NCBI GenBank assembly: GCA_949285535.1
Contig: CASDZP010000002.1
Location: forward strand, 100,054-164,053
Length of the DNA: 64,000 nt
Reading direction: 5' to 3'
Origin: an uncultured Alistipes sp.
GTDB taxonomy: Bacteria > Bacteroidota > Bacteroidia > Bacteroidales > Rikenellaceae
Part shown: positions 1 through 64,000 of the stretch, in pieces
How the letters are laid out: each line of letters begins with the position of its first letter
Numbering within the stretch: position 1 is the stretch's first letter
The notes under the pieces: model-generated
Told to the model about the DNA's origin: nothing
The model's database searches: none
What the model saw: only the letters and a program-made list of their open reading frames with translations
Position numbers and translations under genes: made by a program

Positions 1-283
1 CACAAAGCACCGGTAACAAAAGGAAAATTTTTCTCATATTGATATTTAAAATAGTGTTTGTGTCAAACATTCGTCCGCGAACCGTTTCCGATACAGCAAC
101 TCTTTCAAAACACGTGGTTCTACCCTTTTCATGGCTCTCAAATACACCTGCGAGCCTCTATATATCAGACAAAGATAGTGTTTTTTGGAATCTGACAGTT
201 CTGTAACGGGAAATATTGTTGCCTTTTTTTATAAAAAGTTATTATATTTGCCCTGCAAATGAAAAAACATCAATTTTAAGGAT

Positions 284-781
284 ATGAAATTAGCAGAAAT
301 TTTGGCCATTTCGGGACAACCCGGCTTGTATAGATTTGTTGCCCAGTCTCGCGGCGGCATAATCGTGGAATCACTCGCGGATTCAAAACGAATGATTGTT
401 TCAGGCAATGCCAAAGTCAGCTCGCTCAACGACATAGCGATCTTCACCGTAGGCGAAGACATGCCCCTCGGACGTGTTTTTACACTCATAAGCGAAAAAA
501 CAGACGGAAAAGAGTGCTGCAGCCATAAAGACACCGATGAAAACATAAAAGCCGCGATGAAATCGTACGTGCCCGACTATGACACAGACCGCGTAAGACT
601 CTCTGACATGAAAAAACTCTTTTCATGGTATAATATTCTCGTCGGCGTGGGCATGAACAAATTTATCGAAATCGAAGAAGATGCAGACGCAGAAAAAGCA
701 GCTGAAACAGCCGAAACTGCCGAAACGGAAAGCAAACCCGCTAAAAAAGGCGGCAAAAAAGCTAAAACCACCGAAGAATAA
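284..781 (+). CDS. conserved hypothetical protein (DUF5606-like) with Ala/Glu/Lys-rich C-terminal tail
   Basis: 165-aa ATG-initiated ORF with its own intrinsic terminator about 20 nt downstream. The family name is recalled from similar Bacteroidetes proteins and is not verified. Confidence 0.6.
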   Translation: MKLAEILAISGQPGLYRFVAQSRGGIIVESLADSKRMIVSGNAKVSSLNDIAIFTVGEDMPLGRVFTLISEKTDGKECCSHKDTDENIKAAMKSYVPDYDTDRVRLSDMKKLFSWYNILVGVGMNKFIEIEEDADAEKAAETAETAETESKPAKKGGKKAKTTEE

Positions 782-800
782 ATCTATTATAAAGCACTAT

Positions 801-836
801 AAAAAACGGCTCAAAAATAGTTTTGAGCCGTTTTTT
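801..836 (+). terminator. intrinsic terminator
   Basis: Stem cggctcaaaa (807-816) pairs with ttttgagccg (821-830), loop atag, followed by T6. Confidence 0.8.
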
Positions 837-1034
837 GTGTTTCTACACTACCCTCATCATCATTGTAATAAATTACATAACATTATGCTTTGTGTCTTAT
901 CTGATATTAATGAACATATTTTATACAAAAGCGAATAAATAGATATAAACAGAAGCAAATAAAGAAACATATAAGTAAATAATGCAAATGACTAAGGAAG
1001 CAATATAAATAATCAAATAATTGTAAGTAGTAAT

Positions 1035-1083
1035 TAATGTAACGTATTAATGTAACGTATTAATGTAAAGTGTAATGTAAAAT
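1035..1083. repeat. 13-bp tandem repeat (taatgtaacgtat x2 exact, plus 2 degenerate units)
   Basis: Read directly: 1035-1047 and 1048-1060 are identical. 1061-1083 are diverged copies. Confidence 0.8.
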
Positions 1084-1172
1084 TTAAATAAAAATAGACG
1101 GGGTATGCTTGCTAACCTGTCTGTAAATGATTTAAAATGATAAAATAGATTAGATTATCCGTAAAGTGAAAT

Positions 1173-1211
1173 AAAAAAGCGACTCCCGTATCACTACAAG
1201 AGTCGCTTTTT
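1173..1211. terminator. bidirectional intrinsic terminator (ends nqr operon)
   Basis: Stem gcgactc (1179-1185) pairs with gagtcgc (1200-1206), flanked by A6 and T5. It lies 19 nt past the nqrF stop on the minus strand. Confidence 0.75.
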
Positions 1212-1229
1212 ATTAACATATTCAGTGCA

Positions 1230-2480
1230 TTATGCGCCGAAGTTGTCGTACATGATATTTTCAGGCGGTACGCCGAGTTCGTCGAGCATCTTTGTTGCCG
1301 CCGCGGTCATCATGGGAGGACCGCAGAGGTAGTATTCGATGTCTTCGGGAGCCTCATGATTCTTGAGATAGTTCTCGTAAATCACGTTATGGATGAAGCC
1401 GACGGGACCTGTCCAGTTATCTTCAGGTTTAGGCTCTGAAAGAGCGATTGTAAACTTGAAGTTGTCGTAGTTCTTTTCGATATCCTCGAACTGATCTTCG
1501 TAGAAGATTTCGCGACGAGAACGTGCGCCATACCAGAATGTAACTTTCTTGTCTCTGGTGTGGAGAGTGTGGAAGAGGTGGAAGATATGTGAACGCATGG
1601 GCGCCATACCCGCACCACCACCGATGAACATCTTTTCGTTGGGAGTGTCTTTCACGAAGAACTCGCCATAAGGACCTGAAATGGTGATCTTATCACCCGG
1701 TTTGAGAGAATAGATGTATGAAGAGCAGATACCGGGGTTGACATTCTTGAATGTTCCTGCCGCACGGTCCCAAGGCGGAGTCGCTATACGGATGTTGAGC
1801 ATGATGATGTTGCCCTCCGCAGGATGGTTCGCCATAGAGTAAGCACGGAATGTGGGTTCGGGGTTCTTGGTAACAAGATTCCACATGTTCATCTTGTCCC
1901 AATCCTCACGGAACTCGGGATTGATGTCGAAATCAGAGAATTTGATTTCGTCATACTTGGGAACGTCAATCTGAATGTAACCGCCCGAACGGAATTTAAG
2001 GTGTTCGCCTTCGGGAAGTTTAACCACAAATTCTTTGATGAAAGTTGCGACGTTGTTGTTTGAAACCACCTCGCACTCCCATTTCTTCACGCCGAGTACA
2101 GCTTCGGGAACTTTTATCTTGAGGTTCTCCTTGACTTTCACCTGGCAACCGAGACGCCATTTCTCTTTCTGCTGCTTGCGGGTGAAGAAGTTGACCTCAG
2201 TGGGGAGGATGTCTCCGCCGCCTTCGAGCACCTGGCATTTGCACATACCGCAAGAGCCGCCTCCACCGCAGGCAGAGGGAAGGAAGATGTTGTTGTTGGC
2301 GAGGGTCGAGAGCAGTGAACCGCCCGGCTCACATGTCAGCTCCTTTTCGCCGTCGTTTATCGAGATCGTAACATTACCCGAGGGCATCAGCTTCTTTTTG
2401 GCGAAAAGAAGAAGAGCCACGAGCACCAATATCACAATTAGAAAGGCTACGACCGAAATTATTATTGAACTATAGTCCAT
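1230..2480 (-). CDS. nqrF: Na+-translocating NADH:quinone oxidoreductase subunit F
   Basis: 416 aa with an N-terminal TM helix, the 2Fe-2S motif [12 protein letters not shown], and FAD/NADH motifs RAYSMAN and GGGAGMAPM. It is the last gene of an nqrABCDEF-ordered operon. Confidence 0.95.
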
Positions 2481-2507
2481 TTCTTTTTAATGTTATCGGT
2501 TTAACTT

Positions 2508-3125
2508 TTAGAGCTGAATACCCATGAAAGACATGAACGCCAGACCCATAAGACCTGTCAGAATAAAGGTAATACCTACGCCTCTCAAAGGAGCGGGCAC
2601 CTGCGAATAGGTGATTTTCTCACGGATTGCAGCCATTGCCACAATCGCGAGCCACCAACCGATACCCGAACCGAAAGCGAAAGCCGTAGCCTCACCGATG
2701 TTGGCGTAGTTACGCTCCTGCATGAAGAGCGAACCACCGAGGATGGCGCAGTTAACGGCAATCAAAGGCAGGAAGATACCGAGCTGACTATAAAGCGTGG
2801 GAGCGAATTTTTCCACAATCATCTCCACAATCTGCACGATTGACGCCACAACGGCGATGAAGACGATAAGGCTCAAAAAGCTCAGGTCCACGTTCGCGTA
2901 CTGCTCGCCGAGCCATGAGAGAGCTCCCGCCGACAGGACATACTTATTGAGGATGTAGTTCACGGGAACCGTCACGAGCATCACGAAAGTAACGGCCAAA
3001 CCGAGACCCATTGCCGTCTTTACCTGCTTCGAAACGGCGATGTAAGAACACATGCCGAAGAAGAAGGCGAAGACCATGTTGTCGATGAATATCGACCTTA
3101 CAAATATGCTAAGTATATTTTCCAT
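2508..3125 (-). CDS. nqrE: Na+-NQR subunit E
   Basis: 205-aa polytopic membrane protein of the NqrE/RnfA type, located between nqrD and nqrF. Confidence 0.93.
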
Positions 3126-3140
3126 ATCTTATTCTCCTTA

Positions 3141-3785
3141 TTATTCGCAAAGGCTTCTGTTACGTGAACGATGTATCCATATAATTATACCCACGCAGAT
3201 AAGAGCCATCGGAGGCAGAAGCATGAGGCTGTTGTTGGCATAACCGTGCGCGTAGAAACTTTCGGGAATCACTCTGTAACCCCAAACGGTTCCCGCACCG
3301 AGCAACTCACGGAAGAAACCGAGTATCACCAGAATCATGCCGTATCCCAGACCGTTGCCTATACCGTCGAGGAATGAGGGCCACGGTTTGTTACCGAGCG
3401 CGAAAGCTTCGATACGACCCATCACGATACAGTTTGTAATGATAAGGCCTACAAACACAGAGAGCTGTTTGCTGACGTCATAAACAAAGGCTTTCAATAT
3501 CTGGTCAACGAGAATCACCAACGCGGCAACCACCACCAGCTGAACGATGATACGGATACGCGAGGGAATCGTCTTACGCAACATTGAGAGTATCAGATTG
3601 GAAAAAGCGGTAACGACAGTCACCGAGAGCGCCATCACGAAAGCGGGCTGCAGTTTGGCAGTCACAGCCAACGCGGAACAGATACCGAGTATCTGAACCG
3701 TAATGGGGTTGCTCGAGCCCAGCGGACCTGTGAGCAACTTCATATTTTTAGCCGAGAAAATCGGCTCTTTCTCTTTATTACTCAT
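3141..3785 (-). CDS. nqrD: Na+-NQR subunit D
   Basis: 214-aa polytopic membrane protein of the NqrD/RnfE type, in operon context. Confidence 0.93.
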   Translation of the reverse strand: MSNKEKEPIFSAKNMKLLTGPLGSSNPITVQILGICSALAVTAKLQPAFVMALSVTVVTAFSNLILSMLRKTIPSRIRIIVQLVVVAALVILVDQILKAFVYDVSKQLSVFVGLIITNCIVMGRIEAFALGNKPWPSFLDGIGNGLGYGMILVILGFFRELLGAGTVWGYRVIPESFYAHGYANNSLMLLPPMALICVGIIIWIHRSRNRSLCE

Positions 3786-3800
3786 GGTTTTAACGTTTTA

Positions 3801-4547
3801 CTACTTTACACCGTATTTAGCGAGGAACGGCTCATAGTCGCCCACGCATGTTTTAATCATAGACTCTACGGCACGAGAAGTAATCGTACCACCTGAAATC
3901 GCGTCAACCGCATGAGAGTTGCCGGCAGAAGAACCGACACCTTTGGTCACGCTGATGCCCACGAAAGCGCCGTTGCTGAAGAGCGTCTTGCCGACAAACT
4001 GTTTCTGGAACGCGGGAGTGGCAATCTCCGCACCGAGACCCGGAGTTTCACCCTTGTGACCGAAAACGCTGCCGTTGATGGTATCGAGGTTCTGTTCCAA
4101 AGAGATATAACCCCAAATGGGACCCCAAAGACCTGCGCCGTAAACGGGAAGAATGTAGTTTATTCTGCCTTCGTCGTTTTTGCTGACAAAAACGGGAAGT
4201 TTACGTTCACTCGCGTCTTTAGCGAATTCCGCTTTAAGGTTGTTCAATGTGGCGAAAGCCTCTTTTTCAGAATTGGGGATTTTGTTACCCTCGCTGTCAA
4301 CAAGGAAGCTCTCGACGATGTATTTTGCATACTCTGATTTCACATAATCGTTCTTGTTGGGAGCCTTGGCAGCCTCTTCGGCGTTGTAGAGTCCCACTGA
4401 ACCGAGAATGTCGCTCATCTTTTCGACTTCGACGTTGCTCTGCTGACGAGAGCTCAACGAAAGTGTCACCAATGAGAGAACCACAGCCACGACTACAACA
4501 AGAACAATCGAATAGCCGATTATATATGTATTACTCTGTCTGTTCAT
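3801..4547 (-). CDS. nqrC: Na+-NQR subunit C
   Basis: 248 aa with one N-terminal TM helix and the FMN-attachment-type motif SGGTITS near the C-terminus. Confidence 0.9.
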   Translation of the reverse strand: MNRQSNTYIIGYSIVLVVVVAVVLSLVTLSLSSRQQSNVEVEKMSDILGSVGLYNAEEAAKAPNKNDYVKSEYAKYIVESFLVDSEGNKIPNSEKEAFATLNNLKAEFAKDASERKLPVFVSKNDEGRINYILPVYGAGLWGPIWGYISLEQNLDTINGSVFGHKGETPGLGAEIATPAFQKQFVGKTLFSNGAFVGISVTKGVGSSAGNSHAVDAISGGTITSRAVESMIKTCVGDYEPFLAKYGVK

Positions 4548-4560
4548 TATATTATCCTCC

Positions 4561-5736
4561 CTATTTGGTTGCTTTTTTGAGACGACGGTTTCTACGACGG
4601 ATGTTCGCCTCTACTACATAGTGGTCGATAATGGGCGCCATCGCGTTCATAAACAGAATCGAGAGCATCATGCCTTCGGGGTAACCGGGGTTAACCACAC
4701 GAATCAGCACGGCGAACGCACCGATGAGGAAACCGTATATGAATTTACCTGTGTTTGTCTGAGCCGAGGTAACGGGGTCGGTAGCCATAAAGACCGCACC
4801 GAAAGCGAAACCACCGAGAAGAAGGTGATAGTAAGCGGGCATCTCCATCACGATGTTCAGACCGAGCATATTGAAGAACAAGCCCATGAGATAACCACCC
4901 GCAAACACAGAGAGCATGATTCTCCATGAAGCGATACCGGTGAAAAGGAGAATTATCGCGCCTATCATTATGGCGATGAACGATGTCTCACCGATAGAAC
5001 CGGGAATGGTACCTATAATCCAGTCGCTGACCGTGCTGCTAATATTAAGGCTCGCTGCTTTCTCCGAAAGAGAGTTCGCAATCTCCGTAAGGGGAGTCGC
5101 GCCTGAATAACCGTCGAGAGTCTGACCCGCATTCATACCTGCCACCCATACTTTCTCACCTGAGATATAGGGAGTGTAGGCAAAGAACATGAACGCGCGG
5201 GCGAGCAACGCGGGGTTAAAGACGTTCATACCCGTACCGCCGAACACCTCTTTACCGATAATAACGGCGAAAGCGGTAGAGACGGCAACCATCCAGAGGG
5301 GTGCGTCAACGGGCATAACCATCGGTATGAGAAGACCAGACACGAGGAAACCCTCGTTCACCTCATGTCCGCGAACCTGCGCGAAGATGAACTCAATGCC
5401 CAGACCCACAACATAAGACACGATGATTATGGGAAGAACTTTCAGAAAACCGAACCAGAAACATTCCATAACCGTGCTGTCGAGGATACCCATCGCGCGG
5501 AAGTGCTGCAAGCCGACATTGTACATGCCGAACAAGAGGGCGGGGATAAGCGCCACAACAACGGTGAACATGGTACGTTTAAGCTCGATGGCGTCACGGA
5601 TGTGACTACCCGACTTTGTCACAGTATTGGGAACATAGAGGAATGTCTCGAAAGCGTCGAATGTCGAATGGAGCTTTTCGAAGCGACCTCCTTTCTCAAA
5701 CTGCGGCTTAATCTTATCGATATATTTTCGTAACAT
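4561..5736 (-). CDS. nqrB: Na+-NQR subunit B
   Basis: Polytopic membrane protein with the flavin-attachment-type motif YSGATPLT. The track ORF begins at TTG 5742. The first ATG, at 5736, gives MLRKYIDKIKPQFEKGG. Confidence 0.93.
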   Translation of the reverse strand: MLRKYIDKIKPQFEKGGRFEKLHSTFDAFETFLYVPNTVTKSGSHIRDAIELKRTMFTVVVALIPALLFGMYNVGLQHFRAMGILDSTVMECFWFGFLKVLPIIIVSYVVGLGIEFIFAQVRGHEVNEGFLVSGLLIPMVMPVDAPLWMVAVSTAFAVIIGKEVFGGTGMNVFNPALLARAFMFFAYTPYISGEKVWVAGMNAGQTLDGYSGATPLTEIANSLSEKAASLNISSTVSDWIIGTIPGSIGETSFIAIMIGAIILLFTGIASWRIMLSVFAGGYLMGLFFNMLGLNIVMEMPAYYHLLLGGFAFGAVFMATDPVTSAQTNTGKFIYGFLIGAFAVLIRVVNPGYPEGMMLSILFMNAMAPIIDHYVVEANIRRRNRRLKKATK

Positions 5737-5758
5737 TATCAAAAAATCTATTAATGGA

Positions 5759-7126
5759 TTAATTAAGCTCTTTTATCATTTGAGTGATACCGTCTCTGAC
5801 GATTTTCTGAACTTCTGTTTTAGAGGTGCAGACAAATTCGCACAGAGCGAGGTCTTCCTCGATTACCTCGTAGATACCGAGATTTTCCATCTTGTCGATG
5901 TCACCCGCAAGGATGGCTTTTACAAGATAGACGGGATAGATGTCCATCGGGAGCACCTTTTCATACTCACCCGACATAACCAGCGCACGACGTCCGCCGT
6001 TCAGGTTGGTATCGAGATTGTAGCTCTTCTTGGGAGTGAGCCAGCTGAAATAGGTACGTGACATTGAGAACTTGCCAAGACGCGGAGCAATCCAGCCGAG
6101 CATCTCGTAATGGTCACCTTCGGGAATGACGGTCACCATGTTGGCATAGTTGGTGATGAAACCTGTCTCCTTATCTATTTTTTTACCTGTCAGAACGTTA
6201 CCGCTGATTACACGGACAGATTGTCCCTCTTTAAGCGGTTTTATGGCGTTTTCGAGGATAGAATCGACGCGCGCACCTGAGATTATGCGATAGTAACGCG
6301 GTTTTTCCACGCAAGAACCTGCCAAAGCAATCACTTTTGACATGTCGAGCTTGCCTGTTCTGAGCAGACGGCCAAGGAAGATGAGAGAATAGACATCCAT
6401 TGTCCAAACAACCTCACCTTTATTAATAGGAGCGATGTGATGAATCTGAACACCTACGTTACCGGCGGGATGAGGACCTGTGAATGTGTTTTCTTCAACA
6501 ACGCCTTCGAGTTTTGAGAAAACTTTAGAGTGAGACTCATCGCTCAAGCCCAAATAAACCTTACCGGTAGTAAGCTTTTTAATCGCCTCTATACCTATGG
6601 CAAAATCATCGCCTGTGTTCTGGAGTATGAAATCGAAATCGGCAGCCAAAGGCGCTGAATCGAATCCCGACACGAAAATATCACGGGGAGTGTCTTTCGG
6701 GTCTGCGATTATACCATAAGGACGCTGAATGACAAAAGGCCAAAGACCTGATTTGAGCATCAGCTCTTTGAGTGACTCGGCGGTCAGCTCTTCAGGCTTT
6801 GACGGATTGAACTCTTCATATTCGCGTTCCTCGCTCGGACGAATCACGATGTTGAGAATCTTACGCTTCTCTCCTCGATTGATTGCCGTAACCACGCCGC
6901 TTATGGGCGAAGTAAAAAGCACTTCGGGGTGCTTTTTGTCGAAGAACAGCGGTGTTCCCGCTTTAACTGCGTCATCAACTTTCACAAGAAGTTTGGGTAT
7001 CACACCGATATAATCGTCAGGTGTGAGAGCATACTCCTGTGCCAAGGGAGCTGCGGTCAAAATCTTTTCCGCAACGCCTTGCAGGTTGATGTCGAGCCCT
7101 TTTTTCAAATGGATTACTTTCGACAT
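5759..7126 (-). CDS. nqrA: Na+-NQR subunit A
   Basis: 455 aa from ATG 7126 (MSKVIHLKKGLDINLQG...). The track ORF runs to 7258, but a consensus promoter lies inside that extension. Confidence 0.9.
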   Translation of the reverse strand: MSKVIHLKKGLDINLQGVAEKILTAAPLAQEYALTPDDYIGVIPKLLVKVDDAVKAGTPLFFDKKHPEVLFTSPISGVVTAINRGEKRKILNIVIRPSEEREYEEFNPSKPEELTAESLKELMLKSGLWPFVIQRPYGIIADPKDTPRDIFVSGFDSAPLAADFDFILQNTGDDFAIGIEAIKKLTTGKVYLGLSDESHSKVFSKLEGVVEENTFTGPHPAGNVGVQIHHIAPINKGEVVWTMDVYSLIFLGRLLRTGKLDMSKVIALAGSCVEKPRYYRIISGARVDSILENAIKPLKEGQSVRVISGNVLTGKKIDKETGFITNYANMVTVIPEGDHYEMLGWIAPRLGKFSMSRTYFSWLTPKKSYNLDTNLNGGRRALVMSGEYEKVLPMDIYPVYLVKAILAGDIDKMENLGIYEVIEEDLALCEFVCTSKTEVQKIVRDGITQMIKELN

Positions 7127-7177
7127 ACTGAAAATCTGATTATTGTTTATCTTTGGTAAAATATCAAAAATGATTTG

Positions 7178-7208
7178 CAAATTTAACTTTTGTTTGCCGA
7201 ATAACAAA
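7178..7208 (-). promoter_or_regulatory. candidate nqr operon promoter (-33 TTTG, 19-nt spacer, -7 TAAATTTG)
   Basis: The minus strand reads TTTG (7208-7205), a 19-nt spacer, then TAAATTTG (7185-7178). This matches the Bacteroides primary-sigma consensus. Confidence 0.5.
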
Positions 7209-7358
7209 TTTAATTTTCGTTTTTTTACACTCTCTGTCGGGAGATTTTTCGCAACCACTTTTCAATAAAGCCGATTATCGGGTCAGGGTTAGGCTGTTTA
7301 CGGACGTACAATAAAAAAGAGAGCGTGATTACCGATAACAATCACACTCTCTTTACCG

Positions 7359-7443
7359 TACCCGAAGCGGGACTTGAACCCGCACGACCGAAAGGGTCAC
7401 AGGATTTTAAGTCCGGCGTGTCTACCAATTCCACCATTCGGGC
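7359..7443 (-). tRNA. tRNA-Leu (anticodon UAA)
   Basis: Cloverleaf folded by eye: acceptor gcccgaa/ttcgggt, anticodon loop cuUAAaa, long variable arm, T arm gcggg-ttcaagt-cccgc. Length 85 nt, no encoded CCA. Confidence 0.9.
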
Positions 7444-7593
7444 ATCCTGTTGCGGTGCAAAGGTAATATTTATTTGGTAAGATTACAACACAAAACACAT
7501 CTTTTATAAAATAAGGTCAAAACACGAGTGCGGCACATACAGCCGACCTCCGTATCTAATGCGGTCTGTCAGGAACGTTTAGACCAGTTCTGG

Positions 7594-9273
7594 TTATTTT
7601 ATGCGGGCAGTGTATTCCGTAATTTCATATTTGTCGCTTCCGAAAATATCACCCTGCTCTCCGTTTTCAACGATACAGAAACGATTTCCTTCAACCGAAA
7701 CCACAACGACATCATTCATTACAGAAAAATCGACTATTTTACCGCCTACACTGAAATATATGCTCTCGCGCACTCCCAGCGACTCGGGTTTTGCCCGTTG
7801 CAGGACATCGTCGTAACGAGTTGAATAGACGTAATGTTCATTATGGGGATAATAGTTGTCGCACGGGAAATAAAGTTCGTTGAAATAATAAAAATCCGAC
7901 GACACCAGTTCTCCGAGAGTGTTCCATTTATAGTAACGTCCGTTTCCGACCAAGGTTGCATCGCCCTCCACAAAAGCTTCCGTTATGTTCCAATGTCCGC
8001 CGAGGTCGAGTTCGGGAGAATCTATCTGCCAGCTCCATGTCTCTCCGTTTTTGACAAGTCTGTGAACATAAAGCCCTGAAGCGGTATTTATTATAGCCAT
8101 GAAATCGCCGTCAGGAGCAACTACAATCGCAGGTGTTCCTATAAAAGAATCCGACTGCCCTGCCACACGCTCAATCTGTCGCACCACTCCATCAACAAGA
8201 ATTTCATTTTCGTTAAGCAATACATTATTCCCGCTGACACACCATCTTATGGGGCTGTATTTGTCGGCGACAGCCACAGTTGTCGAGCCGTCAAATACTC
8301 TGGTCACCTTTACGCCGAGACGGGCAAGTTCGAGATAACCGTCTTCATTGAGACCTTCCGTTAAACTGTTGTCCAACAAAGCCCTGTCAATATCAAAGCG
8401 ATATATGGGAACGCCTGCGACGCCATCGGGCGACTCTTTTGACGGCATGAAGAAAAAGGTATTCTCGCTCTCGCATCTGAATTGGACCGCATGTTCGTCC
8501 TCACCGAATATGTCTCCTGCCGATTCGTTAAGAGGAATCAGAAAACCGTCAGACGAACGCACCAATACGGGATAGGCGTCTTTCACCAACTGCTGGTGAG
8601 CCACAAAACCGTCAGAACGGGAATATATAGTATCGATTCTGGTGGCATAGTGCAACCATGCGAACGAATAATAAGCAGATATAGTTTTGAAGGCACGCAA
8701 AGTGGCTGTCGGCAACTCTTCATGACCGCCATCGGTACATTTCAGTGAGTCGAGTCCTGTTCCTTTAGTCAACTTCATTCCGAAAGACTCCTCTCTACCC
8801 TTTTGTGAATCAAACGCCTCCACCAGCAACACGGCGTCATCCAAATCGGCGAAATGGGGACGACCCGCCCTCAAATTTTCAGAAGCAACCATTTCAAAAA
8901 CGGTTACTGTTCCAAGATTAAAAGTCGTATCGGCTGCCGAATTACCGCGTCTGCCCGTGAGAGTAAATGAATAATCCCCTCTGTAATCTTCAGGTACCGA
9001 TATATATATATTAGACTTTCCGTTTTGCGAAGTCGACTCATCCACAGACAAAGACATCTGCGTACCGTCAAACCTCACAATCGGATTTTCAATTACTTCG
9101 GATACACTCAAAAAAAACGGTTCCCCGGCAATAATCTCTTTGTCGTAAATAAATACTGGGTCATCAGACGGTTTGATACCACCATCACCGTCTGCATAAT
9201 GTTTTGTGCATGACAAAAATCCGAACAGCGAACAAAAAAGGACAAGAACCGTAAAAATATTCGTTTTCTTCAT
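7594..9273 (-). CDS. hypothetical lipoprotein
   Basis: 559-aa ORF. The N-terminus MKKTNIFTVLVLFCSLFGFLSC has a signal peptide and a lipobox Cys. I recognise no family. Confidence 0.7.
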   Translation of the reverse strand: MKKTNIFTVLVLFCSLFGFLSCTKHYADGDGGIKPSDDPVFIYDKEIIAGEPFFLSVSEVIENPIVRFDGTQMSLSVDESTSQNGKSNIYISVPEDYRGDYSFTLTGRRGNSAADTTFNLGTVTVFEMVASENLRAGRPHFADLDDAVLLVEAFDSQKGREESFGMKLTKGTGLDSLKCTDGGHEELPTATLRAFKTISAYYSFAWLHYATRIDTIYSRSDGFVAHQQLVKDAYPVLVRSSDGFLIPLNESAGDIFGEDEHAVQFRCESENTFFFMPSKESPDGVAGVPIYRFDIDRALLDNSLTEGLNEDGYLELARLGVKVTRVFDGSTTVAVADKYSPIRWCVSGNNVLLNENEILVDGVVRQIERVAGQSDSFIGTPAIVVAPDGDFMAIINTASGLYVHRLVKNGETWSWQIDSPELDLGGHWNITEAFVEGDATLVGNGRYYKWNTLGELVSSDFYYFNELYFPCDNYYPHNEHYVYSTRYDDVLQRAKPESLGVRESIYFSVGGKIVDFSVMNDVVVVSVEGNRFCIVENGEQGDIFGSDKYEITEYTARIK

Positions 9274-9546
9274 AAAAAAACATTTAGACCCGCATATAAA
9301 ACCGTACCTTTACCTATATCACGAGAATATCTACGCACATAAATAAAAGTAGCACATAAATTGCAGGCTAATTTTCAAGTGTACAAAAATAACAAATAAT
9401 ACTCTCTTTGCTCGAAATAATTTATTGTTTTACACAACAAAAAGGATAACGCCACAAAACGTGATTTTTAGACATAAATGCAACACACTATAAAACAACC
9501 ACTTCCATAAAAAATCGCTAAAATTTTCATTTTTTTGTCATTTTTA

Positions 9547-9578
9547 TTTGGATAAGCTGTTTTTTTGTCATATTTTTG
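9547..9578 (+). promoter_or_regulatory. candidate promoter of the tRNA-Lys cluster
   Basis: TTTG (9547-9550), a 20-nt spacer, then TATTTTTG (9571-9578). The first tRNA starts at 9598. Confidence 0.55.
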
Positions 9579-9597
9579 CACTCGCAAAGAAAAAGAT

Positions 9598-9670
9598 GAT
9601 TCAGTAGCTCAGCTGGTAGAGCACGACACTCTTAATGTTGGGGTCCTGGGTTCGAGCCCCAGCTGAATCA
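9598..9670 (+). tRNA. tRNA-Lys (anticodon CUU)
   Basis: Acceptor gattcag/ctgaatc, D stem gctc/gagc, anticodon stem cgaca/tgttg with loop ctCTTaa, T arm ctggg-ttcgagc-cccag. Confidence 0.92.
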
Positions 9671-9712
9671 CTTCTCCGCGATGTACGGGCGGAAGAATAA
9701 ATTCCGTACAAC

Positions 9713-9785
9713 GATTCAGTAGCTCAGCAGGTAGAGCACAACACTTTTAATGTTGGGGTCCTGGGTTCGAGCCCCAGCTGGATCA
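9713..9785 (+). tRNA. tRNA-Lys (anticodon UUU)
   Basis: Same fold as the first copy. Anticodon stem caaca/tgttg with loop ctTTTaa. Confidence 0.92.
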
Positions 9786-9827
9786 CTACTCCGCAATGTA
9801 CGGGCGGAAGAACAAATTCCGTACAAC

Positions 9828-9900
9828 GATTCAGTAGCTCAGCAGGTAGAGCACAACACTTTTAATGTTGGGGTCCTGGGTTCGAGCCCCAGCTGGATCA
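9828..9900 (+). tRNA. tRNA-Lys (anticodon UUU), second copy
   Basis: Identical to 9713-9785. Confidence 0.92.
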
Positions 9901-9908
9901 CAAAAAGG

Positions 9909-9944
9909 AAACATCCGCAAAATAATTTTTGCGGATGTTTTTTG
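9909..9944 (+). terminator. intrinsic terminator of tRNA-Lys cluster
   Basis: aaacatccgcaaaa / taat / ttttgcggatgttt, followed by a T-run. Confidence 0.8.
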
Positions 9945-10011
9945 TTTTTATGCCTGTACACAATAATCACGTGCAATATTCCGTAATAAAATCGTATTGC
10001 CGGACAGGCAA

Positions 10012-10057
10012 TAAAAAAACAACGATGACCATTGTGTCACAAAAGTCATCGTTGTTT
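10012..10057 (-). terminator. intrinsic terminator (minus strand), about 250 nt downstream of the efflux operon
   Basis: 13-bp stem aaacaacgatgac (10017-10029) pairs with gtcatcgttgttt (10045-10057). On the minus strand it is followed by T7. Confidence 0.65.
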
Positions 10058-10311
10058 CATTATTTGGTTGTCGTGACGCAATGCGTCTGACAAAATATCC
10101 CAAAAACACGGGAGAGGGCTATGTCGAACGAAGAACGATACGGGGCGGTATGATAACAATGAGAAAAAACTCCGTCTGCAGCGCCACTCTCCCGTTTTAT
10201 TTTTACATAACAGCTTACAAGTCCGATAATCTACCCGTTTTCAGTCGCGTCATACCGCACCACGACTATTCGACATAGCGAAACGGGTGATTGTTGTCGG
10301 AAGTGTCTCCG

Positions 10312-11682
10312 CTATTTTTCCTGTCCGCCGCCTAATGCCTGGTAGAGTGTCACAACACTCTGTATCTCGGCAAAACGGTTTGCCGTTCTTGACAATTCGG
10401 CAGACAGAAGCGTCTGTCGTGCGGTCAACACCTCGAGATAGGTGCGGTTACCGTACTCCATTAACAATGTAGTGCTTTTAAGAGCCTTCTGCAACGAGGT
10501 AACCTGCTTGTCATAAAGTTCGGTTTTGTTGCGTGCGGTCTGATAGGATGTCAGAGCGTCGTTCACCTCCACTCCTGCGTTGAGCAGCGTCTGTTCAAAA
10601 GCCAGACGTGCCTCTTCCTGCTGTGCTTTGGTTATCTTGAGGTTGGCGATGTTCTGACCTCTGTTAAAGAGGGGAAGCGTCAGCGAACCTATCGCCGAAG
10701 CGACAAATTTGGCAGGATTTACAATCATGGAACCCACTTCGTTAACCCAACCTGCACTGCCGCTCAACACTATCGACGGATAGAAGTTTGAGCGAGCCTG
10801 ATTGGTGGCATAGAAAGCGGCTTCGAGAGCGTGTTCAGCAGAACGCACATCGGGACGAGCCGAGAGCATGCGGATTGGTATGCCGACAGATAAATCTTCG
10901 GGCATGGTCTGTTCCGCGAGCGTTCCCCGCTCATATGTTCTCGGAGTCTCGGCAAGAAGCAACGACAATGTGTTTTGTGTAGTGATAATCTGCTCCTGAA
11001 GGTCGAGAACAGAAGTCTGTACGCTGTAATAAGTAGCTTCCATCTGTGATACGGCAGCCTCGTCGTACTGTCCAGCATCCATAAGGGCACGTGCGGACGC
11101 TATTGTCTCTTTCCATGCCTCTTCAGTCTGTTTTGAGATTTCGAGCTGCTCGTCCAACATCAAAAGCGTATAGTATGTGTTGGCAATGTTTGCTATCAAC
11201 TGCGTACGCACCGCCTGTTTATAGTCGAGACTCTGGGCATAGAGTGCCTGAGACTGTTTTTTGGCGTTACGCATACGTCCGAATATGTCAAGCTCCCAAC
11301 TTGCCGTGACAGGCAGCTGATAGGTCCATGTAGCCTTGTCACCGCCCGACATTCCGCTAACACCACCCTGAGGGGCGATTGCAAAAGAGGGCAAAAACGC
11401 AAGCTTTGACGAAAGGAGAGTTGCCTGCGCCTCCTCTACCCTCAACTGTGCGGACGCGTAATCGGTATTGTTCTCCAATCCGCGTTCTATGAGGGTCTGA
11501 AGATAAGGGTCGGTGAAAATCTCGTGCCAGTCCGTATCGCCTATGCTGACAGTATCGACACTCATCTCGACACTGTCTCCGTACAGATTGTCGGGAACAC
11601 TATCCACCGGTGTATATCGGCTGTATATGCCGCACCCTCCCAAAAGAAGGGTGGCGGCCATAGGTATTATCATTTTTTTCAT
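10312..11682 (-). CDS. RND efflux outer-membrane factor lipoprotein (TolC/NodT family)
   Basis: About 456 aa with the lipobox LLLGGCG and two-repeat OMF architecture, directly downstream of the RND pump. The track start at 11685 is GTG. An ATG lies at 11682. Confidence 0.9.
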   Translation of the reverse strand: MKKMIIPMAATLLLGGCGIYSRYTPVDSVPDNLYGDSVEMSVDTVSIGDTDWHEIFTDPYLQTLIERGLENNTDYASAQLRVEEAQATLLSSKLAFLPSFAIAPQGGVSGMSGGDKATWTYQLPVTASWELDIFGRMRNAKKQSQALYAQSLDYKQAVRTQLIANIANTYYTLLMLDEQLEISKQTEEAWKETIASARALMDAGQYDEAAVSQMEATYYSVQTSVLDLQEQIITTQNTLSLLLAETPRTYERGTLAEQTMPEDLSVGIPIRMLSARPDVRSAEHALEAAFYATNQARSNFYPSIVLSGSAGWVNEVGSMIVNPAKFVASAIGSLTLPLFNRGQNIANLKITKAQQEEARLAFEQTLLNAGVEVNDALTSYQTARNKTELYDKQVTSLQKALKSTTLLMEYGNRTYLEVLTARQTLLSAELSRTANRFAEIQSVVTLYQALGGGQEK

Positions 11683-11700
11683 CACACAATCGTTCTTTCG

Positions 11701-14700
11701 TTATTTTATGTCTTTGTCATCGAGAGCCACTCTTTCAGACTCGTTTCTTGCCATCTCTACCTGCACCTGCATATCGGCATCGACATGCATCGGACCGCGA
11801 AGTTTCTCCTGCAAATACTCGAAGACAATATAGAATATCGGAACCACGAAGAGAAGCGCGAGTGTACCGATTATCATACCGCCGATAACGCCCGTACCGA
11901 GAGAGCTGTTACCGTTGGCACCCGCACCTGTCGAGAACATCAGGGGCAACAGACCGAAAATCATTGTGAGGACGGTCATAAGAATGGGTCGCAGACGAGC
12001 CTGTGCCGCAGAGTAAGCGGAAGCAACGATACCCATGCCCTTACGTCTTCTCTCAACGGCGAATTCCGTAATAAGGATGGCAGTCTTTGCCAAAAGACCG
12101 ATCAACATAATCATACCTGTCTGGAGGTAGATGTTGTTTTCGAGTCCGAACGCCTTGGCGAAGAGGAATGAACCCATCAGACCGAAGGGAACTGAGAGAA
12201 TGACAGCCAACGGTATGATGAAACTTTCATAGAGGCAGACAAGAATAAGATAGATGAGAACCACGCAGATGACATATATGAAGACTGTCTCCGCACCGCC
12301 TCTCTGTGCCTCTTCTCGCGCCATACCGCCGAATTCGTAGCCGTAACCTGTGGGCAACACCTGTGAGGCAACCTCTTTTATCGCCTGCTGTGCCTGACCT
12401 GAAGAGTAGCCTTCGGCTGCGCTGACATTGACAGATATTGAACTGTAAAGGTTGAAACGGTTTGCCACTTCGGCGCCGAGCGTGTTCTTCAGAGTGACGA
12501 ACTGACTTATCGGAGCCATCTCCGTACCGTTGCGGACAAACATGTTGTCGAGCGAATGTTTGTCCAGACGGAAGTCGGGAGAGGCCTGGAGCATCACTCG
12601 ATACACCTTACCGAACTGGTTGTAGTTAGAGACATAAGAACCGCCGCAATATGCGCCGAGCACATCCAATATGTCGGTTGCGGCAATTCCGGCACGTTTA
12701 CATTTAGCCGCATCCACTTCAACGGCTATCTGAGGATAGCTCATAGAATAGGTGGTGTATGCCATCGCTATCTCGGGACGCTGGTTAAGAGCGCCGACAA
12801 ACTGCATCACGTTGTTATAGAAGACGCTCTTTTCGCCACCCGTCTTATCCTGCATGTTAAGCTCTATCGCGTTACCCATACCGTAACCGGGAATCATGGC
12901 GGGCTGGAAACAGAAGACGCTCGCCTCCTTAATCTGACCGAGCAGACCGTTCAGACGCGCCATGACGGCTGCGGCGGTGTGTTCCTCTCCTTTTCGTTCG
13001 TCCCAATGTTTCAGTTTAATGATTGACATACCGTAAGAGGTACCCTGTCCTGAAATCAAACCGTAACCTGACACACAGCTGAAGTGGTCAATCTCGGGCT
13101 GAGCCTCAAGTATCGCCGTCACCTTATCCAACACTTTGTTTGTCTCGCTCAAAGTGCTACCGGGAGAGGTCGCGATGTTGACCATGATTGTACCCTGGTC
13201 TTCCTGCGGTACAAGACCCGTTTTCGTGGTCTTCATCAAAAAGACAAGAAGCACTGCGGTCACAGCAAGCGACAACCACACCATCCAACGGTGGTGAATG
13301 GCAAACATCACACCTCTTTTATATTTACCCAATATGGCATTGTAAGAGGCGTTATATGCTGCACGCACCCTGCCGTTAAAGCTTTTTGCGCTCTTCGTTC
13401 CGTCAGCAGGACGCATGATGAGAGCACAGAGTGCGGGACAGAGAGTAAGTGCCGAGATGAGTGATATACCCACAGAGGTAGCCATGGTGATACCGAACTG
13501 TGTATAGAATACGCCCGAAGTACCGCCCATGAAGGTCACGGGGATAAACACCGCCATAAAGACGATAGAACAGGTTATGACCGCCATTGTCACATCACGC
13601 ATACCGTCGCGAGTAGCGTTTATCGGCGACTTGTAGCCTATATCGAATTTAGACTGGACAGCCTCCACAACGATGATGGCGTCGTCCACCACTATACCGA
13701 TTGCAAGCACAAGGGCGAAAAGCGTCAATATGTTGATACTGAAATCGGCAGCCACAAGGCAGGCGAAAGTACCTATCAACGAAACAATGATAGATATAGA
13801 GGGGATGAGCGTACTCTTGAAGTCCTGCAAGAAGAAGTAAACCACAAGAATGACGAGGATTATCGCCACGATAAGCGTTTCAACGACGTTGTGTATCGAA
13901 GCGAAAAGGAAGTCGTTGGTGCTCATCATCTGAACGAACTCAAGACCTTCGGGAAGGTTCTCAGACATCTGGTCTATCATTTTGCTTATGGACTCGTTCA
14001 CCTCGGTCGCGTTACTTCCCGCCACCTGGAAGACGAGGAATGTGACACCGGGAGCGCCGTCAACCTCACCACGGAAACTGTACGACTCGCGTCCAAGTTC
14101 TACTTCGGCAATATCCTTGAGACGGAGCACCGAACCGTCCGCGTTTGAACGAACCACAATGTCGTTAAATTCAGACATATCTTTGAGTCGTCCGCGATAT
14201 TTCATCGTGTACTGGAACACATTATCCGAACTTTCACCCAAAGAACCCGTGGGGGATTCAAGGTTCTGTTCGTTCAGCACGGCTGTCACGTCCGAAGGCT
14301 GAAGACCGTACTGTGCCATGCGTTCGGGATTGAGCCATATACGCATACTGTACGTATCACCCAATTCCATGACGTCACCTACACCCTGAATACGTTTTAT
14401 CTCGGGGATAACGTTGATGTCGAGATAGTTGGCGATAAACGACTCGTCATATCGTCCATCAGGGCTGGTGAGAGCGCAAATCTGAAGGAAGCTGCTCTGA
14501 CGCTTCATTGTGGTCACACCGATTTTTGTAACCTCGGTAGGCAACAGCCCCTGCGCCATAGAGACACGGTTCTGCACGTTGACCGCCGCCATGTCGGGGT
14601 CGGTACCCTGATTGAAATAGACCGTTATGCTGGCTGAGCCCGCGTTGGTTGCGGTAGAACTGATATACATCATGTTCTCCACACCGTTTATGCTCTCCTC

Positions 14701-14919
14701 GAGAGGCATGATGACACTGTTCATCACCGCATCGGCGTCGGCACCCGTATATGTGGCTGAAACCTGAACCGTAGGCGGCGCGATGTCGGGATACTGCTCC
14801 ACAGGCAGACTGAAGAGCGATATGAAACCGATTATCAGTATCAGAATGGAGATGGCCAATGCGGCCATCGGCCGTTTTATGAATACGTTTTCTTTCATAA
14901 TGTCATTCTCCTCCGTCAT
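11701..14919 (-). CDS. RND multidrug efflux permease (AcrB/HAE1 type)
   Basis: 1072 aa with 12-TM plus large periplasmic loop architecture and typical AcrB-family sequence blocks. Confidence 0.95.
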   Translation of the reverse strand: MTEENDIMKENVFIKRPMAALAISILILIIGFISLFSLPVEQYPDIAPPTVQVSATYTGADADAVMNSVIMPLEESINGVENMMYISSTATNAGSASITVYFNQGTDPDMAAVNVQNRVSMAQGLLPTEVTKIGVTTMKRQSSFLQICALTSPDGRYDESFIANYLDINVIPEIKRIQGVGDVMELGDTYSMRIWLNPERMAQYGLQPSDVTAVLNEQNLESPTGSLGESSDNVFQYTMKYRGRLKDMSEFNDIVVRSNADGSVLRLKDIAEVELGRESYSFRGEVDGAPGVTFLVFQVAGSNATEVNESISKMIDQMSENLPEGLEFVQMMSTNDFLFASIHNVVETLIVAIILVILVVYFFLQDFKSTLIPSISIIVSLIGTFACLVAADFSINILTLFALVLAIGIVVDDAIIVVEAVQSKFDIGYKSPINATRDGMRDVTMAVITCSIVFMAVFIPVTFMGGTSGVFYTQFGITMATSVGISLISALTLCPALCALIMRPADGTKSAKSFNGRVRAAYNASYNAILGKYKRGVMFAIHHRWMVWLSLAVTAVLLVFLMKTTKTGLVPQEDQGTIMVNIATSPGSTLSETNKVLDKVTAILEAQPEIDHFSCVSGYGLISGQGTSYGMSIIKLKHWDERKGEEHTAAAVMARLNGLLGQIKEASVFCFQPAMIPGYGMGNAIELNMQDKTGGEKSVFYNNVMQFVGALNQRPEIAMAYTTYSMSYPQIAVEVDAAKCKRAGIAATDILDVLGAYCGGSYVSNYNQFGKVYRVMLQASPDFRLDKHSLDNMFVRNGTEMAPISQFVTLKNTLGAEVANRFNLYSSISVNVSAAEGYSSGQAQQAIKEVASQVLPTGYGYEFGGMAREEAQRGGAETVFIYVICVVLIYLILVCLYESFIIPLAVILSVPFGLMGSFLFAKAFGLENNIYLQTGMIMLIGLLAKTAILITEFAVERRRKGMGIVASAYSAAQARLRPILMTVLTMIFGLLPLMFSTGAGANGNSSLGTGVIGGMIIGTLALLFVVPIFYIVFEYLQEKLRGPMHVDADMQVQVEMARNESERVALDDKDIK

Positions 14920-16022
14920 TTAATCTGCATGCCTTCACGCAACAGACCTGCGCCTTTAGAGACGATTTCATCTCCTACTTCAAGGCCTTTGGTGACAATG
15001 TACTGGCGTCCGTCGTTAATCTCTTCCACTTCTATGAGTGCAGATACAGCCTTACCGTCAACCACTTTATATACGATGACTTTATCCTGGAGACGGACAG
15101 TTGCCTCCTGAGGTATCACGATGCAGTTTTTATATGTACTCGGCATTAGAACGGCACCTGAAGCACCGCTGTGCAACAGACGGGCGTCGTTGGGGAATAC
15201 CGCACGAACGCTGACGGTACCTGTCTGACGGTCTATCACACCACTGATTGATTCGACACGTCCTTTCTGCTCGTAGATTGAACCGTCGTTGAGCTGGAGT
15301 TCGATTTCAGGCATCTGCTCGAGCGCCTTGTCGAGTGTACCGTAACTGCGAATCAATGAGAGGAGAGCATTCTCGGTCATTGAAAAATATACATACATCA
15401 CAGAGTTGTCGGAAACGGTGGTCAACGGCTGAGCCATGTTTGAGCTGACCAAAGTACCCACACGATAGGGCAATGTTCCGACAACGCCGTCGCTCGGACT
15501 TTTCACAACCGTGTAAGAGAGGTTGTTTCTGGCATTGACCTCCTGAGCCTCCGCCTGCGCCAACTGTGCTTTGGCTGTGAGGTAAGAGTTCTCTGCCGTT
15601 CTGAGCGTATAGTCTGAAACGACTTTCTCCTCAAAAAGTTTTTTGTTACTTTCGTATGTCAGTTTTGATGTCGCCAATCCTGCCTTTGCCGACTGAACAT
15701 TCGCCAACGCCGTGTTCAACGCGGCTCTGTACGGAACCTGGTCTATTATAAAGAGCGTCTGTCCTTTTTTGACCTTATCGCCTTCGGAAACACGCAACGC
15801 CTGAATCGTTCCCGACACCTGCGGATAGATGTCGATATCCTGACGTCCGCGTATCGTGGCGGAATAGAGAGTGTTTATCTCCTGATCACTCGTAGAAACA
15901 TTCATTGTCGAATAATTCGCCGCAGCCTGCTGCATCTGAGGTGCCTGCTTGCAAGCAACAACAAAAGCGACACAACAAATCATCCCGATTCGCTGCATCC
16001 ATCTTCTTTCTCTTTTTTTCAT
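14916..16022 (-). CDS. RND efflux periplasmic adaptor (membrane fusion protein)
   Basis: About 368 aa with a lipoprotein-like N-terminus (MICCVAFVVAC). It overlaps the pump gene by 4 nt. The track start at 16028 is GTG. An ATG lies at 16022. Confidence 0.9.
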   Translation of the reverse strand: MKKRERRWMQRIGMICCVAFVVACKQAPQMQQAAANYSTMNVSTSDQEINTLYSATIRGRQDIDIYPQVSGTIQALRVSEGDKVKKGQTLFIIDQVPYRAALNTALANVQSAKAGLATSKLTYESNKKLFEEKVVSDYTLRTAENSYLTAKAQLAQAEAQEVNARNNLSYTVVKSPSDGVVGTLPYRVGTLVSSNMAQPLTTVSDNSVMYVYFSMTENALLSLIRSYGTLDKALEQMPEIELQLNDGSIYEQKGRVESISGVIDRQTGTVSVRAVFPNDARLLHSGASGAVLMPSTYKNCIVIPQEATVRLQDKVIVYKVVDGKAVSALIEVEEINDGRQYIVTKGLEVGDEIVSKGAGLLREGMQIK

Positions 16023-16097
16023 TTTCACTGTTATCTAAACCGTTTTTATTTTAATCGTACTGTATCGTTTCCATTATCGGAATGTCGCAAAAAACAC

Positions 16098-16108
16098 ACG
16101 CGACAGAA
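16098..16108. promoter_or_regulatory. direct repeat box acgcgacagaa (copy 1), candidate regulator site
   Basis: An exact 11-mer, repeated at 16208-16218, inside the divergent efflux/AraC control region. Confidence 0.35.
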
Positions 16109-16190
16109 TGACAAGACAAGTCTCAAACGATGCTTTTATCAAAAGAACAGCCTATTCGGCAACATTAAGGGTTGCCCGCTAAAAACAGAG

Positions 16191-16198
16191 CAAAGGTA
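16191..16198 (-). promoter_or_regulatory. candidate -7 box (TACCTTTG) of the efflux operon
   Basis: The plus strand reads caaaggta, which is TACCTTTG on the minus strand. It lies about 165 nt upstream of the adaptor gene start. Confidence 0.4.
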
Positions 16199-16207
16199 GG
16201 TCAAAAT

Positions 16208-16218
16208 ACGCGACAGAA
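16208..16218. promoter_or_regulatory. direct repeat box acgcgacagaa (copy 2)
   Basis: Exact copy of 16098-16108, 110 bp away, just upstream of the candidate efflux -7 box. Confidence 0.35.
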
Positions 16219-16264
16219 AATTTCTTTTCGTAACCTCTTTTTTTCAAAATAGGAATAAACGCAT

Positions 16265-16272
16265 TATCTTTG
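16265..16272 (+). promoter_or_regulatory. candidate -7 box (TATCTTTG) of the AraC-family gene
   Basis: Matches TAnnTTTG, 17 nt upstream of ATG 16289. Confidence 0.4.
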
Positions 16273-16288
16273 ACGACAAAAAAGAGAC

Positions 16289-17128
16289 ATGAACATATTT
16301 CATTTGACAAATAACGAATCATTTTCGGTGGGTATAAACGTACCGGCAGACTTTCCCGCAAACCATTTTGAAAAGACGGAAAATTTCATCATTTTTCTGA
16401 TTAACGAGGGAAGCGCGTCGATAGAGATAGATTTTTGTCAATACGAGCTTCAGAAAAACCGATTCATAATAATAGGAAAGGATCTGTTTTTCAAATGTAC
16501 GGATATAAGCGACGACTTCAGGGTGTCGCACATAACGTTCAGCGTGGATATATGGCTCGAAATAACGGACCAGTTTGACTATAAGTTTTTCTCATTCCTG
16601 AAAAAATATCCCTACTCTCCGACCATGTCAGAAGAGCAGGTGGTAAAATTCAACCACATGATACACGCAATAAACGGAGTGTATCAGGAACATGAAAACA
16701 TTTTCAGACAGAAAATGTTCAAAAACTTCCTGCAAAATTTCCTGTTGAACCTCTACGACAAGACAAAAGCGCGTTTTCTGAATCACGACGCCAACAACAC
16801 ATGCCGTCAGGAAGAGTTGTTTGAAAAATTTATAGCGCTGGTGTTCAAACACAGTAGCACCAACCGTGACGTAAAGTTTTACGCTGACAAAATGTGCATA
16901 TCGACGCGTTATCTCTCATCTCTTGTCCAAAACATGACGGGACAGACTCCAAAAGTGATTATATCTCACCGATGTATCCAGGAGATAAAAAGGATGTTGC
17001 GCACCACAAACGATTCCATTCAGGAGATTGCCTTTCAGCTGCATTTCCCCGACCAGTCGTTCTTTTCACGATATTTCAAAAAGCATACGGGAATGTCACC
17101 GATGGATTATCGCAACAAACAAGAGTAA
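16289..17128 (+). CDS. AraC family transcriptional regulator
   Basis: 279 aa. The C-terminal approx. 100 aa carry the double HTH typical of AraC/XylS (…ISTRYLSSLVQNMTGQTPKVIISHRCIQEIKRML…FFSRYFKKHTGMSPMDYR). It is divergent from the RND operon. Confidence 0.85.
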   Translation: MNIFHLTNNESFSVGINVPADFPANHFEKTENFIIFLINEGSASIEIDFCQYELQKNRFIIIGKDLFFKCTDISDDFRVSHITFSVDIWLEITDQFDYKFFSFLKKYPYSPTMSEEQVVKFNHMIHAINGVYQEHENIFRQKMFKNFLQNFLLNLYDKTKARFLNHDANNTCRQEELFEKFIALVFKHSSTNRDVKFYADKMCISTRYLSSLVQNMTGQTPKVIISHRCIQEIKRMLRTTNDSIQEIAFQLHFPDQSFFSRYFKKHTGMSPMDYRNKQE

Positions 17129-17269
17129 TAAGCGACTCTCACGAAAAGTAGAAACATCATACTTTTCAGACGACATGACACACTCGCCCGGCAAGAGTGT
17201 AAACGAGTGAAACAATGTAGTCGGAGACCAAAAAATCGCCATACGATTTTTTTCTTCCCGAAATAACGC

Positions 17270-17277
17270 TACATTTG
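17270..17277 (+). promoter_or_regulatory. candidate -7 box (TACATTTG) of the GT2 operon
   Basis: Matches TAnnTTTG, 25 nt upstream of ATG 17302. Confidence 0.4.
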
Positions 17278-17301
17278 CAAAATGTTTTCGAGTAAAAATC
17301 A

Positions 17302-18036
17302 ATGTTTATGAACAAAACCTCCGAATATGAGCTTACAATCGTTGTACCGCTCTACAACGAGGAAGAGAACATGGAACGATTGGGAAGCGAACTTTCGAAA
17401 TATATCTCGAAAAGCTCTCTCAAAAGCTGCGTTCTTTTTGTCAACGACGGGTCGAAAGACGGCTCGCTCAAACATGTAAAAGAGCTTTGCGAAAAAGAGC
17501 CTCACTTCTATTATATCTCTTTTGAACAGAACAGAGGTCTGTCGGCGGCGATAAAAGGTGGTATCGACGTAACAGAAAGCCCCTATCTCGGCTATATAGA
17601 CGCCGACTTGCAGACGACACCCGAAGATTTTGAACTGCTCATACCTTATATTAAGGAGTATGAACTTGTCATGGGCATAAGGGCGGGTCGCAAAGACGGC
17701 TTCGTAAAACGCATGTCGAGCAAGATAGCCAACAACTTCCGCCGCTCGATGACTGGCGACACGGCGATAGATACAGGTTGCCCGCTGAAGATAATACACA
17801 CCGACGTGGCAAAACGCCTCCCCTTCTTTACGGGAATGCACCGTTTCTTCCCCGCGCTCATACTTCTTGAAGAGGGTCGGATGAAACAGTTGCCCGTGCG
17901 CCATTTTCCGAGAATTGCGGGCGTTGCGAAATACAATCTGCGCAACAGGCTGATTTCTCCGCTGATGGACTGTTTCGGCTATCGCTGGATGAAAAAAAGA
18001 TACATAAGATATAAGGTAGGAGAAAGCAAATTATAG
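17302..18036 (+). CDS. family-2 glycosyltransferase, polyprenyl-phosphate sugar synthase type (ArnC/GtrB/Dpm1-like)
   Basis: 244 aa. N-terminus LTIVVPLYNEEEN with DGSKDGS and DADLQ motifs, typical of this GT2 subgroup. Confidence 0.85.
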   Translation: MFMNKTSEYELTIVVPLYNEEENMERLGSELSKYISKSSLKSCVLFVNDGSKDGSLKHVKELCEKEPHFYYISFEQNRGLSAAIKGGIDVTESPYLGYIDADLQTTPEDFELLIPYIKEYELVMGIRAGRKDGFVKRMSSKIANNFRRSMTGDTAIDTGCPLKIIHTDVAKRLPFFTGMHRFFPALILLEEGRMKQLPVRHFPRIAGVAKYNLRNRLISPLMDCFGYRWMKKRYIRYKVGESKL

Positions 18037-18039
18037 CAA

Positions 18040-18702
18040 ATGTCTGACTGGTTGATTTACGGTATCGGCATGCTCGCCCAAATTTTCTTCTCCGGGCGAA
18101 TGATTCTGCAATGGATTTTGTCGGAGAAGGCGAAGAAGGTCGTTTCACCTTCCATTTTCTGGATTTTGAGCATATTGGCGTCCTATTTGCTGTTTATATA
18201 CGGATGGATAAGAGACGACTTCGCAATCATACTCGGACAGATAATCTCCTATTATGTCTATTTCTGGAATCTCGGTATCAAAGGAATACTGAAAAAGATA
18301 CCGACGATAATAAAAGTTTTGTTGCTGATAACTCCCGTTCTGGCGATAGGTTACATGATGCTCGACTGGAGCTATCACTTCGAACGACTCTTCAGAAACG
18401 ACGACATACCATTGTGGGTGGTGATATACGGCTCCGCAGGACAGATTATTTTCACGCTGAGATTCATATACCAGTGGCTCTACTCACAAAAACGCGGAGA
18501 ATCGGTACTGCCTCGCGGTTTCTGGATTATAAGCCTCGCAGGCTCGCTGATAATCATATCGTACGCCATATACAGAAAAGACCCCGTGTTGATACTCGGT
18601 CAGAGTACGGGCGCGTTCGTCTATACCCGCAACCTCTTCCTGCTTCGTAACGAGAGAAAGAGAGCGGCGGAGGAGAAATCGAAAATCATAACCGAAGAAT
18701 GA
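18040..18702 (+). CDS. membrane protein with two lipid-A-biosynthesis N-terminal (LAB_N) type repeats
   Basis: 220 aa with an internal duplication: FFSGRMILQWILSEKAKKVVSPSIFWILS... and IFTLRFIYQWLYSQKRGESVLPRGFWIIS.... The start is 4 nt after the GT2 stop. Confidence 0.7.
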   Translation: MSDWLIYGIGMLAQIFFSGRMILQWILSEKAKKVVSPSIFWILSILASYLLFIYGWIRDDFAIILGQIISYYVYFWNLGIKGILKKIPTIIKVLLLITPVLAIGYMMLDWSYHFERLFRNDDIPLWVVIYGSAGQIIFTLRFIYQWLYSQKRGESVLPRGFWIISLAGSLIIISYAIYRKDPVLILGQSTGAFVYTRNLFLLRNERKRAAEEKSKIITEE

Positions 18703-20264
18703 AAAAATATTGGTACGTATATCTGTTGCCGATGCTGATGCTGTTGCCCGTGTTCGTACTGCGCGACTACACGGTAGATAACGAGCTGAGGTATTTGAGC
18801 ATCGTGGACGAGGCGTTACGCAACGGCTCGTTTTTTGCATTTTATAATCACGGGATGCCATACGCCGACAAACCGCCCCTCTATTTCTGGTTCATGATGT
18901 TGGCAAAATGGCTCACGGGCGAGCATATAATGTGGCTTATAGGTCTGTTGACAATCATTCCTGCGCTCGTGATAATGTATGTGATGAACAAATGGGCATT
19001 CGGCAAGAAAGGCGATGTGACACGGATCGCGCCTCCGATGCTGGCGTTGCTTTGCAGCGTGATGTTCGTCGGGGCAACGGTGGTGATAAGAATGGATATG
19101 ATGATGGTCATGTTCATCGTCCTGTCATTATACAGCTTTTGGAAGCTATATAATGACATTGACGCCAAAAGGGAGCGTTTCCTGCTGCCCGTATGGATAT
19201 TCTTCGCCATATTCAGCAAAGGAGCCGTCGGGATACTGATGCCCGTGGCGGTTATTCTCGTTTTCCTCGCCGTGGAACGCAAATTCAAGAGCGCAGGACG
19301 CTATCTCGGCTGGAGAACATGGTCGATACTGCTCGCACTCTGCGCCGTATGGTTCTCATGCGTATATATCGAAGGGGGAACAACCTACCTTGACAACCTG
19401 CTGTTCAAACAGACTGTCGGACGCGGAGTCAACTCGTTCCACCACAAAGAACCTGTGTGGTATTATCTCAAAACCATCTGGTACTCGGCGGCACCGTGGT
19501 CGCTTTTTGTGGCTGTGATGTTTTTCAAAGCGTTCAGAGAGAAGCTTGTCAAGAGTGACCCGCTGATACGCTTCTTTACGGTGACAACATTGACAACTTT
19601 CGTCGTCATGTCACTCGTAAGCTCAAAGATAGACATCTATCTGTTGCCAATCTATCCTTTCTTCATATACACGGCTTTTCTAGTACTCGACAAAAGCCGT
19701 CCAGACACGCTTACGAAAATATCCGTACTTATACCGTCGGTCGTTTTCGCGCTCGTCTTCCCCGCTCTATTCTTCTGTGAAAGCCTACTGCCCGTCATAC
19801 CCGACAACAAGGTATTGATATACATAGGCGGCGGCGTATTGTCACTCATGGCAATAGGCGGAATAGTGGCGGCGGCGCGCGGTGAGATAAAAACGGCTAT
19901 TGTGGCTGTATCGGCAGGCATGTTGCTATGCGTATTCTCATGCTCGTTCACCATTCCGTCATTCAATCCCTATATAGGGGTGTCGCAACTTGCCGCCACA
20001 GGCGTTGAGAAAGCCGAACATGACGGTATAAACCACTTCGCATACTACAAGTTCAGAGGCGACAACATGGATGTATTCCTCGGAGGCGAACCGACAGGTT
20101 TATTCGACTTTGAAGAGCTCAAATCGCTAGCCGATTCGGGTAAACCGACGATTCTGTTTGTAAGGGAACGTGAACTGAACCGCGAAAAAGAGCTGTCTGA
20201 GTTCCTCGGAACGGAATACACAGCTGTCGGACAATACAGGATATACACGCTAAACGTGCAATAA
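18699..20264 (+). CDS. ArnT-like (PMT_2 / GT83-GT39 fold) polyprenyl-phosphate-sugar dependent glycosyltransferase
   Basis: 521-aa polytopic membrane protein. The N-terminal motif DNELRYLSIVDEAL...YADKPPLYFW resembles the ArnT/PMT signature. It overlaps the previous gene by 4 nt. Confidence 0.8.
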   Translation: MKKYWYVYLLPMLMLLPVFVLRDYTVDNELRYLSIVDEALRNGSFFAFYNHGMPYADKPPLYFWFMMLAKWLTGEHIMWLIGLLTIIPALVIMYVMNKWAFGKKGDVTRIAPPMLALLCSVMFVGATVVIRMDMMMVMFIVLSLYSFWKLYNDIDAKRERFLLPVWIFFAIFSKGAVGILMPVAVILVFLAVERKFKSAGRYLGWRTWSILLALCAVWFSCVYIEGGTTYLDNLLFKQTVGRGVNSFHHKEPVWYYLKTIWYSAAPWSLFVAVMFFKAFREKLVKSDPLIRFFTVTTLTTFVVMSLVSSKIDIYLLPIYPFFIYTAFLVLDKSRPDTLTKISVLIPSVVFALVFPALFFCESLLPVIPDNKVLIYIGGGVLSLMAIGGIVAAARGEIKTAIVAVSAGMLLCVFSCSFTIPSFNPYIGVSQLAATGVEKAEHDGINHFAYYKFRGDNMDVFLGGEPTGLFDFEELKSLADSGKPTILFVRERELNREKELSEFLGTEYTAVGQYRIYTLNVQ

Positions 20265-20315
20265 GCATAAGCAAACCTACAACCCGACGTCTGTCGGGTT
20301 TAAAACATTAAAACC

Positions 20316-21329
20316 ATGAGAATTTTACTCACAGGAGCGGCAGGATTCATCGGCATGCACACAGCCGAGAAACTTGCAGAAAAGGGACATGAGGTTGTCG
20401 GCATCGACAATGTGAACGACTATTACGACACATGGCTCAAGCGCGACCGACTCAAACATCTTGGTCTCAAAGAGGGTGCGGCGGATGACGACGGCTATTC
20501 AATAAGCAGTAAATATCCCAATCTCTCTTTCAAGAAGATGGATATATCAGACAAACAGGCGCTCGAATCGCTCACGGACAGAGGTCGCTTCGATGTCGTC
20601 TGCAACATGGCGGCGCAGGCGGGTGTCAGATACAGCATCGAGAATCCCGAAAGCTACATAAACTCGAATATCGTCGGTTTCTTCAACATACTTGAGTTTT
20701 GCCGTCATCACGATGTCTCTCACCTCGTTTACGCCAGTTCATCGAGTGTATATGGCGCCAACGACAAAGTACCCTACTCTACCGACGACAAGACAGACTC
20801 GCCCGTAAGTCTTTACGCTGCCACCAAAAAGAGCAACGAGCTTATGGCGTACGCCTACTCAAAACTATACGGTTTCAAAGCTACGGGATTGCGTTTCTTC
20901 ACCGTTTACGGTCCGTGGGGACGTCCTGACATGGCGCCGTTTCTCTTTACAGACGCGATAAGTGACGGCAGAGAGATAAAGGTGTTCAACAACGGCGACA
21001 TGATGCGTGACTTTACATATATAGACGACATCGTGAAAGGTCTGTGCGCCGTGATAGAGAGCGTGCCCTCACATGACGAAGCCCTGCATAACGTCTATAA
21101 CATAGGTAACAACACCCCCGTAAAACTGCTCGACTTCATTGCCGAGATAGAAGAGGCGGTCGGACGAAAAGCACGCAAGATATTCCTCCCGATGCAACAG
21201 GGTGACGTACAGAAGACATGGGCTGACATCGAACCTATGCGACAGAAATTCGGCTACTCGCCCGACTTCTCGTTGAAAGAGGGAATCATCAAATTTGTCG
21301 AGTGGTACAGAAGCTATTACGGCAGATAG
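20316..21329 (+). CDS. UDP-glucuronate 4-epimerase (NAD-dependent epimerase/dehydratase family)
   Basis: 337 aa with GAAGFIG, MAAQAGVRYS, YASSSSVYG, SLYAATKK and GLRFFTVYGPWGRPDMA blocks. These closely match the UDP-GlcA 4-epimerase (GAE/Cap1J/LpsL) pattern. Confidence 0.8.
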   Translation: MRILLTGAAGFIGMHTAEKLAEKGHEVVGIDNVNDYYDTWLKRDRLKHLGLKEGAADDDGYSISSKYPNLSFKKMDISDKQALESLTDRGRFDVVCNMAAQAGVRYSIENPESYINSNIVGFFNILEFCRHHDVSHLVYASSSSVYGANDKVPYSTDDKTDSPVSLYAATKKSNELMAYAYSKLYGFKATGLRFFTVYGPWGRPDMAPFLFTDAISDGREIKVFNNGDMMRDFTYIDDIVKGLCAVIESVPSHDEALHNVYNIGNNTPVKLLDFIAEIEEAVGRKARKIFLPMQQGDVQKTWADIEPMRQKFGYSPDFSLKEGIIKFVEWYRSYYGR

Positions 21330-21474
21330 TATTGCCGAAGACAAAAAATATCTACTTCAAACTGCTCAAAAAAAACACTCAAACATACGGAACACGATGG
21401 AGGTGCGACAGACATTCCGTCACCCTGTAAACCGTGCTCCATAAAACAATAAATGGATTAGAAAGAAAGTAGAA

Positions 21475-23106
21475 ATGGAATCTGTTTTCAAACCCAAACT
21501 TTTCACTCTGCTCAAAGAGGGCATCTCCAAAGAGCAGCTTGGGAAAGACGTGATGGCGGGTATCGTCGTCGGCATTGTAGCCCTTCCTCTCGCCATAGCA
21601 TTCGGTGTGGCGTCAGGCGTGTCACCCGAAAAAGGTCTGATAACCGCTATTGTGGCGGGCTTTATCATATCGTTGCTCGGCGGTAGCCGTGTGCAGATAG
21701 GCGGTCCGACAGGCGCGTTCATCATCATCGTCTATGGCATCATCAAAAACAACGGCTATGAAGGTTTGCTGATAGCCACCGTGTTGGCGGGTATATTCCT
21801 TGTCATCTTCGGTCTGCTCAAGCTCGGGGCGTTGCTCAAATACATCCCGCAACCTCTGATTATCGGCTTTACTTCCGCTATCGCGCTGACAATCTTCACC
21901 ACGCAGATAAAAGACGCTCTCGGTCTGACTATCGAGAACATGCCCGACACCTTTATCGGCAAGTGGGGCGCATATTTCACCAACCTCCACACCGTAAATC
22001 CGTGGGCGGTAGGCATAATGATAGCGACCCTGCTGATAGGTATCTTCACACCCAAAGTGATAAAACGCATCCCCGGTTCGTTTGTGGCAATCGTCCTCAT
22101 GACAACGGTAGTAGCTGTCTTCAAGCTCCCCGTAGTTACCATTGAGTCGCTCTACGGCGAGATACCCAGCACCATATCATTCTCCGCTCTCTCGTTCGAC
22201 CTCGGCAACATAGGCGATTACATACAGCCCGCCATTACGATAGCGCTCCTCGGGGCAATCGAGAGTCTCCTCTCCGCAGTAGTCGCCGACGGTATGATCA
22301 GCGGTCACCACCGCTCCAACACCGAGCTGATAGCGCAAGGTATCGCCAACATCGCGACCCCGTTCTTCGGCGGCATACCCGCCACAGGTGCGATAGCCCG
22401 TACCGCTACCAACATAAAGAACGGCGGACGCACCCCTATTGCGGGTCTCGTGCATGCCGTAGTGTTGCTGTTGATTGTCCTCTTCTTCGGTCAATACGCA
22501 AAACTTATCCCCATGAGCGTCCTTGCGGGCATACTTATCCTCGTGGCTTACAACATGAGTGAATGGAGGCTTTTCCGCTCCGTAGTGACTCATTCGAGCA
22601 CTTTCGACCGTATCATACTCCTTGTCACCTTCTTCCTTACTGTTCTTGTTGACCTTACGGTGGCGATAGAGGTAGGTATCGTTCTTGCCGCCCTAATGTT
22701 CATGAAGCGAATGGCAGACCTCGGCACCAATATCGAAGAGAGCAAGGACATGGAGTACATCACCAACTATGGCGACCTTCCGCAGGGTATCGGTGTATAT
22801 GAGATTTCAGGTCCCTTCTTCTTCGGTTCTGCAAAACACTATTGCAACGTCATGCGTGAACTCGGTCTCAAATATAAGGTCATGATTATCCGTATGAGAC
22901 ATGTTCCCTTCATTGACGCGACCGCAATAACCAACCTCTCCGCCATGGTCACCGACCTCGAAAAAGGCAACACGAAGGTTGTACTTTCCGGCGTACGTCC
23001 CGAAGTCCGCAATGTTCTTGAAAAAAGCGACGACAAGGCTATCGGTTCGGTAACCATAACCGACGATTTCACTATCGCCGTATCGACAGCAAAAGAGCTT
23101 CTGTAA
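21475..23106 (+). CDS. SulP family anion transporter with C-terminal STAS domain
   Basis: 543 aa with a polytopic N-terminal domain and a STAS-like C-terminus (…VMIIRMRHVPFIDATAITNL…). Confidence 0.9.
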   Translation: MESVFKPKLFTLLKEGISKEQLGKDVMAGIVVGIVALPLAIAFGVASGVSPEKGLITAIVAGFIISLLGGSRVQIGGPTGAFIIIVYGIIKNNGYEGLLIATVLAGIFLVIFGLLKLGALLKYIPQPLIIGFTSAIALTIFTTQIKDALGLTIENMPDTFIGKWGAYFTNLHTVNPWAVGIMIATLLIGIFTPKVIKRIPGSFVAIVLMTTVVAVFKLPVVTIESLYGEIPSTISFSALSFDLGNIGDYIQPAITIALLGAIESLLSAVVADGMISGHHRSNTELIAQGIANIATPFFGGIPATGAIARTATNIKNGGRTPIAGLVHAVVLLLIVLFFGQYAKLIPMSVLAGILILVAYNMSEWRLFRSVVTHSSTFDRIILLVTFFLTVLVDLTVAIEVGIVLAALMFMKRMADLGTNIEESKDMEYITNYGDLPQGIGVYEISGPFFFGSAKHYCNVMRELGLKYKVMIIRMRHVPFIDATAITNLSAMVTDLEKGNTKVVLSGVRPEVRNVLEKSDDKAIGSVTITDDFTIAVSTAKELL

Positions 23107-23156
23107 GCGAAATAAGGATTACAAGCGAGAATTCAATTACAACGTATAAAAAAATT

Positions 23157-23188
23157 AAAGGTGTCGCTCCGCTTGGAGCGACACCTTT
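23157..23188. terminator. bidirectional terminator between SulP gene and lysA
   Basis: 14-bp stem aaaggtgtcgctcc / gctt / ggagcgacaccttt. A T7 run follows on the minus strand. Confidence 0.75.
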
Positions 23189-23347
23189 AATTTTATATGT
23201 TATCCCGTAAAAACGGTTAGTCAGTCAGAACTATTATTAAGCCAGACAGTTAGTCAGTCAAAACAAGTTATTTCATCAGAACCATTATTTTATTCCATCA
23301 GAACAATTATTCCATAAGGAACAAACCTGTTAGTTTCGGAACAAGTG

Positions 23348-24508
23348 TCAGAAATCGATAAACGAATCTGAATAGACCGACTCAGGCAGAGGACGCAGGT
23401 TGTAGTTTGACGCCATTGCCTGACCGTATGCTCCCGCAGAACGTATCGCAAGATAATCGCCACGTTTCGTTATAGGAAGTTCTATGTCACGGGCAAATAT
23501 GTCACTCGACTCGCATACACCGCCCGCTATACTGTAAACCTCATTGCCATGTTTGTTGGAAAGATTTTCGATACGGTGATAGGCGTCATAGAGAGCGGGA
23601 CGTATAAGCTCGGTCATAGAGGCATCTATGAGAACAAAGTTTTTACCCGAAGCGGTCTTTTTGTTGTATAAGACTTTACTTATCAACGTACCGCACTGAC
23701 AAACTATTGAACGCCCAAGTTCAAAATGGAGTGTCTGACCCTCTTTCAGAGGAAGGTTGTCATGGAATACCTTGAAATAGGTATCAAAATCGGGAATGGG
23801 ATTGGTTTCGGGAGCGATGTAGTCAACACCGAGACCGCCACCGACATTGATGTACGATATCTCTATACCATGTTCGGAGAACCAGGACATTATGGACACC
23901 ACTCGTGAACAGAGGTTCTTGAATACGTCAAGGTTGAGTATCTGCGAACCGATATGGAAATGGAGACCCACTATCGAAATGTTGGGCAGAGCGTCAATCT
24001 TCGCCATTGCCTCCTCTATCTCGGTGTAGGCGATACCGAATTTGCTGTCGGCGTGCCCCGTCGATATGTTTTTGTGCGTCTGGGGATCGACGTCGGGATT
24101 GATACGGAGGGCTACGGTGGCATGGGTATGCATCCTGCCCGCTATCTCGTTTATCACTTCAAGCTCTTCGAGCGACTCGCAGTTGAAGGCGAATATTCCT
24201 TTTTCAAGAGCGTAAATTATTTCGTCGTCACGCTTACCCACACCTGCGAAAACAATCTTTTTGGGGTCAAACCCAGCCTCTACCGAGGCTCTGACCTCTC
24301 CGCCGCTGACACAGTCGGCTCCAAGACCGAAATTCTTGATCTCTTCCAAGATACGCTTGTCGAAGTTGGCTTTGAGAGCGTAGTGAATGTGATAGCCGTA
24401 CCGAGAGGCATTCTTGCAGACCGTCTCAAGGGTACGACGCAAAAGATTTATGTCGTAATAATAGAACGGAGTGGCGTGTTTCTCTATGTTTTTAATGCTT
24501 ATCATCAT
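23348..24508 (-). CDS. lysA: diaminopimelate decarboxylase
   Basis: 386 aa, PLP fold-III decarboxylase with YALKAN lysine motif. It lies directly downstream of aspartokinase. Confidence 0.9.
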   Translation of the reverse strand: MMISIKNIEKHATPFYYYDINLLRRTLETVCKNASRYGYHIHYALKANFDKRILEEIKNFGLGADCVSGGEVRASVEAGFDPKKIVFAGVGKRDDEIIYALEKGIFAFNCESLEELEVINEIAGRMHTHATVALRINPDVDPQTHKNISTGHADSKFGIAYTEIEEAMAKIDALPNISIVGLHFHIGSQILNLDVFKNLCSRVVSIMSWFSEHGIEISYINVGGGLGVDYIAPETNPIPDFDTYFKVFHDNLPLKEGQTLHFELGRSIVCQCGTLISKVLYNKKTASGKNFVLIDASMTELIRPALYDAYHRIENLSNKHGNEVYSIAGGVCESSDIFARDIELPITKRGDYLAIRSAGAYGQAMASNYNLRPLPESVYSDSFIDF

Positions 24509-24579
24509 TTTCCGTGTCGTTTCGTTATAAGATGTTTTCGGTTAAAAGAGGCTTACAATAGAACTTAACTACCGCTGTT

Positions 24580-25902
24580 TTATTGTTTGTCGGCGGTAGT
24601 AAAAAGTTTGGCGTTCAGGCTTCGGAGCGCATCGATTTTATACTCCGAGTCTATCAGCAGAGCGACGCTTCTGTTGCTGGCACCGTAAGAGACCATCTTG
24701 ACGGGAATATTGTCTATCGAGCCGAGAATGTCGGACACGAGTCCGGGATGTTCTGCGGCAAGGTCGCCTACCACGCAAATGATTGAGTTACCGCTCTGAT
24801 AAGAGACGTTACCGAATGACGAAAGCTCCTCTATTATGCTTTTTACATGAGTGTCGTCGTCTATCGTGAGAGATACCGCCACCTGCGATGTGGTAATCAT
24901 GTCTATCGGGGTACGGTATTTCTCGAACACCTCGAACACACGGCGAAGGAAACCGTATGCCATAAGCATGTTTGCGGAACATATCCTCACCACCGTGATG
25001 TTGTCTTTTGCCGCCACGGCGAGATACTTGCGCGAGTCGTCGCTGTGTGATGTTATGGTCGTACCCTCCGCATGAGGTTCGAGGGTATTTTTCAGTTTAA
25101 CGGGTATGTCAAGCTCTTTACACGGCTGTATGGTTGACGGGTGAAGAATCTTGGCGCCGAAATATGCCAACTCGGCGGCGTCAGTGAAGCTCATGCGGCG
25201 AATGGGATATGTACCCTCCACATATCGGGGGTCATTGTTGTGCATACCGTCTATGTCGGTCCATATCTGCACCTCCGACGCGCCTGTGGCGGCACCTATG
25301 AGTGCGGCTGAATAGTCGCTGCCGCCTCTGCCCAGATTACTTAGCTCACCGTTGTGGTCACGGCAGATGAAACCCTGCGTAACGAAAAATACGTCGTCAC
25401 CGTAACCTGCGGTAACCTTTTTAAGAGCTTCGGCGAGATGTGCCGTATCGACTTTTCCACTCTCGGTGGTGCGCATCGCCTCTGTTATGTCAACCAAAAC
25501 CACCTGCTTGCCGCACTGACGTACATACATCGAAAATATGGCAGAGGTAAGAAGTTCGCCCTGCGCCACTATCGCTTTCTGCGTCGATACGCCCGAATAA
25601 GAGGCGGCGAGGTCACGTATGAGGGCGAAGCATTTTTCCGCTCGTTCGAGCGCCTCGCTCTTGTCGTCAAGCAAAGAGTTGATGCAGTTATTGTATTTCT
25701 CTTCGAGCATCTCTATCTTGTCGGCGAGGAGTCCTTTTCCTTCAGCCAGAGCGTTGTTTATGGCAACCAGCGCATCCGTTGTGCCCGACATTGCCGAAAG
25801 TACGGTGAATCTTGCGCCCTGTTCGAATATTATGGACGCCACTTTCTTCATGTTCTCGGCAGAGCCTACCGAGGTTCCACCGAATTTCAATACCTTGTTC
25901 AC
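24580..25902 (-). CDS. lysC: aspartate kinase
   Basis: 440 aa. N-terminus NKVLKFGGTSVG with C-terminal ACT repeats. The start codon at 25902 is GTG and there is no nearby in-frame ATG. Confidence 0.9.
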   Translation of the reverse strand: MNKVLKFGGTSVGSAENMKKVASIIFEQGARFTVLSAMSGTTDALVAINNALAEGKGLLADKIEMLEEKYNNCINSLLDDKSEALERAEKCFALIRDLAASYSGVSTQKAIVAQGELLTSAIFSMYVRQCGKQVVLVDITEAMRTTESGKVDTAHLAEALKKVTAGYGDDVFFVTQGFICRDHNGELSNLGRGGSDYSAALIGAATGASEVQIWTDIDGMHNNDPRYVEGTYPIRRMSFTDAAELAYFGAKILHPSTIQPCKELDIPVKLKNTLEPHAEGTTITSHSDDSRKYLAVAAKDNITVVRICSANMLMAYGFLRRVFEVFEKYRTPIDMITTSQVAVSLTIDDDTHVKSIIEELSSFGNVSYQSGNSIICVVGDLAAEHPGLVSDILGSIDNIPVKMVSYGASNRSVALLIDSEYKIDALRSLNAKLFTTADKQ

Positions 25903-26125
25903 GATTTCGATGTTAAATTTTTATCAAAAGAGAGAGGGTAAAGTTTAAAATCTCTCCATTTTGTTGTATTTTATTATTTTTTTTTGTTTTTTTGTAACAT
26001 GAGACAGAGTGGAGACAACCTCTCCAATCCTGTTTCGTGTGCAAAAGTACATAAAAGAAGTTAATGCCGGAATAAATTGCACTAATTTGTTCAATTTTAC
26101 AACATTTTGTTAAATTTCAAACAAT

Positions 26126-26806
26126 ATGGCGGTAACAACCATTCCCGCAGCCGTTGAGCTCGTAATAAAAAACAAGCCTTTTTTGGAGAGCGCGCTAATT
26201 GAAGGTATCGTTAACCTGTCGGCGCTTTCACGCAAGATAAAAGGCGAGATTGAAGCAGAGTTGGGCAGAGAGGTTAACGACGGTGCCATTATAATGGCGC
26301 TCAACAGGCTTGTGCCCCGACTTGAGCTCATTTCCAAAATGAAATTGCAGAAAGTGGTCGAGAACATCGGCGACATCGTGGTGCGCTCCGACCTTGCCGA
26401 CTATTCATACATAAACTCCAAATCGCTCTTCACAAAACAGATGCAACTGCTTGAAAAGGTGAGTGAAATGGGAGGCGATGTATTCTGCACATTCTCACAG
26501 GGGGTCAGCGAAACGACTATCGTGGTCAACACCGCTCTCTGCGAAATGGTTGAAGAGATTTTCGCGAGCGAACTGATGGTTGCCAAGACGGTAGATTTGT
26601 CGTCAATAACGGTCAAGCTGCCCGCCGAGAACAGCATATATCCCGGTGTATATTACTATATATTCAAGGAATTGGCGTGGGATAACATCAACATCACGGA
26701 GATTATCAGTACTACAAACGAGTTTACGGTGCTGGTCGCTTCGCAGGACATACACCAGGCCTTTTCAATATTGATGGAGTCGAAAAAGAAATTTTCAAAC
26801 CAATAA
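26126..26806 (+). CDS. ACT-domain-like small-molecule-binding protein (uncharacterised)
   Basis: 226-aa ORF divergent from lysC. I assign it by recollection of Bacteroidales proteins of this size annotated as ACT domain-containing. Not verified. Confidence 0.5.
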   Translation: MAVTTIPAAVELVIKNKPFLESALIEGIVNLSALSRKIKGEIEAELGREVNDGAIIMALNRLVPRLELISKMKLQKVVENIGDIVVRSDLADYSYINSKSLFTKQMQLLEKVSEMGGDVFCTFSQGVSETTIVVNTALCEMVEEIFASELMVAKTVDLSSITVKLPAENSIYPGVYYYIFKELAWDNINITEIISTTNEFTVLVASQDIHQAFSILMESKKKFSNQ

Positions 26807-26908
26807 TAAAAACATTCTTTTGTGCGATAAATGCGGCACAAAAGAGAATCGCTATTGCACAATAGTAATAAAATCGTAACTTTGCGAATAAATATCATAC
26901 TTTAAACT

Positions 26909-27196
26909 ATGGCAAGTATAAGAAGAACAAAAAAAGAGATTGACGCACTGGTTGGTGAAGTAATCTCAGACGCCTACACATGCTTGGTAAGCAACGACAA
27001 CGAGAAAAGCGACGAGATATTCGACATAATCGAGACTGCGATAGAATTGCGCAACAATCTTTTCGACCGTGTCAACAATCCCGCCGAAAAACATAATGCG
27101 AAACTGGTAAAAAAACACTACACCGCAATCAGAAGCGAGATGTTCACTTCGATAGACAAACTTTTCTCTCGTCTCTCTGCGGCGTTGAAAGCCTAA
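26909..27196 (+). CDS. hypothetical small helical protein
   Basis: 95-aa ATG ORF followed by an intrinsic terminator. Confidence 0.5.
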   Translation: MASIRRTKKEIDALVGEVISDAYTCLVSNDNEKSDEIFDIIETAIELRNNLFDRVNNPAEKHNAKLVKKHYTAIRSEMFTSIDKLFSRLSAALKA

Positions 27197-27213
27197 GTGA
27201 CACATTAGGGAAT

Positions 27214-27256
27214 AAAAAATATCCGTCCAAGGTATTTGCCTGACGGATATTTTTTT
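27214..27256 (+). terminator. intrinsic terminator
   Basis: aaaaatatccgtc ... gacggatattttt, followed by a T-run. Confidence 0.75.
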
Positions 27257-27309
27257 ACGTTACGCCCCAAAGGGTCTCGAAAAGCTACAAACTCAACAAA
27301 ACAAACAAT

Positions 27310-28707
27310 ATGAAAAACGTAAAATTCATTGCACTTGCCGCACTCGGTATCTTTGTTGCGGCAACGTTCACCGGATGCGGTTCTTCATCGAACGACAAGT
27401 CGGTGAAAGTAATCGAACTGCCCGTTCCCGAACGTCCCGCAGGACAGACTGACGTGGTAGGTCTCGCGCTTCCTCCCATGGACACTGTACGTGTGGGCTT
27501 CATCGGCCTTGGCATGCGTGGTCCGGGCGCGGTAGAGCGTTTCACTCATCTCGACGGTGTGAAAATCGTGGCTCTCTGCGACATACGCCCCGACCGTGTC
27601 GAATATTCGACCAAGATTGTGACAGACGCGGGTCTTCCCGCTCCCGTAGGTTACAGCGGTGACTCAACCGTATGGAAACAGCTCTGCGAAAGAGACGACA
27701 TCGACCTCGTGTATGTCTGCACCGACTGGAAAAATCATGTTCCGATGGCTGTCTATGCCATGGAACACGGCAAAAACGTTGCGATAGAGGTGCCCGCCAC
27801 CACTTCGCTCGACGAATGCTGGCAGATGGTCAACACTGCGGAGAAAACACGCAAACACTGCATGATGCTCGAAAACTGCTGCTATGACTTCTTCGAAATG
27901 GCTACCCTCAACATGGCACAGCATGGCCTTCTCGGAGAGATTGTACACGCAGAGGGCGCATACATCCACGACCTCCGCTTCCTCAACTTCGACGAGACAC
28001 CCGGCGGATACTATGACATGTGGCGTCTCAAACACAACACCGTACACAACGGTAACCCCTACCCCACTCATGGTCTCGGCCCCGTTGCTCAGGCGCTCAA
28101 CATCAACCGCGGTGACAAATTCGACTATATAGTCTCTATGTCTTCAGACCAGTACGGTATGACCGAATACGCGAAGAACAAAAAAGGCGCTGACTCTCCC
28201 GAAGCCAAGACCGATTACGCTCTCGGCGACATGAACGTGACAATGATTCGCACCGACAACGGTAAGACAATCATGATACAGCACGACGTGACAAGCCCCC
28301 GTCCCTATGACCGCAAACACGCTCTCTCTGGAACAAAAGGCTTTGTTCAGAAATACCCTGTCGAAGGTATCGCACTCGAACCCAACGCGCACAGCTTCCT
28401 CAAAAAGGAACAGCACGACTCTATCATGGCTCTCTACGCTCACCCGATTGTAAAAGAGGTCGGCGAGAAAGCCAAACAGGTCGGCGGCCACGGCGGTATG
28501 GACTTCATCATGGACTACCGTCTCATCTACTGCCTGCGCAACGGTCTGCCCCTCGACATGAACGTATATGACGCGGCAGCTTGGTCAGCGATAGCTCCCC
28601 TTTCAGAAATATCTGTTGAAAACAACAGCGCACCCGTGAAAGTTCCCGACTTCACACGCGGCGCATGGAAGAAAGAAAACGGCTTCAAACACGCCATGGC
28701 AAAATAA
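27310..28707 (+). CDS. Gfo/Idh/MocA-fold lipoprotein, GH109-like (alpha-N-acetylgalactosaminidase family)
   Basis: 465 aa with a lipoprotein signal (FTGCGSS), the Rossmann motif VGFIGLGMRG, and the length and layout typical of GH109. Confidence 0.75.
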   Translation: MKNVKFIALAALGIFVAATFTGCGSSSNDKSVKVIELPVPERPAGQTDVVGLALPPMDTVRVGFIGLGMRGPGAVERFTHLDGVKIVALCDIRPDRVEYSTKIVTDAGLPAPVGYSGDSTVWKQLCERDDIDLVYVCTDWKNHVPMAVYAMEHGKNVAIEVPATTSLDECWQMVNTAEKTRKHCMMLENCCYDFFEMATLNMAQHGLLGEIVHAEGAYIHDLRFLNFDETPGGYYDMWRLKHNTVHNGNPYPTHGLGPVAQALNINRGDKFDYIVSMSSDQYGMTEYAKNKKGADSPEAKTDYALGDMNVTMIRTDNGKTIMIQHDVTSPRPYDRKHALSGTKGFVQKYPVEGIALEPNAHSFLKKEQHDSIMALYAHPIVKEVGEKAKQVGGHGGMDFIMDYRLIYCLRNGLPLDMNVYDAAAWSAIAPLSEISVENNSAPVKVPDFTRGAWKKENGFKHAMAK

Positions 28708-28727
28708 GTCTTGCCGAGCATGACAAT

Positions 28728-28762
28728 AAAAAAGGAGGTTCGATTACCGAGCCTCCTTTTTT
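28728..28762. terminator. bidirectional terminator between GH109-like gene and miaA
   Basis: aggaggttcg / attac / cgagcctcct, flanked by A- and T-runs. Confidence 0.7.
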
Positions 28763-28781
28763 ATGTCCTTTTTTATGTCCG

Positions 28782-29687
28782 TTACGCCGTCCAATACTTT
28801 ATGTATTCGATTACCTTGTCGCTCTCTCGTGGCGAGAAATGTTGATATTCGGGTGTGCGCCTGAACCATGTCATCTGCCGTTTGGCATATCTGCGGCTGT
28901 TACGCTTTATCAGCTCTATCGCCGTTTCAAGGTCTTGTTTGCCGTCGAAATAGTCGAACAGTTCTCGGTAACCCACCGTTTTGAGAGCGTTGAGATAGGC
29001 GTACTGATGAAGCGCCCTCGCCTCCTCCACCAATCCTTCAGCCACCATGACGTCAACTCTTCTGTCAATACGCTCATACAGCTCGGCGCGCGGCAGTTCA
29101 AGCAATATTCGTATCACGTCAAAGTTGAGTTTCCTGCTTTGTCCCGTGAGGAAAGATGAATATGGACGCTGTGCGGTTATGCACACCTCAAGCGCACGGG
29201 TGACACGCTGGCGGTTGCCTCTGTCACATCGCTCATAATATTGCGGGTCAAGTTTTTCGAGCATCTCCAGAAGAGCCTCCATACCGCCACTCTCATACAG
29301 AGCGTTAAGTTCCTCTCTGACACCCTCGCCAGCTTTGGGTATGTCGTCGAAACCGTCGGTCACGGCGTCTATATAGAGACCCGAACCGCCTGTCAGTATG
29401 ACATATTCATGCGTCTGAAACAGTTTTTCGATGATTGCGAGAGCCTCTTCACGATAGTCACCGCAGCTGTAACTGTCGAATATCGACTTGTTGCGTACCA
29501 TGTAATGTTCCGCCTCGGCGAGCTGTTCGTCGGTGGGGGCGGCTGTACCTATACGCATCTGGCTGTATATCTGACGCGAGTCGCACGACACTATGGGCGC
29601 GTCAAAAGCCTTCGATACGGCGATTGCCGTATCGGTCTTGCCCACACCTGTGGCTCCCGCTATCACTATCAGCCTCTTATTCATCAT
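28782..29687 (-). CDS. miaA: tRNA dimethylallyltransferase
   Basis: About 301 aa from ATG 29687/29684 (MMNKRLIVIAGATGVGKT P-loop). The track ORF extends to 29813, but that part overlaps the upstream gene. Confidence 0.9.
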   Translation of the reverse strand: MMNKRLIVIAGATGVGKTDTAIAVSKAFDAPIVSCDSRQIYSQMRIGTAAPTDEQLAEAEHYMVRNKSIFDSYSCGDYREEALAIIEKLFQTHEYVILTGGSGLYIDAVTDGFDDIPKAGEGVREELNALYESGGMEALLEMLEKLDPQYYERCDRGNRQRVTRALEVCITAQRPYSSFLTGQSRKLNFDVIRILLELPRAELYERIDRRVDVMVAEGLVEEARALHQYAYLNALKTVGYRELFDYFDGKQDLETAIELIKRNSRRYAKRQMTWFRRTPEYQHFSPRESDKVIEYIKYWTA

Positions 29688-30201
29688 CCGAGTAATAGTC
29701 GTCACCCTCGAAATAGTTATAGTCGCCCATAGCCTCGTCAAAGATTGAGTTGCTGTGTCCGCCAGCCTCCTCGTCATACTGGTCGGGAGCGTCACCGTTG
29801 GCAAGCTGAACACGCGGATAGTCGAAACCGCCTTTGGCTTTGTATATATCCATAACCTCGAAGAACAACGAACGGTCGCCGAGCTGGTCGAAAGTATATA
29901 TAAGCCTGTCGCCCTGCTCTTTGGCTATCTGCATCAACATGACGTTATCCATGGTCATCGGACCGTGCGCACCCTCGACATCGTCATCATCGAAACCCAT
30001 GTCTATCGAGGTGAACTCATAATGTTTCTCCCACTTGTCATCAGAAGTGAAAAACGAGCTCAACTCGTGCGGGTCATATCCCAAATCCTCGCACACAAAG
30101 TCGTGCAGACGTTTGAGCGAGATATCGCTGTTGACCTCGTAGTCACGCAGAAAATTATCGTCTTCGTCGCTCAGCACCCTGAGCTTCATCACTATATCCA
30201 T
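29677..30201 (-). CDS. acidic hypothetical protein (possibly pRiA4b ORF-3-like fold)
   Basis: 174 aa, very Asp/Glu-rich, ending in a DDYYSDDE tail. Its stop overlaps the miaA start (ATGATGAATAA). The family suggestion is from memory only. Confidence 0.55.
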   Translation of the reverse strand: MDIVMKLRVLSDEDDNFLRDYEVNSDISLKRLHDFVCEDLGYDPHELSSFFTSDDKWEKHYEFTSIDMGFDDDDVEGAHGPMTMDNVMLMQIAKEQGDRLIYTFDQLGDRSLFFEVMDIYKAKGGFDYPRVQLANGDAPDQYDEEAGGHSNSIFDEAMGDYNYFEGDDYYSDDE

Positions 30202-30227
30202 ACTTTTACGTTTTTATCATGCAGGTG

Positions 30228-31244
30228 TCATTCACCTCTCAAAAATTCCATTATGTCTCTCCCGTCGGGATACTCCCACGGGTACGGTCTCTGCGCCCTT
30301 CCGAAACTGACGCACGGAACGCCGCAATCGGTCGTCATGCCGTCACCGTTCCTGCGCACAAGACATTGAAGTCTGTCGGCGTCCATTTCGAGCTGTCGTC
30401 CGAGACTTTCGGGCGTGTCATATAAAGAGTATGTCAGCTCTCCCGTCTCCGATGAATCGAATCCCTCGGTTAGCAGGAAGAAACCGCCGTCACAGAAAGG
30501 AAGCCCCTCCATTCCTTTAACAGCCTTCAGCTGTCGGTAGTTATTGACAAAAGGCGTATGCGTCACCGCCTCCATGCTCTCGCCCGCTTTTCGGGCAAAC
30601 GATGCCGCATCGACCGTAACGGGCAGGTATAAATGCGTAACGTTACGACAACCGAGCGTGAAGTGCGTGAATATATCCTCACAAAGCGATGACATCTCGT
30701 CTCTGCTCTCATCACCCGTTATTACGGCGGCGGAGATACGGTGTCCCCGCAGAAGCAACCGTTTGTCGCCGTACCGTTCTCTGAACAGAGCCGCCGCGGC
30801 ATCACCTCCCGAGGCTATCACCGCGTCAGGTTGTCCGCTATCCGTGAGACTGTCTATATCGACATCAAAAGTCGTCCTTATCGTCTCCTCAATCCATGAC
30901 ATCAAAGCGTCATCCTTTCTCGAACGTTTGACAAGCGTCCTGCCTCCGACTATGGCACAACACAACAGGTCAAAAAAACCCGCCATAGGTATATTGCCCG
31001 CCATTATGACAGCCGTACACCCGCTATTGGTGAAATCGTCATATCCCGTCAGCCACCGACGAACTATATCAGGGTCGAGCATGTAGCATACGATTGCGTC
31101 GAGCGCATAATCCACACCCCGCCTCGTAAACCACACGTTCTCCACGCATGCCCGTTTCATTACATCATCGGGCACACCTTTTGAGAGTATCTCCCTTAAC
31201 CGTTCTACTCTCCCGCCTATTCTGTCATAGAGCGTACCGACCAT
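30228..31244 (-). CDS. LuxC-like acyl-CoA reductase family protein (function unknown in Bacteroidetes)
   Basis: 338 aa. Its start ATG overlaps the kdsB stop (TAATG). The family assignment rests on recalled similarity and is unverified. Confidence 0.55.
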   Translation of the reverse strand: MVGTLYDRIGGRVERLREILSKGVPDDVMKRACVENVWFTRRGVDYALDAIVCYMLDPDIVRRWLTGYDDFTNSGCTAVIMAGNIPMAGFFDLLCCAIVGGRTLVKRSRKDDALMSWIEETIRTTFDVDIDSLTDSGQPDAVIASGGDAAAALFRERYGDKRLLLRGHRISAAVITGDESRDEMSSLCEDIFTHFTLGCRNVTHLYLPVTVDAASFARKAGESMEAVTHTPFVNNYRQLKAVKGMEGLPFCDGGFFLLTEGFDSSETGELTYSLYDTPESLGRQLEMDADRLQCLVRRNGDGMTTDCGVPCVSFGRAQRPYPWEYPDGRDIMEFLRGE

Positions 31245-32008
31245 TACTTACCGAAAAGGTCTTTATATTCCCGAAGCACAAACGCCAAATCTTCAGGCGT
31301 ATCGATAGCGTGCGACTGGCAGTCGGTTACAGCTGTTCTTATGCGGTAACCGTTCTCAAGCCAGCGCAGTTGTTCAAGCGACTCCGCCTGTTCAAGCTCA
31401 CCCGCAGGCAGTGCGCAGATACGCGGAAGCACATCACGTCTGTAACCGTAAAGGCCTATATGTTTATAGAACGTCCTGCTCTTCTGCCACTCTCCCTTAT
31501 CCTTACCACGCAGGAAAGGAACGACACTTCTGCTGAAATAGAGCGCGTCACCGTTAACCGCCCTTACGACCTTCGGTGTATTCTCGTTAAAAATATCCTC
31601 GTTATCGGCAAACGGTTTCACCAGCGTCGCAAGCATCGTCTCTGAATCATCAAAACAGCTTTTGATAAGCTCCAACTGCGACGTATGCACGAAAGGCTCA
31701 TCACCCTGCACGTTGATAACCACATCGAACTTCATGCCGTAAAGCTTCTCCGCCTTATCGCATGCCTCATTGGCTCTCTCCGTACCGCTTCTGTGCTTAT
31801 CGGACGTCATAATGACATCGGCACCGAAACCGACACCCGCAGCCTCTATTCTCGAATCATCCGTAGCTATCACACAATGCTCAAAACAACTCGAAGCCCT
31901 TTCCCACACGTGTCTTATCATCGGCTTACCGAATATATCCGCCAACGGCTTACCCTCAAACCGACTCGACCCATACCTCGCCGGTATAACTGCCAGAAAC
32001 TTATTCAT
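31244..32008 (-). CDS. kdsB: 3-deoxy-manno-octulosonate cytidylyltransferase
   Basis: 254 aa from ATG 32008 (MNKFLAVIPARYGSSRFEGKPL). The track start at 32035 is a TTG lying inside the predicted -7 box. Confidence 0.9.
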   Translation of the reverse strand: MNKFLAVIPARYGSSRFEGKPLADIFGKPMIRHVWERASSCFEHCVIATDDSRIEAAGVGFGADVIMTSDKHRSGTERANEACDKAEKLYGMKFDVVINVQGDEPFVHTSQLELIKSCFDDSETMLATLVKPFADNEDIFNENTPKVVRAVNGDALYFSRSVVPFLRGKDKGEWQKSRTFYKHIGLYGYRRDVLPRICALPAGELEQAESLEQLRWLENGYRIRTAVTDCQSHAIDTPEDLAFVLREYKDLFGK

Positions 32009-32032
32009 CACTGTTATTTTATTTATGTTATG

Positions 32033-32040
32033 CAAAAATA
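32033..32040 (-). promoter_or_regulatory. candidate -7 box (TATTTTTG) of kdsB operon
   Basis: The plus strand reads caaaaata, which is TATTTTTG on the minus strand, 25 nt upstream of ATG 32008. Confidence 0.45.
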
Positions 32041-32053
32041 CTTTTTTCTTTTT

Positions 32054-32112
32054 AAAGATATAATTATAGGGGATGATTTTATCGGAAAATCATCCCCTAT
32101 AATCATATCTTT
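32054..32112. repeat. 59-bp hairpin/palindrome (27-bp stem, 1 mismatch, 5-nt loop)
   Basis: aaagatataattataggggatgatttt / atcgg / aaaatcatcccctataatcatatcttt, checked base by base. The single mismatch is 32062 against 32104. Confidence 0.9.
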
Positions 32113-32160
32113 TAACGAAAAATATTTTCACACAACATAATAAAATACATGAAAATAATG

Positions 32161-32402
32161 TCTCCCGACAGGCTCTCCGAGGGGGTTCCGACGGGGCTCC
32201 GACGGCGCCTTCCGCGGGAGTTACTTTGTCCCTCGACAAAGTAACCAAAACGAGGGGGCACAGCCCCTTTTGTCCATGTCATATTCATTTGGCTCATTAT
32301 CTTCCACGAAGTCAGCATCATAAATTCGTATCGCCTCCGAAAAATAAAAATGGAGAAAAGAATGTAACGGGGTACGCTAATCAACTTGTCGGAAATGATA
32401 AA
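32161..32402. repeat. repeat element E, copy 1 (core 32220-32319; GC-rich 3x ccgacgg tail 32161-32219)
   Basis: The 48-nt block 32220-32267 is identical to the reverse complement of 32651-32698 and to 42027-42074. The 29-nt block 32291-32319 is identical to the reverse complement of 32599-32627. Confidence 0.9.
32245..32402 (-). ncRNA. candidate sRNA 1 (about 158 nt), encoded by repeat copy 1
   Basis: A TAATTTTG -7 box at 32416-32409 on the minus strand points into the repeat. The transcript would end at the hairpin ggggcugugccccc followed by cguuuu (32267-32247). It is a paralogue of the 32514-32672 candidate. Confidence 0.35.
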
Positions 32403-32408
32403 AAAGTA

Positions 32409-32416
32409 CAAAATTA
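32409..32416 (-). promoter_or_regulatory. candidate -7 box TAATTTTG (minus strand)
   Basis: The plus strand reads caaaatta. No CDS lies downstream, only repeat copy 1. Confidence 0.4.
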
Positions 32417-32499
32417 GGGTCAGTTTTTGAACGAATTTGATGAATAAATTAAGACAATTTTGTAAAAAGTCGGGGGTATTTATTTTTTATTCTTTTTCA

Positions 32500-32507
32500 T
32501 ATTTTTG
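32500..32507 (+). promoter_or_regulatory. candidate -7 box TATTTTTG (plus strand)
   Basis: Matches TAnnTTTG. No CDS lies downstream, only repeat copy 2. Confidence 0.4.
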
Positions 32508-32513
32508 CCAATG

Positions 32514-32672
32514 TCTCTTAATAAGAGAATAAGGATTGACAGGTTGGCAAGCGTACCCCGTCGTTTCCTTTTTTACTATGCGAGGCGAGTGCTGTGAAGA
32601 TGCTGACTTCGTGGAAGATAATGAGCCAACTGGGTGTGACATGGTGGGAAGGGGCTGTGCCCCCTCGTTTTG
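32514..32672 (+). ncRNA. candidate sRNA 2 (about 159 nt), encoded by repeat copy 2
   Basis: The promoter box is at 32500-32507. The terminator hairpin ggggctgtgccccc (32651-32664) is followed by tcgtttt. It shares conserved blocks with candidate sRNA 1. Confidence 0.35.
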
Positions 32673-32710
32673 GTTACTTTGTCGAGGGACAAAGTAACGC
32701 CGTCGGCAGA
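32514..32710. repeat. repeat element E, copy 2 (inverted relative to copy 1; core 32599-32698)
   Basis: See copy 1. The outer end tctgccgacggcg (reverse complement of 32698-32710) is shared with copy 3. Confidence 0.9.
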
Positions 32711-32722
32711 CATATATTGATA

Positions 32723-32884
32723 ACAGACTCCCCAAAGGAACGGTAATGATAGAATTTGAATAACCAACATTACACACAAATACGAAGAGAGGTGGAAAAT
32801 AGTCTGATTTTCCACCTCTCTTCGTATTTGTGTGTAATGTTGGTTATTCAAATTCTATCATTACCGTTCCTTTGGGGAGTCTGT
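32723..32884. repeat. 162-bp perfect palindrome (78-bp arms, 6-nt spacer) containing the 3' end of the biotin-carrier gene
   Basis: Arms 32723-32800 and 32807-32884 are exact reverse complements (78/78), checked by hand. Confidence 0.95.
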
Positions 32885-33185
32885 CGCCTGTGTTGATGTT
32901 TACAGCTTTGACTACGCCGTCAACGTCCGACTTAATCATGCTGTCCATCTTCATGGCTTTGAACAACACCAAATCGTCGCCTTCTGACACGGTGTCGCCG
33001 ACCTTAACCTTTACGTCAACGATTGTGCCGGGAATGAAGTTCACGACCTGTTTGGGGTTTGCGGGCTCCCACGGTTTACGTCTGCGGTACGTTTCGGTGA
33101 ATCTCATCGTCTTGAAATCACCGTGCATCGTACCAATAACCTCATATGCGGGGGTCGCAGTCTCTTCCGTTTTGGTTTTAGCCAT
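32844..33185 (-). CDS. biotin carboxyl carrier (biotinyl/lipoyl domain) protein
   Basis: 113 aa with the biotinylation motif EAMKM-like (FKAMKMDS). It lies downstream of the carboxyltransferase gene. Confidence 0.85.
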   Translation of the reverse strand: MAKTKTEETATPAYEVIGTMHGDFKTMRFTETYRRRKPWEPANPKQVVNFIPGTIVDVKVKVGDTVSEGDDLVLFKAMKMDSMIKSDVDGVVKAVNINTGDRLPKGTVMIEFE

Positions 33186-33278
33186 AATTCAGTTTTTTAT
33201 TAAAAAATTAGGTTAAAAAGCGTGGCGGGCAACAAATACCCTCACGCCCTGCAAAGCCGTCCTCCTGACGACATGCCG

Positions 33279-34820
33279 CTAAAACGGAGGAATACCGTGT
33301 TTCTTCTGGGGACGGAGAACTGTTTTGTTCTTAGACACCTTGAGCGCGTGAGCGACAAAACGGCGTGTCTCGTCGGGTGCGATAACCGAGTCGATGTAAC
33401 CTTTAGCCGCTGCCACATAGGGATTCGCGAACTTATCCTTGTACTCCTGAATCTTAATCTTACGCATCTCTTCGGGGTTCTCTGACTCCATAATCTCTTT
33501 CTTGAAGATGATGTTGGCAGCGCCGTCGGGACCCATAACCGCGATTTCAGCCTGAGGCCATGCGAACACGAAGTCTGCACGGAGGTGACGAGAACCCATT
33601 GCGATGTAACCGCCACCGTATGCCTTACGCATTATGACGGTAATTTTGGGAACTGTCGCTTCGCTGTAAGCATAAAGCAGTTTCGCGCCGTGACGGATGA
33701 CACCCGCATGCTCCTGGTCGATACCGGGAAGATAACCGGGAAGGTCTTCGAGAGTCACGATAGGAATATTGAAGGCGTCGCAGTAGCGGATGAAACGAGC
33801 CGCCTTGTCAGAAGAGTCGCAGTCGAGCACACCTGCCATGACAGCGGGCTGGTTGGCAACGAAACCTACGGTCTCGCCCTCAACACGACCGAAACCTACC
33901 ACGATGTTGGCAGCGAAGAGCTCCATAACTTCGAAGAAGTCGCTGTCATCGGCGATAGAGCGAATCACGTCGCGCACATCATAAGGAATTGTCGGGTCGA
34001 GAGGAACAATCTTGTCTATCTTGAAACGTCTCTTCGGTTCGAGTGTCTCTTCGGGAGTAGCTTTCACGCTGTTGTTGGCGGGAATCATCGAGATAAGTTT
34101 TCTTATCTGATGGAAGCACTCCTCTTCGCTTTCTGCGAAGAAGTGGGCGTTACCTGCCACTTCGCTGTGAACACGTGCGCCGCCGAGGTCTTCTTTTGAG
34201 ATTTCCTCACCGAGAACGGTCTTGATAACTTCGGGACCTGTGATGAACATATTCGATATTTTGTCCACCACGAATACGAAGTCGGTCAGCGCGGGAGAAT
34301 AAACGGCACCGCCGGCGCAGGGACCGAGGATAACCGAAATCTGGGGGATGACACCGCTGGCGAGGGTGTTACGGAAGAATATCTCACCGTAGCCTGCCAG
34401 AGCGTTGACACCTTCCTGAATACGGGCACCGCCTGAGTCGTTGATACCAATCAAGGGGATACGCATGTTCTGCGCGTAGTCCATGATTTTGGTTATCTTT
34501 CTGGCGTGCATGTGACCGAGTGAACCGCCAGCCACGGTGAAGTCCTGTGCGAACACGGCTATCGGGTTGCCGCAGATGCGACCGGTACCGATGATTACAC
34601 CGTCACCGGGAAGCTCTTTGTTCTGCATGCCGAAATCGTGAGAGTCATGCTCTACGAAGATGTCATACTCGTGGAAAGAGTCTTCGTCCAGAAGAGCTAT
34701 GATTCGCTCGCGCGCGGTGAGCTTACCCATCGCTTTCTGTTTCTCGATGGCTTTGAGACCGCCACCGAAGAAGATTTTCTCTTTCTTCTGCTCTAATTCT
34801 GTAACTTTCGATTTTGTCAT
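33279..34820 (-). CDS. acyl-CoA carboxylase carboxyltransferase subunit (propionyl-CoA carboxylase beta / methylmalonyl-CoA decarboxylase alpha type)
   Basis: 513 aa. Typical PccB/MmdA sequence throughout (…GGGLKAIEKQKAMGKLTARERI…, …DSGGARIQEGV…). Confidence 0.9.
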   Translation of the reverse strand: MTKSKVTELEQKKEKIFFGGGLKAIEKQKAMGKLTARERIIALLDEDSFHEYDIFVEHDSHDFGMQNKELPGDGVIIGTGRICGNPIAVFAQDFTVAGGSLGHMHARKITKIMDYAQNMRIPLIGINDSGGARIQEGVNALAGYGEIFFRNTLASGVIPQISVILGPCAGGAVYSPALTDFVFVVDKISNMFITGPEVIKTVLGEEISKEDLGGARVHSEVAGNAHFFAESEEECFHQIRKLISMIPANNSVKATPEETLEPKRRFKIDKIVPLDPTIPYDVRDVIRSIADDSDFFEVMELFAANIVVGFGRVEGETVGFVANQPAVMAGVLDCDSSDKAARFIRYCDAFNIPIVTLEDLPGYLPGIDQEHAGVIRHGAKLLYAYSEATVPKITVIMRKAYGGGYIAMGSRHLRADFVFAWPQAEIAVMGPDGAANIIFKKEIMESENPEEMRKIKIQEYKDKFANPYVAAAKGYIDSVIAPDETRRFVAHALKVSKNKTVLRPQKKHGIPPF

Positions 34821-34992
34821 CTTTATTTACCGTTTGGTAGTGAATAAGTCGAAACCGTTACCTGTTCCGACACCATAATTTATCGCAATATTAATAATTT
34901 ATTACCGTCATTCCAAATATAAGCTCCAAAAAGCGCCTTGCGAAAAGCACTTTTGGACTACGCGTCGGCTCTCGGAACGACATTTTCGGCAC

Positions 34993-35823
34993 CTATTCAA
35001 AAACAGAGCCATGCACAAACATGCCCTCAAACAAGCCGTCCGTCACAAGAGGCGTTCGGCTCAAAGCGAAGATTGCGCTTCCCGAACCTGACATCGACAC
35101 ATAGAGGGCACCTCTCTGATATAGAGACTCCTTTATCTGTGCCAACAGCGGCAAACGGTCGAATACGCTCGCCTCGAAATCGTTTGCGAGCATATCGCGC
35201 CACTTTTCTACTGGTTGTGACAGAATACCGACCAGAGATTCACGGCTGTCGCAAGGGGTCACGCCCGCATACGCCTCCGCCGTGGAGACGCCCTCGTTTG
35301 GCTTGACTATTGTCAGGCACAGCCCCGAAAGTTTCTCTTTCAGGGTCGGCACGGGTGTCATAACCTCGCCACGTCCCGTGCATAGCATCGGTTCGTCACA
35401 GGCGAAGAAAGGTATATCGCTACCTATTGTCGCCCCTATCGCCGCCATCTCCTCGCATGAGAGCGAAAGCGAATAGCATACCGACAGAGCGCGTATCACC
35501 GCCATGGCGTCAGAAGAGCCTCCGCCGAGCCCCGCGCCGAACGGCACCACCTTATGCAGGTGTATTCGTGCGCCTCCTATTGTCGGATAATGTTTCTTAA
35601 CCGCGTTGTATGCCTTCACAACCAGGTTTTTCTCTGGCGGAGAATCGACCGTGAGGCCTCCCGTGGTCAACTCCACCACACCTTCGGGGCGCGGAACAAG
35701 CTCAACGGCATCACACAGCGACGGAACGGCGACCATGACTGTTTCGATGTCATGATAACCGTCGGGGCGACGTCTCAATATGTTCAAACCGAGGTTTATC
35801 TTACACGGAGCCGCGTATATCAT
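34993..35823 (-). CDS. ispE: 4-diphosphocytidyl-2-C-methyl-D-erythritol kinase
   Basis: 276 aa, GHMP kinase. N-terminus APCKINLGLNILRRRPDGYH and motif PFGAGLGGGSSDA. Confidence 0.9.
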   Translation of the reverse strand: MIYAAPCKINLGLNILRRRPDGYHDIETVMVAVPSLCDAVELVPRPEGVVELTTGGLTVDSPPEKNLVVKAYNAVKKHYPTIGGARIHLHKVVPFGAGLGGGSSDAMAVIRALSVCYSLSLSCEEMAAIGATIGSDIPFFACDEPMLCTGRGEVMTPVPTLKEKLSGLCLTIVKPNEGVSTAEAYAGVTPCDSRESLVGILSQPVEKWRDMLANDFEASVFDRLPLLAQIKESLYQRGALYVSMSGSGSAIFALSRTPLVTDGLFEGMFVHGSVFE

Positions 35824-35856
35824 CGCTATGAGTCTGTTTTGAAGGTTCGATTAAAA

Positions 35857-36303
35857 TTATTCGGCTTTGACTACGGGCACAGCCTCGAATATGGCTATCA
35901 CCTTGCCATCGTTCTGAAGCATGAGGTTGTCACCGTCGAGGGTGTAAGAGTCTGCCTGATTGATAATCTGCATGAACTTATCCTCATCCTGCTGATTGGG
36001 GCACATCATCCGTGTAGACCCCATGCCTGAGAACTCGAGACGGCGTGTTTCGACCTCCTTATACTGACCGAAGTAGCGGTTGCAGTCGCCACGACCGAAA
36101 ACACGACCTTCCGTGGCGTCGAATGTTATTGTGTAAGAGTCGTCTTCCGAAGCGGTCAGTTTCTCTCCGTTGTTCAATTCCACGAGTTTCCATGTGTCAG
36201 AAACGAGTGAGTGATTGAGGCTCTTGCCTTTACCGCATCCGCAGCATGATCCGAGCATGAGAAGAAACGCTGCCGCTCCTGCCGCTACAATACCTTTTTT
36301 CAT
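35857..36303 (-). CDS. META-domain lipoprotein (HslJ-like)
   Basis: 148 aa with a lipoprotein signal (LGSCCGC) and the META pattern WKLVELNN...GDCNRYFGQY. Confidence 0.75.
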   Translation of the reverse strand: MKKGIVAAGAAAFLLMLGSCCGCGKGKSLNHSLVSDTWKLVELNNGEKLTASEDDSYTITFDATEGRVFGRGDCNRYFGQYKEVETRRLEFSGMGSTRMMCPNQQDEDKFMQIINQADSYTLDGDNLMLQNDGKVIAIFEAVPVVKAE

Positions 36304-36603
36304 GATTGACTTACATTTTTAGTTTCAACAAACGGTTTACGGACAAAGCGTGTCCGCAAACAATCGGCGAATATATCCGATGAACACTCCGACACTTTCA
36401 AAAATCATGCCTTCGGGTTCAACAAAATTCGCGTTGTCAAATGCAAATATACTATTTTAAACAATACGCCGCACATTTCGTACAAACAAAGCCGCCTCTT
36501 CGCTTCGGTCACTCCGAGTTTAAATACGTTTTGTGCCGACAGGTCAAAGAGCATGTCACTACCCTTTCGTGCTGTTTTTGTTTTTTTTCACGCTCTAATT
36601 TAT

Positions 36604-36611
36604 TACCTTTG
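36604..36611 (+). promoter_or_regulatory. candidate -7 box (TACCTTTG) of ridA
   Basis: Matches TAnnTTTG, 24 nt upstream of ATG 36635. Confidence 0.4.
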
Positions 36612-36634
36612 CTACAATCTAAAACATAAAAACA

Positions 36635-37009
36635 ATGAAAAAAGTAATCAGCTCACCGAACGCGCCCAAGGCGGTCGGTCCTTACAGCCAGGCCATCGAG
36701 TCAAACGGAACTCTCTATATTTCAGGCCAGCTTCCCATCAACCCCGAAACAGGAAAGATGCCCGAAACGATTGAAGAGCAGACAGCGCAGTCTCTCAAAA
36801 ATCTCGGCGCAATTCTTGAGGAGGCAGGCTACTCGTTCGCCGACGTTGCCAAGACGACCGTTCTTCTCGACAACATAGCGGATTTCGCCGCAATGAACGG
36901 TGTCTATGCGCAGACATTCACCGAGAAGATGCCCGCACGCGCATGCTTTGAGGTAGCGAAACTCCCGATGGGCGCGCTTGTGGAGATTGAGGCGATAGCG
37001 GTAAAATAA
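36635..37009 (+). CDS. ridA: RidA family reactive-intermediate deaminase (YjgF/YER057c)
   Basis: 124 aa (…APKAVGPYSQAI…GQLPINPETG…ARACFEVAKLPMGALVEIEAIA). Confidence 0.9.
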   Translation: MKKVISSPNAPKAVGPYSQAIESNGTLYISGQLPINPETGKMPETIEEQTAQSLKNLGAILEEAGYSFADVAKTTVLLDNIADFAAMNGVYAQTFTEKMPARACFEVAKLPMGALVEIEAIAVK

Positions 37010-37136
37010 CCGATACTCTCGCACATGACAGACGGGGTAACACGGAAAGCGGAGACTTTTCGCGTTACCCTTGTTTGATTATCGGCGCACCTACCGGTGA
37101 GACCGAACAAGACCAACCTCCAACCGCAAAAGAAAA

Positions 37137-39095
37137 ATGAAGATACTGCTTGTCACCCCGCCGTTCATTCAGCTCAACACACCATACCCCGCAACCACTG
37201 AGCTGAAAGCATACCTCGTGAGCAAAGGACACGAGGTCAGACAGTGCGACCTGTCGATAGAGCTGGCGGAGAGAATTTTTTGTCGGGATTTTCTGAAAGA
37301 TATATTCGCTGAGGCTTTCGAGCGTGACACGCTGTCGCTTGAGGCGCAGAGCGTGGCGGCACAGAAAGGACGTTACCTCTCTACCGTGGAGGCTGTGTGG
37401 GGTTTTCTGCGTGGCGATGATGATACTCTCGCTCCGCTTATCGCGTCGAGCGACTATCTGCCATGCTCCGAGAGAGCAAAGAGAGACGAAGAGGCGCTTG
37501 AATGGGCTTTCGGAAGTTGCGGTGTCATCGACAGAGCCAGATACATGGCGACTCTATATATAAAAGAGCTCACCGACTTCGTGGCGGAGATTGTCTCTGC
37601 GGATTTCTCGCTGATAAGGTACGGCGAACAACTTGCCGTAGCCGCCGCAACATTCGACAAACTGCGAGAGAGGGTCGAGGGTGAGCGCAACGCGATAGAC
37701 CGCCTCATGACGGAGCTGTTTGACAGTAAGCTGAAAGAGACACAGCCCGAAATGGTGGGATTCTGCGTTCCTTTCCCCGGAACATTGCCCGCCGCGCTCA
37801 TATTGTCGAAACATACGGCGGAGAAGATGCCCGAAACGGTAAGGGTAATGGGCGGGGGATACGTAAACACAGAATTGCGGTCGATGTCGGACGGCGCGAT
37901 ATTCGACTATGTAGATTATCTTGTTTTTGACGACGGACAGCTGCCTCTTGAGACATTATGCCGTTTTCTTGGCGGAGAAGCCTCCGCAGACGAGCTTGTA
38001 AGAACGGTTTACAGACGTGAGAACGGGGAGCTGGCGCCAATGCTCAACACTTACCGTAACATACGTTTCGACGAATTGCCCGTTCCCGACTTCAGCGACT
38101 TCGACAGGTCGAAATATGTCTCTTTAGTCGATTTCACCAACCCCATGCACAAGCTGTGGAGCGACGGCAGGTGGAACAAAATGACCGTGACGCACGGCTG
38201 TTATCACAAAAGGTGCGCTTTCTGCGACACATCGCTCGACTATATAGGACGATATGACGCCCCTTCGCCCGAAACTGTGGTGCGAAAAATCGAGGGTATC
38301 ATAAAACAGACGGGCATAAGGGGTTTTCACTTCACGGACGAGGCTCTGCCGCCCGCGCTGTTGGTAAAGGTATGCAGACTGCTTGTCGAACGGGGCATAA
38401 CAATCAGTTTCTGGGGTAACATACGCTTTGAGAAGGCATATACGCCCGAAGTGTGCGCACTCATGCGTCAGGCGGGGTGTATAGCCGTGTCGGGAGGCAT
38501 GGAGGTGGCGCACGAGAGGGTGCTCGCGCTCATGGGTAAGGGCATAACGGTTGAGGACGCACGACGATGCGCCGCAAACTTCGCCGACGCTGGAATCATG
38601 GTGCATACCTACCTCATGTACGGTTTTCCGACGCAGACACTCGAAGAGTGCGCACAATCGCTCGAAACGGTACGTGACATGTTCGCGCAGGGTATAGTGC
38701 AATCGGCGTTCTGGCATCGCTTCGCACTGACCGTACACAGCCCCGTGGGCATAAACCCCGAAAAATACGGGTGTCGTCTCGCATGCGACAAGCCTAACCC
38801 GTTTGCGAACAACGGCATAGACTACACGTGTGACAACAGCGACCTCGACTGGAACGAGGCGGGCGACGGATTGGCGAAAGCCACATATAATTACATGCTC
38901 GGACTCGGATATGACCTGCCGGTCGAGAAATGGTTGCCGATATTGAGACGTAGCAGGCACGACACAAGAGATGACAAAAGAAACGACAAAAGAGATAACA
39001 AAAAAGATAACAAAAGACACGATGACAGAAATATGGCGAAAAACCGTAAAAAAGAGCACAGAAACGACAACCGCCGTAAAAGCGGCAAGAGATAG
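37137..39095 (+). CDS. B12-binding-domain radical SAM protein with highly charged C-terminal tail
   Basis: 652 aa. The N-terminus is B12-binding-like (MKILLVTPPF…). The Cys cluster is HGCYHKRCAFCD. The last 50 aa are almost entirely K/R/D/N/H. Confidence 0.8.
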   Translation: MKILLVTPPFIQLNTPYPATTELKAYLVSKGHEVRQCDLSIELAERIFCRDFLKDIFAEAFERDTLSLEAQSVAAQKGRYLSTVEAVWGFLRGDDDTLAPLIASSDYLPCSERAKRDEEALEWAFGSCGVIDRARYMATLYIKELTDFVAEIVSADFSLIRYGEQLAVAAATFDKLRERVEGERNAIDRLMTELFDSKLKETQPEMVGFCVPFPGTLPAALILSKHTAEKMPETVRVMGGGYVNTELRSMSDGAIFDYVDYLVFDDGQLPLETLCRFLGGEASADELVRTVYRRENGELAPMLNTYRNIRFDELPVPDFSDFDRSKYVSLVDFTNPMHKLWSDGRWNKMTVTHGCYHKRCAFCDTSLDYIGRYDAPSPETVVRKIEGIIKQTGIRGFHFTDEALPPALLVKVCRLLVERGITISFWGNIRFEKAYTPEVCALMRQAGCIAVSGGMEVAHERVLALMGKGITVEDARRCAANFADAGIMVHTYLMYGFPTQTLEECAQSLETVRDMFAQGIVQSAFWHRFALTVHSPVGINPEKYGCRLACDKPNPFANNGIDYTCDNSDLDWNEAGDGLAKATYNYMLGLGYDLPVEKWLPILRRSRHDTRDDKRNDKRDNKKDNKRHDDRNMAKNRKKEHRNDNRRKSGKR

Positions 39096-39223
39096 AGTTT
39101 GTTTACGGTTTAATAAAAATATTTACCCCTTACCGTCGCTCTTTTTTGATATTTTCGCATGATTTTTCTTATTTTTGAAAGTTTTTCACAACTTCACACA
39201 CATACAACTCATACACGAGAATA

Positions 39224-41854
39224 ATGGCCACTGAAAAGAAATATGTAGAGACCCCGCTGATGAAGCAGTACTACCAGATGAAGTCGAAACACCCCGACGC
39301 CATCCTGCTTTTCCGCGTGGGAGACTTTTATGAGACTTTCGGCGACGATGCGATAAAGACAAGCTCCATACTTGGGATAACGCTAACAAAACGCGCCAAC
39401 GGAGCCGCCTCATACGTCGAGCTGGCGGGATTCCCCTACCATGCGCTCGACACCTACATGCCCAAACTCGTAATGGCGGGCGAACGAGTGGCTATATGTG
39501 AACAGCTCGAAGACCCGAAAAAGACGAAGACAATCGTAAAAAGGGGTATAATCGAGCTTGTGACACCGGGTGTGTCGTTCAACGACAATGTGATAAACAA
39601 AAAGGAGAACAACTATCTGGCTTGCGTCTTTTTCGGACAGAAGAAAGTAGGAGTGTCGTTCCTCGACATAACAACGGGTGAGTTCTACGCCGCCGAAGGG
39701 TCGAAAGAGTATGTCGAAAAACTGCTCGCCAACTTCGCGCCCAAAGAGGTGCTGTTTCAGCGCGGATGCAAAGAGCAGTTCGTTGAGGCGTTCGGCTCGA
39801 AATATCACCTGTACCACCTCGAACAGTGGATTTTCTCGCTCAAAAGCGCGACCGACAAACTGACATCGCAGTTAGGTGTGATGTCGCTCAAAGGCTTCGG
39901 TATCGAGAAGCAGGAGTCGGCGATAATAGCCGCTGGCGCAATACTCTACTACCTCGAATTTACCGAGCATCACGACACGAAACATATCTCGGCGATAACA
40001 CGAATCGACGAGGACAAATATATGTGGCTCGACAAATATACGCTCCGCAATCTGGAGATATTCAACTCGACTACCACAGACGGATACTCGCTGATAGACA
40101 TAATAGACAGGACGGTCACCCCTATGGGCGGACGATTGCTCCGACGCCAGCTCTCACTGCCGCTCAACAACAGACGACAGATAGAACAGCGTCTCGATGT
40201 GACAGAGGCTTTCGTAAAAGAGGCTGGCATCTGTGACTCCGTATCCTCGATACTCAAAGGCGTGGGCGACATCGAACGCCTCATATCGAAAGTGGCGGTC
40301 GGACGTGTATCGCCGCGCGAGTTAGTGGCTCTGAAAAACAGCTTTACAGCCATATCGGAGATAAAAGAGATACTTCTGACGTCGGACAACAAGGCTGTCA
40401 ACTCGTGGAGCGGCAAGCTCGACGGGCTGCCCACCATGCGTGAGAAGATAGAGAAAACGATACTCGAAGAGCCCGCCGCCAATATCGCCAAAGGCGGAGT
40501 GATAGCGCACGGCGTATCGGTAGAGCTTGACTCGCTCAGGCAGATGTCGCACGGAGGCAAGACCTATCTGGCGCAGATGCAGGAGCGACTCTCCGAGCAG
40601 ACGGGAATACCGTCGCTCAAAATCAGCTTTAACAATGTGTTCGGCTATTTTATCGAGGTGCGCAACACGCATAAGGATAAGGTACCCGAAGAGTGGATAC
40701 GCAAACAGACGCTGTCGGGAGCGGAGAGATATATCACCGCAGAGCTGAAAGAGTATGAGGAAAAAATTCTCGGAGCGGAAGAACGCATATTGGCGTTGGA
40801 GGCGGAGATATTCGGAGCGTTAGTCATTGAGCTTGCCGCCGAGACATCGAAAGTGCAGGCGGACGCGGTACAGCTGGCACGTCTCGACCTTTTCTGCTCA
40901 TTCTCGATAATGGCACGTGCGGCAAACTATTGCCGTCCCGCTCTCTGTGACGAACCGATTATCGACATAAAGGAGGGACGACATCCCGTAATCGAACGAC
41001 TGATGCCTATCGGCGAGACATACATACCAAATGACATAAAACTCGACGACAAGAGCAACCAGATAATAATAATCACGGGTCCCAACATGGCTGGTAAGTC
41101 GGCGTTGTTGCGACAGTGCGGTCTGATAACGCTTTTGGCGCAGATAGGCTCGTTCGTACCCGCAAAAGAGGCGACAATAGGTGTCGTGGACAAGATTTTC
41201 ACCCGTGTGGGAGCGTCAGACAACATATCGCAGGGCGAATCGACATTCATGGTCGAGATGCTCGAATCGGCGAACATCCTCAACAACGCCACATCGAAAT
41301 CGCTGGTACTGCTCGACGAGATAGGTCGAGGAACAAGTACATACGACGGTATTTCGATAGCGTGGGCGATGGTGGAATACCTGCACTCGCTTGAGGGTAA
41401 GGGCGTGAGGACGCTGTTTGCCACACACTATCACGAGCTTAACGAGCTTGAGGAGATTTATCCGAGGATTAAGAACTATAATGTCGCCGTAAAGGAGATT
41501 AACGGCAGAATCATATTTTTGAGGAAGCTGGTCGAAGGCGGCACGGAACACTCGTTCGGTATTCATGTGGCACGATTGGCGGGTATGCCCAAAAGTGTCA
41601 TCAGCAGAGCCAACGAGGTGCTTCACGCTCTCGAAAAGCGTCGTGACGGAGCCGAAGGCTCTACGGACTTCAATATTCCCGGATTCAAGGAGGTATCGGG
41701 TCAGGAAAACATGCAAATGGCGTTATTCCAGCTCGACGACCCATTGGTATCACAGATAAAAGAGGAAATCTCATCACTCGACCTAAACAACATAACCCCT
41801 ATCGAAGCCCTCAACAAGTTGAGCGACATCAAGCGACTGCTTGGAGTGAAATAA
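39224..41854 (+). CDS. mutS: DNA mismatch repair protein MutS
   Basis: 876 aa (…TPLMKQYYQMKSKHPDAILLFRVGDFYE…, Walker A GPNMAGKS). Confidence 0.97.
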   Translation: MATEKKYVETPLMKQYYQMKSKHPDAILLFRVGDFYETFGDDAIKTSSILGITLTKRANGAASYVELAGFPYHALDTYMPKLVMAGERVAICEQLEDPKKTKTIVKRGIIELVTPGVSFNDNVINKKENNYLACVFFGQKKVGVSFLDITTGEFYAAEGSKEYVEKLLANFAPKEVLFQRGCKEQFVEAFGSKYHLYHLEQWIFSLKSATDKLTSQLGVMSLKGFGIEKQESAIIAAGAILYYLEFTEHHDTKHISAITRIDEDKYMWLDKYTLRNLEIFNSTTTDGYSLIDIIDRTVTPMGGRLLRRQLSLPLNNRRQIEQRLDVTEAFVKEAGICDSVSSILKGVGDIERLISKVAVGRVSPRELVALKNSFTAISEIKEILLTSDNKAVNSWSGKLDGLPTMREKIEKTILEEPAANIAKGGVIAHGVSVELDSLRQMSHGGKTYLAQMQERLSEQTGIPSLKISFNNVFGYFIEVRNTHKDKVPEEWIRKQTLSGAERYITAELKEYEEKILGAEERILALEAEIFGALVIELAAETSKVQADAVQLARLDLFCSFSIMARAANYCRPALCDEPIIDIKEGRHPVIERLMPIGETYIPNDIKLDDKSNQIIIITGPNMAGKSALLRQCGLITLLAQIGSFVPAKEATIGVVDKIFTRVGASDNISQGESTFMVEMLESANILNNATSKSLVLLDEIGRGTSTYDGISIAWAMVEYLHSLEGKGVRTLFATHYHELNELEEIYPRIKNYNVAVKEINGRIIFLRKLVEGGTEHSFGIHVARLAGMPKSVISRANEVLHALEKRRDGAEGSTDFNIPGFKEVSGQENMQMALFQLDDPLVSQIKEEISSLDLNNITPIEALNKLSDIKRLLGVK

Positions 41855-42007
41855 TCACCTTCTGATAAGCATAATTCTGATAAGAGATAAAATAAACATG
41901 GCTATCATTGTTTGTCAAATGATAGCCATATTTATTTTTATCTCTTATCAGAATTATGCTTGTCAGAAGGTGATTATTTCACTCCAAGCAGTCGCTTGAT
42001 GTCGCTC
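41821..42007. repeat. 187-bp near-perfect palindrome (89/90-nt arms, 8-nt spacer) containing the 3' end of mutS
   Basis: Arms 41821-41909 and 41918-42007 are reverse complements, apart from 2 mismatches and a 1-nt indel, all outside the coding part. Confidence 0.95.
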
Positions 42008-42014
42008 CGCGGGG

Positions 42015-42126
42015 TCTGCCGACGGCGTTACTTTGTCCCTCGACAAAGTAACCAAAACGAGGGGGCACAGCCCCTTTTGTCCATGTCATATTCTGTTGGC
42101 TCATTGTCTTTTACGAAGTCAGCATC
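42015..42126. repeat. repeat element E, copy 3 (core only; truncated at the chrA stop)
   Basis: 42027-42074 is identical to 32220-32267. 42075-42126 matches 32268-32319 with a handful of mismatches, about 5. The leading tctgccgacggcg matches copy 2. Confidence 0.9.
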
Positions 42127-42140
42127 TGACCGTGCATAGC

Positions 42141-42665
42141 CTAAAAGAGGAAGTAGCCGACGACACCGCTCAAAGCAACGACCAAAAGAGGATTGACCTT
42201 AAACCATACGGCGGCAAGTGAAACGACAAAGACAATGACGCTTCGGTAGTCGATAAAGTTCTCTCCGTTCATCATGATGAGAGCAGCAGAGGCTATAAGT
42301 CCGATTATGACGGGACGCATCGACCTCATCACCTGTTTCAAATAGGGATTGCCGTTAAGACGCGCATAGAAGAAAGAGCCTATCAACATCAGCACAAGCG
42401 ACGGAGTGCAGACACCCAAAGTGGCGAGCACCGAGCCGAGAACACTTCCGCCCGTAGCGGTATAGCCAATATATGTTGCGCAGTTTATCGAGATGGGTCC
42501 GGGGGTCATCTGCGATATGGCGACAATATCGGCGAACTCCGAGCTGCTTATCCACTCGTGAGCGACAACAACCTCACTCTGTATGAGAGACAACATGGCA
42601 TAACCGCCGCCGAACCCGAAAAATCCGATTTTCAGAAAAGAAAGGAAAAGTTCAAAGTATATCAT
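42141..42665 (-). CDS. chromate transporter family protein (short-chain CHR, second half)
   Basis: 174-aa membrane protein (…GFGGGYAMLSLIQ…). It overlaps the partner gene by 4 nt. Confidence 0.85.
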   Translation of the reverse strand: MIYFELFLSFLKIGFFGFGGGYAMLSLIQSEVVVAHEWISSSEFADIVAISQMTPGPISINCATYIGYTATGGSVLGSVLATLGVCTPSLVLMLIGSFFYARLNGNPYLKQVMRSMRPVIIGLIASAALIMMNGENFIDYRSVIVFVVSLAAVWFKVNPLLVVALSGVVGYFLF

Positions 42666-43219
42666 TTCAAGCCCTCCTCTCTTTTTCGTTTAGCCACATT
42701 AAGTTTATGACGGCAGTAGAATATGCCCCACACAATCGCCGCAACTATGAACACCACGGGCGAAAAACCGAAAAATATCGCCACCGCCACGGCAACGACA
42801 ATCGGATATTCCTTGCGTGATATGTTTTTCGAGAAACTGAAAACGGGATAGAGAATCAACGCCACAACGGCGGGTCGCATACCCATAAAGACGCTTCTGA
42901 CAGCGGGATAATCATAATATGACCTGAAGAAAATGGCTATCGTCAGCAGTATGAAGAACGACGGAAGCACCGAACCGAGAAAACCCGCTATCGCGCCTTT
43001 CACACCCTTTCGGTCATAGCCTATAAGAATAGCTGTATTAACAACCATAGGACCCGGAGAGGCCTGCGCCAACGAGAGGTAGTTCAAAAACTCCTCGTCC
43101 GTCAACCACTTATGCTCTTTTATCTCTTTCTGTATGAGCAGAATCATGCTGTATCCGCCTCCGAAGGTGAAACAGCCTATTTTAAAGAAACTGATGAATA
43201 TATTGAGACAATCTCTCAT
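42662..43219 (-). CDS. chromate transporter family protein (short-chain CHR, first half)
   Basis: 185-aa membrane protein (…FTFGGGYSMILLIQKE…). Confidence 0.85.
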   Translation of the reverse strand: MRDCLNIFISFFKIGCFTFGGGYSMILLIQKEIKEHKWLTDEEFLNYLSLAQASPGPMVVNTAILIGYDRKGVKGAIAGFLGSVLPSFFILLTIAIFFRSYYDYPAVRSVFMGMRPAVVALILYPVFSFSKNISRKEYPIVVAVAVAIFFGFSPVVFIVAAIVWGIFYCRHKLNVAKRKREEGLK

Positions 43220-43301
43220 CCGTTGTCGGTCTGTTAATGTTACTTTTTATCTGTTTTATGCGCACATATCGCCCTCTTTCCCGATAACGTCGCCGATTTC
43301 A

Positions 43302-43988
43302 TTACAGCGAGCCCTCAAAAAACGCCCACAAGGAGTCATGCGGAAGCGGAGCCGTCACCGTAACGCTCTCTTTGGTCACGGGATGCGTAAATTCCACCGA
43401 ACGGGCGTGCAACGATATGCTTCCATCAGGATTGGAACGGTCGGCGCCATATTTAAGGTCTCCCTTTATCGGAGCGAGCGATTTTGAAAGTTGCGCCCTT
43501 ATCTGATGATGACGTCCCGTTATCAAATCTATGTCTATCAGGAAATAGCGGTCGGAAGCAGATGCCACCCTGTATTTCAAACGCGCCTCTTTTGCGTTGG
43601 GACGGGGTTTGTCGTATGCGAACGACTTGTTTTTCGAGCTGTTACGCTCGATATAGTGGCACAATGTACCCTCCTCACGGATGTCGCATTTGGGTATTAT
43701 GGCAAGATAACGTTTCTTTATCTCCCTGTCTCTCACCGCCTGATTCATCCTCGTCAACGCCTTCGATGTCTTGGCGAAAAGCACTACCCCGCTGACTGGA
43801 CGGTCTATGCGGTGAATCACCCCCAAAAAGACCGCGCCCGGTTTGCTGTCACGCTTTTTGATGAAATCTTTTATCATATCCTCGAGAGCGGCATCACCCG
43901 AAAGGTCTGCCTGAACGGGTATGCCCGCAGGCTTGTTTACCGCAAGTATATGATTGTCTTCGTACAGAATATCGGTGGAGCTGAACAT
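43302..43988 (-). CDS. RluA family pseudouridine synthase
   Basis: 228 aa with the catalytic motif HRIDRPVSG and the TGRHHQIR block. Confidence 0.9.
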   Translation of the reverse strand: MFSSTDILYEDNHILAVNKPAGIPVQADLSGDAALEDMIKDFIKKRDSKPGAVFLGVIHRIDRPVSGVVLFAKTSKALTRMNQAVRDREIKKRYLAIIPKCDIREEGTLCHYIERNSSKNKSFAYDKPRPNAKEARLKYRVASASDRYFLIDIDLITGRHHQIRAQLSKSLAPIKGDLKYGADRSNPDGSISLHARSVEFTHPVTKESVTVTAPLPHDSLWAFFEGSL

Positions 43989-44006
43989 GTTTTTGTGATT
44001 TTACCG

Positions 44007-44014
44007 CAAAGATA
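44007..44014 (-). promoter_or_regulatory. candidate -7 box (TATCTTTG) of the RluA-family gene
   Basis: The plus strand reads caaagata, 19 nt upstream of ATG 43988. Confidence 0.45.
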
Positions 44015-44090
44015 ATATTTTTTGCGCACCGCTAATATATATCCCCATACAGACCCGCAAGTTTATACCCACAACAGACACATATCATTC

Positions 44091-44112
44091 AAAACCGTAT
44101 TAGATACGGTTT
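44091..44112 (-). terminator. weak intrinsic terminator (minus strand) ending the lpxH-like transcript
   Basis: accguau / cua / auacggu followed by uuuug on the minus strand. Confidence 0.35.
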
Positions 44113-44116
44113 ATAT

Positions 44117-44320
44117 ACATTTAACACTCTGACAACAGACTAAATAAAATACGCAGGTGTACTTTTAACATTCTGACTGCAAGCTAATAAAATATGACAG
44201 ACGTACTTTTAAAAGTCTGACGACAAACTAAATAAAATACGGCAGATGCACTTTTAACATTCTGACTACAAACTAATAAAAATACGGCAGACGTAATTTT
44301 AACATTATGAAGATTAGCGC
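44117..44320. repeat. tandem repeat, 44-45-bp unit x about 4.5
   Basis: The units start at 44117, 44161, 44205, 44250 and 44295 (partial). Consensus: acttttaacattctgacNacaaactaa(a)taaaatacggcagacgt. Confidence 0.9.
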
Positions 44321-44326
44321 ATGACA

Positions 44327-45070
44327 CTACTCCATTGAGCCGAAACGCAATACCTCCCATGTGCCGTCATGATGCTCGACAAGAGCCGAAAGCGACTCAA
44401 TCCAGTCACCAGAATTGAGATAGAGAATATCCTCGATATATCGTTTATCGGGCTGGTGTATATGACCACATATCACAGCGTTACAGTTATTACGGCGGGC
44501 TATCGAAACGATATTGTTATCGAAATTGCTCGCTTTAGAAACAATCTCCTTGACCTTTTGTTTCATAAACTTGGATATGGAGAAATAACTTTTGCCGTGA
44601 CGTTTGCGGTAGTCATTATAGAGGCGGTTAAGCTGCAACATCATCGAATAGAGCTTGTCTCCGAACTTCGAAACCCACCTGAAACGACTCGTGACATTGT
44701 CGAACATATCACCATGGAAAACATATATCCTCTTGTCTCCGCTCTCATAGATGTAGTTGTCGAGAATAGAGAAATTACGGTAGTTGAACGGAGCCACGTT
44801 GTCGAGGAAGTCATCATGATTTCCCCTTATGTATATCACTTTGGTTGTCTCTATCGTCTGCAAGAGCAGCTGCAGGAATTTGTTGTAATCGTGTTTCCAA
44901 CGTTTTCGATTGCGGCCGAGATGCCATCCGTCGATAATGTCTCCGCCGAGTATGAGCATATCGCAGTCATTGCGACCGAGAAAATCTATCGCCGCCTGTG
45001 TGTGTGACCACTTCGAACCGATGTGTATATCCGAAACGACTATCGTTTTATATCTCTTTTTGCTTTCCAT
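44327..45070 (-). CDS. lpxH: UDP-2,3-diacylglucosamine diphosphatase-like metallophosphoesterase
   Basis: 247 aa. N-terminus IVVSDIHIGSKW…LILGGDIIDGW and GNHD motifs match the LpxH-type calcineurin-like fold. Confidence 0.7.
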   Translation of the reverse strand: MESKKRYKTIVVSDIHIGSKWSHTQAAIDFLGRNDCDMLILGGDIIDGWHLGRNRKRWKHDYNKFLQLLLQTIETTKVIYIRGNHDDFLDNVAPFNYRNFSILDNYIYESGDKRIYVFHGDMFDNVTSRFRWVSKFGDKLYSMMLQLNRLYNDYRKRHGKSYFSISKFMKQKVKEIVSKASNFDNNIVSIARRNNCNAVICGHIHQPDKRYIEDILYLNSGDWIESLSALVEHHDGTWEVLRFGSME

Positions 45071-45254
45071 ATCTCAAAGATACAAATTTTAGCACATTGT
45101 TTCATCATAAAACGAAACAAATAACGATTTATTGACAATCGTCGCTCTTACCGCAGCAAAAATACTTGAATGCAGTATATGTTACGACAATGCTTTTAAC
45201 TGACAATATTATTAACGGCATAAAACAGATAAAACCGTTTTATGCCGTTATTCT

Positions 45255-46439
45255 CTACTCTGCCGAACCGCGTTTCAATGTCAGTACCGTAAGTTCGGGC
45301 CATGCACCTACTCTTATCGGAACAATATACCCTATTCCCTCCGACACATAAAGCGCGCGTCCGTTATGTTTATATAGACCGCTCCATTCGGGATAACGTG
45401 ATGAGGCGGGCGATAGATTGCCTATCTTGAACTGCATCGCGTGCGTATGTCCCGAAAGTGTCAAATCGACAAACAGCGGCGAATCACGCACCTCATCGTG
45501 CCAATATCTCGGATTGTGCGACAGGAATATGACAAACTTCGAGGTATCCGCTCCGCGTATCGCTTTTTTAAAATCGCCGTACTTCGGAAATGGATATTCT
45601 CCCCAGTTCTCGACACCTACAACGGTAACGGTATCGTTTCCGCGCACAATAATGTCGTTCTCATTTTCCATCAACCTCCACCCGACCGAGTCGATAAGCT
45701 TACGAAGACGCAAAAGGTCGTTATCTCTCAAAGAGTCGTTGGCGTAGCGTTGATAGGTACAATAGTCATGGTTACCCAAGACGGCGAATGTTCCGTCCTT
45801 TCCCTTCATACGTTCCAAAAAACTCTCGAAACCTTTTGTCTCACTGAATGTACGGTTAATCAGGTCACCCGTGAACATCACCACATCGGGGTTTTGCGCC
45901 TCTACCAGCTCCGCCACGCGTTCCACCTCTTCGGGCGAACTTCGCCAACTGCCTAAATGCAAGTCAGACACCTGCACTATTCTATAACCGTCGAAAGCGG
46001 CGGGAATCCTGTCGGAAACAATCTCCACATTCTTGACCGTAAAGCGTGACAACCCCCACACATAACCGTATATGCCGACGGACGCCGTCACTATGGACAA
46101 AGCGATACCGAGTATCGTGAGCGGTCTGTGGTCGGAGTGCGTAAGCCATTGCATCAGCTTGTTGAGCAACGAGAATACCGCGAAAACGAATTTCGAGACA
46201 AAGCATATCAACAGAAATATAACCAGATGATCCTCAAAATCTACAATCGTCCCGAAAAGCTGTCTGAAATTGATTTTGAGATACAACCCCGCCACAAAGA
46301 ACATCGATATCAAAAGCGGCAGGAACCACAACATCTTGTATATGGGTCTCATCCTGACGGGCTTGACGTAATATTGATAGATATACAAATCCACGAGCAG
46401 CGTGGCGAGCGTCAGCATGAGAGACATGAATTTGAACAT
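45255..46439 (-). CDS. membrane-anchored metallophosphoesterase
   Basis: 394 aa with N-terminal TM helices, then the phosphoesterase motifs QVSDLHLG, GDLIN, GNHD and GHTH. Confidence 0.8.
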   Translation of the reverse strand: MFKFMSLMLTLATLLVDLYIYQYYVKPVRMRPIYKMLWFLPLLISMFFVAGLYLKINFRQLFGTIVDFEDHLVIFLLICFVSKFVFAVFSLLNKLMQWLTHSDHRPLTILGIALSIVTASVGIYGYVWGLSRFTVKNVEIVSDRIPAAFDGYRIVQVSDLHLGSWRSSPEEVERVAELVEAQNPDVVMFTGDLINRTFSETKGFESFLERMKGKDGTFAVLGNHDYCTYQRYANDSLRDNDLLRLRKLIDSVGWRLMENENDIIVRGNDTVTVVGVENWGEYPFPKYGDFKKAIRGADTSKFVIFLSHNPRYWHDEVRDSPLFVDLTLSGHTHAMQFKIGNLSPASSRYPEWSGLYKHNGRALYVSEGIGYIVPIRVGAWPELTVLTLKRGSAE

Positions 46440-46507
46440 AGGCGAAAAGTTTAAAAAAAGCCCAATGTCGTGAACATTGAGCTTTTTCGTTATGATAATC
46501 GTTTCGT

Positions 46508-47251
46508 TTAGCAGTTCATACCGCCGCAGACATTGATTACCTGTCCCGTCACATAAGACGAAAGGTCTGAAGCGAGGAAGAGCGCCACTTTGGCGATATC
46601 TTCGGGCTGACCGCCTCTGCGGAGGGGGATTTTTTTAGCCCACTCTTCACGTACGTTTTCGGGAAGAGCGCCTGTCATCTCGGTGATGATGAAACCGGGA
46701 GCGATTGCGTTAGAACGGATACCGCGAGAACCGAGTTCCTGTGCTATCGACTTGGTGAAACCGATGATACCGGCTTTTGAAGCCGAGTAGTTGCTCTGAC
46801 CCGCGTTACCTGACACACCGACAACAGAGCTCATGTTGATGATTGAACCGCCTGTTTTGAGCATGTATTTCTGAACGGCTTTGGTGAGGTTGAAGACAGA
46901 TTTGAGGTTCACCTTCAAAACCAAATCCCACTGCTCTTCGCTCATGCGGAGAAGAAGAGAGTCACGTGTGATACCCGCGTTGTTTACAAGAACGTCGATA
47001 TGACCGAACTCTTTGGCAACGGTGTCGATGAATTCGACTGACTGCGCGAAGTCGCTCGCGTCAGAAACGTAACCTTTGGCTCTCACGCCATAAGCCTGAA
47101 GCTCTTTTTCGGTATTTTTGAAGTTTTCGTCTTCTTTGAGGTCTGTGAACACCACGTCGGCGCCTTCGCTTGCGAAGCAGAGAGAGATTGCTTTACCGAT
47201 ACCGCGAGCACCGCCTGTTATGATGGCAACTTTGCCTTCGAGTAGTTTCAT
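46508..47251 (-). CDS. fabG: 3-oxoacyl-ACP reductase
   Basis: 247 aa SDR with TGGARGIG, NNAG and YSASK motifs. The overall match to FabG is typical. Confidence 0.9.
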   Translation of the reverse strand: MKLLEGKVAIITGGARGIGKAISLCFASEGADVVFTDLKEDENFKNTEKELQAYGVRAKGYVSDASDFAQSVEFIDTVAKEFGHIDVLVNNAGITRDSLLLRMSEEQWDLVLKVNLKSVFNLTKAVQKYMLKTGGSIINMSSVVGVSGNAGQSNYSASKAGIIGFTKSIAQELGSRGIRSNAIAPGFIITEMTGALPENVREEWAKKIPLRRGGQPEDIAKVALFLASDLSSYVTGQVINVCGGMNC

Positions 47252-47295
47252 GATTTACTTTATGAATTTGATTAATTGCCCAAATATAAGCAAAA

Positions 47296-49506
47296 TTATT
47301 TAGATACAAAATGTTTTTGCGCTTTCAGCAGGTTTCTCGACTGGAGAATCATCGTCTTGGTCTCGCTTATGATGTCGAGATAGAGCATGCTGGTTCGTGT
47401 CGATGTATCGCCCGTTTTGATTCGTGCAATCTGTCGTTTTATCACCTGCGCGAACTCTTCGAAGAGAGAGTCTCTCAAATGGAGGGTCTGGTCTATCTTG
47501 GTGTAATCGTTATCCTTGAGCATGTGTATTATCATGCCGTAGATGATTGATACCTTATCCTCTATCTCTTTAAGGTCGCTGATTTGTTCTTCGCTGAAAC
47601 CGGTGTGGTTGTTGTCGATATGGTTGAAGCTCGGACGGGTGATGTGTACCAGCGCCTTTGTAACCTCGTTAACGTAATCGACAACCTGCACATAATAGTG
47701 ACCCGTGCTTATATAGTTCTCGCTCAACGCGGAGAGGGTGTTGTAAACGGCATATTTACGTTTGTGCGCCTCCTCATAAAGCGCCTCCGACTCTTTAACC
47801 ATATTTTTGAGCAGTCGGCGGTCTTCGGTGAAGATACCGGTCAGGGTCTGGTCGTAAACCGACATGACCTTCTGCATGGTCTGTGTAATCTCATTACCGC
47901 ATGCGTTGATTATGTCTTTGTCTAGAAGCACATCCGAATCGGCAGTTGTCTCGCTCTCTTTGCTGCGACGTTTGTGGATAACGTTGCTCTGGAAGAGCAG
48001 GAAGATGCAGACGAGCGTCATGGCGGCTATGGCTATCTTACCGCCGAACACCAATATGGTGGCTACGATGAAAGCGACCGTAAAGGCGATGAACGCAGTA
48101 AGGAACCAACCCGAAATAACGGTCAGCACACCCGTGATTCGATATACAGCAGACTCGCGTCCCCATGCTCTGTCGGCGAGCGACGAACCCATGGCGACCA
48201 TGAATGTCACGTATGTGGTTGAGAGGGGGAGTTTGAATGATGTAGCTGTCGAGATGAGCAGAGATGCTACGGTCAGATTGACGGTGGCACGTATAAGGTC
48301 GAATGAAGCGCCGTTTTCATATTCGCCCTCGATAGGCTCAAAACGTTTAGAGATATAGTTTCTCACACGGGCGGGAGTGATACGGTCGAGTTTCTTGTTG
48401 AAATCGACGGCGGCTCTCACGATGCTTCGAGAAACCAATGACGAACCGAAACGTTCAGATCCGCCCGACTCCTGACGGGCAAGGTTCACCTCTGTCTCGG
48501 TAACGCTCTGCGCCTTTTTAGAGAACCAGAGTGTGAGTGTCATCACGATACCCGCAATCATCAGAATCAGCATATTGGCGTGTACGGGTTTGGTCAGGTC
48601 ACCCATCAACATGTTCACATCGCCTGTCGCCGAAGCTATCTTATAAGAGTCGAAGCCCGCCATGAACACGCCGATGAAGTTCACAAGGTCGTTACCCGCA
48701 AATGCCAGCGCGAGAGAGAATGTACCCGCAAGAACGGTTATCTTGAGGATATTGACTTTGAAAAGATGCTGTACGATAGCCATAATTACCGTCCATGCGA
48801 CAATCATTACCGCTACAACGGCTCCGATATTGTCCGAGATAGCGCTCATAGTCTCGGCTGAGATTATGGTCGTGCCTTTCAGACCTTTGAATATGGCGAA
48901 ATAAGTGATTGCCGTAAGACCGAGACCGCACCAAAGAGCACCTATATAACGGAATGTCTTGTGATAGCGGAACGAGAATATCACTCGTGTTATGTACATT
49001 ATCACGCTACCGAACACAAACGCCACCACCACGGAGATAAGGATACCCGAGATTATACCGAGGGCGTTTGTTGCGTTGATGTAGTTGGACAATCTTTCCG
49101 TTCCGTCACCCGTCCAAATCTTCATGGCTGCGACAGCAACGGCAGAACCGAGCAATTCAAAGACCAGAGAGACAGTTGTAGAGGTGGGGAGACCGAATGT
49201 GTTGAACAGGTCGAGAAGAATCACATCGGTAAGCATCACGGCCAGGAAGAGCAGCATCACATCGCTGAAGGTGAACATGCTCGGGAAGAAGACCCCGCTT
49301 CGCGCAACCTCCATCATACCGCTTGAAAAGAGCGAACCGAGGATGATGCCGACCGAAGCGACTATCATGATGACATAACGCGGTGCCACCTTGGAGCCTA
49401 TGGCCGAGTTAAGGAAATTGGTTGCGTCGTTCGAGACACCGACAATCAGGTCAGAGACCGCCAAAGCAGCGAGAACGACGAGAATTACCGTAAAAACAGG
49501 ATCCAT
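47296..49506 (-). CDS. inorganic phosphate transporter (PiT/PHO4 family) with C-terminal cytoplasmic helical domain
   Basis: 736 aa from ATG 49506 (MDPVFTVILVV…GVSNDATNFLNSAIGS). The track ORF extends to 49578, but a TAAATTTG box lies inside that extension. Confidence 0.85.
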   Translation of the reverse strand: MDPVFTVILVVLAALAVSDLIVGVSNDATNFLNSAIGSKVAPRYVIMIVASVGIILGSLFSSGMMEVARSGVFFPSMFTFSDVMLLFLAVMLTDVILLDLFNTFGLPTSTTVSLVFELLGSAVAVAAMKIWTGDGTERLSNYINATNALGIISGILISVVVAFVFGSVIMYITRVIFSFRYHKTFRYIGALWCGLGLTAITYFAIFKGLKGTTIISAETMSAISDNIGAVVAVMIVAWTVIMAIVQHLFKVNILKITVLAGTFSLALAFAGNDLVNFIGVFMAGFDSYKIASATGDVNMLMGDLTKPVHANMLILMIAGIVMTLTLWFSKKAQSVTETEVNLARQESGGSERFGSSLVSRSIVRAAVDFNKKLDRITPARVRNYISKRFEPIEGEYENGASFDLIRATVNLTVASLLISTATSFKLPLSTTYVTFMVAMGSSLADRAWGRESAVYRITGVLTVISGWFLTAFIAFTVAFIVATILVFGGKIAIAAMTLVCIFLLFQSNVIHKRRSKESETTADSDVLLDKDIINACGNEITQTMQKVMSVYDQTLTGIFTEDRRLLKNMVKESEALYEEAHKRKYAVYNTLSALSENYISTGHYYVQVVDYVNEVTKALVHITRPSFNHIDNNHTGFSEEQISDLKEIEDKVSIIYGMIIHMLKDNDYTKIDQTLHLRDSLFEEFAQVIKRQIARIKTGDTSTRTSMLYLDIISETKTMILQSRNLLKAQKHFVSK

Positions 49507-49548
49507 ATAGTATTTTGTTTGGTTTCTGTAATCACAAAACAGCTTTCG

Positions 49549-49556
49549 CAAATTTA
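49549..49556 (-). promoter_or_regulatory. candidate -7 box (TAAATTTG) of the PiT gene
   Basis: The plus strand reads caaattta, 43 nt upstream of ATG 49506. Confidence 0.4.
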
Positions 49557-49631
49557 GTACAAATGCATAAAAAAACATTGTCCGACAACCATTGTTAACA
49601 TTAATTTAACAATCGATTATCGGACAATCGC

Positions 49632-50234
49632 TCACAATCGTTTGAGAGCCAGCCTTATCATATCCTCCACTTTAACATGGGGCGACTCGGACGCAATCTG
49701 CTTTATAACCTTCTCGGCGGCTGTCTTGTTGAATCCGAGCATGACAAGAGCCTTGAGCGCCTCGCTGACGGTCTGCATGTCTTCAGGAGTCGGCAGTGAC
49801 TCGACCAACGCCGCATCCTCTTTGGCTCCGAACGAGAGGGTCTTGTCACGAAGCTCAACGATTATCTTCTCTGCCGTCTTCGTGCCGAGCCCCTTCACCT
49901 TTTTCAGCATGGCGACATTGCCACTCGATATTATTCCGCCGAGTTCAGCGGTCGTATATGTCGAGAGAACCATGCGTGCGGTACCTCCGCCGACACCCGA
50001 AACTCCTACCAAAAGTCGGAAAAGCTCACGTTCTTTCTTGGTCGTGAAACCATAAAAGACGGGAAGTTCGTCTCTGACCATATATTGATGGACATACATT
50101 CGGACACTCTCCTTGTTTTCGAGTTCCTCATAGCTTTGCAGAGAGATATTGAAAATATACCCCACTCCTCCGCAATCGACAACCACGGTGGCGGGGGTCA
50201 GCTCCGCTATCTTTCCGTCGATATATTCGTACAT
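49632..50234 (-). CDS. ruvA: Holliday junction branch migration protein RuvA
   Basis: 200 aa (MYEYIDGKI…GVGYIFNISL…, HhH motifs). Confidence 0.95.
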   Translation of the reverse strand: MYEYIDGKIAELTPATVVVDCGGVGYIFNISLQSYEELENKESVRMYVHQYMVRDELPVFYGFTTKKERELFRLLVGVSGVGGGTARMVLSTYTTAELGGIISSGNVAMLKKVKGLGTKTAEKIIVELRDKTLSFGAKEDAALVESLPTPEDMQTVSEALKALVMLGFNKTAAEKVIKQIASESPHVKVEDMIRLALKRL

Positions 50235-50443
50235 AAAAACAGATTTACCGTAAACACAAAACAGACCGCAGAATCTTTCACCGCAACAAACGACAAAAAG
50301 CAGCGGGTCAATATCGAAGCAAAGATAGTCAAAAAAGAATCACAATAAAAAACAACGGCGCCATGAAATAACGTCACGCTACAAAACAGCCGTCTGCGAG
50401 TAAAAATAAACGAAAAGTTTTCGTCATTAAACAAATAATTTAA

Positions 50444-50451
50444 TACCTTTG
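50444..50451 (+). promoter_or_regulatory. candidate -7 box (TACCTTTG) upstream of the OmpH-family gene
   Basis: Matches TAnnTTTG. It implies a leader of about 130 nt. Confidence 0.35.
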
Positions 50452-50586
50452 TCGTCGTTGAGTCTCTTTTCGAACAAATCGTTACCAAAACAGAGCGTAA
50501 ACATTCACAAAGAGACATTGTCGCCATACCAAGCGACACCATATGTTTAGAATAATACGAACGAAAAAATAAAATTTTACAGACAC

Positions 50587-51234
50587 ATGAAACTTAAATT
50601 TATTCTTCCCTTGTTTTTTGCTTCGGCAATTGCCTTTTCATGCAAAAACGAACCCGCTGCAACAACCGTTTCAAAAAACGACTCAACAGCTGTAAAAGCT
50701 GCATTGAGCGGTAAAATCGCTTTCGTAAACAACGACACCCTTATAAACAACTACAAACTTTTCAAAGAGCTGTCGGCAAAACTCGAAAGCAAGAGCGACA
50801 AGGTAAGTCAGGAGCTTGAAAGCAAGAGCCGTTCGCTCCAGAGCCGTGCCAACCAGTTCCAGGAAAAGATAAACAAAGGTCTCGTTACACGCGCACAGGC
50901 GGAAGAACAGGGCATGAAACTCCAGAACGAGCAGCAGTATCTTCTCGACTACCGCAACAAAGTTCTCGGCGAATTGGAAGAGGAACAGGCGGTAATGTAC
51001 AACAACATCTGGAACAACATCATCGAATACCTCAACGAATACAACAAAACGCACAAATATGATTTGATTCTCAATCAGAACAGCGCTACAAACACCGTGT
51101 TGGTAGGAAATCCCGCAATGGACATCACCGCCGACATCGTTGAAGCCCTTAACAAAAAATTCGACGAGGACAAAGCCGCAGGTAAGCTCAACGACCTTCT
51201 CGGCATCGACGATAAAGCAAAAGCAAAAAAATAA
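50587..51234 (+). CDS. OmpH/Skp family periplasmic chaperone
   Basis: 215 aa with a signal peptide/lipobox (AFSC), a coiled-coil-rich body and a Lys-rich tail. Confidence 0.85.
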   Translation: MKLKFILPLFFASAIAFSCKNEPAATTVSKNDSTAVKAALSGKIAFVNNDTLINNYKLFKELSAKLESKSDKVSQELESKSRSLQSRANQFQEKINKGLVTRAQAEEQGMKLQNEQQYLLDYRNKVLGELEEEQAVMYNNIWNNIIEYLNEYNKTHKYDLILNQNSATNTVLVGNPAMDITADIVEALNKKFDEDKAAGKLNDLLGIDDKAKAKK

Positions 51235-51286
51235 AGATATAAACAGCTCACCACTCAACTCAACAAGTAGAGTCGGCACGAGAAAC

Positions 51287-51326
51287 AAAAAATCCACGGC
51301 ATCTGATATGTTGTGGATTTTTTATT
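51287..51326 (+). terminator. intrinsic terminator
   Basis: aaaaaatccac ... gtggatttttt. Confidence 0.75.
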
Positions 51327-51444
51327 TGTCCGCATGCGAAAAACGTTATTCCCCGCATGAAAAGGCAGATGTACGAACATTCCGACAAAGTCCGAAAAGT
51401 CCTCCGTAAATATCGTGCGACAGCCAAATAAAGGATTACGGCTG

Positions 51445-51474
51445 TTTGCCGATAAGAAAAAAAATGTATATTTG
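51445..51474 (+). promoter_or_regulatory. candidate promoter of the 68-aa ORF
   Basis: TTTG (51445-51448), an 18-nt spacer, then TATATTTG (51467-51474). Confidence 0.45.
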
Positions 51475-51544
51475 CAATCTAAAGCTTTCGGCTCGAAGAA
51501 TGGCTGTCACGCTTTTTATACAAATAAATGAGGGGAAATATTAA

Positions 51545-51751
51545 ATGTATTGTATTTTTTTGGATAAAGCGCAAAGTGTAGAATTGTGCGGTGTCGATAA
51601 CGATGCGTTTTCGCTGCTGGTTGACGGCACCTACTTTTATGTGACATCGGAAGATGTAATCTATCTGAGAAACTGTAATTTCGGTGAATTGATAAACAAA
51701 ACATTATCCCACTATAACGGTTACGACAAACGAAACGTAGTCGTAAGCTAA
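51545..51751 (+). CDS. hypothetical small protein (68 aa)
   Basis: ATG ORF bracketed by its own consensus-like promoter and a strong terminator. No family recognised. Confidence 0.45.
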   Translation: MYCIFLDKAQSVELCGVDNDAFSLLVDGTYFYVTSEDVIYLRNCNFGELINKTLSHYNGYDKRNVVVS

Positions 51752-51778
51752 CATCGAAAACAAAGCAACTTATAATAC

Positions 51779-51815
51779 AAAAGGTGGTTGAAGTCTTTTC
51801 AACCACCTTTTGTTT
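51779..51815. terminator. bidirectional terminator (small ORF / blc)
   Basis: 14-bp stem aaaaggtggttgaa / gtct / ttcaaccacctttt. Confidence 0.8.
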
Positions 51816-51842
51816 ATGACAGACATATCCAATACATCACAA

Positions 51843-52358
51843 TCAGTCCTGTTTTACTTTAAGAAGCAGAGATGTGTCGTACCCCCTCTTCTGCAAACGT
51901 GAAACAAGCTCGTTATATGTCTCTTCGGGCATCGTCGGTGTGCGGCTCATTATCCAAAGATATTTGTCACTGCTACTGCCTATTACCACATAGCGATATT
52001 CGGGGTCGAGTTCCATTATGTAATAGTCGGCATAAAACCACAGGAAGAACGACACTTCAAGTTTGCCCGGGTCGGACGGATTCGGTTGTCTCCCCTTCCC
52101 TTCCGCCTGTTTCAGTTCCCCGTTTTTAATACCTTCGTTCAGAACGCTTATCTTACCGTCGGGCTTAAGCGTATATGTGGCGGTAACGTTGGTCATCCCT
52201 TTTTCAAAAGAGGTCTCATAACGCGCTATCTCATACCATCGACCCATATATCGGGCAACATCAAGTGAATCGACAGTCGAATTGTCTATTGTCGATTCGG
52301 CTCCGGCAGCGCAGCCGTAAAGCCCGAAAGAACACAACAAAAGCAATAATTTCTTCAT
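51843..52358 (-). CDS. blc: bacterial lipocalin (Blc-like outer-membrane lipoprotein)
   Basis: 171 aa from ATG 52358 (MKKLLLLLCSFGLYGC lipobox; GRWYEIARY lipocalin motif). The track ORF extension to 52520 has no support. Confidence 0.85.
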   Translation of the reverse strand: MKKLLLLLCSFGLYGCAAGAESTIDNSTVDSLDVARYMGRWYEIARYETSFEKGMTNVTATYTLKPDGKISVLNEGIKNGELKQAEGKGRQPNPSDPGKLEVSFFLWFYADYYIMELDPEYRYVVIGSSSDKYLWIMSRTPTMPEETYNELVSRLQKRGYDTSLLLKVKQD

Positions 52359-52677
52359 GACGATGATGTTTTTATTGACTAAAACAAAACGCATGTCCGC
52401 AAAACCATTGCGCGGCATACATGCAAATATAACAAATAAGCCTGTTTTCGGCAAGGTATGGAAAGGATAAAATATTCTTTTTCGACAGACGACGCACACA
52501 GAGATTAAGGCAAACGACAAACAACTGTAAAATCAAAAATATTATTACCGCACGACAGACTAAAAAACAAAATACAAACGTTATAATGATAACTTTACGA
52601 ACTCTTTGAGACAACGGGTGAGACATGTCGTTTCCGCGTAAAACAGCGAATATCCGAATCAAAAATCAGATTATTTT

Positions 52678-52707
52678 TTTGAAAACGACAATTATTTTTT
52701 AACTTTG
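52678..52707 (+). promoter_or_regulatory. candidate rho promoter
   Basis: TTTG (52678-52681), an 18-nt spacer, then TAACTTTG (52700-52707), about 95 nt upstream of ATG 52802. Confidence 0.5.
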
Positions 52708-52801
52708 CCCGCATCGAAGGCGGGCTTCCGTTTCGCCTTATGTTTCCGACTGTCCGTATCGGACATTTGCCACCAAGATTTATATTGTCACAACAACCCA
52801 T

Positions 52802-54529
52802 ATGCAAGATTCTGCAACATTGAAAAAAAAGACTCTCGTAGAATTGCGTTCCATTGCCAAATCATTCGGCATGAAACGTGTCGAGAGCTTCAGAAAAGAC
52901 GAACTCATCGGTAAAATCATTGAATTTTCTTCGGCGATAGCCGAGAACCAAAACGACGAGGAGAGCGTAAAAAACAACAACGAAACATCTGCCGCAACCG
53001 TCGGAAAAGAGAACGCAGCCGTTTCTGAAAATACGCCCGAGACGGAAGTTCAGCCTCAGCGACGTCGCAGAGGCAGAATCCAACAGTCCCGAGTCTATTC
53101 GGCACAGCCAGAAGGCACCGCCACCTCTCACGAGAAGAGCAAAGGACGTAAGGAAAATGTTTCTGTCGCTGAAGAAAACACCGCTACCGAAGAGAAACGC
53201 ACCAATGTGCCGAATCCCCCCGCCATAGACATCGAGATAACGAAAAAACGTCGTTTCGAACGTCAGCAACAGCAACAGCAGCAGAAAGAGCCTAAAGAGA
53301 GGACACAGCAGAAACAGACATATCGTAACAATAACGACAGCGCGTCAACCGAACAGTCGGCACAGTCTGCCGAGCAGGAGACGGAAAGACGTCAACCGAC
53401 ACGCGAAGAGTATCTCGGCGTAGTCAAAAGCGAAGGAGTACTTGAAATATTGCAGGACGGATACGGATTTTTGCGTTCGTCCGACTACAACTATCTGAAC
53501 TCTCCCGATGACATATATGTCTCTCCCTCGCAGATACGCACTTACGGTCTGAAACAGGGTGACACCGTGGCGGGCGAGATAAGACCTCCCAAAGAGGGCG
53601 AAAAATACTTCCCTCTCGTAAAGGTCGAAAGAGTAAACGGACTGCATCCCGAAGAGTTGCGTGACAGAGTGATGTTCGAATATCTCACTCCGCTATTCCC
53701 GCAGGAGAAGTTCGACATAACGAGCAACGGACACAACAACCTGTCAAACCGTGTAATCGACATGTTCGCGCCCATAGGCAAGGGACAGCGTGCGCTTGTG
53801 GTGGCACAGCCCAAAACGGGTAAGACAATGTTGTTGAAGTCGATAGCCAACGCGATAGCGGACAATCACCCCGAGGTATATATGATAATGTTGCTCATAG
53901 ACGAGCGTCCCGAGGAGGTGACCGACATGCAGCGTTCGGTAAAAGCGGAGGTTGTGGCGTCCACATTCGACGAACAGGCTGCTCGTCACGTGAAAGTGGC
54001 TGAAATGGTGCTTGAAAAGGCGAAAAGATTGGTCGAGTGCGGTCACGACGTAGTCATATTCCTCGACTCGATAACACGTCTGGCACGTGCCTACAATACG
54101 GTACAGCCCGCATCGGGTAAAGTTTTGTCAGGCGGTGTCGATGCCAACGCGCTTCATAAACCCAAACGTTTCTTCGGTGCCGCACGAAACACGGAAGAAA
54201 AAGGTTCGCTTACCATAATAGGTTCGGCTCTTGTGGATACAGGTTCAAAAATGGACGAGGTGATATTCGAGGAGTTCAAGGGTACGGGTAACATGGAGTT
54301 GCAGCTCGACAGAAAATTATCCAACAAGCGTATATATCCCGCCGTTGACATTACGGCTTCCTCTACCCGTCGAGACGACCTGCTCATGAGCAAGGAGACT
54401 CTTCAGAAAACATGGATTATCCGCCGTCACCTTACCGACATGAATTCGGTCGAGGCAATGGAGCTGATAAAGAAGAAAATGGAAGAGACGGAAAGCAACG
54501 AGGAGCTTTTGCTCAAAATGAACCAATAA
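52802..54529 (+). CDS. rho: transcription termination factor Rho with about 165-aa low-complexity N-terminal insertion
   Basis: 575 aa. It has a Rho_N helix bundle ([14 protein letters not shown]), then an insertion with RRRRGR and QQQQQQQ tracts. A CSD-like RNA-binding domain ([16 protein letters not shown]) and the ATPase with Walker A (PKTGKT) follow. Confidence 0.95.
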
Positions 54530-54552
54530 CGGTAACGCAACAATTAATATAC

Positions 54553-54589
54553 AAAAAGACATCGGAAAAGATAATCCGATGTCTTTTTT
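54553..54589. terminator. bidirectional terminator (rho / radical SAM gene)
   Basis: aaaaagacatcgg ... ccgatgtcttttt. Confidence 0.8.
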
Positions 54590-54663
54590 ATTCTCATGTT
54601 ACTTATTGTATCTTATCTTTAAGATGCTACCAACAATTTTAACAAATAAATTTTACAAACATA

Positions 54664-55632
54664 TTATTTTATTGCGGAATAAAGACACCCCTGATAAATA
54701 TCCCGTTCTTCAAGACGTTTTTCAAGCATGGTTATGAGCGTATTGTTGCGAATCATGCCCCAAGAGGGTCCTATATGGAAACGTGGCGGCGCCTCTCCCG
54801 CAAAACGTTCCACAACGATGTCGGGACGAAGACGGGCGAGAATGTCACAGAAAAAGTCGATGTATTCGTCACACTCGAAAAAGTGATAATTTTCGGGGTG
54901 CGCCAAATAGTCACGCTCCATTGTCGTGCCTCTGAACACCTGAAGCTGGTGGAATTTCACCGTATCGAGCGGCAAGGTGTTGATGACATCGACAGAATCG
55001 AGCATCTGCACCCTACTCTCTCCCGGAAGTCCGAAAATGAAATGCGCCCCTACATGAATGCCGCGTGATGCTGTCTGCTCAACGGCTTTTGCCGCACAGG
55101 CGAAATCGTGTCCCCGGTTTATAAGCCTCAACGTGGTGTCATAAACAGACTCGATACCGTACTCTATGACGATATAGTATTTTTCGGCAAGAGTAGCTAT
55201 ATAGTCGAGTTTGGCTTCATCGACACAGTCGGGACGAGTACCGATAACCAATCCCTTAATCCCCTCGACCGACAACGCCTCCTCATAAAGGGCTTTCAAT
55301 TCGTCAAGCGGCTTGTATGTATTTGAATATGCCTGAAAATATGCCAGAAATCCGCCCGCACGACGATAACGCCCGCCATGAAACTCTATTCCCTCCGCAA
55401 TCTGTTCCGACACGCTTTTTAAAGAGGTGCAATAAGAGGGGTTGAACGCATCGTTATTGCAATATGTACAACCGCCGACAGAGATTGTGCCGTCTCTGTT
55501 CGGACAGGTGAAACCCGCGTCTATTGTCACCTTCTGCATCCTCGACCCGAAAAGGCGTTTGAAGTATGACGCGTAACTGTTGTATCGGCGGGAATCTCCC
55601 CACGGATATATTTTATTCTCTTTTGAGTTCAT
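54664..55632 (-). CDS. TIGR01212-type radical SAM protein
   Basis: About 322 aa from ATG 55632 (MNSKENKIYPWG…). The Cys motif is CPNRDGTISVGGCTYC. The track start at 55641 is TTG. Confidence 0.85.
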   Translation of the reverse strand: MNSKENKIYPWGDSRRYNSYASYFKRLFGSRMQKVTIDAGFTCPNRDGTISVGGCTYCNNDAFNPSYCTSLKSVSEQIAEGIEFHGGRYRRAGGFLAYFQAYSNTYKPLDELKALYEEALSVEGIKGLVIGTRPDCVDEAKLDYIATLAEKYYIVIEYGIESVYDTTLRLINRGHDFACAAKAVEQTASRGIHVGAHFIFGLPGESRVQMLDSVDVINTLPLDTVKFHQLQVFRGTTMERDYLAHPENYHFFECDEYIDFFCDILARLRPDIVVERFAGEAPPRFHIGPSWGMIRNNTLITMLEKRLEERDIYQGCLYSAIK

Positions 55633-55691
55633 GACAAGCAAAAGTAGTCATTTTTTTTGTAACTTTACATCATAATTTTGTAACCGCGACA

Positions 55692-56462
55692 ATGATAAAA
55701 GCGACCATTCTCGGTAGCGGGACCTCCCAGGGTGTCCCTATAATAGGCTGTAAATGCCGCACATGTGTCTCGACCGACAAACGGGACAAACGGTTGCGTT
55801 CGTCTGTTCTGATTACCGACCGAAACGCCACGGTAGTGATAGACGCGGGTCCCGATTTCAGATACCAGATGCTGAGGGAACAGGTGGGTTCGATAGACGC
55901 CATTCTGTTTACACACGGACACAAGGACCATACGGGTGGTCTCGATGACGTAAGGGCGTTCAACTACATAAACAAACGAAGCGTGGATATATATGCCAAC
56001 GAGCAGACAATGGGCATAATAAAGAAAGACTATGACTACGCTTTCGAAGAAAAACCGTATCCGGGTGTACCCGAACTGACACCGCACATAATCGACGGTA
56101 AGGAGGATATAGTGATAAAGGGCATGAGAATAACTCCCATAGAGGGCATGCACTATAAGATGAAAGTTCTCGGATACCGCATAGGCAAACTCGGATACAT
56201 CACCGACATGAACGCGATTGCGGACGACCAGATAGAACGGTTGAGAGGTATAGATACATTAATCATAAACGCGTTAAGACGTGAGAAACACCTCTCGCAC
56301 TTCTCTCTGCCCGAAGCATTGGCGGTAATAGAGAAAGTTGCGCCGAGACAGGCTTTTCTTACTCACATATCACATCAGATGGGACTATACTCCGAACTCG
56401 AAAAAGAACTGCCGCAAGGGGTAAGAGCCGCTTATGACAGATTAACAATAGAGATAGAGTAA
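55692..56462 (+). CDS. MBL-fold metallo-hydrolase (PhnP-like)
   Basis: 256 aa with the HxHxDH-type motif FTHGHKDH. Confidence 0.8.
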   Translation: MIKATILGSGTSQGVPIIGCKCRTCVSTDKRDKRLRSSVLITDRNATVVIDAGPDFRYQMLREQVGSIDAILFTHGHKDHTGGLDDVRAFNYINKRSVDIYANEQTMGIIKKDYDYAFEEKPYPGVPELTPHIIDGKEDIVIKGMRITPIEGMHYKMKVLGYRIGKLGYITDMNAIADDQIERLRGIDTLIINALRREKHLSHFSLPEALAVIEKVAPRQAFLTHISHQMGLYSELEKELPQGVRAAYDRLTIEIE

Positions 56463-56572
56463 AAGAAACTTCAAGCAATAAACAAACAGCGACAACTACA
56501 TAAACAACACAAGTCCGTCCGACAACGTTTAAACAGGAAACATTCGTCGGATAAGGCGATAAAGAGACAATT

Positions 56573-57385
56573 ATGAATTTCGAGAACAAGACAGTATTGA
56601 TAACGGGAGCCTCTTCGGGTATAGGAATGGCTCTCGCACGCGAGTTCGCTTCGCATAAATCCAATATAGTAATGGGCGCACGCAGCGAGGAAAAGCTCGA
56701 AGAACTGGCGGCTGAACTGGAAGCGCAGGGAGTAAAGACGGCATACATCAAAACCGATGTCAGCATAGAGGGCGACTGTAAAGCGCTCGTCGATTTGGCT
56801 GTCGAGAAATTCGGCGGCATAGACGTATGTATCTGTAATGCGGGTATCTCGATGAGAGCCCTCTATGACGATGTAGATATGGATGTGATACGCCGACTTA
56901 TGGATGTAAACTTTTGGGGCACGGCATATACGGTTAAATACGCTCTCCCTTACATACAGAAAAGTCACGGTTCGATTGTTGGCGTGTCGAGTGTGGCAGG
57001 CTTCCACGGTCTGCCAGGAAGAACGGGGTATTCGGCATCGAAATACGCCATACACGGACTACTTGAAACGATACGTATCGAAAACCTCAAGAAAGGCGTT
57101 CACGTGATGATTGCGGCTCCCGGATTCACGGCGTCAAACGTACGCTTCTCCGCTCTTACCGCCGACGGCTCGCCGCAGGGCAAATCTCCCAGACAGGAGG
57201 GCAAGATGATGACCGCCGAGGAGGTGGCGCACAGAATCGTAAGGGGTGTGGCGTTGAGAAAGCGCGAACTGCTTATGGACTTCGACGGCAAAGCCACAAA
57301 ACTGCTTAAAAAGATATGGCCCTCTCTGTTGGACAGACTGTTCTACAATCACATGGCAAAAGAGCCGGACTCTCCTTTGAAATAA
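56573..57385 (+). CDS. short-chain dehydrogenase/reductase
   Basis: 270 aa with TGASSGIG, NAG and YSASK motifs. Confidence 0.85.
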   Translation: MNFENKTVLITGASSGIGMALAREFASHKSNIVMGARSEEKLEELAAELEAQGVKTAYIKTDVSIEGDCKALVDLAVEKFGGIDVCICNAGISMRALYDDVDMDVIRRLMDVNFWGTAYTVKYALPYIQKSHGSIVGVSSVAGFHGLPGRTGYSASKYAIHGLLETIRIENLKKGVHVMIAAPGFTASNVRFSALTADGSPQGKSPRQEGKMMTAEEVAHRIVRGVALRKRELLMDFDGKATKLLKKIWPSLLDRLFYNHMAKEPDSPLK

Positions 57386-57402
57386 CATAAATCCGAAAAG
57401 CG

Positions 57403-58425
57403 ATGGAAAAGAGATATAATGTAGGTATTATAGGTGCGGGCAACATAGCCGTAAAAATGGCGAGGACTCTCAATGCGATGCCACAGACGGTCGCTTACGC
57501 GATAGCTTCAAGAGACATTGCCAAAGCTGAAAAATTCGCAAAAGAACACGGAGTCGAGAAATATTACGGCTCTTACGCTGAACTGGCGGAAGACCCTGCC
57601 GTTGACCTGATATATATAGCCACTCCGCACGCCATGCACTTCGCCGACGCGCGCATGTGCCTTGAAAAAGGCAAACCCGTATTGTGCGAAAAGGCTTTCA
57701 CCGCGACAGCGTCACAGGCGGAAGAGCTGGTGAAAATATCGCATAATCTCAATGTATTCATTACGGAGGCGATATGGACACGCTATCTGCCATTGTCATT
57801 GAAAATCATTAAACTTGCAAAGAGCGGCATAATCGGAGAACCGCACTTTATCGAGGCAAACATAGGCTATGCCGTAAAGGACAAAGAGAGAATGATTAAA
57901 CCCGAGCTCGCCGGTGGCGCGTTGCTCGACCTTGGTGTATATCCGCTCAACTTCGCCGCCATGATTTTCGGTGGTGAAGTCGAAAAATGCGTTTCTGCTT
58001 GCGCTCTTACCGATACGGGTGTAGATGCTCAAGACACGATAACACTGTTCTATCCCAACGACAAAATAGCCGTTTTGAGCTGCACCATGCTATGCCCGAC
58101 GGACAAGCGAGGCATAATCGCGGGTGAAAAGGGATATATAGTTGTAGATGACATAAACAATCCTCAATATGTCGTTGTTAAGAACCTCAAAGGCGAAATC
58201 ATCGAAGAGCACAGAGCTCCCGAACAGATCAGCGGTTTTGAGTATCAGGTGGCGGCATCCATTGAGGCTATCGAAAAAGGCGAGATTGAAACGCCGTATA
58301 TGCCTCACGCCGAAACTGTCAGAATAATGGAACAAATGGATGCTCTTCGCAGGGAATGGGGCGTATGTTTCCCGTTCGAATCGCCCGCAAATCAGGAGTG
58401 TGGAGGCGACATAGTCGAAGAGTGA
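57403..58425 (+). CDS. Gfo/Idh/MocA family oxidoreductase
   Basis: 340 aa with an N-terminal Rossmann motif (VGIIGAGNIA) and an EKAF motif. Confidence 0.85.
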   Translation: MEKRYNVGIIGAGNIAVKMARTLNAMPQTVAYAIASRDIAKAEKFAKEHGVEKYYGSYAELAEDPAVDLIYIATPHAMHFADARMCLEKGKPVLCEKAFTATASQAEELVKISHNLNVFITEAIWTRYLPLSLKIIKLAKSGIIGEPHFIEANIGYAVKDKERMIKPELAGGALLDLGVYPLNFAAMIFGGEVEKCVSACALTDTGVDAQDTITLFYPNDKIAVLSCTMLCPTDKRGIIAGEKGYIVVDDINNPQYVVVKNLKGEIIEEHRAPEQISGFEYQVAASIEAIEKGEIETPYMPHAETVRIMEQMDALRREWGVCFPFESPANQECGGDIVEE

Positions 58426-58461
58426 TATTCGAAGACAAAAAACTACAATAATAATACATCG

Positions 58462-58506
58462 GGCATCGCAAAAGCATCCGAAAAACTTTTGCGATGCCGA
58501 TTTTTT
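58462..58506 (+). terminator. intrinsic terminator
   Basis: 13-bp stem ggcatcgcaaaag ... cttttgcgatgcc, then gaT6. Confidence 0.8.
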
Positions 58507-58558
58507 CACTGACCCAACCGCCGCCTGACAGGTGACGGTTATCTAAAAAATTAACGAC

Positions 58559-60229
58559 ATGTGCGGAATAGCTGCTATTTTCGGGATAAAGGAACAGACA
58601 CCCGAATTGAGAGCCAAGGCTCTTGAGATGTCAAAAAAGATAAGGCACAGAGGACCCAACTGGAGTGGTATATATTGTGGCGGAAGCGCCATTCTTGCAC
58701 ATGAAAGGCTCTCCATTGTCGATCCGCAAAGCGGACGACAGCCGCTCTTCTCTCCCGACGGTGCACAGGTGTTGGCGGTAAACGGCGAGATATACAACCA
58801 CCGTGAGATAAGAGCGAGATACAAGGGCAAGTATGAGTTTCAGACAGGAAGCGACTGCGAGGTTATTCTGGCATTATATCGGGATAAGGGCATAAATTTT
58901 TTAGAAGAGCTGAACGGAATATTTGCTTTTGCGTTATACGACAGCCTGAAGGACGAATTTTTAATAGCCAGAGATCCTATCGGCGTGATACCTTTATACA
59001 TAGGTTACAACAACGACGGAAAGGTATATTGCGCAAGTGAACTGAAAGCACTCGAAGGATTCTGCGACAGATATGAGCCGTTCCTTCCGGGACACTACTA
59101 CTCAAGTCGCGAGGGTACTATGAAAAGGTGGTATAACAGAGAGTGGAGCGACTACGAGAATGTAAAAGACAACAAAACGTCCATTAAAGCGCTCAAACAA
59201 TCTTTAGAGGATGCCGTAAGGCGACAGCTCATGTGCGACGTACCATACGGGGTGTTGCTTTCGGGAGGTCTCGACAGCTCAATAATTGCGGCGATAGCGA
59301 GAAAATACGCCTCACGAAGAATCGAGACCGACGGACGCAACGAGGCTTGGTGGCCGCAGCTGCACTCTTTCGCGATAGGCTTGGAGGGCGCTCCCGACCT
59401 TGCGAAAGCCAAGGATGTAGCCGATTTTATCGGAACGGTACATCACCAGATAACATACACGCTTCAGGAGGGACTCGACGCTATATCCGACGTGATATAC
59501 CACATCGAGACATACGACGTAACGACGGTCAGAGCGTCAACACCAATGTACCTGCTTGCCAGAGTGATAAAAAGCATGGGTATAAAAATGGTTCTCAGCG
59601 GCGAGGGTGCGGACGAGATATTCGGAGGTTATCTCTATTTCCATAAAGCGCCGAACGCACAAGAGTTTCACAACGAGACCGTCCGTAAAATATCGAAACT
59701 TCACCTCTATGACTGTCTGCGTGCCAACAAGGCTCTCAGCGCATGGGGCGTGGAGGGACGAGTGCCGTTCCTCGACAAAGAGTTTCTGGATGTGGCTATG
59801 AACATCAACCCCGCCGACAAGATGTGCCCCGGTAAGTCTATGGAAAAGAGAGTTTTGAGAGAGGCTTTTGCCGAAATGCTGCCCGAAAATGTAGCATGGA
59901 GACAAAAAGAACAGTTCAGCGACGGTGTGGGATACGGATGGATCGACACATTGAAGAGATACACCTCGGAGGCTGTAAGCGACGAGCAGATGGCACACGC
60001 TGCGGAAAGGTTCCCGATAAATCCGCCCATGAACAAAGAGGAGTACTATTACAGAAGCATATTTGAGAAACACTTCCCGAGCCAAAGCGCGGCACAAAGC
60101 GTACCGAGCGTGCCGAGTGTGGCGTGCTCTACTCGCGAGGCTCTCTCATGGGACGAGTCGTTCATGAAAAAGAACGACCCGAGCGGAAGAGCCGTCAGCG
60201 ACATTCATTTGGAAGGTTATTCAAAATAG
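58559..60229 (+). CDS. asnB: asparagine synthase (glutamine-hydrolysing)
   Basis: 556 aa. N-terminal nucleophile MCGI and the SGGLDSS pyrophosphatase motif. Confidence 0.95.
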   Translation: MCGIAAIFGIKEQTPELRAKALEMSKKIRHRGPNWSGIYCGGSAILAHERLSIVDPQSGRQPLFSPDGAQVLAVNGEIYNHREIRARYKGKYEFQTGSDCEVILALYRDKGINFLEELNGIFAFALYDSLKDEFLIARDPIGVIPLYIGYNNDGKVYCASELKALEGFCDRYEPFLPGHYYSSREGTMKRWYNREWSDYENVKDNKTSIKALKQSLEDAVRRQLMCDVPYGVLLSGGLDSSIIAAIARKYASRRIETDGRNEAWWPQLHSFAIGLEGAPDLAKAKDVADFIGTVHHQITYTLQEGLDAISDVIYHIETYDVTTVRASTPMYLLARVIKSMGIKMVLSGEGADEIFGGYLYFHKAPNAQEFHNETVRKISKLHLYDCLRANKALSAWGVEGRVPFLDKEFLDVAMNINPADKMCPGKSMEKRVLREAFAEMLPENVAWRQKEQFSDGVGYGWIDTLKRYTSEAVSDEQMAHAAERFPINPPMNKEEYYYRSIFEKHFPSQSAAQSVPSVPSVACSTREALSWDESFMKKNDPSGRAVSDIHLEGYSK

Positions 60230-60385
60230 GCGAAACAAATAAAAAAGAGGTTTATTTATTGTTAAAATCGAAAAATATCGTATCTTTACCAGCCGAAGTG
60301 ACGATTTGGAGAGTATGTCGAAAAACGACTCAAAACCGCTGAATCGGGCTAAAATCAAACAAAATATTACTGAATATAAATAAAA

Positions 60386-62911
60386 ATGTCTGACGGAAGA
60401 ATCATTAAAGTCAACATCGAGGAGCAGATGAAAAGCGCATATATCGACTATTCAATGTCGGTAATCGTTTCTCGTGCGCTCCCCGACGTAAGAGACGGTC
60501 TCAAACCTATTCATCGACGCATATTGTTCGGTATGAGCAACGAGCTGTCGCTCTACTCCGACAAACCGCATAAGAAATCGGCGAGAATCGTCGGTGAGGT
60601 GATGGGTAAGTTCCACCCTCACGGCGACTCTTCAATATACGAGGCGATGGTGCGAATGGCACAGCCCTGGTCTCTGCGTTATCCGCTCGTGGACGGTCAC
60701 GGTAACTTCGGTTCGGTTGACGGCGACGGAGCTGCGGCTATGCGTTACACAGAAGCGAGAATGACGAAAATCACCGATGAGGTGATGTCCGACATCGACA
60801 AGGAGACTGTCGATTACGTATATAACTTCGACGACTCACTCAAAGAACCCGTCGTATTGCCCACCCGTCTGCCCATGTTGCTCTGCAACGGCACTTCGGG
60901 TATCGCTGTCGGTATGGCGACAAACATGCCGCCCCACAACCTAGGCGAGGTGGTTGACGCGATATGCGCGTACATCGACGACAGAGACATCGACACCGCG
61001 GGTCTGATGAAGTACATCAAGGCTCCCGACTTCCCCACAGGCGGTATCATATACGGCATGGAGGGTGTCCGTGAAGCGTACGAGACAGGCAGGGGTCGCG
61101 TGGTGATTCGTTCAAAGACTGAAATAGAACACACACACTCGGGTCGTGAGTGTATCATCGTGACCGAGATTCCCTATATGGTCAACAAGTCGGAGATGAT
61201 TAAGAAAATCGCCGAACTGATAAACGAGAAGAAGATTGAGGGAATTTCGTATATCAACGACGAGAGCGACCGAAACGGTATGCGCATCGTGATTATCCTC
61301 AAACAGGACGCGGTGGCGAGTGTCGTGCTCAACAACCTTTACAAATACACACAGCTTCAGTCGTCGTTCGCCGTAAACAGCATCGCGCTTGTCAACGGAC
61401 GTCCCATGACGCTGAACCTCAAAGACCAGATTCACTATTTCGTCGAACACAGACACGACGTTGTCGTACGCCGTTCGCGTTTCGAGCTTCGCAAGGCGGA
61501 AGAGAGAGCACATATCCTCGAAGGCTTGCTCATAGCGCAGGACAACATCGACGAGGTGGTTCACATCATCCGCTCTTCGGAGACTACGGAGATTGCCAAG
61601 ACTCGACTCATCGAACGTTTCGCACTGAGCGACAAACAGGCTACCGCAATCATCGACATGCGTCTGCGCTCGCTGATAGGACTCGAAAGAGAAAAGCTCC
61701 AGAAAGAGTATGACGAGAAGATGAAGACAATCGAACATCTCAAAGAGATACTCGCCGACGAAAATCTGCAGTTGCAGGTTGTCAAGGAAGAGATGATTGA
61801 GATGAAAGAGAAATACGGCGACCCGCGTCGTTCAGATATTGTTCTGACAGCTTCGGAATTCAACCCCGAAGACTTCTATGCCGACGAAGACGTGGTAATA
61901 ACCATATCTCATCTTGGTTACATCAAGCGTACACCTCTTACCGAATACCGTACTCAGGCTCGCGGCGGTGTGGGCATGAAGGGGTCGGCTACACGTGACG
62001 AGGATTTCATAGAACATCTCTATGTGACCTCTATGCACAACACGATGCTCTTCTTCACAGAGAAGGGTCGATGCTTCTGGCTCAAGGTTTACGAGATACC
62101 CGAAGGCTCTCGGGCATCGAAAGGTCGTGCAATTCAGAATGTAATACAGATAGAGCCCGACGACAAGGTAAGAGCATATATCAATGTGCGTAAACTCACC
62201 GACAAGGAGTACGTTGACTCGAATTATATATTGATGTGTACCAAACAGGGTATCGTCAAGAAGACCAAGCTGGCGGAATACTCTCGTCCCCGTCAGAGCG
62301 GCGTTGTGGCAATCGTCATCAAAGAGGGCGACCAGCTTCTCGAAGCCAAACTGACCACGGGTGAAAGCGACGTATTGCTCGCGGCACGTGGCGGTAAAGC
62401 CATCCGTTTCAACGAAAACGACGTGCGTTCGGTAGGTCGAAGCAGTATGGGTGTACGCGGTATGACTCTCGACGAGGGAGACGAACTTATCGGTATGGTA
62501 TCGCATGAACGCGATCAGAAAGCGGAGATACTCGTGCTGTCTGAAAACGGATACGGAAAACGTACCGACATCGACGAATACCGTACGATAAGCCGTGGCG
62601 GTAAAGGTGTCAAGACCATTCAGGTTACAGAGAAGACAGGCTCGCTCATTTCGATACAGAATGTCACCGACGACAACGACATCATGATTATAACCAAATC
62701 GGGTCTGACTATCAGAACCCCGGCTTCGGACATACGTCTGACAGGACGTGCCACACAGGGTGTGAGGATAATAAACCTCCGCGCCACCGACGCGATAGCA
62801 TCGGTTGTCGTGGCTCCCAAGACCGAAGACGATGATGACAACGCAAATGTCGCTGCTGCAGAATCGACAAGCGAACAGACAACTGATAACGAAAATCAAT
62901 CAAACGAATAA
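60386..62911 (+). CDS. gyrA: DNA gyrase subunit A
   Basis: 841 aa (…[27 protein letters not shown]…[10 protein letters not shown]…) with an acidic C-terminal tail. Confidence 0.97.
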
Positions 62912-62935
62912 ACTTTAACATTAGAAAAGATTGTT

Positions 62936-64000
62936 ATGAAGAAAGTGATCCTTACATTGGCTGCAGTCGCTTTCATGGCGACATCCGCAATGGCACAGAA
63001 AGTCAATGCAGACGCAATCAGAGACAAAATCGAGAAAGGCGTGGCTGCGACTCAGGATGCAAAAAAATCGACCAAGTCCGCTACTTGGATATCTCTCGGT
63101 AAGGCATACTACGAAGCAGGTACCGCCAACACTGCGGCTCTCTTCCCCGGCATGACCTATGACATGCTTGTCCTCTCTATCGGTAAAGCGTCAAACGAGG
63201 CTGAACCCGAAGTGAGAACAATCGGTGGTAAAGATTACGCAGGTCTCAAATATGACGCCATCATCGTATATCTCGATCCGTCTAACAACACCGTTCACAC
63301 TTGGGAAGAGACAAAACCCATCATCTCTGAAAACCCGTTCGAAAAATCAATCGAGGCTTACAAAAAGGCGTATGAAATCGACCCCAAATCAGCTTCTAAA
63401 GTCATCGACGGTTACAACAGCGTAATCACAGCGTTGACAAACGACGGTCAGGGTTTCTATGAGTTCGGCGAGTTCACCAAAGCGGCCAACAACTTCGCTG
63501 CGGCGGCTACTTACGCTCTTGAAATACCCAACGGTCCCGCTGAAAACGCACAGCAGCTCCTCTTCTTCGCAGGTGTTGCATCTGTTCAGGCAGAGCTCTA
63601 CGAACAGGCTGAAAAGATGGTTACAAAACTCCTCGAAAGCGGATACGAACAGAACGGCGACTGCTACATATACCTCGCAACGGCTCAGGACAAACTCGGT
63701 AAAAAAGCCGAAGCAAAAGAGACTTATCTCGCTGGTATCAAAAAATATGTCAACAACACCGCTCTTCTCTCTCAGTTCATTTCATTCGCAATCATGAACG
63801 GTGAAGACCCCGCAATCATCCTTCCCTACGTGCTCACAGCACAGGAAGCAGATCCCCAGAACACTGGTCTGATGCTTGCCGAAGGTATCGTTTACGACAA
63901 GATGAAAGATTATGACAAAGCCGTTGCCGCTTACGACAAGGCTCTTAAAATCAACCCCGAATTCTTCGGCGCGCTTTACAACAAAGGTTTCGCTTACTAC
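62936..64000 (+). CDS. TPR-repeat protein with signal peptide (3' end outside window)
   Basis: Hand translation from ATG 62936 gives MKKVILTLAAVAFMATSAMAQK…. The frame stays open to 64000 and ends in TPR-like sequence (…KDYDKAVAAYDKALKINPEFFGALYNKG). It is absent from the ORF track because it has no stop inside the window. Confidence 0.7.
   Translation, partial: MKKVILTLAAVAFMATSAMAQKVNADAIRDKIEKGVAATQDAKKSTKSATWISLGKAYYEAGTANTAALFPGMTYDMLVLSIGKASNEAEPEVRTIGGKDYAGLKYDAIIVYLDPSNNTVHTWEETKPIISENPFEKSIEAYKKAYEIDPKSASKVIDGYNSVITALTNDGQGFYEFGEFTKAANNFAAAATYALEIPNGPAENAQQLLFFAGVASVQAELYEQAEKMVTKLLESGYEQNGDCYIYLATAQDKLGKKAEAKETYLAGIKKYVNNTALLSQFISFAIMNGEDPAIILPYVLTAQEADPQNTGLMLAEGIVYDKMKDYDKAVAAYDKALKINPEFFGALYNKGFAYY

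Follow-up and report, generated by a model that had tools for sequence, protein, structure and literature searches.

Among the described systems, quasi-palindrome template switching (Ripley model), studied in E. coli by the Lovett laboratory (PMC7202029, PMC6357072) and in yeast (PMC8604942, PMC13100816), resembles the locus reported here in that an intramolecular strand switch, taking place at a short inverted repeat, leads to one arm being used as the template for the other. Such switching is described there as lengthening and perfecting or homogenising the arms of the palindrome, as able to invert the spacer (PMC8604942, PMC13100816), and as being stimulated by protein–DNA blocks; in E. coli, covalent protein–DNA complexes stimulate it strongly (PMC6357072). 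The same snap-back priming and a small asymmetric centre are known from fold-back inversions that arise at a break near a short inverted repeat, as described in yeast (PMC7467729) and human (PMC3907307). In origin-dependent inverted-repeat amplification and inverted triplications (PMC4689423), junctions lie at short palindromes such as terminators and are ascribed to strand switching at the fork, and the invertron plasmids kalilo and pAL2-1 of fungal mitochondrial DNA (PMC1864894) represent a selfish insertion with inverted target repeats generated de novo. P nucleotides and hAT excision footprints are palindromic extensions of the flank beside a transposon end, which result when a hairpin formed on the flanking DNA is cut open away from its centre. 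A further case of fold-back palindrome formation next to a short inverted repeat is the Tetrahymena rDNA, and tandem inversion duplications of Salmonella have their junctions at short palindromes via strand switching at forks. Generally, fold-back or template-switch duplication has been investigated by means of reporters, or its occurrence has been deduced from scattered mutations and from rearrangements in cancer or yeast.

In the window analysed in this study, i.e., the whole stretch of 64 kb from an uncultured Alistipes sp., an inverted-repeat search and reading of the sequence revealed two arms at 32723-32800 and 32807-32884 that are complementary at 78 of 78 positions and separated by a spacer of 6 nt, bearing out the perfect 162-bp palindrome described in an earlier, sequence-only reading of this DNA. 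It is located at the end of an ORF for a biotinyl-carrier protein of 113 aa (32844-33185, minus strand; Pfam Biotin_lipoyl match at residues 53-111), which is the terminal gene of a carboxyltransferase operon, with a Carboxyl_trans gene (Pfam) upstream, and the 3' end of which gave rise to the copy. The genuine arm (32807-32884, minus strand) starts within the coding sequence, of which it covers the final 38 nt (32847-32884), and continues through the stop codon (32844-32846) into 37 nt of 3' UTR with the ascending terminator stem. It is followed by a non-palindromic loop of 6 nt (32801-32806; AGTCTG on the plus strand) and by the mirror arm (32723-32800, plus strand), a derived inverted copy that reads ...LPKGTVMIEFE-stop-UTR on the plus strand. 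An AT-rich filler of 11 nt (32712-32722), probably a remnant of native intergenic DNA, then separates the mirror arm from copy 2 of a repeat designated E, so that the gap previously given as 12 nt is in fact 11 nt. Outside the terminator stem of about 21 bp, about 57 nt were duplicated in reverse, namely the final 38 nt of the coding sequence and the stop codon together with 16 nt of 3' UTR. The repeat search of the window revealed neither a third, direct-orientation copy nor a second inversion junction; the mirror arm is followed by the filler and then by E.

The palindrome is far beyond chance. Its predicted RNA fold is a single unbroken stem of 78 bp with -144.4 kcal/mol, compared to -40.5 +/- 4.1 kcal/mol for shuffled sequences (z = -25), while the predicted single-stranded DNA fold of the region reached -95.5 kcal/mol (z = -25.6 versus shuffles), and 0 of 200 shuffles matched the fold stability of the region. 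According to these predictions, a transcript that reads through the terminator could fold into a duplex of 78 bp extending 38 nt into the carrier ORF. The earlier suggestions that such a duplex would be a potential substrate of RNase III, and that palindromes of this size would be prone to SbcCD-type cleavage, are reasonable. A terminator scan identified the inner stem of 20-21 bp, with a loop of 6-8 nt and the tail TTGTGTGT, as terminator-like on both strands, i.e., a GC-containing stem-loop lies just 3' of the stop codon and is followed by a T-rich tract; the tail is itself mirror-derived and only moderately rich in T. The hexamer AGTCTG, proposed earlier as microhomology left by the copying event, was confirmed at the loop (32801-32806) and at both arm edges (32878-32883 and, as its complement, 32724-32729). 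It occurs 27 times in the window, and the match at the arm edges has a chance probability of about 0.2%, as judged post hoc. Since no counterpart was detected at the other eight palindromes described below, AGTCTG is not a general signature, and it was rejected as a general junction motif.

Every contig used in this study originates from a short-read metagenome assembly. An ENA MEGAHIT contig assembled at k=87 (L001, k87_18336510) contained the identical palindrome joined to filler and E; this contig is 100% identical to the window and may be derived from the same reads. As the arms (78 nt) are shorter than k, the reads must hold 87-mers linking filler, arm, and loop. Moreover, the palindrome is internal to the 64-kb window and not located at a contig end, and sister structures are present in assemblies of other samples. 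These sister palindromes are imperfect and one mismatch was inherited by two strains, so that they are not fold-backs of the assembly graph or of amplification. Perfect arms tied to the k-mer size, a position at contig ends, and a lack of reproducibility across samples, as typical for artefacts, were all not observed. Thus, the 162-bp palindrome is real, and the former concern about a chimera is answered by the k=87 assembly spanning it and by the imperfect sister palindromes shared across samples. In Logan contigs of other runs, the sequence either ended precisely at the border of arm and loop (L002, L006) or crossed the loop in flipped orientation and proceeded 23-27 nt into the second arm, beyond the natural stem (L005, L110; strains with UTR indels of their own). 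The flipped loop was rejected as proof of a true flip-flop, as a k=31 graph permits both paths across a perfect palindrome and the observation is therefore uninformative. Two contigs obtained with a longer k-mer or a different assembler (L109, L112) also end exactly at the loop border, which is only a hint of real loop heterogeneity.

The closest relative found was a Rikenellaceae MAG species with a carrier protein of 80% amino acid identity and conserved synteny upstream. Its carrier gene ends with the same C-terminal peptide (...DRLPKGTVMIEFE-stop, also given as ...GDRLPKGTVMIEFE-stop), followed by a plain terminator of 8-9 bp (GCCGCCTCTT-GAAAAA-GGGGCGGC-TTTTTT), and neither a mirror copy nor repeat E is present at this locus. 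Hence, the right arm represents the ancestral state and the left arm is a later addition, in line with the previous view of the left arm as a mirror copy of the genuine gene end. Searching GTDB representative genomes with the carrier protein as seed resulted only in relatives of at most 58% identity, which were useless as an empty site. Another contig (L111, run DRR279221) is 99.4% identical across the carrier gene and continues with unrelated sequence from the third base of the stop codon; its stop codon is TAG, as in the outgroup, followed by AACAAAAAGAGTGTGG... and a different 3' UTR. This contig may represent the pre-event allele of the carrier locus. If L111 is ancestral, the central hairpin would not be the native terminator of the carrier gene, and the palindrome at this locus could then not be explained by a single snap-back step at that terminator. 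A complete pre-event allele was not recovered.

Repeat E itself is polar, non-coding, multi-copy, hairpin-rich, and about 115-140 nt long. Its outer end consists of 1-5 tandem GC-rich modules of about 12 nt (e.g., GTCTGCCGACGG, CTCTCCGAGGG, and GCTCCCGCGGG). In all copies, an invariant 10-bp hairpin (GTTACTTTGT-CCCTCG-ACAAAGTAAC) is located 13 nt inside the innermost terminal module, i.e., E has a conserved subterminal hairpin at a fixed short distance of the kind looked for in IS200/IS605-derived PATE or REP/RAYT-type elements. Further inward, a GC hairpin, terminator-like in both directions, and about 60 conserved nt follow. A long form (E_long) contains an extra 150-300 nt with a 27-nt motif, and short and long forms have the same outer end. 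The window harbours three copies. Copy 1 (32158-32336, minus strand) has its outer end on the left with five of the 12-nt terminal modules, and copy 2 (32583-32711, plus strand; nhmmer E-value 1.8e-41) runs from inner to outer end with the outer end towards the palindrome. Together they form an inverted pair (111 nt, 89% alike, 279 nt apart), and the inner part of this composite (32337-32582, E_long) is weakly palindromic with 35-nt arms of 74% complementarity and has the 27-nt motif GACAAGTTGATTAGCGTACCCCGTTAC once in each half. Copies 1 and 2 thus show the terminal inverted repeats expected of a MITE, yet E occurs singly at a minimum of five other loci. On the two sides of the composite (…GAAAATAAT and ATATATTGATA…, respectively), no clear direct repeat was detected that would point to a target-site duplication. 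Copy 3 (42008-42143, minus strand) is a solo copy, the outer end of which abuts the mirror arm of a palindrome at the mutS gene, while its inner end begins at the stop codon of a chrA-like gene. In general, solo copies have one end only and occupy convergent intergenic regions with the inner end at or in the stop of the other gene (chrA-like; bPH_5 in contig L098). Five E termini read ...GAC|AT, which is no more than suggestive of insertion 3' of a fixed tetra- or pentanucleotide as in IS200/IS605-derived elements, and at three others (...CCGCGGAGC) the mirror arm abuts directly. In two cases, a possible overlap of 3-4 nt (GCT/GCTC) between the mirror end and the terminal module of E was detected, AGTCTG/GTCTG was found at the carrier locus only, and no microhomology at the return junction was seen in the remaining cases.

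Further copies of E were sought via the translation of its one open frame (...GAVPPRFGYFVEGQSNAVGR...), which resulted in 15 clusters of spurious ORFs, each with a different flank. NCBI contigs of 168, 77, 48, and 40 kb contain such E-derived ORFs. From these many copies at unrelated loci, and solely from them, E appears to be mobile. All nhmmer matches were confined to loci of this lineage. An exact scan of GTDB representative genomes for the hairpin of E gave 0 matches, no match to E was found in viral contigs, plasmids, and phages, and one metagenome scan resulted in one partial E at a contig end. Rfam revealed nothing for E, and for the long hairpin only spurious matches to plant miRNA precursors. 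Gene-order differences between near-identical strains (L098 versus L099) coincide with E, and assembly chimeras through E are possible at such sites.

All nine E outer ends examined, three in the window and six on other contigs, adjoin a long palindrome at a distance of 0-37 nt. While the proximity of E had been taken as incidental, it turned out to be key, with at least nine mirror copies at the same end of E. The half-lengths of these palindromes range from 38 to 128 nt, and the order is constant, namely E (inner to outer end), mirror arm, centre, genuine arm, and gene. Coding sequence is mirrored in at least five cases, comprising at least four gene 3' ends, including that of mutS, and one 5' end. 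The mutS palindrome (41821-42007) extends from the final 31 nt of the coding sequence across the stop codon (41852-41854) to 3' UTR and terminator, all of which are followed by their inverted copy (mirror tract 41936-42007; outer 72-nt arms 99% alike), and it was also identified in strain L007 with more mismatches. Upstream of kdsB, a palindrome at 32044-32122 with 37-nt arms (86% alike) faces the outer end of copy 1 at a distance of 36 nt and is an older or shorter member of the same class. On other contigs, we identified 82-nt arms (95%) at the 3' end of a gene for a glycogen synthase/phosphorylase-like protein of 1421 aa (L098), perfect 35-nt arms inside the 3' UTR of rpsT (L099), 31-nt arms (90%) without coding sequence (L100a), and 82-nt arms (99%) that comprise the 5' UTR, the start codon, and the first 19 codons of an M16 peptidase gene (L100b). 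Two further palindromes have half-lengths of at least 108 nt (L107) and of 128 nt (L108), including at least 70 nt and 76 nt, respectively, of the 3' coding sequence of a gene.

A scan for palindromes with arms of at least 25 nt covered 122 kb, namely the window, three further contigs of the E lineage, and two loci of the related species. It revealed six palindromes, all of them beside an E outer end, and no long palindrome elsewhere in these 122 kb, including about 17 kb from the two loci of the related species. As a control, 611 kb of unrelated loci contained only two such palindromes, one of them an artefact with perfect arms and zero spacer at a contig end (L040). Regarding their organisation, the palindromes are centred on terminator-like hairpins, with a tiny loop in L100b, and at the carrier locus as well as at six further loci the inverted copy directly adjoins its source, with the nearest short inverted repeat, usually a terminator, as the centre. 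The nine centres are unrelated in sequence, and the assumption that hairpin cores are carried along with E was rejected for this reason. A similarity of gene sequence beyond the carrier arm to the terminal modules of E was also considered and found unconvincing. In four cases, 11-37 nt of filler separate mirror copy and E, which indicates that the junction is formed near the E terminus and not at it.

With respect to age, the arms are 100% identical at the carrier locus, followed by 99, 99, 98, 95, 91, 90, and 86% elsewhere. At mutS, one arm mismatch is common to the window and strain L007, which is 99.4% identical and was obtained from a different sample; thus, the structure is older than the split of these strains. 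In addition, both have private changes, located in either arm, so that the arms are not being homogenised. Arm differences in the sister palindromes are chiefly transitions without adenine bias. The arms hence decay through ordinary point mutation, which implies that 100% identity at the carrier locus reflects a recent event and that the carrier palindrome is the youngest of the series. Of the two explanations offered earlier for its zero divergence, very recent origin is supported by the imperfect sister palindromes and by the differing flank in L111, while continual homogenisation is contradicted by the independent divergence of the mutS arms.

Based on these findings, we favour, with moderate confidence, the interpretation that the 162-bp palindrome is a real and recent inverted duplication, one of a class formed by snap-back synthesis that is triggered at the outer end of E. 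That the copy arose by fold-back or template switching had already been suggested, and the anatomy at the terminator hairpin fits this view. In this process, the outer end of E would be nicked or broken, or would be occupied by a protein in a tight or covalent manner, so that DNA synthesis in the flank would stop, and the freed 3' end would fold back on the nearest hairpin and be extended by 40-130 nt with its own strand as template. Rejoining or a switch back close to E would then overwrite the original spacer, including the original tail of the terminator, and the arms would afterwards decay by point mutation. The geometry requires two junctions: the strand would turn back at a short inverted repeat and would then be joined near the E outer end, either without homology or via microhomology. 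As every case is found at the outer end of E, the trigger is probably located there; candidates would be a nick or break introduced by a nuclease or transposase specific for E, or a protein attached tightly or covalently to the terminal modules. E copies of both orientations, 0.5-10 kb apart and with no switch in GC skew between them, all have mirrors, which makes a barrier to forks of one direction only unlikely and fits better with an end-specific lesion. On the other hand, no nuclease, transposase, or RAYT partner was identified for E, and in the four cases with filler the junction is not directly at the E terminus; both points count against an E-triggered explanation. One-ended strand transfer by a transposase and hairpin opening with P-nucleotide formation were considered as well and rejected, since both would, on paper, place the centre at the E junction or yield hairpin-capped chromosomes.

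More tentatively, E could be the end of an undescribed bacterial selfish element, or a site of site-specific nicking or of a covalent DNA-protein complex, the activity of which would systematically generate mirror copies of the neighbouring 40-130 nt of host DNA, with a hairpin as primer of synthesis; we regard this as possible but doubtful. If true, it would build long hairpins into coding regions, duplicate promoters and start codons towards the element, and mark rearrangement breakpoints, and would thus represent a natural, sequence-addressed generator of fold-back duplications.

The reverse order of events, in which palindromes arise without E and E inserts at their edge via a structure-specific transposase recognising hairpins or cruciforms, appears unlikely. 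Some insertion-sequence families and class C group II introns are known to target hairpins or REP sequences, and the filler in four cases shows that mirror and E are not always fused, as would be expected from such targeting. However, it requires a separate source of palindromes, which was not seen, with every palindrome occupied, and no long palindrome was detected away from an E outer end in the scanned DNA of the lineage or in about 17 kb of the related species.

We consider it improbable that the hairpins are explained by a selected function, i.e., that they are retained as bidirectional terminators or insulators, stabilisers of mRNA 3' ends, or RNase III sites to the benefit of the host or of E. 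The predicted RNA hairpin is indeed very stable (-144 kcal/mol), E carries terminator-like hairpins in both directions, and the structures last long enough to accumulate up to 9% arm divergence. This decay, however, appears neutral, without compensatory pattern or homogenisation, and the mirrored content is arbitrary, comprising 3' ends, a 5' end with start codon, or UTR only. Moreover, the original tail of the carrier terminator appears to have been overwritten by the copy and exchanged for the weaker T-tract TTGTGTGT, and a function would in any case not explain the origin of the structures.

Even less probable, in our view, is a retro-element origin with E as a non-autonomous element. In this case, the end of an mRNA from an adjacent gene would be reverse transcribed, with priming by its own terminator hairpin or by a fold-back at the 5' end, and the enzyme would then jump to the 3' end of the E RNA, followed by integration of the chimeric cDNA. 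The polarity of E, the common outer end of its short and long forms, and the location of the mirrors at gene ends, mostly at terminators, would agree with this, as would the end-to-end template jumping typical of reverse transcriptases. The Bacteroidetes -7 promoter box has the consensus TAnnTTTG, and the mirror in L100b contains a match to it (TAATTTTG) directly at the centre; thus, the copied tract would extend upstream of the expected transcription start, which disfavours a cDNA origin. In L100b, the start codon and the 5' UTR, along with the probable promoter box, would now be directed towards E as well. In addition, the arm differences are ordinary transitions without adenine bias, and no reverse transcriptase was found among the ten nearby ORFs of the window that were scanned. 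A DGR-like TR/VR pair was also rejected, as there are 0 differences at the carrier locus and no adenine bias in the sister palindromes, and the repeats are inverted and include stop codon and UTR. Finally, it is extremely unlikely that the palindrome is a fold-back artefact of assembly, MDA, or library preparation that formed at the edge of a repeat: the data are all short-read metagenome assemblies in which contigs often break at the loop, L001 may share its reads with the window, and the control locus L040 illustrates the typical artefact, but the palindrome lies internally with arms shorter than k=87, and graph fold-backs would be perfect, whereas the sister palindromes have mismatches and indels, one mismatch being common to the window and L007.

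Altogether, these loci show fold-back or template-switch duplication in a natural bacterial lineage, where it recurs at a fixed place, the ends of one repeat family (9 of 9), and where its products differ in age, with arm identities from 100% down to 91%. Should E indeed be the cause, they would provide a tractable system for studying the trigger of snap-back in vivo (nick, covalent protein complex, or structure) and its tract length, as well as a way to ask how bacteria tolerate perfect palindromes of 160-250 bp, and a new mechanism linked to transposition or repair would be possible. Genome annotation would also be affected via false ORFs, false miRNA-like Rfam matches, contig breaks, and possible chimeric joins at E.

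In comparison with the known systems, a single palindrome of this type is a known kind of event, while we know of no earlier description of a systematic coupling of mirror copies to the same end of a repeat confined to one lineage. E resembles REP/BIME/REPIN sequences and MITEs (e.g., Correia elements) in its small size, its non-coding nature, its presence in multiple copies, and its many hairpins, as well as in its position between convergent genes and its capacity for inverted pairing, as seen for copies 1 and 2. In contrast to these families, E revealed neither a target-site duplication nor a RAYT or transposase partner, and we know of no report of such families carrying mirror copies of flanking host DNA. 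Invertrons have inverted target copies of up to kilobases on both sides and are protein-primed linear plasmids, whereas here both arms are located on one side of a 140-nt repeat. With P nucleotides and hAT footprints, the centre lies at the junction of flank and element and the tracts comprise a few nt; here, it lies 38-128 nt away at a separate hairpin, and E is retained. Tandem inversion duplications and triplications share the junctions at short palindromes but have two junctions and a third, direct copy, which is absent here, and fold-back inversions are chromosome-scale with hairpin-capped or dicentric intermediates, whereas the structures of our study are short, interstitial, and rejoined to the adjacent DNA. 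The described events of quasi-palindrome template switching involve a few nt inside an existing imperfect repeat, whereas the tracts copied at the loci of this study comprise 40-130 nt of unrelated flank including coding sequence and are found repeatedly at the same end of one particular dispersed repeat.

In addition to the perfect palindrome at the end of the biotinyl-carrier gene, a second, near-perfect palindrome was identified in the window at 41821-42007, which mirrors the 3' end of mutS, including 31 coding nt, the stop codon, the UTR and the terminator. A solo copy of the dispersed repeat E (42008-42143) abuts this mirror palindrome, and a convergent chromate-transporter-like (chrA-like) gene follows, with its stop codon forming the start of the inner end of this copy. 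Mirroring was also detected at a gene 5' end, namely in L100, a further contig that carries repeat E. Here, the palindrome (L100 5961-6152) takes in the start of an M16 peptidase gene (the ATG plus 19 codons) together with its 5' UTR and a TAATTTTG box. The copying results in a second start, which faces outward and reads into repeat E.

The carrier gene revealed a different allele in strain L111 (Logan DRR279221), which shares 99.4% identity with the window across the gene. Its stop codon is TAG, the same as in the Rikenellaceae outgroup, and the sequence downstream of the stop is unrelated (AACAAAAAGAGTGTGGTATTCGCTACACT) and replaces the UTR and hairpin of the window (L111 1031-1061 compared to window 32845). 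This allele may represent the pre-event state of the carrier locus, and it also puts in question whether the central hairpin is native there. A search against Rfam at 32712-32895 resulted in matches to MIR821, MIR5649 and other plant miRNA-precursor families, with E-values as low as 5e-17 but scores under the gathering scores of these families; such an identity is false, the matches being caused by the long perfect hairpin alone.

Comparison of two further contigs with repeat E, L098 and L099, revealed 99.3% identity over 6.7 kb, followed by divergence within the outer modules of the repeat (L098 10093; L099 6733). Past repeat E, L098 leads to a glycogen synthase-like gene and L099 to rpsT, each with a separate mirror palindrome, and contig L008 behaved in the same way at the chrA copy. 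Repeat E is either a rearrangement breakpoint or the point at which the assemblies turn chimeric.

Other repeats were also found in the window. A 45-nt tandem array of about 4.4-5 units (44098-44320) lies upstream of a pseudouridine synthase gene; it apparently has about two fewer units in strains L011-L014 and L016, and its copy number therefore varies. In its 3' part, the radical-SAM ORF 37137-39095 contains about 4.8 tandem units of a GACAAAGAGAT-like 12-nt repeat (38961-39017), and a 115-nt 'tandem repeat' (9598-9901) consists of three tRNA-Lys genes (anticodons CTT, TTT and TTT) with their spacers.

At its inner end, repeat E overlaps the ends of adjacent genes: sequence common to the E copies contains the last c. 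5 codons and the stop of a bPH_5 gene (L098 9950-9972) and, in the case of the chrA-like gene, the stop codon (window 42128-42143). The outer end is a variable array of one to five GC-rich modules of about 12 nt (consensus approximately CTCCGACGGG), e.g., at window 32158-32219, L099 6710-6745 and L100 6153-6184. These modules could be protein-binding iterons or scars from repeated end processing.

What the first reader, a model, noticed from the sequence alone, without database searches (positions are those of the whole stretch)
41821..42007. 187-bp near-perfect palindrome duplicating in inverted orientation the last 31 coding nt, the stop codon and the terminator of mutS
The architecture matches the one at 32723. 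The left arm 41821-41909 holds mutS coding to 41851, the stop at 41852-41854, then 55 nt. The right arm 41918-42007 is its reverse complement, apart from two substitutions and one extra T, all outside the coding-derived part. The spacer is 8 nt (gtttgtca). The inner part, atggctatcatt/aatgatagccat followed by atttattttt, is an ordinary terminator. The outer 60 bp or so, including …DIKRLLGVK-stop, are not. The few differences suggest this one is older than the perfect copy at 32.8 kb. Two unrelated genes carrying the same unusual structure in one 64-kb window argues for a recurrent process rather than an accident.
Basis: partly seen in the sequence, partly recalled or inferred. Interest (0 to 1): 0.65.

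Follow-up and report, generated by a model that had tools for sequence, protein, structure and literature searches.

The report
Gene-end palindromes beside a hairpin repeat
The 187-bp palindrome after mutS is real. It is one of many cases in gut Rikenellaceae-type bacteria where a gene's own terminator hairpin has grown into a long palindrome that copies the gene's last codons backwards, always next to one end of a very abundant, undescribed hairpin-bearing repeat element.

Summary
Arms 41821-41909 and 41918-42007 differ by two substitutions and one indel, and other assemblies from 8 metagenome runs carry the same structure. The copied arm abuts a ~120-nt repeat at 42008-42130, made of GC-rich units, an invariant 11-bp hairpin (GTTACTTTGTC-N4-GACAAAGTAAC), CAAAAC and a second hairpin. 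Its depth is hundreds of times that of the flanks. The palindrome at 32.8 kb abuts an inverted copy of this repeat. A fourth case lies 8 kb outside the window. Eight of ten copies in two other Rikenellaceae MAGs show the same layout: a co-oriented gene, its terminator at the centre, an inverted copy of up to 38 coding nt, then the element. In about 200 kb scanned, the only other palindrome that reached the scan's score cut-off is an ordinary terminator. At an orthologous rplQ locus the arms diverged between two species yet stayed self-complementary. My best reading is fold-back (snap-back) copying primed from the terminator hairpin and triggered at the element's outer end, with the arms then homogenised by template switching. 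The enzyme is not identified, and I could not tell whether the copying happens at insertion or later. I rate it a new variant of REP/MITE-type repeats with an undescribed flank signature.

The parts
39224..41854 (+). mutS (876 aa); its last 31 coding nt and its stop lie in the left arm
   Evidence: the C-terminus ...LSDIKRLLGVK is conserved in the 83%-identical homologue, which has no palindrome
41821..41909 (+). left (original, distal) arm: coding end, stop, 3' UTR and the 5' half of the terminator
41898..41939 (+). intrinsic terminator core: 12-bp stem, 8-nt loop 41910-41917, T-rich tail; this is the centre of the palindrome
41918..42007 (+). right (proximal) arm: the 3' half of the terminator, then the inverted copy of the 3' UTR, stop and 31 coding nt
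   Evidence: confirmed in other assemblies
42008..42130 (+). repeat element copy C: GC-rich units 42005-42026 (CTCCGCGGGG, TCTGCCGACGGC), hairpin-1 42027-42052, CAAAAC 42053-42058, hairpin-2 42062-42074, tail to about 42127
   Evidence: word depth 3000-17000 against 8-20 for the flanks
42060..42075 (-). hairpin-2 read on the minus strand, followed by CTCGTTTTGG: a terminator-like site for the convergent chromate-transporter gene
42141..42665 (-). convergent gene (Chromate_transp); its stop lies about 11 nt from the inner end of the element
32723..32884 (.). sister palindrome: 78-nt perfect arms and a 6-nt loop. The right arm holds the last 38 coding nt and the stop of the biotin-carrier gene 32844..33185(-). 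The left arm is the copy.
32599..32711 (-). element copy B; its outer end lies 11 nt from the copied arm
32160..32319 (+). element copy A, with 4-5 GC-rich units. A and B form an inverted doublet (hairpin-1 to hairpin-1, 479 nt).
32044..32122 (.). older, imperfect palindrome (27-nt arms with 1 mismatch; 37 nt at 86%) outside copy A, upstream of the kdsB-like gene. This is the weakest case.

Best explanation
The palindrome is a fold-back (snap-back) inverted duplication seeded by mutS's own intrinsic terminator. It is causally tied to the outer end of a high-copy, non-coding, hairpin-bearing interspersed repeat (REP/MITE-like) that lies immediately downstream. The inferred steps are these. (1) A free or stalled 3' end arises on the gene-sense strand just after the terminator, next to the element's outer end. 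This happens either when the element inserts, as target-primed copying, or later, by nicking or stalling at that end. (2) The symmetric terminator (stem plus A/T tracts) folds back and primes DNA synthesis. That synthesis copies the strand's own upstream sequence for 25-90 nt, through the 3' UTR and stop and into the coding sequence. (3) Synthesis or joining then continues into the element's GC-rich terminal unit array. (4) Afterwards, intra-palindrome template switching (quasi-palindrome correction) keeps the two arms nearly identical. Several things are shown: the anatomy, the strict association with the element and its orientation, the terminator at the centre, recurrence in three species, and concerted evolution of the arms. 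Three things are inferred: the fold-back chemistry, the trigger, and the timing.
For: (a) X is ancestral and X' is the copy. The MutS C-terminus is conserved in a homologue without the palindrome. (b) Association. All three element copies in the window, a fourth in the same species (L024: 65-nt perfect arms holding the end of a pseudouridine-synthase gene) and 8 of 10 copies in two other Rikenellaceae MAGs have a long palindrome 19-110 nt outside hairpin-1. In 199 kb scanned, the only other palindrome that reached the score cut-off is an ordinary 20-nt-arm terminator. (c) In every case but copy A, a co-oriented gene ends in or just before the distal arm, with 0-38 coding nt inside it. The centre is a GC stem with A/T tracts. 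(d) The three copies without a palindrome (L009, L010, L016) have no terminator hairpin between the stop codon and the unit array. So a pre-existing hairpin is required, as fold-back predicts. (e) Ordinary terminators in this genome are already symmetric, with 18-20-nt arms, which makes them good snap-back primers. In the mutS case two of the three arm differences (the 41897 mismatch and the A/T-run indel) lie in the A/T tract next to the stem, and the rest of the arm has a single mismatch. (f) At the orthologous rpoA-rplQ loci of two species the outer boundaries of the palindrome are the same. The arm interiors differ by 5 mismatches and 9 gap columns in 42, yet each is 40/40 or 32/35 self-complementary. 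(g) Junction microhomology with the unit array is clear for L006 (9/10) and suggestive for mutS (8/10). (h) The number of units varies between copies, species and strains. (i) The fold-back model with a spacer and short inverted repeats at the centre is established elsewhere (PMC3907307).
Against: No enzyme or autonomous element was found, so the trigger is unidentified. Junction microhomology is not general (7 of 9 junctions are not above background). In several copies 5-45 nt of non-unit sequence lies between the copied arm and the first recognisable unit. No empty or pre-palindrome allele was found: all 8 metagenome strains carry the structure, and the nearest relatives are too diverged. 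The L024 copy has a perfect palindrome although its hairpin-1 is broken, so ongoing element activity is not needed to keep the arms identical. Firmicutes relatives of the element show no long flank palindromes, so a factor specific to the host or the subfamily is needed.
Confidence: 0.55

Rival explanations
1. Palindromes come first. Terminators occasionally grow into long palindromes by replication template switching, independently of the element. The element, perhaps a single-strand or hairpin-seeking transposon, then inserts preferentially beside such hairpins.
For: The element family sits next to terminators or gene ends even where there is no extension (Firmicutes L014 and L018; L009, L010 and L016). 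Long palindromes extrude hairpins and stall forks, which exposes single-stranded DNA. Most junctions lack microhomology.
Against: No long palindrome without an element was found in about 200 kb, while ordinary terminators without the element remain short. The copied arm is always the one facing the element, and the element's orientation is fixed relative to it. The element can insert without any palindrome.
Confidence: 0.2
2. The extended hairpin is kept by selection. It could serve as an RNA 3'-end stabiliser, an RNase III site or an insulator against transcription from or into the element. The association then reflects function rather than a mutational mechanism.
For: The arms co-evolve at the rplQ locus. 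The palindromes lie at the ends of highly expressed or housekeeping genes (rplQ, rpsN, mutS, gpmI).
Against: If transcription stops at the inner terminator, the copied arm is not in the mRNA. Strain SNPs in one arm are not compensated (X2 at 41973 and 41986, X6 at 41842). Known quasi-palindrome correction explains concerted evolution without selection. This rival still needs a fold-back event to create the copy, so it complements the main explanation rather than replacing it.
Confidence: 0.1
3. The palindromes are recombination sites of an integron-like or other site-specific system (attC-like folded sites at gene ends).
For: attC sites are long imperfect palindromes at the 3' ends of cassette genes and can include the stop codon (established knowledge).
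Against: The palindromes share no sequence with one another: no R/L boxes and no extrahelical bases. The genes are core housekeeping genes in conserved operons, not cassettes. No integrase lies nearby.
Confidence: 0.02
4. Assembly or amplification artefact (an inverted chimera).
For: Palindromes break de Bruijn graphs, and MDA makes inverted chimeras.
Against: The same structure, with strain-specific SNPs, is present in 8 runs from 7 coded studies (P1-P8) and in ENA contigs. The sequence continues into unique DNA on both sides. Orthologous palindromes occur in two MAG species.
Confidence: 0.01

Closest known systems
REP / REPIN elements mobilised by RAYT (TnpA-REP, HUH Y1) and IS200/IS605-derived PATE MITEs
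   Same: Short, non-coding, hairpin-centred repeats present in hundreds of copies. They lie in intergenic DNA at gene 3' ends and occur singly or as inverted doublets (A-B here; L014, L018, L019, L020). The hairpin is conserved as a structure: the L018, L019 and L020 partner hairpins carry compensatory changes. Bacteroidetes have a RAYT-like subclass flanked by 'atypical secondary structures' (PMC6006769).
   Different: There is no GTAG/CGTC head. The unit is much longer (about 120 nt, doublets 460-670 nt), with arrays of subterminal GC-rich units and a second hairpin. The core is identical across Bacteroidota and Firmicutes MAGs, whereas REPs are lineage-specific. No RAYT or TnpA gene was found. 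Flank-derived palindromes are not described for REPs in the papers I could search.
Fold-back inverted duplications, and quasi-palindrome template-switch mutagenesis
   Same: An inverted copy is separated from the original by a short spacer, with a short natural inverted repeat at the centre (PMC3907307). Quasi-palindrome template switching, known from E. coli work (my own knowledge), would make imperfect palindromes perfect.
   Different: Here the copies are small (25-90 nt), internal to a bacterial chromosome, recurrent at terminators and tied to one end of a mobile repeat. They are not one-off rearrangements at chromosome breaks.
Group IIC introns (insertion just after intrinsic terminators)
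   Same: A terminator stem-loop marks the insertion neighbourhood. The orientation relative to the upstream gene is fixed.
   Different: There is no intron RNA structure, no reverse transcriptase and no Rfam hit. Group IIC introns do not duplicate the flank.
P-nucleotide addition after flank-hairpin formation (V(D)J, hAT transposons), and the long inverted mtDNA repeats flanking invertron plasmids (kalilo, pAL2-1; PMC1864894)
   Same: A mobile-element end is associated with palindromic or inverted duplication of flanking host DNA.
   Different: P nucleotides number a few and are centred on the junction itself with no loop. Here the centre is the natural terminator, 30-100 nt from the element. 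With kalilo-type plasmids the inverted repeats lie on both sides of the insert and span kilobases.
Integron attC sites
   Same: Long imperfect palindromes at gene 3' ends that may include the stop codon.
   Different: No conserved boxes, no cassettes, no integrase.

Membership tests
Intrinsic (rho-independent) terminator (centre of the palindrome) | GC-containing stem, 3-8-nt loop, T-rich tail just downstream of a stop codon | tested here: met
   41898-41929 followed by ATTTATTTTT. for the 32.8 kb case. The pattern was matched only; termination itself was not measured.
REP/REPIN-RAYT | High-copy short palindromic repeat in extragenic DNA, often as inverted doublets | tested here: met
   Depth ratio of several hundred. 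The copies are intergenic. Doublets were seen.
REP/REPIN-RAYT | Conserved GTAG or CGTC tetranucleotide at the foot of the hairpin | tested here: not met
   The hairpin starts GTTAC and is preceded by variable GC-rich sequence.
REP/REPIN-RAYT | A cognate single-copy Y1 HUH transposase gene flanked by the repeats | not testable with these tools
   None is encoded near the copies examined.
IS200/IS605-derived MITE (PATE) | Different left- and right-end hairpins on the same strand, no terminal inverted repeats, no target duplication, a specific 4-5-nt target | tested here: inconclusive
   The doublets are two-fold symmetric, like terminal inverted repeats, which argues against membership. Solo half-copies such as C and D exist. 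No target motif could be defined.
TIR-type MITE of a DDE transposon | Terminal inverted repeats plus a direct target-site duplication | tested here: inconclusive
   Long structured inverted ends are present in the doublets. I saw no direct duplication at A-B or at L019/L020, but the outer ends are fuzzy because of the variable units.
Group IIC intron | Group II ribozyme domains, with or without a reverse-transcriptase ORF | tested here: not met
   No Rfam match at gathering or E-value thresholds. The element is about 120 nt.
Integron attC | R''-L''/L'-R' boxes with extrahelical bases, a cassette context and IntI | tested here: not met
   The palindromes are perfect or near-perfect copies of local sequence, unrelated to one another. 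The genes are housekeeping genes.
Fold-back inverted duplication (a mechanism, not a family) | An inverted copy adjoining the original, separated by a short single-copy spacer bounded by a short natural inverted repeat | tested here: met
   The process itself was not observed.

The most novel reading that the evidence does not exclude
The repeat is a mobile element whose integration is primed by the target itself. A 3' end made just after a gene's terminator snaps back on the terminator hairpin, copies the gene's end, and then switches onto the element as template. This would leave an inverted target-site duplication, an insertion signature not known for any prokaryotic transposon. It would also be a built-in way of making long attC-like palindromes at gene ends.
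Probability: 0.22. Interest if true: 0.85.

Novelty: new variant of a known kind. Interest (0 to 1): 0.68.

Why it matters
Long perfect palindromes are thought to be poorly tolerated in bacterial chromosomes, and inverted copies of coding sequence are rare. Here they recur at the ends of core genes (mutS, rplQ, rpsN, gpmI, a methylmalonyl-CoA mutase-like gene, a biotin carrier), and always beside one end of a hugely abundant repeat that no searched library describes. The repeat's core hairpin is shared by gut Bacteroidota and Firmicutes. If the link is causal, it defines a new mutational signature of a mobile element in bacteria: a small-scale fold-back inversion at terminators. It would also give a natural system for studying snap-back synthesis, palindrome maintenance and concerted evolution of the arms. 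There is a practical side too: these structures and the repeat break short-read assemblies exactly at gene ends.

Tried and rejected
1. Rfam found nothing but tRNAs and chance hits. I searched the whole window at gathering scores and the element, the MAG loci and the Firmicutes loci at E-value thresholds.
2. BLAST of the element and of the MAG inner region against plasmid and phage collections gave no match.
3. Exact-pattern scans gave little. The 48-mer core has no hit in viral, genome or metagenome collections. The metagenome scan gave one locus, a copy of the L007 locus. The viral scan gave none.
4. The search for a partner protein failed. No protein is shared between loci except at orthologous loci. 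The neighbours in the window are housekeeping genes.
5. General microhomology at the junction between the copied arm and the element was tested and is not supported beyond L006 and mutS.
6. The pre-insertion allele could not be found. The relatives with 83% and 79% MutS identity have unrelated downstream DNA. All 8 strains in metagenomes carry the structure.
7. No usable RNA runs were found.
8. Walking beyond the window worked on one side only (L024). The two proteins I tried at the right-hand end of the window are not on record.
9. I first read the conserved ~400 nt on the inner side of the MAG copies as a possible rRNA leader. It is more likely the interior of a longer doublet whose inverted partner breaks the assembly. 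This is not resolved.
10. A sequence-string search of the literature returned only unrelated primer hits.
Full report
1. The observation

The window encodes an 876-aa MutS at 39224..41854 (+), with all five MutS Pfam domains. Directly on the sequence, the left arm 41821-41909 holds the last 31 coding nt, the stop at 41852-41854 and 55 further nt. The loop is 41910-41917 (gtttgtca). The right arm 41918-42007 is the reverse complement. The arms differ by two substitutions (at 41866 and 41897) and one base in an A/T run, all outside the coding-derived part.

The inner hairpin 41898-41929 followed by ATTTATTTTT matches the intrinsic-terminator pattern. The only inverted repeats of 30 nt or more within 400 nt in the whole 64 kb are this one and a cluster at 32.0-32.9 kb. 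Chance cannot produce a 72-nt, 99% match.

It is not an assembly artefact:
- A Logan contig from SRR29449911 that carries the identical MutS ends exactly at the last base of the left arm, as a de Bruijn graph would at a palindrome.
- In run X2 a 797-nt contig runs through both arms into the downstream repeat, with 8 strain SNPs.
- Short contigs in X1 and X4 cross the loop.
- All eight bird or gut metagenome runs I laid on the region contain it.

The sister palindrome 32723-32884 has 78-nt perfect arms and a 6-nt loop. Its right arm holds the last 38 coding nt and the stop of a biotin-carrier gene on the minus strand. An ENA contig reproduces it base for base over 700 nt.

The copied arm of each palindrome abuts a repeat. 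Three copies lie in the window: A at about 32160-32319 (+), B at 32599-32711 (-) and C at 42008-42130 (+). They share an identical 48-nt core and are 89-95% identical over about 100 nt.

Reading from the palindrome inward, the element consists of:
- one to five GC-rich units of about 10-13 nt (CTCCGACGG-like);
- a perfect 11-bp hairpin with a 4-nt loop (GTTACTTTGTC CCTC GACAAAGTAAC);
- CAAAAC;
- a second hairpin (GGGGC ACA GCCCC) followed by TTTTG;
- about 45 nt more.

Read on the other strand, hairpin-2 followed by CTCGTTTTGG fits a terminator for the convergent chromate-transporter gene. That gene's stop lies about 11 nt from the inner end of the element.

In eight metagenome runs the word depth over the core is 3,000-17,000, against 5-20 for the flanks. 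The family is therefore present in hundreds of copies per genome equivalent in those communities. A and B are inverted relative to each other (479 nt from hairpin to hairpin) and form a doublet.

3. The association is systematic

Ten of them are in two uncultured Rikenellaceae MAGs and nine in four Oscillospiraceae/Eubacteriales MAGs. The taxonomy is taken from the record titles.

In the Rikenellaceae MAGs, 8 of the 10 copies have a palindrome 43-106 nt outside hairpin-1. These palindromes have 25-52-nt arms, 0-2 mismatches and 4-10-nt loops. In every one a co-oriented gene ends in or just before the distal arm, with 0-31 coding nt inside it. The genes are rplQ (twice), rpsN, gpmI, a methylmalonyl-CoA-mutase-like gene, an SbcC-like gene and a 396-aa ORF. 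My gene names rest on C-terminal sequences and the rpoA-rplQ context.

A contig reaching about 8.5 kb beyond the window start (L024) gave a fourth case in the window's own species. A pseudouridine-synthase gene is followed by a perfect palindrome with 65-nt arms that contain its last 26 coding nt and its stop. Units follow, and then an element copy whose hairpin-1 has lost its 3' arm.

Across 199 kb (the window and all loci fetched up to that point), the only other palindrome above my score threshold is an ordinary bidirectional terminator with 20-nt arms that holds no coding sequence. In L024, fetched later, two further ordinary terminators have 18-nt arms.

The three Bacteroidota-type copies without a palindrome (L009, L010, L016) have the unit array starting within a few nt of the upstream stop codon. 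No terminator hairpin lies in between. So 11 of 14 copies have a palindrome, and a palindrome appears only where a terminator hairpin lies next to the element's outer end. Copy A is the weakest case. It has 27-37-nt imperfect arms and faces the 5' side of a gene.

4. The arms evolve in concert

L008 and L011 are orthologous rpoA-rplQ loci from the two MAG species, with about 92% nucleotide identity in the coding parts. In both species the palindrome starts at the rplQ stop codon and the copied arm ends at CCGATT.

The arm interiors differ between the species by 5 mismatches and 9 gap columns in 42. Within each species the arms are 40/40 and 32/35 complementary. The palindrome therefore predates the split and has been homogenised since.

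Quasi-palindrome template switching is a known process that would do this (my knowledge of the E. coli literature). Selection on structure is the alternative.

Within the window's species, the A/T-run indel of the mutS palindrome is resolved either way in other strains: one extra A in the left arm in X4, and one T fewer in the right arm in X5 and X18. Some strain SNPs in one arm are not compensated. One strain lacks exactly one 11-nt unit of copy A. The number of units also differs between the two species at the rplQ locus.

5. What the element is

I found no match in any of these searches:
- Rfam;
- the plasmid and phage collections;
- the viral contigs.

No protein is shared between the neighbourhoods of different copies.

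The Firmicutes relatives keep hairpin-1 plus CAAA(A/G)C exactly but have different flanking hairpins. They usually occur as 460-670-nt inverted doublets. The partner end of these doublets carries a variant hairpin with compensatory changes, for example GTTTCTTTTGG/CCAAAAGAAAC, GGTCCTTTTGC/GCAAAAGGACC and CATCCTTTTTTG/CAAAAAAGGATG. Hairpin-2 co-varies as well. The hairpins are therefore conserved as structures. The Firmicutes subterminal units resemble those of the Bacteroidota version, with a core like CTGACAGG or CCGGCGG.

Taken together, the element is a non-autonomous, REP/REPIN-like or MITE-like element with structured ends. It does not meet the REP definition because it has no GTAG/CGTC head. 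No cognate transposase could be looked for. Bacteroidetes are reported to have a RAYT-like Y1 subclass flanked by 'atypical secondary structures' (PMC6006769). That is a lead, not a test. The Firmicutes copies show no long flank palindromes.

6. How the palindrome most likely arises

The copied sequence is the one that faces the element. The centre is the natural terminator. Ordinary terminators in this genome are already symmetric, with 18-20-nt arms that include the A/T tracts. In the mutS case two of the three arm differences lie in the A/T tract next to the stem, and the rest of the arm has a single mismatch.

The simplest process that yields [gene end][stem-loop-stem][inverted gene end] is snap-back priming. 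A 3' end on the sense strand just after the terminator folds back on the hairpin and is extended on its own upstream sequence. Synthesis or joining then continues into the element's unit array. This is the fold-back model known from eukaryotic inverted duplications (PMC3907307), at a scale of tens of nucleotides.

The need for a 3' end or a stall at the element's outer end explains three findings. Only terminators beside the element are extended. Only the element-facing side is copied. Copies without a hairpin have no palindrome.

Two versions remain open:
- The event is part of insertion (target-primed copying of the element after snap-back).
- It follows insertion (nicking, breakage or polymerase stalling at the structured end).

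Junction microhomology with the unit array would favour a template switch. It is clear at L006 (9 of 10; only 2 of 140 alternative end points are as good) and suggestive at mutS (8 of 10; 11 of 140). It is absent at the other seven junctions. I therefore do not rely on it.

The shared boundary at the rplQ locus argues for one ancient event followed by homogenisation rather than repeated re-synthesis. The perfect arms next to the broken hairpin-1 in L024 show that ongoing element activity is not needed to maintain them.

7. Rivals

- 'Palindromes first, targeted insertion later' is weakened by the absence of any element-free long palindrome and by the fixed polarity.
- 'Selected RNA or DNA structure' may add to the main explanation but does not replace a fold-back origin.
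- An attC-like site and an assembly artefact are rejected by the tests in sections 1 and 3.

8. Novelty and verdict

I found no description of flank-derived long palindromes beside REP/MITE-type repeats in the searchable literature. The repeat family itself is not in Rfam. I rate the finding a new variant of a known kind: an interspersed hairpin repeat with an undescribed, recurrent fold-back signature at gene terminators.

The main uncertainties are the enzyme, the timing and the small sample. Confidence in the best explanation is 0.55. Interest is 0.68.

Noticed in passing
L003:2960-3400: Downstream of mutS in a 79%-identical relative (ERZ13632109) there are about five tandem copies of a ~62-nt unit (…cggttttaagatactcccgctcggtaaaatcaaaatgatttgcttttactctcgcttattcgtatctttaacctgt…). 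This is a different intergenic repeat at the same position.
   Followed up: no
L006:3880-4236, L008:1-350, L010:1-430, L012:1-440, L016:4640-4890: On the inner side of five MAG copies lies a further ~400 nt, 80-92% conserved between copies and between the two species (…AAAGGTATGCGCATTAGC…GAGGTTGG…ATGCGCATTAACCG…). All these contigs end there. It is probably the interior of a longer doublet, or of an autonomous element that breaks the assembly. No Rfam or plasmid match was found.
   Followed up: partly
L018:5642-5670, L019:1801-1828, L020:773-802, L014:2905-2930: In the Firmicutes doublets the partner ends carry variant versions of hairpin-1 with fully compensatory stem changes, still followed by CAAAAA. 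Hairpin-2 also co-varies between L019 and L020.
   Followed up: partly
window:32172-32195: Run X6 has a contig lacking exactly 11 nt (one GC-rich unit) of copy A's unit array. This is a copy-number polymorphism of the units within the species.
   Followed up: no
window:9598-9900 and 7359-7443: There are three tandem tRNA genes about 115 nt apart, two with identical scores, plus one tRNA on the minus strand. The contigs L024 and L025 start inside what look like tandem tRNA-like repeats.
   Followed up: no
window:32320-32600: The interior of the A-B doublet is itself mildly repeated (depth 3-8 times the flanks). Contigs in all four runs join 32319 directly to 32362, so other copies of a longer form of the element exist with a 42-nt shorter linker.
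   Followed up: no
L006:1000-3712: The 901-aa gene whose 3' end is copied into a 36-nt-arm palindrome has an SbcC/Rad50-like C-terminus (…ISHVPELSERIATRIKVVP…). So these genomes probably do encode the hairpin nuclease that is expected to attack long palindromes.
   Followed up: no
window:23151-23194; L024:12953-12993 and 16638-16680: Ordinary terminators in this species are symmetric, with 18-20-nt perfect arms that include the A and T tracts. This may predispose them to snap-back priming.
   Followed up: partly
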